From Catajapyx aquilonaris (Eukaryota): a DNA stretch of 64,000 bases. The translations under genes were made by a program, and so were the position numbers. The notes under the pieces are model-generated. The model was given only the letters and a program-made list of their open reading frames with translations, was not told the origin of the DNA and ran no database searches. This document shows, in pieces, positions 1-64,000 of this stretch (position 1 is the first letter of the stretch; every line of letters starts with the position of its first letter). The stretch is taken from assembly GCA_000934665.2 (NCBI GenBank), contig KZ538029.1, positions 1-64,000 on the forward strand, given 5' to 3'.

Positions 1-1463
1 TAGGCCTAACTGATGTGAGATAAAGCAACTCAAAAACCTGTACAGGTTGTCAGGAAATATGACTTGATTATTTTATTTTGGAAGTATTCATCCCATATAC
101 AAGAATAGGCTTTGGCCGTTACACACAATAAGATAGGCCTATGGATTTGCTATTGCTCCTAATCCTCCTAAATAATTGCTGTCGTTTCTCTCCAAGAATA
201 ACACTCTCATGATCATGATACTTAGGCCTACATAATTATTATGTGGCATTCAATTTTTTAAAGCCTAACACAGTAATGTCCGTTGGCATGGCCATCACTA
301 TGAAACGTCATTAGATGCTGGTCATGGCCATTGGCCATCCTAATGAATTCATACTGCCTAATCCTAATTACCTTTCGATACGTTGGGGCCACACTTTGTA
401 ACGAAGAGGTCCCGCGCAGAGTGTCAGCAAGTCACCACCGCCTTTTCCGACAAACTGAAACTAGTTGTGGGCCGAGAATATCATGTCGGCTACTTCTTTG
501 TCGCTGCTACAGCAACGGAGCTGCGACTCTATAAATGGCGACTTTTACTTTCACCAGGAAATATCATCTAACTTCTAAACAACGACTTTCGGCTCCTCGG
601 ATGCAGAGTTTGTCAATGTGAGGCGCCGAAATCGCTGAAAGTCGCTGTTTAGAAGCAGAATGACATTCAGAGGGATATGGCCGGATATCTCCAATAAACA
701 ATTTATTACACCATAAACTGAATAGTGTCAATGGCGACGCGACGTCCCTTGCCTTCAACGTGTGGTATTCAAGTTTATTAGTCCAATGTTCGTATGCCAG
801 AAATCTGCGAGATTGATGAGAGAGACATCGTGATATTGCAGTTTATTAACGAGTTTTCCACTACTGTTTCTCTGGCAAAGTGGTCCCATATATTGCAGGT
901 GTGAAATATATGTTGTAGAAAATTATAATATGATGGTTTAAGTGGCATTCAGGTGGGCTATGTGGATCGGCAGTGGCCAAGGCAGCACAGGCCTTATTTT
1001 CACTTATTATATCATTTAGCATCAAAACCGCAATTATTGTTTCAATTGCTAATAATGATCATTTAGTTAATTGAATACAATAATGATGATGCATTTGGGT
1101 GTAGTGGACATAGGCACTGTTGGAAATCTCTTCTGAATAATGCTTATTTACGAAGATAAAAAATTGTGTGGAAATTCTACGATAGCGTTAATAACGTTCG
1201 TACGAGTAGCAGCGACTTTTCAGGAGTCATTTGAAAACCGCTGCTACGCTACTTTCAACCCAACCGCTGAGCCGTAACCGCCGTAACTGCTGCATAACGG
1301 CCGTAACCGGATATAAGAGCTGTGCTATCTTCAGCCCCCGCCGTCCAACATGGCCGCCATGTGAGGTTCGGTTGAAGAGGAAATATTTCTGTCCGTTTCT
1401 TCCCCCACCATTGTGGTGTCAATCGTCCGGGGCGTGGCTGACACACTTCCCCAGGCGGATCGG

Positions 1464-4097
1464 ATGAGCGGGTGGGGTGACGGCGACGGGACAGTTGCGG
1501 ATGAGACGGCGGCGGAGGCGGATCCACTGTGCTGTTGCGAGTATGTGGACGGCGATGGGGTGAGGAGGCACGTTCTTCTCTGCTGCTGCGACTGCCAGGC
1601 CGTGGACGAGTTCGCAGAAAGGTGTGGCCTACACTCCTCGCTGACTGATCAAAGGAAAGGCTACCAGGGGAGGGTCGGTCGTTGGGGGGAAACTTGGGGT
1701 TGAAAATGTGTTAGGCACGTTAGGTGAGTACGAGCGTTGGGTGGTAATGCATGCATGCGTGCATGCACCCACTATAAGAGCTTGGTATGCACAGTTACAA
1801 TCTGTTGGATAACATAGAAAGCGCTCTAGTCAGGAATAGTGTGCATGAAGCGATGAAGGAGTGCCAAATGACCTCAAGTGTCAAAACAGTTATCTGATAT
1901 CATTTCGTATTATTTGCTCCCGGAACATTGAAGTTCAGTTCGAGGCTTTCTGCAGATTCTCATGCAAGGGATGGTCATGCAACTGGACTCAACCTATGAT
2001 AAAGCCAGGAGTTTTATATAATAATAATAAAAAAAAGAGGAAGTGCTTTCTTTCCTAAAGCGATTAAGATGGCCTTGACATTGTTGGGCATTTGGTAATG
2101 GATTTGACATTGCAACAAGATTGCCTGATTTCCGGTAATTGTAGGAATTGTTTGGCATTGGTTGTCAGGAAGTTTCTGTACTTCTATTGCCTTGGTTTTG
2201 GTGCTTTCAGATTTTTATTTTGTGTTGAAATTTTGTATAATGTGCAATTATGCTTGACGGGAATATTTCAAGTAGTTATCCTGGTGGAATCATACTGTGT
2301 GCACGTTATCTGAATTCGAGTTATTTAGGCTAGACTCACGTGCCAGTTAGAGCAAGTAGCACATCCGCACGCATTGATATGACTTTTTTCCATAATTCGG
2401 TACTGCTGAGCATTTCATTACACATGTAGGTGTGCGCTGAGAAACACTTAACAGCAAAATGTGCATTGTTCAAACGTTCTTCTCATTTTGCCAAAATGTT
2501 ACAAGTGATGTGTCAATTGACAAGGACTTTATACCCGCAGGATGATCTCAGGACGCAGAGTGAGCCGAGAGCACCAAGAGAGGGTATGGCAGGCAGTGCA
2601 AGAGCGTCTGCGCATCCCCTGGTGTGGAGGGGCTCGAAAAATACCGCTGGACATTCTCCTGCCAGTGTTCATGCTGCCCACTTTCCTGATGTTGGCTGCC
2701 TTAGGCCCCCTTTGGACAGCCTTGTCCTTTGCCTCCTTGCCCCTGGTGATCCTCTTCCTCCACAGGCACAGTTTGCGCTTTTTGCCCAGGACCAGGTTTT
2801 ACCTCTCGTGGACCTTGGCCACGTGGGTCTTTCTCATCGCAGTGTTTGAAGTGCAGGTGCCTTTCCTGGATATCACCCCCGAGGAGAATGTCTCGTTTAT
2901 CATCATGGTTAGTGCAGCCAGTCTTTGCACATTGCTAACATGGGTAAGAGCCAGGGTGCTGAAGCAGGACGCAACTATGAGTGGTGCCAATGGATTCTCA
3001 GTGCAGTTGGATTCTACGTCCAGCTTACCAGTGTCCGTCATGCCAAGGACATATCCTTGCAGCGTGTGCCAAGGGAATGTGGAGATGAGAGACCATCACT
3101 GCATATGGTAATTATCTGCTGTCAATTGAATGCCGAAAGAAAGTATTAAACCATTTCATTAAAATTGTACTGGTTGGTTGAGCTCAAAGTGGCAAAAATT
3201 GTGCTACCTGGTGTGCTACAAATCTCAAGAGTGTAAAACTGGAAGAAATGCTGTGCCTCATCTAAACTTGCTGAGGTTGTTTGGCTTATGGTGATGGACA
3301 AACAATAGATACATTCTGCGACTGGACAAAATGTAGCTTCATGCTGTACTTAGAAGTGGAGATTGAATACCATTTCCGGGACTGATGTCCGACCTGTGCA
3401 ATGTGCCAAAATCTGTCAGTTCTTCTTCATTGTGCTTTCATTTATGCAGTTATGATATTGCTTGTCACAGTTCCTGTTATAAATCCTGTTGTCCTGTATT
3501 ATGCATCTAACATGCACGTTGGCCACATGGAAACGTTAGCTGTTACCAAACACCACTTAACCAAAGATGTAACATGTTAATTGTGTATTAATTGCAGGCT
3601 CGATTGCTGCGTGGGACAGAACAACCATGGCTTCTTTCTACTGGCCGTTACCCTGTTCCTTGTATGCATCGTGTATGCTGCCAACCTGTGCCTCACAGCC
3701 TTGTGCAGGCCAGTGGTTCTCTTCAACTTTCTGTACCTACCCCGGGATTGCAGTGAAGTGTACGAGGATGTGCAGTAAGCAATTTAGCACACGTTGCTCA
3801 CTCGCTGTCGGTGAGGAAGTACTGATGCATTTTTTTATATTTTTCAGCCTGTCCTTCCCATTTGTGTGTTCGCTCTACGCATGCATTTTGGCTATCTTGC
3901 TTCTGGTGCTCCTGGCGCAGCAGCTACTGTGCATCTCTCTAGGAGTGACTGGAAGTGAGTGGAGGAGGCATCATGGCCAGGGCGGATTTTTCTCAGGGCT
4001 GAGGAAGGCCTGGGTCGCTCACAGCAGCGGAAGCCGGAGAGGGATCATGTCCAACTGGGCTGCATTCATTGGAAGGCGATTTCTGAGAACAGCCTGA
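1464..4097 (+). CDS. ZDHHC23: DHHC palmitoyltransferase ZDHHC23 (GABPI-like); 4 exons: 1464-1621, 2541-3107, 3598-3774, 3848-4097
   Basis: N-terminal PLCCCEY..HVLLCCCDC motif typical of ZDHHC23, several hydrophobic TM segments, and the DHHC domain CSVCQGNVEMRDHHCIW|LDCCVGQNNH joined in frame across a GT-AG intron. Confidence 0.92.
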
Positions 4098-4929
4098 ATT
4101 CACACCAAAGGAAGACCAAAATCTCAGGTGTTTAGTAATAGTACACTACATAGAATCAAAGATTTATTCGAGAGATTTGTGCCACGTGTTTACGCTTTAG
4201 AGTTGCAAAAATGTTGCGATTTTATTTTTATACTCGGGCAGCCTTTAATCAAAGATTGTAGTTGAAGCGTTAGCTACATCTTTAAGGCTTAGTTGTGAAT
4301 TTCGGATGGTTGGTGCTGAACTTCAACTTTTAAAATGATTAGGTAATGTTTATTGCTGTCAGTTAAGAGAGATTTGTACCGCATTCACTAAAAGGACCAG
4401 TCAAGATAAATCCAGCTCTCCACAAGTTCCTATTGTTCGAACACTAAAAATGAGTCCCTGTCCCTTTTTATACCATTTCATTTAAGAACATTACGACTCC
4501 TCCCCCATATTTCTTATGAAAACTGTCATACTGTCCACACTACTCGTGCACCGTTTGCATCACAGCTCTTCACAACCTCAGAACATCTGTTATTCCGAGC
4601 AGCACAATGCTGATAGTACACATGCGGAAGTAATAGTAATGAAATCACGAATGTTTCTTTTGAAAAATGCATCTCATTGCTGTCGTGATACTTTGGCAGG
4701 CACAGAAGGCTTCTCGTAAATGCTGTGAAAAGATTTTCCAAATTTTTCTTTGTGCCAGCCAGTGACATTTGGTGCCCTTAAGTGCTATACAGTGGAATTA
4801 ATTCTCCAGTTGACAGCAAGCACTGGAGGCAGTGAAAGATTTGTACTTAACATTTTTTTCCCCCCTGGGATATTTGCCACTAGACACCAGGTTGCAAAAG
4901 AAAAGTGTCATGTACGACTCCTGTCATAA

Positions 4930-5303
4930 AGCCTGTTTCATAAATAAATGATCGCGCGATCCGGCAGCAGCGACAGAATGCGGCGATGAATGCCGCATGC
5001 TGCCGCTGCGTTGGAATGTGGCGATGGGTCGCGTGTTCAATTCATATAAAAAAACGGATGCGCGACGAGGCGTGCGCGGCGCGCTGTCACGTGACTCCAT
5101 CCTGCTTCTCCCATTGGCTCCAGCTCCTGCGATGAGTCCCGACGCACATTCAATATCAAACCGGCCGGATGTGGTGCGACGCGATGAGTTCCAGCGACCG
5201 TCGCGCCTGAATTTATTTATGAATTGGACGGACGCGCGACGGTCAAGCCAGATCTGCGACCCACAGCAGATCACCGTCGCAGAGTTTATTTATGAAACGG
5301 GCT
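4930..5303. mobile_element. MITE, PIF/Harbinger-like
   Basis: 19-bp terminal inverted repeats agcctgtttcataaataaa / tttatttatgaaacgggct (1 mismatch), TAA target-site duplication on both sides, extra internal inverted repeats, and a GC-rich non-coding body. Confidence 0.8.
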
Positions 5304-5647
5304 TAAGTTGCTTCGGCCTTTTGAGCAAATATCCTTAGGAAAACATCATGACACTGCTTTTCTCTTAATGTACAAGAATATTTCTGCATTTTTCAAGTCA
5401 TATGTATAATACTGTAGTATAATGCAAAACGCTAGTCTTTATAAGTGCGAGGGTGTAGCTGACGACAGTAAAGTGCACTTTTCCACAATACACAAAGCTA
5501 AAATAGTTTGTAATTGTTGCATAAAATATAAATACAAAATGTTGCTGACTAGACAAAATGTTGAACATGTACATTACACTTATAAGATTAAAGGCAATAA
5601 AACGGCACATTTTTGTACGACAGTTGCATTAATTGTGAGCATCAAGG

Positions 5648-8388
5648 TCAGATATCTTCATCGCTGGAACAACCAGGTGGCCTAAAGTCAGGAACCACCT
5701 CGAGGACTTTTTCCCTCCATCTACGCCTCCTGCTGTGAGCAATTCTTTCCTCCCTGAGGACGTGCTTCAAATTGGTCCACTTTCGGAGACATCTCTTCAT
5801 GATCTTCCTTTCGTGGTGCTTCCTGGCCACCTCCTCTTGTCTCCACCGCTGTATTTTCATGCTCAACATGTGAGCGGCCCATCCCTGAAGGCACCTGGTC
5901 ATCAAGTTCATCTCGTGGAAGTCCTCCGCAGCCTGCAGCTTCCGAATTCCTTCCAGCCTTGCCTCCTTCCACCACCTGGAATTCAAAACTCTTTTAGCAT
6001 AAATATACTTACGGTGAATCTTCTCCGACAGAAGTAGGGGAGGAGTTACAATGAGAACCAATCGCAAATTGAAAAAATTTGCAGGCTCATGTAATTGGTT
6101 ATCACAGAACTTCCACTCATACTTTCCTGTCAGTCTTTATTTGTTGACAATTGATCACGATATACTGTAGGTGCACATCGGGTAATAATTAACAAGACGT
6201 TGAAAATTAGTATTGACTCTACCTGAGGCAACGCCTGGTCAGCTGCAACTTGTATAGCTCGTTGGCATCAAATTCCTTTTCCTCGTTTATTCGCCTAGTT
6301 TTATCCAGCCAGGTCCTGAAAGCATGTTGCACAGTCTGCCTCCGATGGTGCATGTCTGCCTTAGCCGTGTCATCCTTCCTGGCCTGCACTGCAGCTCGAA
6401 ACGCATTTATTCCTCGATGCAGAAGCCAGGTGCGATAGTGTGCTCTGGCCATCTGGTCCAGGGCAGCCATTTTCTCCGCTTGTGCTTTACGCTCCTGGAC
6501 CAACCTGGCCCTCTCAGCCACCCTTTTCTTACGCTCCTGAACCTCCAACCTGGCACGCTCTTCCTCCATCTTCTTTTGGTGCCTCTCCTTCTCCTCTAGC
6601 TTCTGGCGCTGCAGGGCCTCAAGCTCCTCTCGACGCTTCACCCGCTCTTCGGCTCGACTCTGCATGTGAAGTAGGAAGGCCGGTGGCGGTGGGGGCTCGG
6701 TCTTGCGCACAGCAGGAGCTGGTTTCTGAGGGAGCTTCTTACGGGGAGGCGACTTCTTGCGATCCAATCGCAAGGTTTCAATCATGGTTTGCTGCTCCTT
6801 TAGCCTCACCTGAAAAGCAGCATGGGACATAAGTGCTGGGAAACAAAATCTGCGGGACTGGCAGAAAATGATGTGTAATTCCCCAAGCACAGCCCCATAG
6901 CATAATTATTGTATGGACATGTGATGCTCGACTGAAAATGTCGACACTAACCTGTTGCTCCTGTATAATGGCCTTCTGGGTCTCTAGCCTGTTTGCGTAG
7001 ACTGTGGTGACATTTTCAACAACCCCCTTCTTCTTTGGTGGTCCGTAGATCCTCTCCGCTTCGGCTATCCTCCTAGCAGCCAGCAGTGGCTTCCTGCTCC
7101 CCTTCTTGGAGGTCTCTTTCAGCGACGCCAGAAAGGAACGCACCCTCTCCCGTCTGCTCTCCTCGTCTTCCCTCACCCTCCTCTCAAGCCTACGCTTCTT
7201 CACAAACATTTTCCATTGTCTCCAGCTCTTGCGGAGCAGGGTGGTGTTGTAGTGCTGTGTTGCCATGCGGTTCTTTGCTGCTGCCTTTAGGAGCCTCTGA
7301 CGGAATTCCTCCTCTGCACGCCGGCATATGCTCTGCTTGGTACGTTTTCGCCATTGCAACCAGCATGACTGGAATGGTAAGAAAATATGATTAGCTGGAA
7401 AAGTAAGAAAGTCTTGTGACACATACCTGCAAAGTTTTGCATGAGTAAAACATGACTGCTTTTGATTCCAGCTCCTTGGAAGCCTTGACCCTGCTTCTCC
7501 ACCTATCAAAATACATGGATGCCAGCTGAAAGGTCCTCCCTGCGTACTCTGGAGGTGTGACGGAAGAGTCCGGAGACACAATGCCAGATTCTGCAGATGC
7601 GGTGCGAAGCCCTGGAGAAGTTCTTCCGGGTTCTGGAGATACTTGGCGAGGCTCCGGAGACGAAGGCGGAACCACAAGTTCTTCCTTTCGACTGGACAGC
7701 TTCCCCGATCGACTGAAGGGTCTGGGACGCTCAGCCAGTTTTCCAAGCACCTCTTCATACGGGGTAGGTCTTGTACTTTGCTCCTCCCGCAGTCGCTTCT
7801 TCAGCTTTTCCAGCGCTTCTTTGAAAGCAACCTCTTCTTGCTTTTGTTCCTCCCAGGCCTTCTCTTCTTCCGCAATCACTCTGGCAATAGATTACGAAAG
7901 TAACGTAAATGAAAATAAATGCCATTTCATGTTCAATGCACATTTTTGTTCAACTGTATTATAAAATGCATGACACTTTACCGACGAGCCTGCTTTACGG
8001 CTGCTTTCTGCACCTCCATCCTCTCCTTCAACTCCTCCTTTTTCTTCCTCTCATCTTCCCGCTTCTGCTTCAGCTGGATATGCCTCACCTGTGTCGTGTA
8101 CAGCGGCAATGGTTTCCCCACCTTATCATCCTTCAGCCTCCGCAGCCCCTGGTTGGAAATGGCCAGTGTCGCCTTCAGCTCCCTAATCATGTTACGTGCC
8201 CGCAGCTTAATATCCTCTGCACTCTGCGGGTCAGTCGCCAGCAACGGCGGTGTCGTCGACACACCAAAACTCCACACATGGCTAGTAGGAGGCGGCAACT
8301 TGCACGGTGCATCAGGAAGTGGATCTTTAGACAGAAAATCTGTGATGTCCGTCTGGTCAAACACTTTCCGCAGTCGGTCTCCGTCCAT
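5648..8388 (-). CDS. CCDC191: Coiled-coil protein CCDC191 (KIAA1407)-like; exons 8388-7982, 7880-7427, 7368-6952, 6809-6223, 5975-5648
   Basis: Five exons join in frame at GT-AG sites. The protein has E/K/R-rich coiled coils, SFI1-like repeats (A..HY...LL..W..W) and a C-terminal LEVVPDF motif. The tail-to-tail position next to ZDHHC23 matches the vertebrate arrangement. Confidence 0.75.
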
Positions 8389-8439
8389 ATTACTTGCAAC
8401 AATAGTGTTTCTGTGGCTATGCAAACACTAACAGTGGGC

Positions 8440-8618
8440 AAGGGTTTTTATCAATAAATCATGCCCCCCCCNACAAATCGTCCCGCCATCTGTCGTCAGG
8501 GGTGCCAACCCGCGCAGTGTCGCCATCTATTGGGCGGATCCAATCCATTCCGAGTCCGCGGGGTGCGGCGGAGTTTGCTCGGGCTGCTGAACCTCTTCTA
8601 AGGGCGAATCAGGTGAGT
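8440..8618. promoter_or_regulatory. Probable bidirectional promoter for CCDC191 and PRDM10, including a non-coding first exon of PRDM10 (donor CAG|gtgagt at 8612/8613)
   Basis: GC-rich stretch just upstream of the CCDC191 ATG, two CGCCATCT motifs, and a strong + strand splice donor. Confidence 0.5.
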
Positions 8619-11519
8619 TTTCCCCCCAACTGATTTGAGCTGGAAATGGGCACGAGGCACGAACCTGGGGCGGACACGGGTTACAGTAGTGTCGAAAATG
8701 GGATGTCCCAATATGTATAACCTGCCCACCCCCTTTGCCTTTTTGTGATTTTGGACCGGTCCGATTCCCTCGATAGTTTTTGCAGGGGGTTCCCCAGTTT
8801 ATTATCGCTAGTATGAATAGGCAGAGAATGTAGGGGCTGCCCCGGGGTGGGTGCAGACCCAGGGGCAGACACAGGGGCAGCTGAAAAATGCGAATATGCA
8901 ATTTTGGGAACAACATGGCGGATTTTTTTTTTGTGATCATTTTTTGTAGTTGCTGATTGTGGCCGGTAGAGGCGGGGTTTACAGCGGGTTTTACATGGTG
9001 CTGTTGTGTTAGTGCGCGGTGGTTGTTGTAATGTGCTGGTTGGTGTTGTTTGGTGCACCGTGTAAATCTGCGCCCCTGGCGGATTTTTAGGAGAAACGCT
9101 GTATCGAACACGATCCCGCGCGCCTCCAAGCGTGAGTCGCATGAAACCGCTGCCAAACTTGTACAAGGTTTCCATCCCCACTAGAGGTGAAGGTCACCAC
9201 CCCCGCAAAAATTCTGCAAATTAAACACAACCAAAGGAACACCCAGCATTCATATCCAGCCCGCAGACTCGCCCCTGGACTCTGCCCCGTGTTCTGCCCC
9301 TATCAGCTAACCCCCATGGTTCCAACCTTGTAGTTTTCCCGGGGTTTTTGGGGGCGTCCTTGAGCCGTATGGATTTTGGGGAGAAGAGGGGGAGGCCTTG
9401 TTCTTGTAGAGTTGCGCGAAAATGTTTTGAGGGGGTAGGGGGCTTCTGGGGGGGGGACCTTCGCTTTTACTAGATCAGTAGGGTACAGGCTGGCTGGCTG
9501 GGGTTTGCCCTTCTCACTTGTTTTGGGGGGGGGGTGGATTTATAGCCCAGCTGATTCTAACCTTGAATGGTGTTGGTGCAAAGTGTTCTACAGGATATAG
9601 AATAGGAAGAACAGCACTTTTACATTATATAAAGAAAAGTACGTGGTGTATGTTGCATGTGCATGCTGTACAATCGTGAGAAAACCTGTACCGACACAGT
9701 ACATTTCCGTTGAATGTATACAGTGCAACGGTACAAACAAAGTTTCCACCAATTTTATTTTTGTTGAAAATATAAATAGACAATCCAAATTTTCCGTTTG
9801 AGTCATACGTTGTAGCGTGCACGTGTTTTGCACTGATTTCTAGAATTAACTGATGTTGCGTCGTGACAGGAATGTTTTCTGCACGTGACTGCGGGAAGGG
9901 AGGGAATTTTTTGTGGATGCCAAGGTTAGCCCACCGCCATAGGGGGAGAAAAAAATATATATTTCCTGTTGTCTACTGGTGTAATGTTGTGAAACTTGAA
10001 TGAAGAGATATTTTGGTGCGTGACGTTGAGGTGCTTTCAATATTAAACTTGTAATATTTAATTCAGCGCATAATTGCGTGGTGGACGTGCGAGGTGAACA
10101 GCGCTCCCACGTTAGCAAGAAGTTAGATGCTGTATTATAGCATACAGAAAATAAATATCAGCCTCTTGGTAAGAAACATGTAAATTCAACGGAACATTAC
10201 ATGTTTGTTAAATACTGTTTTGTAACATATTTTATACCGTTATAGCTACATTAAAAAAATTGTGTAAATTCAAGCACGAGGAAACATGTTTTTTTAAATA
10301 AATTGCTTACAAAGTATGTGCGGATACATGCAATGGGTAATTAATTGTCACTAATTCACCACTGTGACAAGTCAGTTGCACTTCCCACAATTTTTGTTAC
10401 CATTGCGCACATCCCAAAAATTTAATTTTAATCCGTATTAGTAAATTAGGCTCCGGCTGTGAATGAGTCAATTACCATAGTTAGCCGGACTGTCATTTGC
10501 CTAAGCAGAATGCAGAACACTCATCTTGCAATTCTGAACAAGCATTTCTGCAATTTTGGCTTCAAAAGTCTGGAAAACCCTGCTATTCATGCTTGACCTT
10601 GGCCCAGATTTGATGGGAGGTGGTGTAGTTGACGGCTGGAGAGAATAAGGAGCTTTTAGGAAAACGGCAATTACCAGACATTGATTCCTTGAAATAATAT
10701 AGCGAATGTGAATCAATCATGTTGATTACTCGTTGGTTACAAAAAAAAAAAAAACTTGGTCGACATATGTCATAATCCAATACTTCCTGGTGGGGATGGC
10801 TCATGCTCAGTGAAGTACCCAGCTCAAATGACAACCTTTTTTTATATATATTTAGAGCTAAAAGTTGCTTAAATAGAATGTCATTTTTACACATCATGTG
10901 TGACACATTGTCACAAATAATAATGGGATCGTTGTAGTTAGCCTCAATATTCAAGGCCACTACTTTAGTGAGCAATTATATCACAGTTTGGAATAAATTA
11001 CAGATGAAATAATCTCTCTTTTATTACACTTGCTCTTTAGCCTTGAAAAGCTCACTCGGTTGACATTATTTTAATATTTTAACTAATTCTTTTAAGCTGA
11101 ACAAGATATTAAGGTTGGCAGCCTTCACTTGTAATTAGGACTTCTGTTAACAATTTTTATATGCATTGATTGATTAGCACTTCACAATATCACTGATCTC
11201 AATATTTCGGCAATACTACTCAGGGAGCAAGCTTTACTGGACCTCAATCAACATTTTGACAAATGAACCTATTGCATCGGAATTGGAAGTGTAGCTAGTA
11301 ACTTGCGATACCTTTCACACTGACTAATTAATGATGGGCCAAGAGCATTGATATGCTTGACCTTCACACTTCCGAATATACGAGGATGTTCCTATTCAGC
11401 AAAAATTCTGCAAAATTCATGTTGACATCATTTAAAGTACGTTAACTTAAATCCGACAATAAGATGGGATTTATTGTGATACATACTGTCCTGATGGGAA
11501 TGCCATGAAATGACAGTTG

Positions 11520-11700
11520 CTTTGTGTTGATATCACCCAGAAATTCTATTGCTGCCTGGTGCGGATAGTGGAATCCTTTCTATGCATTGTTGGCTGCTTT
11601 ATTGTTGAATGAGGTCAAGGTCACATGGAGTGAGGTCAGGCAAATGCAGAGGTGTTTGAGTCCTTCCATCTCCACTGGTTTCCTTAACGATTGGCAGTGT
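11520..11700 (-). mobile_element. Degenerate Tc1/mariner transposase relic
   Basis: The minus-strand translation TPLHLPDLTPCDLDL resembles the mariner YSPDLAPxD motif. A downstream GFHYP..IEFLGD segment loosely resembles the mariner C-terminus. No TIRs or intact ORF were found. Confidence 0.4.
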
Positions 11701-12506
11701 ATTTATGCCAGCTTCCTCATGTTTCCCTTTGTTCAGGGTGATTGGAGATGGGAGTGTATTGATTGTATGTTTCTGGACATCCTTGGTTATGATCATGTCT
11801 TATTTTTGTCACATCAGAAGTAACTCGGGCTTGGAACATTACTCGAAAGCGTTCGAAAGACTCAGGCGTTAGAATGTTAATACACACGCCATGACTTCTG
11901 TTGGACAATGACGTGACTCTCGCACGCATAGAGGATAGATTCATGTAAATAATATGCAAATTAAAGGCGAATCGCGTACGTTTAGATCAGAATTGCCAAC
12001 GCGACAATCTTGCATTTTTGGATGAAGCAAGGCAGCTTAGGCCATGAGTCCTTGGACAGGCAGATATAGAAAGAAAGACTCATCATATCAAAGGAATTTT
12101 TGAGAGTGAATATGAACAGAGACTCCCGAGAAAATCCAAAAAAAATCGTGTAAAGTTTAACTCAAAACATCCGAGACGTTTGACCACATTGATGGGGATT
12201 GTATCAACTCAAATCAATTATATTTGAATACATATTATGAATGCCTGTACATATTAAGAGATTTTTCGCAATTTGCTCAACTTGAATTCCTAGTTTTGTC
12301 AGTGGAATATTCCATTACTTGCTTGCTGCTACTTAGGTTAGCCTTTGACCTTTACCATTTCAGACAGGCAAAAGCGGTTTCTAAATAGATCCAAATGCAC
12401 TCTAACCCCTAAGTGAAGTGTTTAACAAGCAAATTTATATATTTTTTAATCAACAGGTTATGGGTACTGTTGAGACCAGAGTGTGAAATAGAATGCAGTG
12501 AGCCGA

Positions 12507-15500
12507 ATGGACGGTGGGTCCGACGCCCCGGGGTCCCCCAATGTGGGGCCCTCGTTTGGGGCAGGAGACCCCTCCTCTCCAGAGGGGGACCCGCCTGGTC
12601 ATGATGAAGTGGAGGACCTGGATTGGGCCACCAGCACTTCGCAAATAGATGAGCAGGTCAAATCAATACTCCCAGAGGTAGTTACATTGCTGTGAAGTCT
12701 TTTAAAATACCGTGTGCAAGCAGAAATGATCACTTCACAGCTACGAGCGACTTTGTTCTGATCCTCCCTCTTGTTCGATGCAGGAGTATGAAGATGGGGC
12801 TGCTGGCGGCTACCCAGATAACCCTTTCTCCCCACAACCGTCCACATCCATGGACGAATATGAGACTCATGTCAGTCCCTTGGACCCAAACATGAGCTCG
12901 GCTGCCCGTTACTCTCCCGTCTACCCCACCCTGAATCAGCACCTCCATCCCAGCTCCCTATCCCAGAGCAGCTCCACGGCTGCTGCCACCACAACCACAA
13001 CCACCAATCCCACCCCTGCTCCAGCACCTCTCCCAACAGTCAGGCCTCCTCCACAGTGCATCAAAGGGGATGTGAGAACCCCGGTGTCGGACAACTACAT
13101 GGTGTCGTCATCCACACATCTGGATTCAGTGGCTCCGCTGCGGCAAGGAGTGTACCATACTACCAGAGGGGACATGCTGGACTCCACAGTTGACTCCACC
13201 AGTGGAGGAATTATTGATGACGCAGCTGTTGGATCCTCACAAGTGCAGCCTCTCAGGGTTAGCAGACATTATTAATTTTGTGTTGTGAGCGTTGAATTCC
13301 CATCCATCATCACCTTAATGGCATGTCGTAATGATTCATTTCAACAGCCCTTGCAGGTTTGTGACCTCGAACCGTCAGGACTGATCTCAACTACAGGAGT
13401 CTCAGGAGATGAGGAAGATGAGGTGGATGGCCTGGTGGACTCGATACCCAGTCCTCCTGAAGCTGATCCCAGCCATCACCACACCCTGCGGAGGAACGAT
13501 GTCACTATGAGCTCCATTCTTTCAGAGGATGAGGATGATGAAGATGAAGGAAATAGAGTCATGTACACCTCAGCGCTTGGAGGCCACGACCGCAGCAATG
13601 TGTGTAATGGGCATGCAGGCAGTGGACAGGCAGAATCTCAGAGTATGTCTGAGTAGTACTAATAATCATCTACTCATTTTCTATGATTAAGGAGATTTAA
13701 TTTAAATGTGAATTTAAAAAGAGGAAGTTGCTATTGCTACATATTATATAGAGGCTTTTTCACTGGTTTCCTACAGAAGATATTGATGTGACTGAGGTGT
13801 TTGTGGACTCCCAGCGAGTCGCTGATGACTCGGAGTTAATGGATGACGATTACGAGGAGAGTGTGCAGCAATCTGCCCGAAACTCGATAGCAGCTCACCA
13901 GCTACTGGCTCCGAGTCAAGTTGCAAAGATTCTCAGTCACCTAGAGGTGAGTACAATATCTTAATCAAATTATCAAATTAATTAACTCTGTTTTTTGAAC
14001 ATTGCAGGCTACCCAAGGACTAAGTCTTCAGGCTTTAGCACCCTCAGTGGTATCTGCAGCTTCCAGAGGTGGGCTTGCTGGTGGCAGCTCCGATGCGATA
14101 TTGGTTCCCATGCAGGCTCCCACCTCAAGGGAGGCCTTGCAGCAAGTGGACTCCGGCAACGGGGCTCTGCTGCTCACACAGCAGCTGGGAGAATATGGCA
14201 TCGTTGCACAGGTCAATGGGCATGTGCAGCTCAATGGACAAGGTGAGGTTCTCTCCATTTTCATCATAGCTGTCTACTCCAAGACTGCAGTGGAAGTAAG
14301 GGGAAGGTTCCATGAAAACTTGCGTACTTGGAGGAGACAGTTAATAATTATTGCACTTGAGAACAGTCGACTGAAAGTTGTACGGTCAGATATTCCACTG
14401 ACACTATTTTGTATCCAATAGTTGACGATCGCATGGATGCGGAAGAGGTGAAGAACATGTCGTCTCCAGAGGAGTTGTTGGATAGCCATTCTGGCGGGGC
14501 TGTCACATCATCGGAGCTCCAGGAAGTCTTTGATGACGCCATTACCATTGAAGAGAACCTCTCAGGAGATTCCCTGGAAAGAGCCCATCTTATCAACGAG
14601 AGAGTGTTGTGTGAGAGCAGAAGGCTGCGTCGGAGCAACAGGAACAGCATCCCGGTTGTCAACAACACGAGGCCTGCTCCCAGAGAGGACGATGCTGTGG
14701 CAGTCAGCTCCAAGGACTTTTGTGAGTGATGCTTGAGCTCATACCTTACTGTCTCTCTCTTTCTCTCTGGAGTACAGCAATACATGTACTGTCCTCTCTT
14801 TTATCAACTCGTCGCGTAGCCAACATCTGGGGCTTTGGAAAAACCAGTAAGATATAAGTTTGTCCGTCATGTGTGGTCTTTTTTGTAGCTCATGCAAGAT
14901 TGAGACAGTCGAGTGTGGTCATGATTTGATGCCAGTTGCGGCTAATGTGACAGAATTTGTGATGGCTCAAGCATTAAGCACGCTGAATTTGTTTGTAATG
15001 GGCCGGTTATAGCAATACGTGATGAGCTTCCAGAGTTCTATTTGGAATAACCATAACACGTAATAACGTTGCAGTTTTAATAATACTGATCACTGATTGA
15101 CAATGTGTTATTGACAAAAGCACAATTAAATTCTGATGATTCAAAATGGTTACTTTACAGTGACAAAATTTTATACATTTTTTTTCGTGAAGTTTTGTTT
15201 GTTGTTGTAACATTCAGATGCGATGAGGAATAACATCTGACATTGCGGGCATCAGGGAACCGGACTGTTCTGTTGGATTGGGACTTTATTTAATTGGCAC
15301 TTATTGGATGAATTTAATTTACTCCGTAGCTGAACAAATGTGATACACTTTTGTCATAATTCAAAAACACCTGTAGTTTGATAAATAATTGTAGGTAATA
15401 AAGTTCATTTTTTAAAAAAAGAAACGAGTGACTGACAGGATTGTGCCAGTTAGAATAACATGAGTTTTCCAGTGCAGTTGACCAGAAGTTTCGTCAGAAA

Positions 15501-18500
15501 GGTCTCAAGGTTTTATCAGATAAACCCCCGCTCGAGTGGTTATTATTTGCGATTCTGGTCAGCTGCCCTGTGCATGACGGAGGAGAGCTTAGCGCACTCT
15601 AAACTTAGCCAGGTGGCACTGCAGGCAATTAATGATCATTAGGTGGTTCTCCCGTAGGGTGTGACGAATGTGGATCATTCTACAACTCCGAGTGTCCTCA
15701 GCACAAAGTACAAGCCATTGTGGACAAGCCAGTACCCTCCAGAGCCTGGGCCTCCTTGCCTGCTACGTATCTGTCCATTGCAAAGGTCCCAGGAACCTCT
15801 GGTACGGAATAGAACGCCTTTACTCTGGATCACAGGTTCTAACACGTGTTGTCCATGCAGAGTATGGTGTCTTTGCAAAGAAAACAATCCCAAAGCGCAC
15901 CCAGTTTGGGCCAGTGGAAGGCGTCCTGGTGAAGCCTGAGCATTGGGAGGACGACAGGCTGGCCCTGTTAGTCGAGATGGAAACAGGCGTCTATTACCAG
16001 ATGGACATTACTGATGAGAGTGAGTTTCATTTTGGAATCTGAGAGAGGGAATTATTAATCCTCGTTTCGCTTAACCCATGTTTACAGATTCTTCAAATTG
16101 GATGCGCTTTGTGCGACCAGCAGATTGCTTTCATGATCAAAACCTGGTGCTGAGCCAGCAGGGCACCTCTTTGTATTTCACAAGCACACGTGTTGTGTGC
16201 CCCAGGCAAGAGCTGAGGATTGGCTACAGCACTGCTTATGCCCAGAGGAGGTGCCTGCCAGTCCTGCAGCCCACCGAGGAGGACAGAAGGGCCATGGAGG
16301 AACAGGAAAATACCTGGCCGTGCTTTGAGTGTCATCAGCGTTTTCCCTCTTCTGAGGAGCTGCAGAAGCATCTCAATGAGCATGACAAAGAAAAGGCGAG
16401 CTGAATTGTCTAGCCACTGCTCAGTGCATGTTCGTAACAAGACTTTTTCCACATTACCAGGGCGATGGCGAAGCTGTACTGAAATCACAAATAAAACGAT
16501 CGAAGCCCCATGTGAAGAAACGCTCACTGACACACCATCACTTGATGGTCCTTAGGAAAAGTGGCAATGTTTCTGATAATTCAGATGGAGTGACATACAA
16601 TGGGGATTACAAGGGAAGGTCACATCGCTTAGTCAAGAAAATAAAGGTTCGTATAAAATGTCTTGGAATTACTGCAGGCTTGCTTTTTGCAGCTGCGAAA
16701 TTATGATTGTTAAATAACTTATTGAATGACCATGGGCGACTTATTTCTAGGACCATCATGAGCCAGGATTGGTTAAGCACTCTGCTTTACATAGTGGTCT
16801 CATCAATGGCGACAAGTCAAGGTAAAAAAATTTCTATTGGTGATATAGAGATTTTCTACACGTGGCATTGCAATTCGTAATGCCACAGATCCGCAGGTAC
16901 TATTGACGGTATTTTTCAAAAATTTTGTGGTTCCAGGCACTTCCGTCGCCATCGTCTGAACAAAGAGAGCTTGACTTACAAAGCGTTGCTGAAGAAAAAG
17001 GAAGATAGGTAAGAAAGTCGGCTTCTATTTTGATGTAGAACATGTTATCTTACTTCAAAATCCGACCTTCCTTTTTATTGAACAGCAGCTCTGAAGAAGA
17101 TTGGCAGTGTCCCCACTGCAACCTTGCTTTCGAACTCCCTGCACTGCTCAGCCTCCACATCCTCAGCCATTCAGCCATCGTGGATGGGGACATCCTCACA
17201 GCAAAAATCAACTCCATTGGACCCAAGAGGGAGTGTCCTCTTTGCCGTATGGTCAGTGGCATCTGTTTATTTTATCCATTGCAAGTGAATAGGTGTGTGA
17301 GTCGATCTGACAGAAAAACTCAATTTCACAGGAGTTTGAGTCGAAGCAGGAATTGTCCCAGCATGTCACGAAGCACGGGCGTGTTGGAGCCAAGCGGCTT
17401 AGGGGAGTGGTCAATCCGGCCAAACCTTTCAAGTGTGATCTCTGCTACAAGTCATTTGCGACTGACGAAAGACTTGAGGTACTTTAATATTGTGCGGTAC
17501 TTGCTTGGAGACATGTGACAGGAAATATAATTGGTTTTTTTTTTTTGCAGCGACACATGTTAGTCCACGGTGCAGAAGACTCAAAGCCACTGCAGTGTGA
17601 CATATGTTACAAGCGCTTCCTGAACAACTCAGCCCTTGCATGCCACATTAAGATACATACAGGTACATGTCCACCCGGAAGAAATCGAACCAACTTCTTG
17701 TCGAAATTCTACATACAATTTACTGGCATTTCAGATGAGCGGAAGAACTTTGAGTGTCCCATCTGCAGGGATGCCTTCGAGCAGGTGCTGGCTCTAAAGG
17801 AGCATGTGCACGTCCACGCCAGGAATGGCTTGTTCACATGTCCGCATTGTGGAAAGGTTTGTCCCTCACTGATTCTTAGCTAAGCTGTGTGCATCATCCC
17901 CCAGTGTTTTCAGGACAATGTGTACGTACCAGTGCTATTGCAAATTTTTACAGAGATTAGGATTACAGGGGCCTTCCATCTTCTGCAGATTTGTCGCCTG
18001 AGAAGCAGGGCAAGGTTGTTATATGTGCTTGAATGGACAATTTATCATTATTTAATTTTTTTAGTGGACTTCTGACAGTTTACGTAAACTTTAAAATGCG
18101 ATGGCTGAGCATCAACAATAATGGGTTTTGCCATTCCATGCGTAATATCTTCCAATTTGTAGACAAAGTGCAGTTATTTAGAAATCGGAAGGATCGAAAG
18201 CCTTTCTAATTATTATTATTGAAAGCAAAATATTTTGCCCGTTTCTTTCTCTGGCGACTCTTCTTTTCTTGTCGTCCACATCAGTAATTAACAGAATGTT
18301 ATGAAACGATGTCTTTAACCTGTCTCATTATCCCATCCCAATCCGAATCCATGCACTCTTCTTGACAGCCTCTCATTTCCACCACGTAGGTGTTTGAGGA
18401 GTATAATCAGATCCGAAAGCATATACGAGCTTTCCACAGTGAGAGGAGGTTCCCGTGTAGTCAGTGCGACAAGGTTTTTCCACGCCCAGACAAACTCAGG

Positions 18501-21500
18501 CTCCACATGCTCAGGTTAGAAAAAAAATCAAATAGCGATTGACAATGGAGGAACGTATTTATCCCCCAAAAACTTCCTCTTGCCTCGTGTTGTTTCTTTT
18601 TTATTTTTGTGTACCAAGGCGTAAGACATGGCTCGTTATTTTGGGCAGTGTTTTTTTGTGGAGGGAGGGGAATTTTGTTGCAGTGATGTTGGATGCAATG
18701 TTGTTTTATGGCCGTGATTACTGGATTCTGCACTGCTTCTCATTTCAGTTTAAGCTATCCCATATTTTCCCTGAGGCATACTTCACAATGATGGTAAAGT
18801 CTAGACTGATTGCAGCTGTCTCAATTGTGAGATTATTAATTCATGAAGGGAACATACCCAATTGCGTCATTTAGCGGTTGTGAACTATGCTTAATCCGAA
18901 CCCCTGGAATATTGTTTTGTAGGGAATGAAATCATCTCCTCACACTTCCAAATGTGCACAGATATATCAGACGTGATATTGTTGCAGGATATATTGTACA
19001 AAGGCTGGACTTTTTTGTAAATTTTCTCAGCATCTGATCAGTCGTAAGCAGTGGAGCAACTCGAATTTTTGGATCTGAGACACTCCTTGATCTGTACGCA
19101 ATCTTGTCCCGACCTAAACCAACCTGAATCGTGTCACTTTTCAACAATTCTCTTTTGATTTTGAGCTACTGGCGGTTTTATTTTTATTGTTTTCTCCGCT
19201 GCCTCCCCCTTTCCCACTAGGTGTTTGGTGCGTACAATCTGATCCGCAAGCACATTCGAGCGTTCCACAGTGTGAGGAGGTTCACTTGCTCTGTGTGCAG
19301 CAAGACTTTTCCTGCTCAGGACAAGCTTAGAATGCACATGCTCAGGTAACGTAAGTCAAAGAAAGGGGGTGTCTTAGGGGGGCTTCCACATATTTTTTTT
19401 CTCTCTCTCAGTTTCCACTTCATTTTTTAAAAAACCTGTCTGTGTCATGCTTTCGTCTCTTCTGGTGTCAGTATCCCTGGTATGCCTCGTAACGTGTGTC
19501 TACCATTTTGCGTATTATGCATGGCTTTACTGACTTTAGCAGTGGCGCTTTCTGCTTTTCTCTGCTGCTGTTGCCTCTGGACCTCTTGGTGTTACTGCCT
19601 AATAGTCCTTTCTCACTAGAAGTTGTAGGTCAAGTCTGTCAGATAATCAAGCTCGTATGTCAGTCTAGTACCTAGGAGGAGCTTGTAAATTATGTTATTG
19701 TTCATATGTTAACCGCTGTTGGTATCCACAAATTACTGACACTATTTCTGAACAAAAATAATGTGAATGGTTGATGTTCGTGATCTCGTATTAGCTTAGG
19801 ATCAATTAATTGTTGTGTCAGCCTCGTCTGGAGATGATTCTTACACAAATCTCTTCCGACGATCTCAAAAGATTTCCTTCCATCCAACTATCATTTTCTG
19901 AGACTTATAAATGATAGAGTGTCGTATTTGCTACGATGCAATCTTATGTAGAGCTGTATATAGCTTTAGTGTGTTTAGATTAATCAGTCATGCGCTGGTT
20001 TTAAATTGTCTTGTCCTTAAAAATACATTATTGTAGTGACTACAACAGATGCTTTTTACATTCATCAATAGAGCGATACCAGGGGGTTTTCTCATTTTTA
20101 TTAGAATAACTGATTAGGCCTAGAGCATAATCTGACAGGCTTGAGGAACTTTCTTTTGCTCTTCCACTCTTTCCTTCACACTTTTAAATCATCAGTTTGC
20201 ATGAGACTCTATGTCCCGTGGAACTTTCCAGGCACTCGGATCACCGCGAGTTTCTTTGCGCCAATTGTGGGAAACAGTTCAAGCGCAAGGACAAGCTAAA
20301 GGAGCACATGCGTCGAATGCATTCTGCTGAGCGGGAGGCCCGCTTGGCGCTCAAGCCCACCAAGGTTCCCAGCCATAAGAAGTTTGTGCCAAAGGTATGT
20401 ACATTCGTAATTGCAGTGGCATTTTCCTTCATGGCCAGTTGTCATTGAATTGTTTGATTGTTTGTTAACTGATGCATTTTTCTCTGTACGTTATCCACAG
20501 GTCTCACCAACAGACTATCATCGCTTTATATACAAGTGCCACTCATGTCTTCTGGGCTTCAAGCGACGGGGAATGCTTGTGAACCACCTAGCAAAACGTC
20601 ACCCTGATATCAGCCCTAATTCGGTCCCGGAGCTCAATCTCCCTATTCTCAAAACCACACGTAATTACTACTGCCAGTATTGTGAGAAGGTAAGCTGTCA
20701 ACAGTTGTTGTTGTACAGGCAGTGGCAAGTTGTACAATTTGTGATTTCCATCTTCAGACGTACAAGAGCAGCTCCAAGCGTAAGGCTCACATCCTGAAGA
20801 ATCATCCTGGGGCCGAGCTACCCATGAGCAACCGTCGAAAAGTACGGCCCTACCTTTTCTCTTACATTATGTTCCATTGTAATATTACTTAACATTAATT
20901 TGTTGTGTTCAAGGGCGGTGTTCCTGAGATCCCGGGCGTACCAAACCCAACGTTCTCTCAGACTGTTGGCAGTGTCACCACGCATCCTCACAGCTGTCCG
21001 TGGTGCCACAAGCAGTATGCCTCCAAGGCTAAGCTCCTGCAACATCAGCGCAAGAAGCATGTGGAATTCCTCCCCGAGGCACAACAAGTGAGTGCATCTT
21101 CTCTTTTATCCGCTTTCTCCATGACACCGACCCAGTGCGCATGCTTCAATTTTCACCGGGCCGCATTGTTTTGTTGATGGTTATTACCCAGATTCTTCGC
21201 ACTCAGCGCACCGGATCGCAAGGAAGTCCGACTCAGGACCAGCTGCTGGAAGGCTCAGCCGTGATCAAGTTCCTGGACGACGGAGACGAGGCACAGATCG
21301 TGCACATCCAAGAAGTGGACGGCATGGGAGTGCCGCAAGTCAACGTGTTGCAAGGTGCGACAACTTTACGATTGCACACCCGCTCACACCTGACTCGTAT
21401 AAACTTTTCAAATGCAGATTACCAGTTGGCCACTGCTCAGGACTTAGCTATGGAATACGCCAATGGGATTATCACTTTGAAGCGCCCACTCAAGGTGAGA

Positions 21501-21966
21501 CACATTTCCTCCAATATTATCTGAATGTATGAATTTAAATGTCGATATGTATCTTTCATTATTTTAGGGGTCATCTTTGGAGCAGGCAGGCCTGCCAATC
21601 GCAGCTGACCTGCTGTCACAAGCTATGTCAGACCTGGGCCAGCCTCTCGGTGACTATCGTCCTCAGCTGCCCTCTCCCCCATCTTCTCCATCTTGCTCCT
21701 CCGCATCTGCTTCTCCTTCATCCGCCACTTCGTCCCTCTCCTGCGCTTCCGTTGCAGGCCCTCCCATCCCATCCTCTACTACTGCAGCCCCTACATCTGA
21801 CCACTTCTTCCTGCTGACCACCACGGCTCCGGCCTCTTCACCGGTCACCACCACCTCAGCCTCTTCCACCCCTCAGCTCATCTTTCCGACTCCCACCACC
21901 GAGTCTCTCCCCCAGCCCCACCCGCAGCTGTGGGCCGCGACGTACTCCAACTACACAGCTCGCTGA
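12507..21966 (+). CDS. PRDM10: PR/SET domain zinc-finger protein PRDM10; about 22 coding exons, with one mutually exclusive exon pair
   Basis: PR knuckle (WCDEC..CPQH), PR/SET domain ([32 protein letters not shown]) and a C2H2 array with PRDM10-typical fingers ([89 protein letters not shown]). Confidence 0.95.
18390..18514 (+). CDS. PRDM10: PRDM10 alternative zinc-finger exon A ([41 protein letters not shown])
   Basis: tag|...|gttag boundaries, 125 nt, phase 0 to 2, matching the flanking exons (end 17856, start 20232). Confidence 0.93.
19221..19345 (+). CDS. PRDM10: PRDM10 alternative zinc-finger exon B ([41 protein letters not shown])
   Basis: Polypyrimidine tract, tag|...|gtaac boundaries, 125 nt, same phases as exon A, 30/41 aa identical to exon A. 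Confidence 0.88.
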
Positions 21967-24900
21967 CATCAGCAGGCCACTTGAACTTGAAGGTTTGGAG
22001 CTTAACTTACGAAGTTAAACAAGAAAAAAAACTTAATTACAATTGTCTGTCAGGGTTTAGTAAAAAAAATAATAACCTGGCAAATGGGTTGGCGAAAAAG
22101 GTTTGTTGTCCACTCCCAAAGGCAATTTTTGGGTGGAGTTTGCGGCGCTAGTCCAGAGGTTGGCGAATTTGTTTGCAAACGGTTTTGAGGATTTGGAGTC
22201 CGTTTTTATTAAAAAGCGGAGGGCTGAGTTGTTTTGGAAAAGTTTTGAGGGAAGTCTGGCTCAGATTTTTAAAAAGCTTCGGGAAATAATAGCAAGGATG
22301 TTAACAAGAAATGTGTGATTTTAGAAAAAGGAAAAGCTGGAAATGCTGTGGAGAAATATTGTCCTCAGCTTGGGGATACGTTTCCCAATAACTTTTCAAT
22401 TGTTAGGTTTGGTTTTAGCATGCTGTGTACATGTGTCTGAATGTGTGAATAACTGTGTGTGCACATGCATAACCTTTTCATCTAACCCACCCCCTTCCCC
22501 TGATAGTGTGTCCCTAGCAATTGGCTTGTTTTTTTGTTTTTTTCCATGCGTCCCTTCCCCGATTGTTAACAAAAAAGTACAACTTAGTTCACAGCGCACT
22601 GTGTCAGTTAAACCATTAACAATATTGCCCACTTGTGTTCGGAGTTAGTAGCAACTGGACTTCGTTTTTTTTTGCTTTTCGGAGAACACATTTTTTTTTT
22701 TTGTAATTAATTGGACGGTGTGTCTCTCTTTTTAAGTTTGTCGCACAGAACTGAATCTCAGTTTTCGTTCGGTTAATTTGTGCACTCAATTGATATAGAT
22801 TGTTGAGTCGTTGATGTTGCATACTGGTATTCTCTCCTCCCCTTTTGTCCCTTTCCCACCCACCCACTCCCAGTGTGTCCAAGTTGCTTTTAAAAACTAG
22901 CACTTAAAATCATTTTTTTAAAAACTGTGGCTACAAACAAAAAATATATAAATAAAATATATATTATAATTATTCTCAAGAGAGCAGTAGACATAGGTTG
23001 TGAGATCACAACAGATATGAACGTGTATAATTTGTATTTATGTATAGTTAACTTATTCAAAGCGCACACAAACTTAGTGCCGTCAAAGGGAAGGAGGAAA
23101 TTTTCTGGCTGATACGAGTGGCGGTTGATAAGAGACGGCGAATTAATTAATATGCGAGAAACTGTTAAGGGCAGCGAGTAAGTTTGACACACAACTGGTT
23201 ATTCTGCCGATGTGCAAGGACAATACGAAGCACACGTAATGATCAGACAGTTGTGGTCTTTTTTTGTTTTAAAACTGCTGTAGATTTGTCGGTTGAGAAA
23301 GTAAATGTCCAATTACACCATTAACAAGGTGGGTTTTTTGAGTCCAGTATACTATTGTCCAATCGCACTACGGTGCGTAATTAATGTCATTTGCCGTTGC
23401 ACAGTGGTCAAATTAGCCGTGGTTTTATCTATAGAAACAATTTCGTTGTTGTTGCCCTTATAGAGCTTCCCGTGTAGAAATTGATTCTCGGTGTTTGATT
23501 GACTGCCCCTCGTACTTAAAAAAAAAAAGAGGATGAAAACAAAGTATCTTATTTATTTTTCAACTAACCATGATTATGATTGGTTTTTCGTACAGTCTAT
23601 ATTTTTCTTTCTTCTCATCTTTCAACTGTTGTCTAAGATGGCAAGTATTTTTCATACCTTAACAGTGTGTGCTGTTAGACTAATTGTTTTTATTTTCTCG
23701 GTCTCTGAAGCACTAAATATTCTACAACTAATGATTGTTACAAAGTGCAAAAACTAGTCAAAGAGAGAATTGTTGGGCATGGTTGTTGCAGTCATCTGCG
23801 GAAAAAAAAAACGAGAGAAAAAAAGAAATTAGGTTTGGCAATGGTAACTCAGCTTTTGATCTATATTAACATGAATAGTTGCCTCCCCTCATTAAAAAAA
23901 GTTGATTCCAAAGGATCGTGATGGCAATCAGATGATGAAAAAACATTGCACCAATATTTTTGGGTGTCGTTTACCATTTTCGTTCAAAGGTTTCGATGTT
24001 GGCCATAATTCCTGCCAGCATGCCGTCCCGTACTTTTAAATTTTTTTTTCCCTTTCCGCACCAACTTTTGCCATCCAGTAATTTGTCTTTCGTTATGTTA
24101 TTAATTGTTTGCTCTGAGGGAAAGGCGACATGGCAAGTTAACAATTGCTGATTTATCCATCGTGAAAAAAAAAAAAAAGGCAGGGTTATCTACTGACATG
24201 TAGCAAAAGCGGTATCGATATTTGAAATGGTGATAGAGCGAAAAATCTGTTATTTGTTATTCACTTAAATGTTGGTGCTTTAATTATTATGTTGCATTTA
24301 ACTTTAGTGGGTTGCGAGACCTGTGTGAATTTTAGACGTAGCTTAATTTTGGACCCACCAAGTGGAATGGCAGAGATTTTAATTTTGTTTGGACAACTTA
24401 TGGCAGGTTGGCATTAACCATGACACTTAAATAATTTACAAAAAAAAAAAAAAGCGAGTGCAACTTATGGGGAGTTTTCTTGTTTATCACACTTAAATGT
24501 GCAATATGTTGCATGTCGTGAACTATTTGAATGTTAAAGTGACGAATCACTGCCATTAGTTGATCTGTTTCTTCCACCTCCTTTTATGACCATTCTTGAT
24601 GCCGAGAGGTGACCTTTTTGGGAACTTACTTTCAATGTTGCGTGTAATTTTCTACACTTTTTCTGTCACTGTCAGCTCCTGCTCATCTTTTTCTCGTGGA
24701 TTTAAAAAAAAGAAAAGAAAAAAAAAACAGAGGCCAAAGTAATATTTGTTTCTTGTCCACTTTAACTGCTGGTGGATGTTTTATGAACCTGTCTGTTTCC
24801 GAGAAAAACCTCCTCCGCAAGGTATTACAAAGAATGGAAGACCAAAAACAAAACGAAAGAGAGAGAAAAATATCTTGGTAGCCTTAAATTGACTCATTTA

Positions 24901-25200
24901 CTTGTTGAAAACAGTGAAATTCTATTTTTCTGTAGTTAATACTGGTAACAGTGTTGCTAACTGTTAACATGTGTCAAAACGGTGTCTGTGGCAACTATTA
25001 ATTATGCTGGTTATTGTCGCTACCTCTCGCACGTCCTTTTTTCCTTTTCTCCGCTGCATTTACATTGATGCGGTCCGCAGGAGTAGGGATTGTCAAATCA
25101 GTTGTTGGTCCAAAAAAAAAAGACCTATCCCATCGAGTTGTTATTTAATGTATTATTGCAGCTGCATGTAAATGAGGAATAAATTGAGACTCGTTTTATG
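21967..25200 (+). other. Probable long (about 3.2 kb) AU-rich 3' UTR of PRDM10
   Basis: No coding signal, A/T runs, and an AATAAA at about 25178 followed by T-rich sequence. Earlier AATAAA sites also exist near 22950. Confidence 0.5.
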
Positions 25201-26739
25201 CTTCATACTGCGATTGTTATTTGCTCCCTTAAAATGTATCCGTTGTCTTCAGTAGATTGTAACGGACCTCGGGTTCGCAACATTTTTTAAGTGTGTGTAC
25301 ATCTTGAATACTGATGATGTGTTGCGATGGGTGCGGCCAAGTAGCAAGCGAATGGTTGCTTAACTGAAGTCAGAATTCAATTACGCTGCATTACTTCAGC
25401 ATAAATTTTACATATACTTTACATACAAATTGATGATAGTCATATTTAATGCCTAAGCAGTGCCAGAGAAAGCCACTTTTGATGTCATTTGCATCAAACA
25501 TGGGTTCTGTGATTGAAATAATGCGTTTTGATGAAAAGAAATTACTTGGCTGATGTACTCATTCAGGTGCGAAAATCTGTCGGCAATGCAAAGTGTACGG
25601 AAAGTTGACCTCGGAACAACCCACTTACCCAATGGATCTGATCATGTCCCTTGCAATTAGCGCCAATAATGATGCTCCTTCTGCGGAGGCAGGAAAGTTC
25701 AGCAAGAGGCAAGTGTGAAAGTTACGACACAGTAAATGAGAGGTCAAGGTCAACATTTGCAGATCGAGACTGTTTCAAAGATGTGATGCTGAATATTTAA
25801 AAAAACAGTGGTATCAGTGGAGGGTTGACAGACCCCGAAAAAACCGTTCAAAGTGTGCTTCGTCATACATTAATACGATGCACATAAATCTGCGTATAGT
25901 ATGATATGGGGTGACTATACACAGTCCAAGGACATCTGCACCTTTTGTAATCCCGTCGCCGCAAGGGGTTTCCCAGGCTGCCCTCTCCAGTTGGACATGG
26001 GCATTCGGAGAGGACAGTGCATTTCGTCAGGAACACTTCCAGTAGTAGAAGAGTCTCTGGATTGATTCGGTGAGACTCATGTGACATCAAAATAATGGTT
26101 TTTTAACATGTACGACAGAAACTGTTTTCCTTGCAATTTTATATTGCACATGACACTTACCATGTATTGGTTCATATTCTATGTATTTATATCGCTAAAA
26201 GTGATGGAGACAATTTTGCATTTGGGTTCAATGCAAAATCCATCTTTTGGAGTAATATTAGTACATTAATAAGATTCCCTCCGAATATTTCATCAACAAT
26301 CAACATACATAATGAAAATAATATGATTTGTTGCAACTTGCAAGTAATATGTTCTAGCAATATGTAACTTAACGAAATGTGGCTCTCGGCAGGGGAGGGC
26401 TTATTGTTTAGGATTATGCAAAGCATATTGCCACTGACCTTTCTTCACATGCTGTCCTAATTCCTCCGGATTGATCATTGCGCAACGTACAATCAACCCA
26501 TCAGTGCAGTGAGCCCCCCACATGATATGACTGTTCATGGTATGTCCCAACCACCATCGTGAAATTATTATTAATATTTTTTGTTAATTAATTTTTTATT
26601 TGAGATGCTTGAGCGACACATCATATTTTTTTGATCATGTATTAGCTGCAATTTGTGGCACTTATGTTGCAACCAGATAATTGCCAGATTGTGATTTTAA
26701 TATCTTGATTTTTAATGTGTATAAATTCATAACTGCGTC

Positions 26740-27150
26740 ATTTGGCGGTCGTTGTAGTTCCCGCTGTTCCCGCCTGATGTCTCTGTGACTTCCCCGTCAA
26801 CAGATGGCAGCACGCGCTCCGTTTACACTTCCGAGTCCGTCCTCCACCGCGCATGCGCTTTGTCCAACGCTCGCTCCCTATTGGCGCCCCCACCACGTGT
26901 AAACAGCCTCCAGTGCCGCCATCTACCCGCGGGTCCTCCCAACCTCCCCTCTCCCATTCGTCCGACGTCCTCCTAGTCCGGCTGGCCGATACCCTTGAGA
27001 AAGTATGGATCAGCTGATCTCCGGTTATTAATCGGGGAGGCGGCAGCAGCGGTCGGGCAGTCTCAGCTAGTCAAGTGACCACTCGCCCCCGCCCCACACA
27101 CACCGGACACCGCATCGCAGGTCAACACTGGACACTCACAGGTACACACA
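26740..27150 (+). promoter_or_regulatory. GC-rich promoter and non-coding first exon of LYST
   Basis: CpG-rich island with AGATGGC motifs and a CACGTG E-box. Candidate donors at about 27121 and 27142 precede a long intron. Confidence 0.5.
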
Positions 27151-27227
27151 CCATTCAGAGGATAAATAGAACTGAAAAAGTGTTGGGGGGGGCTTCATTT
27201 GACAGGCGTTCTATGAACATGCTTCGA

Positions 27228-27700
27228 GCTAATGACCGGCCGTTTAGAGTTAACTGGCTGTTAGATGGTTAACCAGCAGTTAAGCGTTGACTGGCTGTTA
27301 GGGGGTTAACCAGCAGTTTAGAGTTAACTGGCTGTTAAGAGGTTAACCGGCCGTTAAGAGTTAACTGGCTGTTAAGAGGTTAACCGGCCGTTAAGAGTTA
27401 ACTGGCTGTTAGATGGTTAACCAGCAGTTTAGAGTTAACTGGCTGTTAGGGGGTTAACCAGCAGTTTAGAGTTAACTGGCTGTTAGGGGGTTAACCAGCA
27501 GTTTAGAGTTAACTGGCTGTTAAGAGGTTCACCGACCGTTAAAAGTTAACTGGCTGTTTGAGGGTTAACCAGCAGTTAAGTGTTAACTGGCTGTTAGGGG
27601 GTTAACCAGCAGTTTAGAGTTAACTGGCTGTTAAGAGGTTAACCGACCATTAAGAGTTAACTGGCTGTTAGATGGTTAACCGGCCGAGCAAGTTAATTGT
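27228..27700. repeat. Minisatellite, about 36-bp quasi-palindromic unit (gagttaactggctgttagggggttaaccagcagttta), about 13 copies
   Basis: Head-to-tail tandem copies are directly visible, with no spacers. Confidence 0.95.
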
Positions 27701-28035
27701 CATGTAACGACTCTGTTTATGAAGCATGCAGTTAACCGTACGCCACTGCTACCTGAACTGCGGTTTAAATTGTGTTCCGAAGCTGTTCTATTATCGCCAC
27801 GTGGCCTAATCCAGGGTTTGGCAAACTGTTTGGGTTGCGGAGTACTTTTCAGGTTACGGAACACTGCCATCGCCCCTATGCCAAAGGCAGGCATTTCATG
27901 CTGTTTTTATGTAACAGTCTTTTGTAAGTTAGGTGATGTTTTATCGCATGGCAAAAGAGCCCGAATTAATTCCTGCATTCTGTATAGCTTACGTTTTTGA
28001 TCTAAGCTTAATTTTTTCCTGTTGAAAGTCGTTAA

Positions 28036-28302
28036 CCCTTAACTACTTAGGTGGCCGAAACACCTTTAGTTACTTGCCTGAGAGGCTCCAACGGTATATT
28101 TAAATATCTGCTTATCAGATAAATTGTTATATTGGACTTTTCACCTTCAGATGATAATTATAGATTTCTGAAACGTGAAAATCGCACGATGAGTCAGCAT
28201 ATTCCGACAGAAAAACGGACCTTGTTTATTACTTCATTAAATAGCTACATCTCGTTTAAATAGGGGTTGGAGCCGCTCAGGCTCCACCTAAGTAGTTAAG
28301 GG
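28036..28302. mobile_element. piggyBac-type MITE
   Basis: Perfect 19-bp TIRs cccttaactacttaggtgg / ccacctaagtagttaaggg, TTAA target-site duplication, and an asymmetrically placed subterminal inverted repeat (gcctgagaggctccaac / gttggagccgctcaggc). Confidence 0.88.
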
Positions 28303-29031
28303 TTAAAATTTGGAACTTTGCAGATTGTATTTTCAGAACGTCAATAATTTCGCATGTAAATGTCTTTCGCATAAGAGAAATGACATATTCATCCAACACC
28401 TTCAGTAGGTACTACTAAATCGAATGGCAGCATAATGACGAGTAAGGTATTTTAAATTTAAGCGTACAGTTGTGTTTCATTCAAAATGTTATTTTGTCCG
28501 TTGTAATTACAGAGAAATAAGGCTGTAACTGCATACTTGGATAACAATAACAATTTTAAAAACCTTACCTAAAGCATAACATTCGAGAACAAAATTCAAA
28601 AATTGTAAATCAACAGTATGTTACCCACAGATAAATGGTGTTTAAAGTGATCGTTACAGTTGCGAAAGTGCGACTTTTCATTGCTTTGGCCCAAAACTTG
28701 ATTTTTCTTTTTTAAATGCTTGTATTGTTGGTGTCAGATATGAAATGAGAGACTTCAGCCATTAACTTCTTGAAAAATCTATTGTGCGTTTCAATCTCTC
28801 TGGGGAGCACTTGAAGACCCTTTGCAGACCACAGTTTGGGATCCGCTGGTCTTAATCTATCACATCGAAGGGCACAATGGATGTGAGTAGGACAGGGATG
28901 ATAACGGGACTTATCGCTTGTTTACATAAAATGCGATCACCACTTTTTTTTTGCTGCACCTGTTGCACCACAAGGTGTAGTATGTTTGATTGGTCAGTTT
29001 GCGTTTCAGTTGGAATGAGTCGCGTGACACA

Positions 29032-32000
29032 ATGGAGTCGGACGAACCCCTCAGCAGCCAGCCACAGCTTCAGGAGTACTGGGAGCAGGCGACCAGGAGG
29101 GATTCAACGACTTACCAGGTGCGGACGAAGCCAACCGTATAATTGAACACACTTTGTGATATGTGATTTGCATTTCTAGGAGAAGGGAGAATGGCTGGAT
29201 TGCTTCCTGATTAATTTTTTACTCGAATTGCACATGTCTGGTCGTCCACCAGAGGAAATTCTCTCGTTCAGGTAAAATTTACTGGCTTGTTATTTGAATT
29301 GTGTTTAAAACTGTGTCTTCATGAGCAGCTGTACCTCGGCTGTGATTGGCGTGTTGGGACAGCAGCTCTTAGAGGATGTCCGTGAGATTACGGAGCAGCT
29401 GGCCCAGCAGCCTGGAATTAGCAGCAACAACCCGCCAGTCCTCAGGGACTATTTCTTTCGTGGTCGGGGCTGGCGGATACTGGCCGCCCTGAAGCACCTC
29501 CGCCTGCAGAGGTCTGCCTATTCTCGAAAGGTAGTTTCAACCTGCGATGCAATCCGGAGCGTGATGTTAACCATTTTGTTATTAACAGGTGGCTCTCCTG
29601 CTGATATCACTTTACCATGTGTATGGTGAGCAATTAGGCGACTCCGAGAGCCAGTGTGATGAAGTTCCTTCTGCAGCCGAGTTTGCCCACGTCGCATCCC
29701 TTCCAACGCCAGAGAGCATAGCTTTAGCCGTGGCTGGAACTCCAAAGTCGACACCCAGCATTCCCAGACCACCGCAGCACCACCCGCGTGTGCGTTTCAC
29801 TAGTCAGTCCGTACCAACGAGCGACTCGGACGCATCCAGTGTGGAAGAAATGGATCGTCACGTGTCACGAAACTTGCTCCTAAAGGCAAACCCGGCTCCG
29901 GACAACTTTGCCTACTTCAGCGGGATAGTCAAGAGTGATGGGGAGGAAGTGGAACCTAGTCAGGAGATTGCAACTGCCAGAATTCCACCCTCGCTCAAAG
30001 GTTTGGATATGATTGTATACTCTCTTTTTTGGTTTTATCAAAGAGGCGTGTCTTCCAATAGGTGCTGCGATGGAGGTGGCTCAGTGCGGCCTGACCCGAC
30101 CGGAACTGTGCAGCCTCATGACGGATATACTCATGGGAGCCTGCTCGGAGGAGGCCACTTCCAATTCAGATAACACCTCAGGCGGCTTCTTGGGGGTCGC
30201 TCCGCAAGTGGTGGAGTTTGCGTCGCAGGTAGCCGTTGGTCATCCGGAGCTTATGGGACTCCTTCTGGTTGGTTCGTTTGCTCTTTTACGGCATCCGGAT
30301 TGCATTGCCACGTTGAACAAGACTGGTGTGGTGGGACTGATGGTGCAGGCGGTGCAGAAGCCAGACGAAGGAGGGATGCTTAAAGGGCTGTGGGCGTTTG
30401 CGGGGACGTTGCTCAAGTCAAGAACTTCATGGCAGTGCCCCAGGGACCTGATGGAGATCCTGAGACCTGTGTTTGCTACTCCGCATGTTACATGTGAGTT
30501 GGTTCGGTAGGCGTAACTGGCGTAACTTATAAAGTGTGTATGTTCCACCAGATCTGATGAACACCTGGCCAACGATGGATCCAAACGAATCAAAGTCTAT
30601 ACTCGGCTGGGTGTCCCATTGTGTCCAGTCACTAAAGGACATCCGTGGTGAAGCTCTCCATATGCTCGTGTGCCATAAATCACGCCATAAACGATGCGGA
30701 TGGACCCACCTGAGGCACCATCACGGCCAGGAGGATGCCTCCCCCTGCGCGGTTGGTCGCCTCACCCAGCTTCCACTGGCCATGGCCGCAACCGTCCAAG
30801 GGGATGTGCTTCTGGCGGCCTTGCAAACTCTCCAGCAGTGCAGCCTGTGCTGCTGTCTGCATCCAGATTCGGTGGTGCCACAGCTCCTGGATGTTGTGAG
30901 GAGGGAAGGAGCGTCCAGGGCAGTCCAGCTGTCTCTCCGGGTGCTGGAGAAATGCGTATATGGGAGAGGGGAAGAGGAAAAAGGATGCCAAGCGTGTGCG
31001 GACGGGAGGACTGGAAGGCGGGATGGTGTTAGCCACCTCAGCAGACAGGTAAGGCGGCTAGAGTGATGCCACAGAATACGACACTATCAAACGTGTGTGT
31101 TCCAGGCAAGTTGTGAAGTCGACAGCGCACTGTACACCAGCGATTCATCCGCTGCGGAGCTTCTCGATGGCCGACATTCCAAGTGGCGATGTGTGGCTGC
31201 ATACCGCCTACTGCTTGAAGACGACGAGTGTCCTTCCCACGGCACCATCATGCACCATCTTTTGGACGTCCTGGGTGCATGCAGAGAAGGCCTTCGTATT
31301 GAGATCTACTCTAGGGTGATCCAGCCTCTCTTTTTGACCTGTAAGAAGCGGTACCTCTCGTCGCTCTCGCCGACTGTGTCCACGGACTTGGACAAGGACA
31401 GTGTTGCCTGTTGTCTTGCCGCATTTGCGTTCCTGTTTGGCGAAGGGTGGTTTGCGGCTCATTTTTCTGATCACGGCGGCTTAGCACACTTGGTGGACCT
31501 GGTTGGGAAGGCGGAATTTTCGGTGGCTGTGTGTGAGGTGCTGGAAGCTATGGTGGGAGCCGAGGCGATAGGAAAAAGGAGCGCAGAGCAGGAGAACCAG
31601 AGCAGCGGAAGCAGCAGCAACGGCGACGGTGGGACGCCAGTGGCGTTACTGCTGTACGACTTGCTGCTGAGGAGCACGGACAAGTCTCAGGCCATCCTCC
31701 AGGCTTACCTGCATCAGGAGAAAGTGAGTTCGGCTGCCGTAATCGTAACAGGGTACATTACAAGTTCACTTACCGCAGGCACGTCAGTTCCTGGATTACG
31801 CCAGCCAGGTTCAGGTAAAGGAACGCATGGCATCCTCTGGCAACGAGAGTGGCGTGGAATCCACCTCATCCGCAATAGGCTCCAACTACGAATCGTCATA
31901 TGACGTGCTTTTGGGCAACGATGATCCGCCTATAAGCAAGTTGGACACTGTTAACAACAACAACAACAGCCAGAGTGAGGAAGAGGCGCTAGACAACAGC

Positions 32001-35000
32001 CAGTCCAGCGTCCAGCACGACAATGCGGATGTGTGCAGCCAAGGAAAGCTTCTCGAGGGGTTTGCGTCTCAGCTGGAGGAACAGATGGTGCTGCTTGGAG
32101 CCCTCTGGAGGACCTCCAGCCGAATGGTGTCGTTCTGCCCACCGTTCAGGACCCTGGTGCAGAGCAGGGGGTTGGGACCACAGGCCAGACAGGTCCTGTG
32201 CCTCTCGCTCAAAGTGCTGCTGATGCACAGCCAAAGTGAGTCTGTTAGCTACTGATCTACCGGCAGCTAGTACCAACATTTGCGCTCTTTCCGCAGGCTT
32301 AGCTCCAATGGGCCTGAAGCGATCGCTTCAAGACCAGCTCCTAAAGCTTTGCGAGCCGCTGTTGGCCGTAACTCTGATGATTCCAGAATCGACAAATGAC
32401 TTTTCCGAGGCTGTCAACCAACTGATGGAAAGCCTTGCCTTGATACTCCAAGGTCTGTGTCCGTTCATGGGGTTGGACGTACGCCATTTGGGAGATGTTT
32501 TTCTGAAGAGTTGTGTGCTGACTCAGAGCGGCCAAGTGCTGATTCAACATCGTGCAATGCCGCAGGTTAGATAATTTCAATTGTATGGATTTGAAGAGTA
32601 CTCACATTGTTATGAACAGGTTCCGTTGCTGATGTCGGACGTAACCTCGGACCTATCAAGCGACTGTAATGACTTCAGTTCGGAGGAGCACGATCCGTAC
32701 CTGACAGCAGAGGATGGTTACGATGCAGACGTTGAAATGATGGAACTCAGCAAAGACTCCACTCTGCCCGCAGCTTTGGAGGAGACTGATCCGCAATCTT
32801 CGGACTCCACGCCGCCCATCACCTTCCCGCAGGCATGCTCCACCTTGGTCCACATTCTGGTTCGTTACAACGAAACATTCTATGACACCATGGAGAAGAG
32901 GAGCGACGAGAACGTTTCATCGGACGCAAACGGATGGGAAGGGACTGAAGAAGAGGAGCACTTGCTGGCTCTCGTCAGCAACTTCCAGCGACTGGTCGTG
33001 TTGTGCAAGCACAGCCATTACAACTGCTCCCTTTTGTCCAGGGAAAGAGTGGTTGAGGCTCTGCTGGAAGGGTTTCCAGTCTTCTTCCATTCCTCCAATC
33101 CCAGATTCGCAGGTTGGCCATCTTCAGGATCTTCCTGGAGTGCAATTTTTACATTGCCGCTTTTTGTTGCAGATATTCAGAGATGCTTGCTTGAGCTGGT
33201 GACGCTGTTGACTCGGTGCAGCATCACTTCGAAGGAGCTGTCGCTCTACCTAGGGTTTTTCAAGGAGGATAATCCGCCTTTGGTATGCTGCTTTTCGTTC
33301 ATGTTTCGTGGCGGTCGTTAACCAGATTTTGGGCGTTTCAGACACAACTGTTGCTTCCACTGGTGAGTCTGGCCCGCTGGTGGCGCCAGCAGCCGTCCCA
33401 GGCCCTGGTCTTCCCAACCTCCCCGCTTCCGCCAGAGGAGTACCACCACAAGTGCAACCATCCTCGCACCCTCTCCGCCTCCCTTCCGATGGGCTGGAGC
33501 TGGGACTGGACTGATGACATGGCCATGGCCAGCTCAAAGGAGGGGAAGAAAGGCGTGCCCTGGTCTCACGGACGCTGTTCCGAGGCGGTGGAGAGAACGT
33601 CCAGGGGGATGAGGCAAAAGGGAGTCCCCTGCACGTGGGCCTTGGCCGCACTAGCTCTTCCGTTAGCGCCCAATCTGGCTTGGTCTCCTCGGAATCCTCA
33701 AGGGTTTTCCATCTCGCTATGGGCCCACGCTCTGAAGCACGAGGATCGGAAGTGTGACCTGGGCGGTGCCTCCACCGAGGGAGCGTCTCCCAACTCGAGA
33801 CGCACATATCCTGCGTCAGATTCGGTTCAAACTGGAATGGGTTCATCCGCAAGCCTACCCATTTCCCTGGATGACTGTCTCCATTTTGTGTCAATTGGTT
33901 GTGAGAATTTGATGCTGGAAGTGTGGTTCCATCAGGTGTTGGGTACGTACGTTTTGCACTGTTTGTCCAGGCGAGTGTTATTGGTCGATTAAACGTTGCA
34001 GAGGTGTTCGTTATAAGACTGACACGTTTGGAGGCTGCGAAGGTGAAAGTTCTGTCTCAGACGTTTATGGACTTCGGGACCACTCCCATCGGTTGGCATC
34101 ATTTCGCATTCAACTGCAAGGAAACAACGATGCAGAAGAAGAAAGCCACGTTCGAGGTAATGTAGCTTAATTATTTGGTGACGAGGATTCTTGTGCCGTA
34201 TCCTAATGTGATGGTTAGTATTCGTGACAGGAACTGTTGGATTTGTCTGTTTTAGATGACCATGATAGTGGACGGATGGATGGAGACCCATGCCACTTTG
34301 GAGTTCCCATGGGTATCTTCAAGCAAGAAGACCTCGATGACGCAGACCATCCTTCTAGGCCACACCGTCCTCGATTTTGGAAACGACTGCTCCTCAACTT
34401 CTGACAAATCTGCCGACTCCCCATCCCGTCCTTCCCAAACGACTTATTCCTGGCAGCTCGGCAACGTCTTGGTCTTCAAGGAGCACGTTTTCAACCGCAG
34501 ACGAGCCCTGTTTCTCCGCAGCTACGGACCAGACTGCTGCAACCTAACGCACTGCGACGCGGAAACCCTGATGCCGAACTTTGCATCTGTCGCATCCCAG
34601 GAGACGACTGTGTTCCTGGATGGCAACTTGGACCGAGAGGAGACCAACCTGAAAGCACTGCAAGACGCCTTGTTACTGGTGTACTCACCAGGCCAACCGG
34701 AAGTCATACTGTACTATCCGCATGTCTGCATCAGTACGGCAGGTAATTGGCCGTTATTGCGATGCGATCCTTGCGTTAATTGCGGTTTCGTTGAGCAGGC
34801 GTGCTGAGCGGCTTTCTGTCGGGAGGCCCTTCCTTCCGAGTAGTGAACATGGACCAGCGTTCCAGCCAGCATCAGCCCCTTCCTTTGCCTGCCTTGTGGC
34901 TGTCCAGATGCTCCATCAGGAGGAACGGTGGGCTTCCAACTGCTCTCAGTCCCCTCGGAGGAATCTCAGTCTTTTTGTTTCTCTTCGCCAGAGTAAATGG

Positions 35001-38000
35001 CATTTGCATGTTTTTTAAACTTTTTTTTCCGTCTTTATTATTTACAGCGGCTTAATTGTCGGGGAGGCATGCTAATATGGTTGGTTGTCCGCAGGTTGTT
35101 GAGATTGGAGTTTGCGAGGAGAATGAAGCACGTGCCCTTTACCTGCTGCTGAGGCTGGTTCAAAGTGACAATGAGTTGGCGGCACAGTTTGCGGCTCTTC
35201 AGGGTCACCAGCTTATCCAGCATGTGTTGGTTTCCTCGCATCATGCTGCCGGATACCACCACTTGAAGGTTACACTCGTTGAATCCGCAAATTGTTCCTT
35301 CCTAACTCCGGTGATTTCCAGGCGATTCTCGACTGCTGCCTGCACCAGCCGTTGATGCGATTTTACCCTGGCCAGAACAAGTTCCATCTTCTGCAACACT
35401 CGGAGGCACTTGTTGTGGATCCGCACCTTATGGCAGCTGCACTGAGGGACTGGTGGGCGTGGGACAAAGAGCACGAGAGCGACCACGATTATGCGGACGT
35501 TAAAGAGTGCGAGGACAGCGTTTTCGCTGCTCTGCTGCAAGGAATTCAGATTCTGCTGAGAGACTCGCATCCATTCCGGGAATTCAACCTGCTGCAGCTG
35601 AATCGAGCCAACTTTGTGCATCTGCTCATGCTCTACTGCAAGGTACGGCGACATAACCAAATCGTACGTACAGCTCATTACTCGTTGCTTCTATCCAGGA
35701 ACGTCTTCTGTATGAGGAGCGTAAATGTGGTCTGAGCCGCAAGGTGGCCACGCTGATCCTGGACCTTGTGCACAGCATGCTAGGCTCTCCGCCTGAGATA
35801 CTCCACCTGGCCTCTATCGCTCAGTGCCTCTTGCTGCTGCACAATGCTTCCCGCACCTTCGTCTCTCACGTGCGTTCCAGCTGCTACTACCTGCTGGCTA
35901 CAACCCCAGGCGAATCTGCCCACAGGAAGCCTCACCTTGGACTCAGGAAGCTGCCAAGTGGACTCATCGTGTCCAGTGAGTTACATATGATGTGATCCAA
36001 CCGGATATGACTGGAAAAGAATTGATTATTTCAGCTACCAACTCGCAGTCCAACATTTACGACTACTACTCGCCGAGTGATGAAGGTCCGCATTTGAATT
36101 TCAATGGAGAAGTCGACAGGACGGACTCAGCTAAGGCGAACCACGCACCTGCACCAAGCGGAGAACCTAATGAGATTACTACGAGCGTGATGCTTTCCTC
36201 GCCTGAATCGGGTTGGGTAGACCTCGCAGCGCTAATTGCTGAAAAGCAGGGGATGTCAGAACCTGCCAAGAATTCGGGCGACACGGAAAAGGATAGCGCA
36301 TCTGACGGCAGGAACGAAGAGGTTCCTTCGAGCGACACCCTCAACTGTCCGGATACTGAGCAGCTGGAAGAGCACATCAGACAGGAAATCAAACAACGTC
36401 ATGCGTCTGATAAAGTCGGGGAGGGAAGTCCGCAAGTGAAATGGCAGCTTGGATCGCACGACACCTCTTCCGAAATACAGGTATTTTTGCTTATTCTTCT
36501 AGTTCTAAACTGAGTGTTACTGTTGGCCTGTATTGATCAGAACGACTGGGAGGTTGTGGAGGATGTGGACATGGAAGAAGCTGCGTTGCGGCTGGAGGGT
36601 GAGAAGGGAAAGGACAGGAGCGAAAAGGAAACCCAGGTGGCGTCCCTGCTTCTCCAAGGATTCCTTCAGATCCTGGCCAACTCTGTCCTAATCGCTCCGG
36701 ACAACATGGCCCCGCAGATACTCAGCACCGTCATCAGTCCGCAATTCCTTATCGTAATGGCCAACAACGAATATGCAGCTGTCCGAGTCGCTGTCGTTAA
36801 GGTCAGCATCGATTGCACATAAAGCGAGTGTTTATCGTAGTTGATTTGGGCATGACTGCATTTTATAGTCTGTTAAATGCAAGTTTAAGTCGATTGCATT
36901 TTGCATGGCAGGCTGTGGATGCGTACCTGCAACGCTGCTCTGAGGACGAGTGGTTGGCCTGGACACACAAGTTGCAGGGCTTCCGATTGCTGGCCAATCA
37001 GTTGCATCAGTTTCCCGCCACCCCGGAACTGGCTGATGCTTGCATATCCCTCATGCTCTTGCGACCTTTTGACCTCAGTGAGGAGGCATCTGACCTCTCG
37101 GAGAATGACCATCTGTCTCTCTTCACCCAGAGTCCGAAGCAGATGGCCACGTTGCCTCTCATACTCACCCTTTTAGCCAAGGTTTGTTGCGAATGTATGA
37201 AGACATGAACTGCTTCTAACGATTTCCGTTGCAGTCGGTTGATGATCTGCCGCTGTGCCACAACCTTCTGGTGTTCTTGCGGGAGTTTCTGACCAAGCTT
37301 CCATTGGCCCTGGAGCCTGCCGTGAATGAAGCTGCTCTCCTGGAAGCGCTCCTGTCGACCCTCCTGGCCGTCAATCACTCCACTCCGCACCCTCTGGACG
37401 TGTGTGGGGCCTGCGATCAGGACGTACTGTACGACGACATGCACGCCATCATCCGCATAATTGCCTCCCACTCTGTTTCCGGGCAGGGGCAAAGCAGCTT
37501 TCAGGTAATTAAGCCGCTGGTTCTTCTCATAAAGAGCCGTCAACTGATTTTCCCTGTTGCAGGTGTTTCATGACATGCTGAATCTGCTGAGCTACCTGGA
37601 GCGCAGAGAGAGGCAGCAGTGCGGATGGGGCCAGAAGTGCACCACCGCAATTAGGGAGGCCAAGTGTGCCGCCTTCCACGGTGCCCTCTACCGCATTAAG
37701 GAGCTGGCTGCGGAGATCCCGGAGATGCTGAGCCGCTGGCATAGGCATGCCTCGTTCATTCTGTCAGGTCAGTGATTTCGGATGACCTTTTTTCCGCATC
37801 TGTTGCTGCTCTATATTTCACCTTCACATTTGTTCCGCTCTGCACCGCTGAATTTGCTGAATTTTATCGTAAAATTTCAGTACTGATTAGCCAAGTGTCG
37901 AAGGAAATCGCTTCATGATTTCATTTTGCTGTAATCCAACAGTTTAATTCTCAGGCGGACGCTTGAATTTGGGTAATGAATTTGAAAAGAGATATCATTA

Positions 38001-41000
38001 CTCTCTTATTGTCGCAGATGGGCATTTGCATGATAGAAGAAGCCTTCAGATGCCCTTAGAAGGTATGTCCGATGAAGATTTCTGTAATTAGACTTAGGTT
38101 GTGACAAGCCACTTTGTATGAATAAGTAACGAGTCCAACCCTGATTGTATATAGCAGTAAAACCAGGAGATTGTGAACTGAGGGGTTAGTCACTTATGAC
38201 GTCCTTCGTATGCTGAAGTCCAGACAAAGTTCGTAAAGTATGACTTACCATGACTGAAGCATACTGAAGTCCATCGTACGCTATAGCATGAAGTGACTAA
38301 CCCTTCACGTTCAACTCTTGGAACGACTTAAGTACATGCATTGCGATTAGCTGCCTGCCAGCTTTGCCTGTAACAATACTGAATCCTTCGGGGAATAAGT
38401 AAATTTTCAGATTCGACATCGTATACCAACTGAATTTTAATTGCGTGTTTGCATTTCAGCCTGGGAGAGCACGTACGAGGAGAACCTGCACGCAAACCTC
38501 TCAATGTCCCTGAACCTTCACGACAACCGCCATCCGACGGAACCGACCAAAAGCCATTCGCAACGAGACAGCAAGTCCAGCAAAGGCTTGTCCAGAGGCG
38601 ACCTCCAAGATCGGATGAGAATGGTGATGCAGAGGGCCGTTGACTTTGTGGTGTGCGCACCTTCTGCGACACAGGTGGAAGAGGAGGAGCGGACGTTCGT
38701 CCTGGGGCTGCTCTACCAGCTGCATCAGATGGCGAGAATGGTGGTGACCAGGAAAGGAGGGAACAGGAGCACGAAGCGGGGGCAAGGCCCGGGCAGCGGA
38801 TGGTGGGCAGGACTCGCATGGGCAGTGAGAGACACCATCCAGGTGCAGTTCGGCCGGATGGTGTTGCATCTCATGTCCCCGAATCAAAAGCTCGACCTCA
38901 GGTGTCATCTCGTAACCAGGTCAGTGTCGCCTATTCATAGTAGCGACATCATGCCAACCGCTGTCTTTTTTACAGCCTCTGTGACGATCCGAACTGCAAG
39001 GAATTGCTGACGTTTTGTTACACGGGGAACTCGCAAGTGGAGCCCAAGTTCACCTTGTACTTTCAAGAACTGATCTCCCTGAGCGAGAAGGGCAGCACCC
39101 AGATGAGCCGAGATGACGCTCGGAAGTGTATGCAGTTTCGATTCAACCTGCAGGATTGGGGCGTACTCAGCATGCCTCTTCAGCCGTACTCGATTGCGGC
39201 TGGGGACCAGGAGACATGGAGGGAAGAGCTGCAGCAGGTGATTGCGCAGGAGGAGAAGATCAAGAAGTCGATCGTGGCTGGGAGGCAGCCAGGCGAAATC
39301 AAGTACGTTTTGTTCGACCCGATTCGGACTGTTGCTCATTCGTCATGTTTTGTAGGGTCGTGTTTGCACAGGAGTCGATGAACAGGCAGGTTGCGGAGTC
39401 CGCAATGATGGTGACCAAGCTGGTTGTCGAAGCCCAGAATTGCGAGAGGAAAGCTTTTATCGGGCACATCAAGAAGCTGTTTAGCGAGTCGGTCACAGTT
39501 CGGAGCGTTTGGTTGGAGTTGGTCCGACAGCTGACCCACGAAGAGGCCGTCTGGCACTTTCCACGATCATACCCGAAGTATGCTTTCCCTATTCAAGTAC
39601 TTTTACATGTTACTCATGTGTGCGTATCGTAGGAGCTGGAGCTTAGACCCTACTGAAGGACCGATGCGGGTGCGAGTGAGGCTTCAACGTTGCCACTTGG
39701 GCATCAGCAGCAAGTATTTGTTACCGGAATACCAGCACAAACTGGGTATGTTTCTGCATGTTGCTGGTTGACGACCATTGCGATTATTGTCGACGTAATT
39801 TCAGAGGCGGAGAAGCTTCTGTCGCCCTTGTCGTTTCTGTTCGAGTGCCACGGGGAGGGCGGAAAAGTCAATTCTTCCCGCCTCGTGGACCATCTGAAGG
39901 ACAACGAGAAGATCACGTTCACGTCGCCTGGAAACATCATCACTCCAGCCTTCGAGGCTCCAGGGGAGCTTCTAGTCGGAGAAACTTGCGTCTATTTCGT
40001 GCTGGACCAACCCATGCCACTGTCCTCGGACTCACCGTCGCCTTCTCCCACACCAAGCTCCAACCCTGGGTTGTCCTCGGGGCATGGGAACGACCTGCCC
40101 TTCCAGCCGCCAGTGTCGATCCTCTGGAATTTTGACGAGGTCCGAGAAATTCACAACAGACGGTTCCAGCTGCGAGACTGCGCGCTTGAAGTCTACCTAG
40201 TCTCGGGGAGGACGCATTTAATTGCATTTTCAACCACTGTGGTATGTCATCTCGGCTTCCAAGCTTTGTTGCAAGTGTCACAAAAGTACTTGTTTTTGTA
40301 CACGGCAGGAGCGAGACTGCTTTGCGATGCAGGTGTGCAGCTTCCCTCTTCCGAACCGTGTGGTGCAGGAGGACCTCCACGAGGTGACCCAGATCTGGCG
40401 GGAAGGCCTGATGACCAACCTGGAGTACCTGACCCAACTGAACAAGATGGCCGGACGCACCTTCAACGACCTTATGCAGTACCCGATCTTCCCGTTCGTG
40501 CTTAGCGATTACTCGGAGCACCAGTTGGACCTCACGAATCCCAAGTCCTTCCGACACTTCAGGCGACCCATGGCCGTGCAGAAGCGGGAGAACGAGCAGC
40601 ATTACATCAGCAATTACAATGTGAGCTAATGCCCTTGTTTTAATTATAGTGGGTTTGCTAATTAAATTGCTTTCCGCAGTACTTGAAGCAAGAGATGGAG
40701 TCTGGTATTGCCAACAAGAATTTGAACCAGGGGCCGTATCACTATGGATCGCACTATTCGAACTCGGGGAGTGTGCTTCATTTCCTAGTGCGGTTGCCGC
40801 CGTTCACCAAAATGTTCCTCACTTATCAAGGTGACGTTTCTATGCGACTCCTGCGACACTGTATTTTACGAGTGGGTTATGTTGCAGATCGGAATTTCGA
40901 TATACCGGACCGCACCTTCCATGCCCTGCAGACAACTTGGCGTCTCACCAGCTCCGACTCGACCACCGACGTGAAAGAGCTGATCCCCGAGTTCTTCTTC

Positions 41001-42685
41001 TTGCCCGAGTTTCTAGTCAATTCGGAAGGTAGGCCGGAGCTTCCATTGCGGTCAACTGATATTAACTGGGTGTGTCCATTTCAGGGTTCAACTTTGGTGT
41101 GCGCCAGAGCGGTGAGCGAGTCCATCACGTGCATCTTCCACCGTGGGCCAAGCGGGATCCACGTCGGTTCGTTTTAGTTCATCGGCAGGCCTTGGAGTCC
41201 GACTTTGTCAGGGAAAACCTACACCATTGGATCGACCTCATATTTGGATTCAAGCAGACAGGAAAGGCTGCTGTCGAGGCCATCAACGTCTTCCATCCTG
41301 CCGTGAGTAGTTGGCCATACGCTGAATTTCGTCCGAGTTACAACTTGGGCTTCCTTGCAGACTTACTTTGGATTCGATGTGGACAGCATTAAGGATCCGA
41401 TAGAGCGAAGGGCGCGAGAGACGATGGTTAAAACGTATGGGCAGACACCGAGGCAGCTGTTCAAGCATCCGCATCAGATGGTTGCGCAGACTCTGACTGC
41501 CACACGTCACACTGCCCTTCCGATTGTAAGTAAATGTGCGCCGTTGAAATCCGGTTCAATCGCTATTGTTCATTTGCAGAGGCCGGTACTGGAAGAAGTG
41601 AAGGGCTTGTCGTGGGGCTCGTTTGTGGGCTCCCCTGCAGACCCTCCTCCGAGCGTCGTATGGAGCCGGAGAAACAAGGCTCCCGTAGCCACACTGGTTG
41701 CCCTAGTCACCAACGACATCTTCGGATTGGCCCCGGGGACGTCGATCATCCTGTCGTACAACAAGGACAGGGGGTCATGCACCGTCAGCACCACCACTGT
41801 CACCGGATTCGCTCTGGTCACCTGGGGACATCCGGACGGTGTCGTGAGAGTCAAACTGCATCACGATAAGCCGCCACATCCGCTCATCAAAGCCTCGCCC
41901 AGAGATCCGGTGAGTACACTACTTGCTGAGTAATGTCCAGTAACGTAGCAGCGGTTGCTTTCCAGATATCAATATGCCAGTCGGTTCCTGATTGCAAACA
42001 GCTGTGGATCGGACACTCGTCTGGAGCCATCCATGTCTACCGATTTGCGTTTGATCCATCCAGCTGCCAACTGCGGCTTATCAATGGCGGGCGATCCTCA
42101 GACAGTCCACCGCCGTCGACTCTGCTCGCCCACCGCTCTCCCGTAGCAGCAATTCACCTCTGTCGGCCTTTCAGCATTGCGGTGACGGCTGGGCGGAACG
42201 GAGGTGTGGCCATCTGGGACTTGAACCAGCTATCCATGGTTAGATGCATCTCGTCCGTCCCAGGCCAGAAGCTGCAGGCTGTAGGGGTCAGCGAGGCATC
42301 AGCGGACATCGCCGTGGTTGGCGGAAGCAGCGGAGCAACTTCGCAGAGCTCTCTCCGCCTGTACACGGTCAACGCCTCGCTGGTGGCCCACCGCTTGCTG
42401 GAAGATTCACGCGTGACGGCCGTCTGTTTCTCGAACGCACCGGAAGGTGTGTCCGTCAATGTGCTTGCGACCGGGTTCGCAAACGGCAGCATATCGCTCT
42501 GGAGCACCTGGGACCTCACCCTGGTCCGGACCATACAGACGGACACGCTGGAGAAGCCAATCATATGCCTCACATACTCGCACGATACGCAGCATCTTTA
42601 CGCGTCCGCCACTGACGGAACAGTGGTCATCTGGGAAGGGTCAGGTGCTCGGGGGACTGTCAAGGCTCCCAAACTGTTCAGTTGA
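29032..42685 (+). CDS. LYST: Lysosomal trafficking regulator LYST (Beige/CHS1, BEACH family); more than 30 short exons
   Basis: ConA-like region, W.LDPTEGP.R.R.RL motif, PH-like domain ([16 protein letters not shown]), BEACH domain ([55 protein letters not shown]) and C-terminal WD40s with the LYST-type [11 protein letters not shown] motif. Confidence 0.93.
38163..38321 (+). repeat. Imperfect long inverted repeat (hairpin) in a LYST intron
   Basis: gaactgaggggttagtcactt pairs with aagtgactaacccttcacgttc, and there is an inner arm cttcgtatgct / agcatactgaag. Confidence 0.75.
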
Positions 42686-43049
42686 AGTTGTACAAAAACG
42701 TTACTCATTTTCAGGGATATTATTGAATGCCGAGTGAATGCGAAGAGAGCGAGAGTGGTCACAGAGCTTATCTATTGTTTTTGTTTACCGAAACAGATTT
42801 TATCGCACGTGGGGAGGGATAATAGATGTTGTGCAATATTAATAAGTGGTTTTTAAGGTTCATTCCAGCATGAAAAATTTTGTGATACAAATGTGATACG
42901 CGCCTGTTCATTGGTTATTATAATAAACCGTTTTAGAGAGCATTACGTGCGCAGGGCATCAATTACGCAATAGCCATTAAATTATATATTCTGATTTATT
43001 TCTGGTGCAAATTCATGGCAATTAAAAACTGGTTGTACATCGGGGGGAG

Positions 43050-46000
43050 TTATTTGGAGCGGTGCTTTTGCTGATCTTGCTGCCGTTGCATCTGCATCTG
43101 CGCGGCCAGCTGCTTCTGTTGCTCCGCCAGCTGCTTCTGTTGCTGCTCCATGACCTCGTGGTCGTACGTGGAGTGAAGGAGAAGCGCCAGCACACCCGCC
43201 CTGCTGGCCATGGCTTGCCTGATCTGCCTCTCCTGCTCCAGAAGCTCGTCCAGCTTCAGCCACTGCCGCACACGCTCCATGTCGATTTCCGCCCGACGAA
43301 GCTTCTCCCAGCAGTAGTGCTTGGTGCACTTCTTCTTGGCCACTCGGCACAGCTCACCCGTTTCCTGGAATGCGTTGACCACCAGTGGGCATCCGCATGC
43401 CTCCGAGTCGGATATCTTGGGCTCTTTGGAGTGCTCGGGACACAGTACCCGCAGGCGTTTGCAGTACGTGTTGCTTGTTGGAGAGTAGAAGTCGCAGAAC
43501 ATGTTGTTCCCCTCGATTCGCGTCTTGTAGATCGAACCGAATGACGTCTGGCTCTCGTACTGGAAAATGATTACAGATTTAGAAGCTGTGAAATGAAACG
43601 CTTCAACGTGAACTTACTTTGCTGAAGCATTTGTCCATATGTCGAATGGCAGATCGTATGGTAACCTCATGTCCGCACGTTATGCAGTGCAACGTAGCCT
43701 CTCCTTCCCCCTCGGCATCTCCGTCGTCGTCTGCCCCCGGATCAAGCGGGGGCAGAGCCTTTGCCCGAGCCGCAACCTGGTCCAGTTCCACATGCTTTCT
43801 GTCCAACTCCTGCAGATACGTGTGCGCCTGCATCTGCTGGCTCCTCACGCTTTCCAGCTCCCTCTTGTTCCTTTCCTCCGCGGTGCAAGGAGACAGGTTC
43901 CACTCCTGGATCCTCTGCGGCAGGGTCTGGTAGATTCGGGACGCTGCGAGCTTCAATCCGCACTCCTCGCTGCAGTACTTGCTTCCAGACATTGCCGCCT
44001 CTGCACAGCCTGGCCCGTAACACTGGCGAGGCTCCTTCAGTGCTCTTTCGGCAGCCGCCTCCGCTTCCAATGTCCAGTAGTCAACCCCACCTTCCGAGTC
44101 GGACGGGTCCTTTCTCTTGCGACGGGACGGACGACTAGACCTCCCTACATTTTAAGAAATATTAATTAATTGCTTAATTGCAAGTCTGATTAACTAACCT
44201 GCGGAATCTCTCTTGCTCCTTCCGCCTTGCTTCCCGTGCCTCCCACTCCCTCCGCCACCCCGCTCCTTCTTAGAGCGAGGCTCCCAGGTGTCATCGTCCG
44301 AGTAATTTGCCTCCCTCAGTACTGGTATGTAATCAGGGTCGGCACTCGGGGAACGAGTCCCACTTGGGTGAGACGAAGCCCATTGCAGGCCCTGTCGAAA
44401 AGCAACAAAATGAGCTACGTGCAGTTCGTAGATTACGGCTCAGCACATTCATTCTCAACATCTCCCAAGTGTTCAATTCATGCAGTGCCACCAGTGTGCT
44501 TAGTAATCCCCAAACAAGTGCGAGGTTGTGCAGGTTTAAACCTCAGTGAAGACATGTTTTGAACAATCACCCAAGCATGACTAACCGCACCTCAATACGA
44601 ATTACAACTAGGTTAAGCCGTAACATTAGTCGCAGGAGCTCATGAACTGTTTGATTAATAATCGGCTGGTTATGAAAATTATTTATTTGCAGTCTTATTC
44701 TGAAATGAAAGCTATAAAACACGCTAAATGTTATATTGTGAATACAACAATTTGCTACAGGTGTTTTGTGCCACACGCTGTGCATGCACTGGTCTGCAGA
44801 TTGAAATTAAAAAATGCTTGCCAATAATTTAAAAAAGCCACCGCCGCTTCACCTCATTTTGTGCACCTTTCTCCCCTGCCACATAAGCACGCACAAGCGC
44901 TCATGTGGACAAGTCCAGTGCGAAAAGGCCAAAAAAAAAAAAAGGAAGCAACAAAAGAGCCCGGACAAAAACAAGAAGTAGAAAAAAATGGGCAACGAAC
45001 AAGAAAACAAGAAAGACAAAAACACTTTCAATGTGGGTACAGTACCTGGGCGTAGTGGTCAGTGTGGGATGTGGAGGAATAGACTTGACCCTGCAAATGG
45101 GACAATGCTAAACGGCTCTGCTGCTAACAGGCTCAGCTGCCGATTAGGGATTACGGAGGGAGGCGCACGGGTGAGGACAGTGTGAAGTGTACGGATCGGT
45201 CAAGGAAAAAAAAAACCCTACTGAAAATTTGTACACATTTGAGAAGCAATTTTGGGCCAATTGTCATGACCATAAGGGTTGAGGAGGAGACAATTTGGTT
45301 TGGGGGACGGCTAAGCAAATAAACATGAGAGCAGCCATTATGTACTGTACTAAAAAAAGAACGGGGGAGAAAAATATATAGTAACAAACACATAATTAGT
45401 TATTGTGTTAAGACTGATTTCGTACGATCTGAAAAAACTTAATATTCAAAATAATGTAGAAAACAATTCAAATAATAGAGTTTTGGTCTGATTCGTTGCA
45501 TGTTTTACTTACAAAGTTGAGGCACTGCCTCTGTCGGCACTTTTGCCTGATCTTATTTGGTCCCCCGAACTTCTTCATGTCCTTGCAGAAATCGCATCTC
45601 CCGCAGTCTTCGGTCCTGTAGCATGCGATACACTCGCCGCACCGCCTGGACGACTTATTCGCCTTCCCTTCCCTATCTGCTTAAAAAACAACCTCATTAA
45701 GCCCAGGTTAAAACAAGGCAAGTCCAACAGTGTCCATACCGGAGTCGACAGTGTCCCTCCTCTTCTTGCTCTTCCCCCGATGGTCCTCCCCGTCCTCCCT
45801 GGCCCTCTCCATCTCCTTCCGCTCCTCCCTCTGCCTCTTGCTCTCCTTATACTGCGTCTCCAACCGCGGATCCTCAGCCTGGCACTTGGGGCAAAAGAAG
45901 CGTCTGATCCGTTTGGCCTTCTTCTCTGTTATGTCCACGCAATCGCCATGGAACCACTCCTCGCAGTTGTCGCAAGCTCTGAAAAAAGGACACACGCTCA

Positions 46001-46584
46001 ACGGAAAAGTCAACGACCTATAATGTGCTCAATCATGAGGTCAACGATTTAGAACATCTATTTGGGGTCAATGGCCTATATAACGTCCTATTTTTGGGGG
46101 TCAATGCCCTATTACATGCCCTATTTTTGGGGGTCAATGGCCTATTACATGCCCTATTTTTGGGGGTCAATGGCCTATTACATGCCCTATTTTTGGGGGT
46201 CAATGGCCTATTACATGCCCTATTTTTGGGGGTCAATGGCCTATAACTTGCCCTATTTTGGGGGTCAATGGCCTATAGGCATGTCCCATTTTTGGTGTCG
46301 AGGACCTTTGTTGTGACGGATGAATTTTTTGTTCCGACGACCCTATACTCACATCATGAACCTGGATGAATCTGAGGACCTGCAGATGCAGTAGAGCTGC
46401 TGATCCTCCTCCTGCCTGAGCAGCAGGTTCAGCTTGGACTGCCTCTCTGGCAGCATGAACTGCCTCGCAATCTCCTCCTTCTGCAAACATTATTCAGTTG
46501 TACGCTAACATGCATGTGATTGACATGTCCATGGCTATTACCCTCATTGTGTACACAGTACGTGGTACTTACCGACAGCGACAT
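43050..46584 (-). CDS. CXXC1: CXXC-type zinc finger protein 1 (CFP1, SET1/COMPASS subunit)
   Basis: PHD finger ([28 protein letters not shown]..FCPKC), CXXC domain (RCGECIACYRTEDCGRCDFCKDMKKFGGPNKIRQKC) and the C-terminal region QCYGPGC..SKYCSEECG..YCKRLRVLCPEH..HYCWEKLRRAEIDMER. The exons join in frame from ATG 46584. Confidence 0.96.
46057..46295. repeat. 33-bp minisatellite (ctatttttgggggtcaatggcctattacatgcc), about 7 copies, in a CXXC1 intron
   Basis: Tandem copies are directly visible. Confidence 0.95.
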
Positions 46585-47169
46585 GATGTCTGCTGTGTGT
46601 GTACGCAGCCCCTGAAATTAACGATGAAAAATTCAGGAACTGACAAACACAGAAAAAGTGTTCCACAAAATCTTCAGAACAATGGCCGCCACTTGTGGTT
46701 CCAGCAGCCGCCGGTAGATGGCAGGTCGATCGGCGACAGTGGCGCCTCTGACGGTCAACACACGAACTAACAGCGACAGAAAATCTCAGGATTTTTTTTG
46801 CAGGCCACGTGTTTTGCAAAAATTCAGGCAAGTTTTGCACGTTTTTAAACTTAATTTACCTAATTTTAACAATGCAAAATTATGGCGAATGTGCCAGGAA
46901 CACAATGAGCCACGTACCACCTTAAATTAAGGGCAAATTAAATGTTGCATGTAGTCAGTCTGTGTTTATGAACACTTTTAATTAAATTTAAAATTGTAAT
47001 TAAAAACAAGTGACACAGCCCAGTACAATAGCTAACGAATTAATTTTGTATTAATCTTATTTATTAAATAACTTCTGTAACTGGTTCGTTTAAAAGTGGG
47101 CTTAGCCCGGTACGGAGAAAGTGTACTTGTCCAGCCGTCCGTAATTAATTGCGCTTGCCTTGCAGTGCG

Positions 47170-48615
47170 ATGTCGGTCGGGTCGTACCGATTGTTCGTGG
47201 GGAACTTAGCGCAGACGGCGACGCAAGACGAGGTGGAGCGCAAGTTCTCGCCTTTGGTACAGGTGGACCAGGTTGAGCTGAAGCAGAAGAAGGATGCGGA
47301 GGGGAACATCGCCAGCGCATTTGCTTTTGTCAGCGTCACCACGAGCCAGGCTGGACTTAATGCATGTGAGATTGTCTGCGTGTACGTTGCATTGTTTGGT
47401 ACTAAAGCGTTACACTTTCACGGCAGGTTTGAAACAGCTGGACAATTCCAAGTGGAAGGGGAACCTGCTGACTGTCCAGCGGGCCAAAGAGAGCTTTCTG
47501 ACCCGACTCCAGCGTGAACGTGAGGCGGAGGGAAGGAAGCCGTCAGATGCTGCTCCGTCAGAAGTGTCGACACTCGCGAAGCGCAAGGTGAAGCACAGTC
47601 CACCGCCAGAGGATGAGCGGCCTATGAGGGGAAACTTGCCTATGTTTTGCGGGCTTGCTTCATTAGAACCAGATGAGCCACCTGCCAAAATGGCCAAGAG
47701 ATCACGGAGTCTGGGGTTGGAGCTGGAACGAGCACTTTCACAGCAGTTTAATTCAGGCTGCAATGGTGTCAAGGAGGTTCAAAATGCGTCGAAGAGGAAG
47801 AAAAAGGTTGATGACCAACCAGAAGAAACACTGTCCGCACCCAAAAAGGTAATGTCCGTCTGTAGTTACGCCGAAGTGTGGAATTAACTCACCTTGTTTT
47901 TAACCAGAAAACCCATCATAAACGAAAGCTGTCATACTCGTCTAGTGAAGAAAGTGACAGCCCAAAGAAGACTCCTAAACTTGAAAATGGTGACAATGCG
48001 CCAACCAGTGATGCACAACCAGAGCCCACGAAGCAGAAGAGTAAATACTACGTGTCCGACAACCTGGCCAGCTTGTTCAAGAGCCAGTCACAAGAAGAGT
48101 TCAGCGTATCCAAACTATTTGGGCTCGAACCAAGTCAGTACAAAGGTTGCCATTAAATGGATTGAATTTAACGTCGCCTTAACCTTTCAGGCGAGTCGAC
48201 ATCTGAAGGACTGCCTGTGAAAAACCCATTCCGACATTACAATGAGAATGACGAGCTCACTGAAGATCATGTTCAGGAGTCGCATTACACATCCAGTGTG
48301 AAGCCGGCGGTCCCGGTGGCCTTTGGAGATGCAACGCAGCACTCATTCTTTTTCCAGGAAAACGATCAGAGGTTTAGCGGTACGTTCAGTAACTTCAATT
48401 GTGACATTAATTAAGCACTGTATTAATATTTCACTGTTATTTCAGAGGCACAATCGTTTTACCTGAAAGATCCGAGGGACAGCAGGACGGACGAGCAGAA
48501 GGAAGAAGACTTCAAGCGTGAGAGGGAGGAGCTCAAGTTCATCTTCCGGCTGAAGATGAAGAAGAGCACCAAGAAGAAAAATCCCATGGTACGACTTGGA
48601 AAGAAAAAAACGTGA
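47170..48615 (+). CDS. NOL8: Nucleolar protein 8-like RRM protein; exons 47170-47365, 47427-47848, 47908-48145, 48191-48379, 48446-48615
   Basis: N-terminal RRM (RLFVGNL..FAFV) followed by the NOL8-type KWKGNLLTVQRAKESFLTRLQRER, and a C-terminal SFFFQENDQRF motif with a basic tail. Confidence 0.8.
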
Positions 48616-48885
48616 TCAATTTTTTTTGGAAAATATATTTTATTGCAAGTTTTGATAAAAGTTGTTGTTTGAAATAATTTGACCACTTAAACGAGGATTT
48701 CAGACACTTTCTCTCCTGTATTATTGCCCCAAGATTCCATGCGCAGAAGACATTTTACTGCAAAATTATTGCGACGGTATTGTCAACTGATAATGTTTTG
48801 AGAAATTAGTAACTATGGAAATCTTCCTTGCTGTTTATTTGACCATTCTTCCTTGGTACTTCATAAGAAAAGGCTGAGAGTAATC

Positions 48886-50531
48886 ATGCAGGCAGGAAAC
48901 GAGGAAGAATTATTAGCAAAAATACTTGAGGACGGCAGGTTGGAAGAGGCGGAAGACATCATAGCAAGTGCAAGTTATGGCTCGGATGTTCTGTCCAGAG
49001 GTATGATTCGATTTTTCCATCCAGTATTTTTTTTTCAGACATTACATTGCAGGAAAAGTGGCTCCCATAATGCTGCTTCTGAATCGGAGGTTGAAGAACC
49101 ATGCACGGCCTTTGAATTTGAAGCTGTCGAGGTTGTTGATAGAAAAGGGGACGGATCAACACAGAGAGCATGTTCATCCTACAGGAGAGATCGTTACAGT
49201 TTTGAGTGGACTCGTTGATTTGTACATGAACTTGCACGAAACGGAACTGTACGTAATTTTCTTCCGTGTTCAGCAGACCACCAATTGTTTTGGCTTTGTT
49301 GTAGCGCAACTAACATCATGCCATGCATAGGAATGAATGGTGAGGTGGATCTGACATGCGAGCAGGTGTCCCAGCAACTTCTTCAACTCATGGACATGTC
49401 TCTGGGTATTTGTTGCAGAATTGTACATTCCAGGTGAATAGAAATTATGTGATGCTCTTTTTCGCAGGAAATGGAGCCAATCCAAATGCATTTGTCGACA
49501 TGTACCTTAAAAATCTTATGCATGTCATATTGGAAAAACAACTTCCACATATTGAGGTGGTTGATAAGTTGTGCACGGCAGGGTCCGACATAAACCAGTG
49601 CAACATATTTGGAACATCTCCGCTCATGTCACTGATGCGATGCAGAAACCCTCACAAAGTAACGACGATGTTTCGTTTTTTCGATGACAGGTCTATGGTA
49701 CGTAGTGACATGTTGTACTTCAGCAGTTGGTAACAGGCTGTGTGCAATGCAGGTTTTGGACTGGCATCAAAGAGACGCATCTGGAAGAACGGTGTTGTGG
49801 GAGGCTCTTTTCATGGGAATGCCGAAGCTGGCCTTGAACCTTTGCAAGAGAGGTGTGGGCATCGAGACTCCTGCAATGATTAACAGGATACCCTGCAATG
49901 ATGGCAACTGGCCTCAACCACTCATATGCGGAGTTTCACCTCTCTTTGCTCCACTGCTGGGGAACTCCCCTGCCTTGGCCCAAGCTCGTTACGCCATAAC
50001 AACCCATCAGGAGGAAGGACGAACCTCGTGCTGGAGGCTGCAGGCCGACCGGTGCATCCACAGCGTCCTCTCTCCTTTGGTCGACGCAGGGCACTTCAAC
50101 GGCATCTTTATCCAGAGGCAGGTGCAGTTCTGGATACGTCAAGGGACCAATTTCAGGCACTTGGGACTCTTGGAGAATGAGCATCTGGGGAGATCCCTGG
50201 TGCCCCTGATGTTTGGAAATCTTGTCGTCAACCTTAAACACACTTGTGTCAGGGCTATCTTGAGACAGGTGTGCTTCAGCGGTGACAATGGTACTTTAAC
50301 CGCATTTGCGGAGGTGGCAGGACCACCCTGATTGCTTTTTCCTTGCTCGTTTCAGCCACCTGGGATAAGGTCCGACTTTTGACACCTGCTGTAATCGCAT
50401 CGCTTCTTGAGGAGCTGTGCCTCCCTGTGCATGCCATGAAGACAGCTTTTGAAATGGAAGCTGCAAAGCTGCAAGTCCTAGCAGCGGTGAGTGATCATGG
50501 AGGATGCGAAGTAGAGAGGGACTTGTATTGA
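48886..50531 (+). CDS. Ankyrin-repeat protein with a C-terminal SOCS-box-like motif (ASB-like), multi-exon
   Basis: Ankyrin-like motifs (GANPN, GSDINQCNIFGTSPL, RDASGRTVL) and a BC-box-like LKHTCVRAILRQ...LP. Exons can be joined in frame with 55-65 nt introns. Confidence 0.55.
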
Positions 50532-50974
50532 AATTAATCCTTGCATATTGCTATATGCCAAAGCAATGTTGCTGGTGAGAGAGATGAAAGAGTACTGGTG
50601 TGCTCCCAGACAAATGTGCGTGTCACCTCAACAAGTGTGCCAATGGCAATAAAAGATGCTTATTGGATGCAATGCACTGACAGAATGGTATTTATTTCAT
50701 GGAGAATGTCATGTGGGCTTGCTATATTTTCAGCAGGGGTTTGGGGACACTCGCCGGAGAGAAGTTGGTTAACTAAAATGAGTTCTTGCTGTAGGGAAGC
50801 ATGTAAGGAATTATACGTATCTCCTGAGATATAGGCAATGCTACTAACTATGGCGGGAAGGAATTTCACACATTATATTATGCTTCCTCTCCGACAGCCC
50901 GGGGCATGGGGCATGCCCTGTCCGGCTCGGCGCCACGGTGTAACGCCGTACCACCACAGAAGACCTAATCGCGT

Positions 50975-51540
50975 CAAATGGCACCTCTCCCGACGAGAAA
51001 GCAATGGTTCGAAATGGCATCTCTCCGGAGGAAAGTCCTGGATGTGCTTCTCCCCGGCGAGAAGCCATTTCGCTGGATTGGCTCCTCTTCGGGGAGAAGC
51101 TATTTCGGTATAGTGCACCTCCCCGGAGAGAAACCCATCCAGCGAAATGGCTTCTCGCCGGTGCGGTGCCGTGTGCCCAAATAGCTTCTCCCCGGTGAGA
51201 AGCCTATCGAGTGAAATGGCTTCTCGCCGGTGCGGTGCCGTGTGCCCAAATAGCTTCTCCCCGGAGGGAAGCCTATCCAGTGAAATGGCTTCTCACCGGA
51301 GAGAATCCATTTCACCTAATCGACTTCACTTCGGCGAGGTGCCATTTGTGTATAACTGCTTCCCTCCGGAGAATTGCTGTTTACGTATTTGACACCTCTC
51401 CGGCGAGAAGAAATTTCACTGAAGTGGGTTTCTCTCCTGTGATGATTCCTCAGTTAGAGAAGCCATTTCAATTTAGTTGTGCGGTTTCTCGGGCACATCG
51501 AAGGGAGACGAATTCAACGACTAATTTTTGTATGCGTACA
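50975..51540. repeat. Composite repeat with 69-bp tandem units and a palindromic ttctcnccggngagaa core; probable non-autonomous transposon fragment
   Basis: Near-identical units start at 51144, 51213 and 51282 (partial), with many degenerate copies on both strands. No paired TIRs were identified. Confidence 0.7.
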
Positions 51541-51970
51541 GTACAACAGTATACTTGCGTAAATGTGAGAGGGAGCCTACAACCTCTTGCTACAACTGAG
51601 AAATTAGAGACCGAGGCCGATGCGATGCGATTTAGTGTAATCAAACCCGCGTGAGTTGAAAAACCCCGCTCTCTGGACCCAAAATGGAGTCTAGCAAAGG
51701 TTGCCAACCCAACAAATTGTCTAAGAAAGGGAATGATCGAATCATTCGTGAAGAAATGAAAATGACGATGACGAGACCAAATCCCCCGCACCGCATTGAA
51801 AGAATGACTTCATCTGGAGTCCCGGTCTGCTGACCTTGCATTGAAACCAGACATACTGTGCCATTTATCGCCTGGCCACCCCTCTTTGAAGAAGAAGAAT
51901 AATAAAAGGGAGAGAGAGAGGCATCCACACGCAACAATAGTAGTAATAGTCCATAGAATAGATCAAGGAG

Positions 51971-53399
51971 ATGGACCAGGTGAAGGTGAGTGAGTCGATG
52001 TTCCTTGCTACTTTTATTTCTACAGAAATCACATCATTGTTGCAAAAGTAGTTCACACATGAAGAATCATTGTACCAACTGACCCCTATAGTTATTACGA
52101 CCACATGTCGAAATTGCACATTTTGATTTACGGGGTTAGATAAATATTACACCATTATCAAAATATGCGCATGTCTTAAGGATGATGTAAGTGGATGGGT
52201 TATTGTGTCGCAAATAGCTCTGCAGTATAGTGATGTTGTCGCAGGGCGTACCGTACGCACTAGGCCGTGGCCTGATGGACAGCCTGAGGGGGGTGGTCGC
52301 CATCCTGTTCCTGGACCAGCAGATAAGGCAGCGGCAGACCTCACCTAGTCACAAGGTTAAGGAAACCTCGCCGTTCCTCACCAGGCATCGGCCAGCCCAA
52401 CACAGAGAAGCAGTGCCAAAGAAGAATGAGCAGTACGTACGGAGGGATCCCCACGTTTTCAATAAAACTTAACGACAAGCGTGTTTCAGGGACGGCCGTG
52501 TGCTGCCTCGGGTGCTCCAGTGCTGCCTGCTCAACGGAGGCATATTTGGGCTCAGCCTTTTCATGTTCGACTACATCCTGATACCCTGGCTGAGGCATGG
52601 GATGTACTACGTGTTTGGGAGTTCAGCTGGGACCAGGGCCATCTGGAGCTGGACCAAGCCTTGTCTCATGTGGGTGTTCCAGGCTCTCTGGGTGCTGCCT
52701 GTCTTTCTGCTCAACAGGCTCATCAGCAGCATCTGGTACCAGGTCAGCAGCTTGCATTTACCATTGTCGATTGGGTTCGTGTACTAACCGCGTTTGACCC
52801 GGCAGGACATTGCTGATGCAGCATACCGTCACTCGCGCGGACGGCCCCTGACACTCCCGTCAGTCAGTAAGACCGTAGCGGACATGCTGTTCAGCATAGT
52901 GGTCCAGATGCTGTTTCTAGGCCAGACGTACCTCGTGGCCTACCTGCCCATCGCTCCTGTGGCGGAAGCTGCCTCGTTGGTGCACATGGCCATGCTCTAC
53001 TCTGTGTATGCCTTTGAGTACAAGTGGTTCAACATGGGCTGGGAGCTTCATAAGAGGCTCACGTACATTGAGAACAACTGGCCGTACTTTCTGGCCTTTG
53101 GGGCACCACTGGCCGTGATAACCAGGCTCACCACCACCTTCTTCTGGAGTGGGACTGTCTTCTCCATACTCTTTCCCCTCCTGATTATCAGCGGGAACGA
53201 AGCTGAGCCCGTCACAGGAACTTGGTAAGTTTAACGCCGGAGAGTACCAAACAACAATTGTGACCGACTCTTTCGCAGTGACTACCACCTGAAGCTGTTC
53301 TCCGGAGTCATTGCTCTCTCCAACATCATCTTTGACATATTCTGCAAATCGTGGTCTTCCCGTCCAGAATCCGCCACTTCGCAGAGGGCTGCCAGATAG
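51971..53399 (+). CDS. EI24: Etoposide-induced protein 2.4 (EI24/PIG8), ER membrane autophagy protein; 5 exons
   Basis: Motifs RVLQCCLLNGG, WVLPVFLL..SSIWYQDIADAAY, LYSVYAFEYKWFNMGWELHKRLTYIENNWPYFLAFG and FSILFPLLIISGNEA. The first coding exon is MDQVK at 51971-51985. Confidence 0.95.
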
Positions 53400-53675
53400 C
53401 AGTCGCACTGAAACATTCTTGATGAAGACAATGAAAAACGGCCATACATTAAGTGGATAGCGGAAAAAAAATACGATGCTTTCCATTTTTTTTATTACTG
53501 TGGGTTCCATCCTGTGATGTCGTGGAATCCAACCTGACGAGTACATGTGTTTGTGTTTTTCGTAATGAACATAAATGGACTGTTTGTTGGAAGTAAATTT
53601 TTCACTTGCACTCGTATTGTCAAGGCAGTTTGTTACGTTATAAATTAGAGTACAGTAACTACTTGTGCCCCAGAT

Positions 53676-54905
53676 TCACCCACTCAACAGGTCCCTCAAT
53701 CCGGTGTCCTCCACATCCAGCTCCACAACCTCCTCTTTGACCGCGTACGACAGGTGCGATTTTGAGAAGGCAATGTTGCGCTGCAGGGCTTCGAAGCTTA
53801 ATGAGGCATCATTCTCCCTCGCATCCACCGTGGCCCCTCCAGGCGTGCGGCACACTTCAAACTTCTGCCACCGGTACGAAGAACACTTCCTGGCCCCTTG
53901 ACAGCTCTGGATTAAGTTCTGCACCGTTGGGTGCGACAACCCAAAGAATTCTGCTCCCCTCCCGGCGATGTTAACCACCTCGATGCCAACAACCCTGTTC
54001 ATGCGCTCCAGTAATTCAGCATGGCACTGCGATGGTGTTGTACCCCTGATTGGAAGACTTGGCTCTCCGTCTGCTGCGATCTCAAAGCGAGGTGCATCCC
54101 CAGCGTCCATGACAGTGCAGGTGTACATACACTGCTGCTCAGGGTCGCTGAGGCTGGCATACAGTCTGGTTGAGCAGAACCCTGCCGGGAATATAAGGTC
54201 CTGGGTGTTGTAGGCAGGACGGTCGGACACTACTTCTCCGAGGCTATGGATGGTGAGGCCGCCTAGGACAATAGGGAACACTGGCCGGCCTGTTGAGTCC
54301 AGCGCAATGGGCTGCACCTGCCGCTTTGCCTTCCCAGCCGCCCGTCTTGCTCGGGGCGCCCGTGTCTCCGAGCCGGTTTCCGCATTGCGCCTTTTGGCTG
54401 CCGGCTTCTTCGCAGGTGGCGTTTCTCTGCTGCTTGGCAATGCTGGCATTGGATGTGGGCCATCTGGATCTGAAATGCATCTATGTGTAATTAAGCTGAC
54501 TCGCACCAATTAAATGATGAGCGCACCAGCAGCAGCCTGGTAACTGAGCAACTTCTTGAGCAGAAACCGTCGTTCTTCCTTGGCCAACAGCAGCTTCTCC
54601 TGCGTCTGGGCCACCTGGTCACACAAACTTGCATTCTCCTAGAACGACAAACAGTCAGCAGGCCTCTCCCATGCGTTTGGCAACGTCGTACTCACAAAGA
54701 CAAGCTGCTTGATGTCCCTCCGCATCTTCATGTACTTCTGCTTGTACCTCGCAATGTTTGCTGCTGACTCGGACTTTCCTTTGCTGTTTCCTTTCTTCCC
54801 AACTTGTCCTCCGATCCTCTGGCCACCCGAGGCCCTCAGCAGTTCTTCCATCATGGCCACATGGCTGGCCAGGTGGGCCTTCGAGTCCACCTCCTCTTCC
54901 ATCAT
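53676..54905 (-). CDS. TBRG1: Transforming growth factor beta regulator 1 (TBRG1/NIAM), FYRN/FYRC domains; 3 exons
   Basis: KYMKMRRDIKQLVFENASLCDQV coiled coil, then QPIALDSTGRPVFPIVLGGLTIHSLGE..FPAGFCSTRLY (FYRN) and GAEFFGLSHPTVQNLIQSC (FYRC). Confidence 0.93.
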
Positions 54906-55732
54906 TGCATGCAAACCTAAATAAGCCCTCAAAAGTACTGAGCATTTGCACGTAACGACACAAATTGTAGGAAATTAAGAAGGAAACATTCTTCTTACCC
55001 AAAAAGCTTCACTTGAATCGGGTTGTTTACACGTACGAGCCTGAATGCCGGATGTCTAAGTACGCATGCGTCGATTAAATCCCTGGCGGTTCATTGGTTG
55101 GTACGCTATAATACTGCTATACGATTGGCTGACTAATAACGTACTAGCTCATGTGAACATCCGAATATGGTGCGTTCAGTATTCATATGGGTGCATTCAG
55201 CACCTACAGTGCATGACGTCACATTCCAGATTAAAATCAGCTATAGATGAAATTATAGTCATTACTATTGTAAGTAAAAAATTTCATATTTAATAAATTC
55301 CTGTAAAATTCAAAATAATTTACATGAACCCACACTAACATATCTGTCCTCCACCTGGCAACTGTGCATCGATTCGTCCGCCATGTTCATGGTTCGATTT
55401 CTCACAAAAATATGTCAATATTTCATTAAATATTAATTATTTCGCCGTTCTGTGTGCCGCCCGTTGCATGCAGGGCTGTTTTTTAAATTAGTTGGGCGCA
55501 CCGGGTAAGTTCCGCTTTGGCTTGCACAATTATTTTTCTTTGATGTGAATTTTACACTCTCTGTGTACACAGAACATTCGAAATTGCTCCCAAAAAAAAA
55601 ATTAGCAAATTTGGACTGTGCATGATGTGTCATATTTGTGTGTGTGTTTTTTTTGGGGGGTCAGGTTCTACATTCCAGGGCACGTGTTTTGTGAAGCTTG
55701 ACTTTGCCGCCTGCATGGTGTTGGAGGGACCG

Positions 55733-56663
55733 ATGGACGGGGACACGGATGACCTCAATTTCACTTCTTCCGCCACACGCCGTGTCAGGGTATATCTATT
55801 TACGCATGGAAATATTCTTATCACATTTATCTGCGTTTGCAAGTATCACTGTACCAAAAACTGTGTGTCCAATTACGCTGGCTACATGTTTCGCAATTGA
55901 TGGGAGTCTTTACAAATGTTGTTTCTATGTTCAGGGACTTACACCTCGCCGTGGGAGGCGGTCCGGCCCCATCAGAAAGGAGCTGTCTGGAGAGATGATG
56001 TCTCTGGACATCCCGGACAGTCCATCTGGAATTAGCGCACTCCCGTTCGGCGAGGAGACTGGAGCCAAGCCACCACCGCTCAGAGGAAGGAGGTCTGGCG
56101 GATGGGCCGATGAACTGAAAAGCGCCAAGGGGTTAGCGATTACACACATTAATAACGAAACATTTGGACCTGTATGTAATCACGATACCTTTTCAGGAGA
56201 CGGGAAGACTCAGCGTTGCTAGAGCAGTGAGTATCCGCATAAGTATTAACGGTTAGATTTTCATGTCCCATGTCCGTTAAGGGAGAGGTTGAAGTCGGCA
56301 AGGGTTGACAGTCGTTGGAATTACGACTCTGATGATGACGGTCCGGCCATTCCCAACTTGGATGAGGTGCAGGAAGAAGATCTGGCTATGCAAGTCGCCG
56401 CAGCTCCCAGCCAGTCCACGACACGGGTGGCCACGTATAAGGAGCTGGACAAGGACCTGATGAAGCACGCAGCCTTTGCCACCATGGATGATATCGACCT
56501 GAGGGTACTGACTGGCTGTATGTCCACCGAGGCTGACCTGAAGGAACCGGACATACCCTGGAAGTGGGATGTCATATTCACCGAGGTCACTTCCGAGATA
56601 GGTGCCAGGGATGACGAGGACAGGGTCAAGGAAGGAGGAGAGAACACATCACCGCCACTGTAG
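55733..56663 (+). CDS. IFT43: Intraflagellar transport protein 43 (IFT-A); exons 55733-55789, 55935-56131, 56197-56226, 56282-56663
   Basis: Motifs PPP..RRSGGWADE, IPNLDEVQEEDLAMQVAAAPS, VATYKELDKDL, IDLRVL and EPDIPWKWDVIFTEVTSEI. Confidence 0.92.
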
Positions 56664-59401
56664 CTCTGACCAGGAGCGTTCAGAGAAGCACATTTCTAGT
56701 CTTACCTAGTCCGTCCATTATTTTGCTATCTATATGCCTATTAAAAACAACTACAATTCGGGATATTATGCACTCTCAAATGAAACCCCAGTTTCAAAAT
56801 AACACCACTTGTACTTATTTTTATTCCTCCATTTTTTTCTCTCTCTCTCTCTTTTTATATCCTGCTTTGCACAAGCAGGAACTACTGTTTTGTTAGCAGC
56901 TGACTGCCATAGGCCACTGCTTGGGCACAATGGGAAATGCAAAAACAAGAGTTAAACAGACTGAAATGAAAAGAAAAGCTAGGCAGAAGAAACCCATGTT
57001 GACTGGTTTGGACAAAAATACCTACAATTGAGATGGGAGGATGGAACCTGAAAGTGTCAGTCTTCTGCGTTGGTAAGACTTGGTTTTTTTTTTTAACTAG
57101 TGCAAACATGACATGAACTGCGCAGTAGTAAAATAAATTGTTAAAAAAATACTAGTAAGATAGAAATGAAATATGTTGACATTTGTTTTCATCAAGATAG
57201 TAGCCAGGGTCATGACTTTTTATCAAGCAACACGTCATATCCTCCCGTGGATTTTTTTTTTCTCAGAATTGTATGACGATCATTGAAATTGTGCAAAAAG
57301 CAAAACGATTGTCGCCCAGCATTTCAGTGCACATAACAAAACAAGTAAAATCACAAGGATTTCAATACTGCAACAGGTCAAATGCATAACAAAATTTCTT
57401 CCAAAAATTGGGAAGCACGAGTCTGGCAAGTGTTAACGTTTGCTCATTGAACTTATGGTCTTGTAAGGAGAGCCCATAATATGCCTCTAATAATGTAATC
57501 AACATAGTGTGAAATGAGTTTTGCTACACTGAGCAATCTACTGTAAGCTTAGCGTGAATCAATTTTTTTTTTTTCATAGGTCGCAACAACAATCAGGTTC
57601 CAACAGTGGGTGTAGTTGGGGGAGTGACTTGGGTTGGAAGTGGAGCTCACGGGTGGGGGAGGTGATTATAATGTGTGTTGATAATAGGCTTGGCTAGGAG
57701 ATCATACGGAGCACTCCTCTATCCTGCCCCGCAACACGTTTACAAAAAAATCACATTTTTGTGAGTCCAACCAAAAGGAAGGCACTAACACACTCCTTAT
57801 TAGTTAAGCCATCCTCCACGTCCCTCAGGGAAGAATTTTTTTCAGTACAAAATTTTTTAAATGGAGGCAAAAACCAAAGGTATGAATTTAGCAAGTCCTA
57901 TGTGACACTCGAGTAGCTGTACCACGGGGGGAAATAACTGCCGTCCGCAAGAAAACAGGGTTCTGAGATACTTCCTGAATAGTAGCTTCGCTTGCATCGA
58001 AAGTCGCTGTGACTGGAGCAGGCACAATCACCTGAACTCTTACATCAACAAATTAAGACCCTATTTCCTCTCAGGCTACTTGACTCAGTGTGAATCTACA
58101 TATCGCTCACAAAACGGTGTCGTCAAAATCCCTAGCCCTACCTATAAGCACTCGAAAGCTTAATAGGTGTGTGTGAGGTGAGTGTCCTGTTCATGAGGAT
58201 ATGTCACGTTACTACTTTTCGTACTCTCCCTAAACGCACATTGGTTTGTTTGTACAGTATGCATGGTGAAGGTGTTTTTTTCCCCCCCTCCCCATCTCGT
58301 GATGCTTTTTTTTGTGATGTTAACATGAGTGCCAGTATTTTTTATTCTCTTAAATAAGTTGTATATTTTTTTTTCACATGATGTTAAAAATATGGGATGA
58401 TCTCGTATTTGTAGGACCACTTAATATATGCCGTGAATGTACATGTTACACGCATTCACTTGTCCATACAAAAAAATATACATGGATGAGTACACGACAT
58501 ATCTTGTGGAGGGGGCGGCCCAGTCTTGGGGAAAAATCTCTTGGGTGATGTTTTAGATGCGCAGAATTCAGAACCACTACCTTTCTAGACCAGTGAATTG
58601 ATGAATGAACACATTTTTAAATATCCTCGACCCTTTCAAAGCTGCAGTTTTCATGTAAGGTCATGTGTGCGCAAAAACTAATATTTGCCGCAATTATTGC
58701 GCTTGGAGAGAAATTAAAACAAATATTATAACCTGATGAACGTAATTATGGCCAAACGAATCTATGACTTTTCATTGCTGGTCAATTCGATGTGGTCAAA
58801 CTCTTTGCTTGAATTTGGATGTTCGCAACTGACTAAAATCATCACGCAATGCGACGCACTATGACTGGCAGGGCCACGAGACAGACAGTACTGGTGCGAT
58901 CACCACAAAGCCATACAGATGACATCAATACAATGGGAACGCAACATAAAGTTACTGTAGCCAATTTGACCACAGCGAATTGACCAGCAGCCAGTTGTAC
59001 GGCAGCAGGTTTTTGGGATACCGTACCAAACACCAGGTTGGTTTACAAACTTACGATGGCATGATATGGCCACTATAACAAAGGAATGTTAATGTACTTT
59101 CATGTAGGGTTGGAGGGGGGGTCATAAAGGCACCGAGTGCTAATCTGTGACCCATAAAAATACATAAATACTCTAGCTCTACTTTTTTTTTTTACAGCTT
59201 AACATTAGTGGCGAAAATAAGCATATTAACATAAACGCCTTTACAAAAAACTCAGTCAACACATGTACAAAACAAGGTACGTTCCCGCCCCGTGAATTAA
59301 ATCCTATGCTCCATGCCAGACCTTACATGGAAATGCGTGCTCACACATTGGCAACAACCAATCGGGAGGGCCCAAGTTTCTTTACGTTTGCAGCGACGGG
59401 G

Positions 59402-60802
<1,401 letters not shown>

Positions 60803-62957
60803 TTTCCACCTCCGTCTTTTTCGTCTGCTTCTTATATGCGTGTGCCTCACCTTTTCCTTTCTTTTTTTCCCCTTCTTCCAGAGTCGCTCGCACAGTCACA
60901 TCGCGGCTACATTGCAACTGGTTATGTCAGGTAGCCGCTATTTCCGGCTCTTTCTCAACCTGCGATTTGCAGATAGCGGTTAGGCTCTTCCCACATGAAG
61001 GGCTGCCGACAGATGGCAGCAGCTTCGCCCTTTGTTTAGGTAGCTCGTTAGGGATAAACGGCGTTTAATTTAAAGCGATTTGGTGTTTAACCGCGGTTAA
61101 ATGGCGGTACGTGACTAGCAGGGGGCATCCCAGCGTTTAATTCAGCACTGGGGATGACCATGGCGATGACGACAGATCCACCGTCATCTGTTGGCCAGTC
61201 GAGACACTAAACCAGCCTAATTTCGACCCGCGGTTTAAATTAACCCCCGGTTTTAACCCGGTTTTGGCTGTCCTACCGCCTCTGTCAGTCACGAGATTAG
61301 GATTTTCCACATCCGATTTGTGGACACCGCGCCCATAATGGGGCCCGTGCGACCCGCCCGCTCTGAGCCGAACCCGTCCGAATCGCTCTGAGAGTGGAAG
61401 CGACATATATGGACCACCGTGCATCTCCTACCCTTTGGAAGCGTTGCTGCGATAACGCAACTGAACATTGATCGCTAAATTTGCCGGCCGATCTGCTCAG
61501 TTGGTGTGGTCGTGTGTAATTCCGCTTCCGCGTGGGGCGCTCCCGGAGCCAAGGCTACTCGAGCCCCAGTCGCCCGGTTGGAGCCCGGCCCCCCTGAGAG
61601 AGAGCCGTCCGGGACAACACGAGGTAGAGAGGAGGAGCCATCCAAAACCTCGCTACGCTGCTGCGCGACTGTGATGACGATGGCGATCCATCCAATTGCA
61701 AGCGGGCAGCAGCCAAGGGAGCCTGTGACGTTCCCCCCCTTCACTTCCTCAAGCCCGAATCGCCCCCTTCGCTCCTCCGATGCGATCCACGCGCCGCGTT
61801 CCGCTCGCAATTTCCAAATTGGGGGGATCTGTGTGTGTGTGAGTGCCTTCACAAAAGGGTCGCTTCCAGGACATGGCGCCGCCCGAGGCGGCAATGCCCT
61901 CTTTTGAAAAATTCGCCTTTTTAATCATTACAACATGTCGCCCATCCATTTTGATTCATTGCAGTTAGAAACAGCAATTACGGTGATCAAAAACCGCAAA
62001 GTCTATGGAAAACCAGTCATAAAATGTACTGTACAATCTTGATACTTATTTTACGTCCATAATTATGTTGCCACAGTTCAGCTACATACGAAAAGGTACA
62101 ATACTTATGATAGTGTACATGCATTCATGCAACGTTCAAAGGCATAATAAATTGCTTCACGCATTTGTTAGACCTCTCCATCCGCCTCCATCAGTACACT
62201 TGAGATCCCTCTCATAATTGTTCATTAATATTAATAATACTTCATCAATAACAGGTTTTGACAATAATAAATAGATTATTAATCGGAGACATTAACAGTC
62301 ATAAAAGTAACTGTTGGTCTACCAAGAATAACAGCTATTAAAATTAATATAATAGATAATTAGTAAATTGCAGATAATTCCGGGTATTTCGTAAATAATA
62401 GTTGGTAAATAAGTCATTAGCAATAATAGGGCCTAATATGTAAAATTTTCGTCCCACCCGTATACCATCAGTGTTGGTCTTGTTGCCGCTTAGTTATAAA
62501 TACAGTACTGTAGTAACCACTCTGTACTAGTAACCAGAGTTCCCTGTACATACTGTAGTAATGGGTGAAATGCCACCCATTAAAATTAATGCGTAACAGT
62601 TTATAATAAACAGTCATTATAACAGCCAGTAAATGAGTTACAAATGCGGGAGTAATAAAATATTGTGGAATAGATGATGAACAGCAGTTATTACAAATAT
62701 TAAAATTAATACATAACAGTTGATAAATATAGCTGTCGGGTATAGTTTAATAATTTTAGAGCATAAAAATGTTGGAAACAGACTTCTGCATGGAAAATTT
62801 CGGAAATTTGTAGTGCAAAATGTAACAGTGTCTTTCCTCTGATCCGTCGGATCCTGTTTTCAGCAACAGATGTGGCCCGGGACAAGACGGGAATTAATAC
62901 GGAGCATTGTGCTATTCCGGGAGCGTACATACAAAAGAGGGAGAGATGGGTGGGAGG

Positions 62958-62960
<3 letters not shown>

Positions 62961-62996
<36 letters not shown>
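62961..62996. repeat. (AG)n microsatellite abutting an assembly gap (N run 62997-63018)
   Basis: Directly visible. Confidence 0.98.
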
Positions 62997-64000
62997 NNNN
63001 NNNNNNNNNNNNNNNNNNCCCCCCCCCCCCCCACCACCACTTATACCTGTCACCTGCAGGTGACACCCACTTCTTTTCCCATACATCCGCAGAAATGGAC
63101 CCACTTCGCTGGAATCACTTCGGAGAAGAGAGCTTCTCTAGTGGTATGCTGCTGCTGGGAGGGGAAAAAAGCCTAGGAGAGAGAGAAAAAAAAACTAATA
63201 TTATGGAAGGAATTGATTTCCATCAGCAGAGATTTACTGCTGTGCCCTGTGCCTTCATCATCAAGAACCTGCAGAGAGTTTTCTGCAAGTGGATCTGAAG
63301 CTTGGAAGCGTGCTCAAAATGCTTAAAACTTGTCGGGGGGTAAACAACTTCGCAATACACATCATCAACTTGCATTCTTGTACATCTTACAGTAATAAAT
63401 GAAACAGAAAGTTTGTTGGTATTTATGTATATATACATGTCACGGCTACCTATAGCCCACTTCCGGAGTACTGAGAGTACTGAAACGTACCATTGATTTG
63501 TTGAAAAGTCCGAAAACCACACTTTTTTTGAGCATATATACTCAAAATATTGATTTGTAGTTTTTTTTAAACATATTACGATCTGCGGCCCATAATCGAA
63601 TTTTTTTCCCCCTAATTTTCTTTCATGCAACCTGCCCTAACACGAGGATTTAATAATCCTGGCATGTCCTCCGAGTCATGGGAATCAAAAAAGCAGCGTA
63701 ACTGACATACGTGACTGCGGAACATCTTGCGACGGATCAAATTTACACACATATATTGAGAGGGGTGCCTTTTTAAAAGGCGGCTCTTTGATGCTTTCCG
63801 TCCATTTGGGGGGCGACAAAGATCAGTTGGCAGTACGTCTGTCGTCGGCATGCCTTAAAGAAGAAGCCTGACCTCCCCCTTTCCCCCTCCATATCTACCC
63901 CACCCACCATCCCCTCGTTCAGGGTCACCAATTGAGGGCCTTTTCAAGTCGCCGCCCTTTTGAGCGGGGGTGGGCTTGGGGACTCATATACACATCCTTC

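What the first reader, a model, noticed from the sequence alone, without database searches (positions are those of the whole stretch)
18390..19345. PRDM10 carries tandem duplicated, mutually exclusive zinc-finger exons that swap DNA-recognition residues
Seen in sequence: two homologous 125-nt exons with identical phases (0 to 2) lie between the constitutive exons ending at 17856 and starting at 20232. Including both gives a frameshift and a TGA within about 7 codons, and skipping both also frameshifts to a stop, so only A-or-B mRNAs are intact. The exons are 30/41 aa identical, keep all Cys/His ligands and show many synonymous differences, while their flanking introns are dissimilar. That pattern suggests an old duplication under purifying selection. 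Using standard C2H2 helix numbering, the first finger changes E>A at -1 and Q>L at +3, and the second finger changes R>A at -1, P>Q at +1 and L>M at +6. Exon A retains the [10 protein letters not shown] helix I recall from vertebrate PRDM10. Inference: this is a splicing switch giving two PRDM10 isoforms with different DNA specificity. I am not aware of it being described for PRDM10.
Basis: partly seen in the sequence, partly recalled or inferred. Interest (0 to 1): 0.9.

Follow-up and report, generated by a model that had tools for sequence, protein, structure and literature searches.

The report
Swappable zinc-finger exons in insect PRDM10
A PRDM10-type gene regulator in this arthropod has two alternative copies of one zinc-finger exon, an ancient insect arrangement that probably lets one gene make two proteins reading different DNA.

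Summary
Exons A (18390-18514) and B (19221-19345) are both 125 nt with AG/GT sites. They match at 93/125 nt and 30/41 aa. All Cys/His ligands are kept. Including both or neither shifts the frame into a stop.

The gene belongs to the PRDM10/15 subfamily.

The mutually exclusive reading is supported by relatives. RefSeq isoform pairs of two mayflies and a damselfly have equal length and differ only inside this 41-residue slot, one A-type and one B-type. A tree puts the window's exon B in a strongly supported clade with the B-type exons of winged insects (100/98). A local, independent duplication is disfavoured (AU p 0.022). So the duplication predates winged insects.

A is the ancestral form, found in deuterostomes, chelicerates and myriapods. 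Most neopteran annotations examined show only B.

Type-specific residues sit at DNA-reading helix positions. A difference in DNA specificity is inferred, not shown.

No RNA data could be obtained for this organism.

Six literature searches found no description. The isoforms are already in public annotation of relatives, so this is a new member of a known kind.

The parts
12507..21963 (+). PRDM10/15-type gene (approximate extent: first ATG of the N-terminal exon to the stop after ...YTAR)
   Evidence: ORF list. tblastn of the Ephemera danica protein P0001 covers 12814-21090 in 12 pieces. The ends were read by likeness to the ends of P0001 and are not otherwise tested.
15665..16401 (+). PR/SET domain exons (two open stretches, 15665-16039 and 16075-16401) and the first C2H2 finger
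   Evidence: Pfam PF21549, E 1e-08 and 6e-16. The best solved relative is 3ihx, the PRDM10 PR domain, at E 8.5e-10.
17735..17856 (+). Constitutive upstream exon. It ends in phase 0 with ...CPHCGK, the two Cys of the split finger.
   Evidence: Sequence, translation.
18390..18514 (+). Exon A, the ancestral type. It encodes the recognition helix and both His of one finger and all but the last His of the next (helix ...[11 protein letters not shown]).
   Evidence: zf-C2H2 E 3.8e-07. 78-90% identical to chelicerate, myriapod and mayfly PRDM10 over the slot.
18515..19220 (+). Intron between A and B, 706 nt, GT...AG
   Evidence: It is far longer than the few tens of nucleotides at which steric exclusion between neighbouring exons is described (figure recalled).
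19221..19345 (+). Exon B, the derived insect type. Same length and phase as A (helix ...[11 protein letters not shown]).
   Evidence: zf-C2H2_6 E 7.7e-07. It lies in the 100/98 B-type clade.
20232..20394 (+). Constitutive downstream exon. Its first base completes the Arg codon, then HSDHREF... and the next finger.
   Evidence: 84% identical to P0001.
17999..18012 (+). Arm of a 14-nt inverted repeat (93% complementary) whose partner is 18729-18742. Pairing would loop out exon A. This is an untested lead only.
   Evidence: pair I5. One search found four 14-mers with at most 1 mismatch in 17857-20231, against a shuffle mean of 0.62; 6 of 100 shuffles reached four.
18729..18742 (+). Partner arm of the inverted repeat, in the A-B intron

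Best explanation
The window holds an arthropod (hexapod-like) gene of the PRDM10/15 subfamily. One internal zinc-finger exon exists in two tandem copies that are used one at a time.

What the exons encode: each 125-nt exon supplies the DNA-reading helix and both His of one C2H2 finger, and almost all of the next finger. These correspond to fingers 8 and 9 of 13 in the mayfly orthologue, inside a run of six regularly spaced fingers.

How exclusivity works: 125 is not a multiple of three. An mRNA carrying both exons or neither is frame-shifted into an early stop and is expected to be removed by nonsense-mediated decay. Only A-only and B-only mRNAs encode the full protein. The choice between A and B is presumably made by splicing regulators, possibly helped by intron pairing.

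Origin: A is the ancestral exon. B arose by exon duplication before the radiation of winged insects and has been kept under purifying selection.

Likely consequence: B replaces the invariant Arg at helix position -1 of the second finger and the Gln at +3 of the first finger with small or hydrophobic residues. The two isoforms therefore most likely recognise different DNA sequences.

Shown: the anatomy, the frame logic, the orthology of B, the A/B isoform pairs annotated in relatives, and the type-specific conserved residues.

Inferred: use of both exons in this organism, removal by decay, and different DNA specificity.
For: Anatomy and frame.

Gene identity:
- PR domain and C2H2 fingers.
- The best solved relative is the PRDM10 PR domain.
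- 20 of 20 candidates for exon A are arthropod PRDM10-like proteins.

Exon B is not a local oddity:
- The Ephemera danica model P0001 carries an A-like stretch (1063-1103) directly followed by a B-like stretch (1104-1139).
- Of the 120 best proteins, 61 carry A-type, 57 B-type, 1 neither, and 1 lacks the slot. This regex reads only the 41 residues directly before the following constant exon, so P0001 counts once, as B-type.
- A-type is found in deuterostomes, Priapulus, chelicerates, myriapods, Ischnura isoform X2 and Timema. The mayflies' A-type forms were seen.
- B-type is found in Odonata, Ephemeroptera, Orthoptera, Blattodea, Phasmatodea, Hemiptera, Psocodea, Coleoptera, Hymenoptera and a sand fly.

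Mutually exclusive use in relatives. Each pair has identical length and differs only inside the slot:
- Neocloeon X2/X1: 20 differences, residues 627-664.
- Cloeon X2/X1: 19 differences, residues 626-663.
- Ischnura X2/X1: 16 differences, residues 740-776.

Orthology:
- win_B falls in a clade of 22 rows with all B-type exons, support 100/98.
- Forcing win_A and win_B together costs 15.7 lnL, AU p 0.022.

Selection:
- dN 0.21, dS 0.75-1.05, dN/dS 0.20-0.28.
- The flanks are unalignable.

Recognition positions, among 46 distinct A-type and 46 distinct B-type slots:
- Second finger, -1: R 46/46 in A; T 42 and S 4 in B.
- Second finger, +1: P 45/46 in A; L/Q/V and others in B.
- Second finger, +6: L 46/46 in A; M 39/46 in B.
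- First finger, +3: Q 39/46 in A; I/V/L 42/46 in B.

Background from papers:
- Mouse PRDM10 binds a specific motif through its central finger array (passages of PMC7368010).
- Frame-shift is a recognised way of enforcing exclusivity (passages of PMC5740500).
Against: - There is no transcript evidence for this organism. No RNA run was listed, so splicing of either exon here is unproven.
- The isoforms of relatives are computed RefSeq models, and I could not see their RNA support.
- In 8 of the 10 clusters read, only B-type members were listed: Hetaerina, Bacillus, Periplaneta, Cryptotermes, Schistocerca, Nilaparvata, Tribolium and Amphibalanus. Retention of both exons is therefore the exception in annotation, and one copy could be on its way out here too.
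- The tree rests on 41 columns. 21 of 38 inner branches are unresolved. win_A sits next to the B clade (83/86), which may reflect some exchange between the copies. I ran the AU test after seeing the tree.
- The window's exon B has Ala at -1 of the second finger, where the 46 other B-type slots have Thr or Ser.
- No species has data showing that these two fingers contact DNA.
Confidence: 0.75

Rival explanations
1. Only one of the two exons is still used in this organism. The other is a silent remnant that has not yet decayed, either A on its way to loss as in most Neoptera, or B unused.
For: Of the 59 cluster members covering the slot, 57 are B-type and only 2 are A-type. This shows that lineages do end up with one annotated exon. 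No RNA data were available here.
Against: - Both copies keep open frames, all ligands, AG/GT sites and pyrimidine tracts.
- dS between them is near saturation while dN is 0.21.
- A is 78-90% identical to chelicerate, myriapod and mayfly A-type slots, and B is 76% identical to the cockroach B-type slot. That would not survive long without selection, given that the introns are unalignable.
Confidence: 0.13
2. Both exons are used as a switch, but the isoforms do not differ in DNA sequence specificity. The swap instead changes affinity, a protein or RNA partner, or has little effect.
For: - No data show that these fingers touch DNA.
- Not every finger in a long array contacts bases (general knowledge of C2H2 arrays).
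- Positions +2 of the second finger (Asp) and +5/+6 of the first finger (Arg-Lys) are the same in A and B.
Against: - The type-specific, conserved changes fall on canonical base-contact positions: -1 and +6 of one finger, +2/+3 of the other.
- The fingers lie in a run of six with regular 28-30 residue spacing.
- In mouse the central array is the sequence-specific DNA-binding domain (passages of PMC7368010).
Confidence: 0.25
3. Exon B arose by a recent duplication within this organism's own lineage and only resembles the insect B-type by convergence.
For: win_A groups beside the B clade with 83/86 support. The window's B keeps A-like residues at slot positions 19-21 (RRF rather than RKH).
Against: - The B clade including win_B has 100/98 support.
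- A win_A+win_B clade is rejected, AU p 0.022.
- dS of 0.75-1.05 and unalignable flanks argue against a recent event.
Confidence: 0.03
4. A and B are both included through other splice sites, adding fingers, as in the Ephemera danica gene model.
For: P0001 reads A followed by 36 residues of B in one frame.
Against: - In the window, joint inclusion with the mapped sites gives TGA after 7 codons.
- The Ephemera arrangement cuts off the last His of one finger and the start of the next helix, and that model also reads through intron-like sequence just upstream. It looks like a prediction artefact.
- The RefSeq models of three other species show clean swaps.
Confidence: 0.03

Closest known systems
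FoxP / FoxP1 tandem-duplicated alternative exons in the forkhead domain (Santos et al. 2011, PMC3002244; abstract read)
   Same: A transcription factor whose DNA-binding domain is partly encoded by two tandem-duplicated exons used alternatively. The duplication is old. The isoforms differ in residues critical for DNA contacts. Some lineages or paralogues keep only one exon.
   Different: A forkhead fold rather than C2H2 fingers. The FoxP duplication is placed at the base of Bilateria, whereas the PRDM10 B exon was seen here only in insects and possibly a barnacle. The FoxP isoforms were verified by RT-PCR; here there is no RNA evidence for the organism.
Frame-enforced mutually exclusive exon pairs, as catalogued for human genes (Hatje et al. 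2017, PMC5740500; passages read)
   Same: Neighbouring homologous exons of equal length and phase. Length is not divisible by three, so joint inclusion or joint skipping shifts the frame and the transcript is expected to be degraded.
   Different: That catalogue is human. Its main text holds no 'PRDM' and no 'zinc finger'. Its supplements were not looked at.
RefSeq isoforms X1/X2 of 'PR domain zinc finger protein 10-like' in Neocloeon triangulifer, Cloeon dipterum and Ischnura elegans
   Same: The same gene, the same slot and the same A/B exon types.
   Different: These are computed models in a database, not a described finding. The window's organism is a different, unidentified arthropod whose protein was not found in the collection: the best identity over the exon A slot was 90%.
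Alternative zinc-finger modules of the insect BTB factors broad, fruitless and lola (recalled from general knowledge, not from any call)
   Same: One gene yields isoforms with different C2H2 finger pairs and different DNA targets.
   Different: As I recall, those use alternative 3'-terminal exons (lola also trans-splicing) carrying whole, unrelated finger pairs. They do not use an internal pair of homologous exons that swaps helices inside a fixed array.

Membership tests
Tandem-duplicated mutually exclusive exon (MXE) cluster | Adjacent exons that are homologous, with the same length and phase | tested here: met
   125 nt each, phase 0 to 2, 93/125 nt and 30/41 aa identical. Reciprocal tblastn E 8e-18.
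Tandem-duplicated mutually exclusive exon (MXE) cluster | Each exon has usable splice sites and an open frame | tested here: met
   AG acceptors with pyrimidine tracts and GT donors. Each donor matches 7 of 9 consensus positions by my hand count, as does the upstream constitutive donor.
Tandem-duplicated mutually exclusive exon (MXE) cluster | Mature mRNAs contain exactly one of the exons | tested here: inconclusive
   No RNA run was listed for this organism. In orthologues, RefSeq isoform pairs of three species differ only in the slot, but these are computed models.
Tandem-duplicated mutually exclusive exon (MXE) cluster | A mechanism that prevents joint inclusion or joint skipping | tested here: met
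   Both alternatives shift the frame into stops. Degradation of such mRNAs is inferred.
MXE clusters controlled by competing RNA pairing (docking site/selector type; Dscam, 14-3-3 xi and others; PMC4691838 seen in a search listing only) | Conserved complementary intron elements that pair so that one exon is selected | tested here: inconclusive
   One 14-nt pair brackets exon A (17999/18729). The count of such pairs is only marginally above shuffles: 4 observed against a mean of 0.62, with 6 of 100 shuffles reaching 4. No related genomic DNA was available to test conservation.
MXE pairs enforced by U2/U12 splice-site incompatibility | One intron of U12 type | tested here: not met
   The donors read GTTTGT, GTTAGA and GTAACG, and all acceptors are AG. 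None resembles the U12 donor consensus as I recall it.
MXE pairs enforced by steric hindrance | The intron between the two exons is too short to splice | tested here: not met
   The intron is 706 nt.
PRDM10/15 subfamily of PR-domain zinc-finger proteins | An N-terminal PR/SET domain followed by an array of C2H2 fingers | tested here: met
   PF21549 in two exon pieces. zf-C2H2 family matches were listed at E up to 0.01 in eight of the twelve stretches scanned; in several the zf-C2H2 score is below Pfam's own cut-off.
PRDM10/15 subfamily of PR-domain zinc-finger proteins | Closest relatives are PRDM10/15 rather than other PRDM subfamilies | tested here: met
   - The best solved PR domain is PRDM10, 3ihx.
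- Nearly all named proteins among the hits are called PRDM10 or PRDM10-like.
- Collinear matches to the Ephemera protein run from the N-terminus to the last finger.
- No subfamily tree was built.

The most novel reading that the evidence does not exclude
An exon duplication that predates winged insects, and possibly Pancrustacea, gave PRDM10/15 a second DNA-reading module. Early-branching lineages (mayflies, damselflies, this organism) still switch between the ancestral A and derived B modules. Most Neoptera then dropped A altogether. If so, the derived exon took over, and an essential, otherwise slowly evolving transcription factor changed its DNA recognition without gene duplication. This would be a datable, stepwise rewiring that can be tested by comparing A- and B-arrays.
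Probability: 0.4. Interest if true: 0.6.

Novelty: new member of a known kind. Interest (0 to 1): 0.45.

Why it matters
PRDM10 is an essential, sequence-specific transcription factor in mouse (PMC7368010, passages; PMC11850896, search listing only). Almost nothing is known about it outside vertebrates.

A conserved exon switch that exchanges the base-contacting residues of two central fingers would give one gene two target repertoires. Insects appear to record both states: A/B switching in mayflies, a damselfly and this organism, and B only in most other orders. That offers a natural experiment on how a transcription factor's specificity is replaced over time.

There is also a practical point for annotation. 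At least one published gene model (Ephemera danica) fuses the two exons, and clustering at 90% identity hides the isoforms.

Tried and rejected
1. RNA evidence: the look-up of sequencing runs on 17488-20400, kind rna, listed no RNA holder.
2. The search for homologous proteins with exon B, lengths 'longer', returned 'no candidate shares three words'. This was a false negative of the word index: P0001 and the B-type proteins found later do share several words with exon B.
3. The search of protein representatives with exon B gave 14,979 proteins at E up to 0.001. The best 150 listed were swamped by multi-finger proteins whose many weak stretches add up. Only P0169 (Diaphorina citri cluster) was relevant.
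4. No whole genome is held for the window, so paralogues and related genomic DNA could not be searched. No eukaryote genome collection was available for tblastn of the exons, so presence or absence of A or B is known from annotated proteins only.
5. Third exon copy: none in the window.
6. Intron pairing as the selector: marginal and untestable without relatives.
7. A direct repeat near the A acceptor (18359-18379 against 18726-18746, 81%) is not followed by any finger-like frame (read). I judged it chance.
8. Earlier notes of this scan: nothing for this place, these words or this sequence.
9. Literature: six searches found no description of alternative zinc-finger exons in PRDM10. The terms were PRDM10 + mutually exclusive; MXE/zinc finger/tandem exon duplication/arthropod; PRDM10 + insects + alternative splicing + zinc finger; PRDM10 + arthropod; PRDM10 motif terms; MXE + C2H2 + specificity. 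PMC9741552 holds no 'PRDM' and no 'zinc finger'. PMC4760075 holds no 'isoform' and a single 'exon', in the phrase 'exon shuffling'. Supplements of these papers were not looked at, and subscription journals are not in the library.


Full report
**Observation.**
- Exon A (18390-18514) and exon B (19221-19345) are each 125 nt. Each is preceded by a pyrimidine tract and AG and followed by GT.
- The upstream exon ends at 17856 after a complete codon (...CPHCGK). The downstream exon begins at 20232 with the base that completes an Arg codon (R-HSDHREF...).
- The two exons share 93/125 nt and 30/41 aa, with 11 synonymous and 11 non-synonymous codon differences. All Cys and His ligands are kept.
- Up+A+down and up+B+down are open.
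- Up+A+B+down meets TGA in the 8th codon after the junction. Up+down meets a stop 33 codons after the junction.
- tblastn of each exon against the whole window finds the other at E 8e-18 and no third copy.
- The 150-nt flanks are no more alike than shuffled sequence.

**What gene.**
- Two upstream open stretches match the PR domain model PF21549 (E 1e-08 and 6e-16). C2H2 matches are listed in eight of the twelve stretches scanned, including both A and B.
- The nearest solved PR domain is that of human PRDM10, 3ihx.
- A word-indexed search with exon A returned 20 of 20 candidates at E up to 0.001. Those with names are arthropod 'PR domain zinc finger protein 10(-like)' proteins or unnamed models from the same taxa.
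- The Ephemera danica protein aligns collinearly from the N-terminus to the last fingers.
- By the published family survey (passages of PMC4760075), non-vertebrates have a single Prdm10/15 gene, so 'PRDM10/15 subfamily' is the accurate name.
- The organism's own protein was not found in the collection.
- The best overall matches are Anabrus, Hetaerina and Ephemera, at about 60-65% identity over the conserved blocks. The source is an arthropod close to insects that I could not place further. No whole genome is held.

**Exon B in other species.**
- The Ephemera danica model P0001 contains an A-like stretch followed directly by a B-like stretch.
- Cluster look-ups then showed that Neocloeon triangulifer isoform X2 is A-type, while X1, X3 and X4 carry a B-type stretch at the same place.
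- Of the 79 proteins held at that point, 65 cover the slot by my count from the rows. Of these, 61 are A-type only, 3 are B-type only and 1 (P0001) has both. Every chelicerate and myriapod member is A-type.
- A search with the Neocloeon B isoform restricted to residues 596-705 gave 710 proteins of 715 candidates, with the best 120 listed.
- Classifying the 41 residues before the constant ...HSDHREF gives 61 A-type, 57 B-type, 1 neither (P0291, source not named) and 1 without the slot (P0241).
- A-type (ending ...RPDKL[K/R]LHML) is found in fishes, a mammal, amphioxus, echinoderms, Priapulus, chelicerates, myriapods, Ischnura X2 and Timema. The mayflies' A-type forms (P0001, P0003, Cloeon X2) were seen.
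- B-type (ending ...T[L/Q]DKLRMH[M/L]L) is found in dragonflies and damselflies, mayflies, crickets and locusts, cockroaches and a termite, a stick insect, planthoppers and psyllids, a louse, beetles, sawflies, wasps and the honey bee, and the sand fly Phlebotomus. A barnacle has a divergent B-like form.

**Mutual exclusivity in relatives.**
- A last cluster look-up was classified. 59 of the 69 listed members cover the slot. 57 are B-type and 2 are A-type: Ischnura elegans X2 and Cloeon dipterum X2.
- Direct comparison shows that each A/B isoform pair has identical length and differs only inside the slot:
  - Neocloeon X2/X1: 1034 aa, 20 differing positions, all within 627-664.
  - Cloeon X2/X1: 1027 aa, 19 differing positions within 626-663.
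  - Ischnura X2/X1: 1261 aa, 16 differing positions within 740-776.
- That is the signature of mutually exclusive exons.
- These are computed RefSeq models and I could not see their RNA support.
- In Hetaerina, Bacillus, Periplaneta, Cryptotermes, Schistocerca, Nilaparvata, Tribolium and Amphibalanus, only B-type members were listed. Absence from annotation is not absence from the genome.

**Age and orthology.**
- A maximum-likelihood tree of 42 slot sequences (41 columns) gives a clade of 22 rows with support 100/98. It holds every B-type exon, the window's exon B, the psyllid, the barnacle and two unnamed proteins.
- The window's exon A lies outside that clade with the A-types, nearest to Strigamia and Ephemera A.
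- The best tree that forces the window's A and B together is 15.7 log-likelihood units worse (AU p 0.022).
- The tree is short: 21 of 38 inner branches are unresolved. I ran the test after seeing the tree, so it is supporting rather than decisive evidence.
- The B-type is distributed across Ephemeroptera, Odonata, Polyneoptera, Hemiptera and Holometabola. Together these results place the duplication before the common ancestor of winged insects. That is several hundred million years by the usual dating, which I recall rather than take from a call.
- Within the window, dN is 0.21 and dS is 0.75-1.05, giving dN/dS of 0.20-0.28.
- Exon A is 78-90% identical to chelicerate, myriapod and mayfly A-type slots. 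Exon B is only 55-68% identical to the same A-type stretches. B is therefore the faster-evolving, derived copy.

**What the swap changes.**
- In the Neocloeon orthologue the slot covers the helix of finger 8 and nearly all of finger 9, out of 13. In Ischnura it is fingers 9 and 10 of 14. In both, these lie inside a run of six fingers spaced 28-30 residues apart.
- I use the standard rule that the seven residues before the first His are helix positions -1 to +6. The rule is established knowledge; the counting was done by hand.
- The window's A>B changes are:
  - First finger: E>A at -1 and Q>L at +3.
  - Second finger: R>A at -1, P>Q at +1 and L>M at +6.
- These differences are type-specific across species. 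Among 46 distinct A-type and 46 distinct B-type slots:

| Finger and helix position | A-type | B-type |
|---|---|---|
| Second finger, -1 | R 46/46 | T 42, S 4 |
| Second finger, +1 | P 45/46 | L 25, Q 10, V 6, others |
| Second finger, +6 | L 46/46 | M 39/46 |
| First finger, +3 | Q 39/46 | I, V or L 42/46 |
| First finger, +2 | N 20 or I 17 | S 38/46 |

- Arg at -1 is a classical guanine contact (textbook knowledge). Replacing it with Thr, Ser or Ala is expected to change the preferred base.
- Mouse PRDM10 binds a defined motif through its central finger array (passages of PMC7368010).
- A difference in DNA specificity is therefore the most likely consequence, but no call tests it.

**How exclusivity is achieved.**
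- The first two do not apply here. All sites are GT-AG of ordinary type and the A-B intron is 706 nt.
- The frame-shift mechanism applies fully.
- Which exon is chosen must depend on regulators not visible in the sequence.
- One 14-nt inverted repeat brackets exon A (17999-18012 with 18729-18742). Pairs of that quality are only marginally more frequent than in shuffles, and no relatives' DNA was available to test conservation.

**Comparison with what is known.**
- The closest described parallel is FoxP/FoxP1. There, tandem-duplicated exons inside the forkhead domain give isoforms that differ in DNA-contact residues, and some paralogues keep only one exon (abstract of PMC3002244).
- Structurally this is an ordinary two-member, frame-enforced MXE cluster.
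- Six literature searches found no description of it for PRDM10. The family survey does not mention isoforms.
- The A and B isoforms do exist as models in public annotation of three relatives.
- I therefore rate it a new member of a known kind, of moderate interest. The main interest is the apparent evolutionary replacement of the ancestral recognition module by the derived one in most insects.

**Limits.**
- There is no RNA evidence for this organism.
- There is no genomic DNA of relatives.
- Presence and absence come from annotated proteins only, and from the best 120 of 710 hits.
- The tree is short.
- Supplements of the papers cited were not looked at.

Noticed in passing
P0001 (Ephemera danica KAF4521285.1), residues 1050-1140: This gene model reads the A-like and 36 residues of the B-like exon in tandem and carries intron-like residues just before them. 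It probably fuses two mutually exclusive exons, which would be an annotation error worth flagging.
   Followed up: partly
P0169 and P0230 (Diaphorina citri cluster), around residues 278-360: The end of the slot is repeated identically, as a second copy of about 25 residues, in a 'LOW QUALITY PROTEIN' model. This looks like an assembly or model artefact. Another Diaphorina model (P0246) has a single copy.
   Followed up: partly
P0290 (Phlebotomus papatasi): A sand fly has a PRDM10-like protein with a B-type slot. The 2016 family survey states that Prdm10/15 was lost in the clade of Lepidoptera and Diptera (passage of PMC4760075). The loss may not cover all Diptera.
   Followed up: no
P0324 (Timema tahoe), slot at 706-746: This slot is A-type in the second finger (...RPDKLKLHML). 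In the first half it has residues otherwise typical of B (DGY, F-T-C). This may be exchange between the two exon copies. The other stick insect (Bacillus rossius) is annotated with B only.
   Followed up: no
window 52788-53225 (+), 53679-54509 (-), 56250-56660 (+): The neighbouring genes have EI24 (E 1.9e-10), FYRN+FYRC (4e-24 and 5.9e-17; TBRG1-like by my reading) and IFT43 (2.8e-34) domains. From memory, human EI24, TBRG1 and PRDM10 all lie on 11q24, which would make this an old conserved neighbourhood. Not tested.
   Followed up: no
window 29000-34200 (+): A run of long open stretches of a large multi-exon gene downstream of PRDM10. The four pieces scanned had no Pfam match.
   Followed up: partly
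window 8471-8472 and 62996-63018: Assembly gaps (runs of N). The second sits inside a GA/TC microsatellite.
   Followed up: no
The word-indexed protein search reported no candidate for the 41-residue exon B, although proteins sharing seven consecutive 5-residue words with it are in the collection. Blanks from very short queries in that tool should not be read as absence.
   Followed up: yes
window 19630-19647 and 20127-20144: An 18-nt inverted repeat (89% complementary) with both arms in the intron after exon B. It would loop out about 480 nt of that intron. Significance unknown.
   Followed up: no
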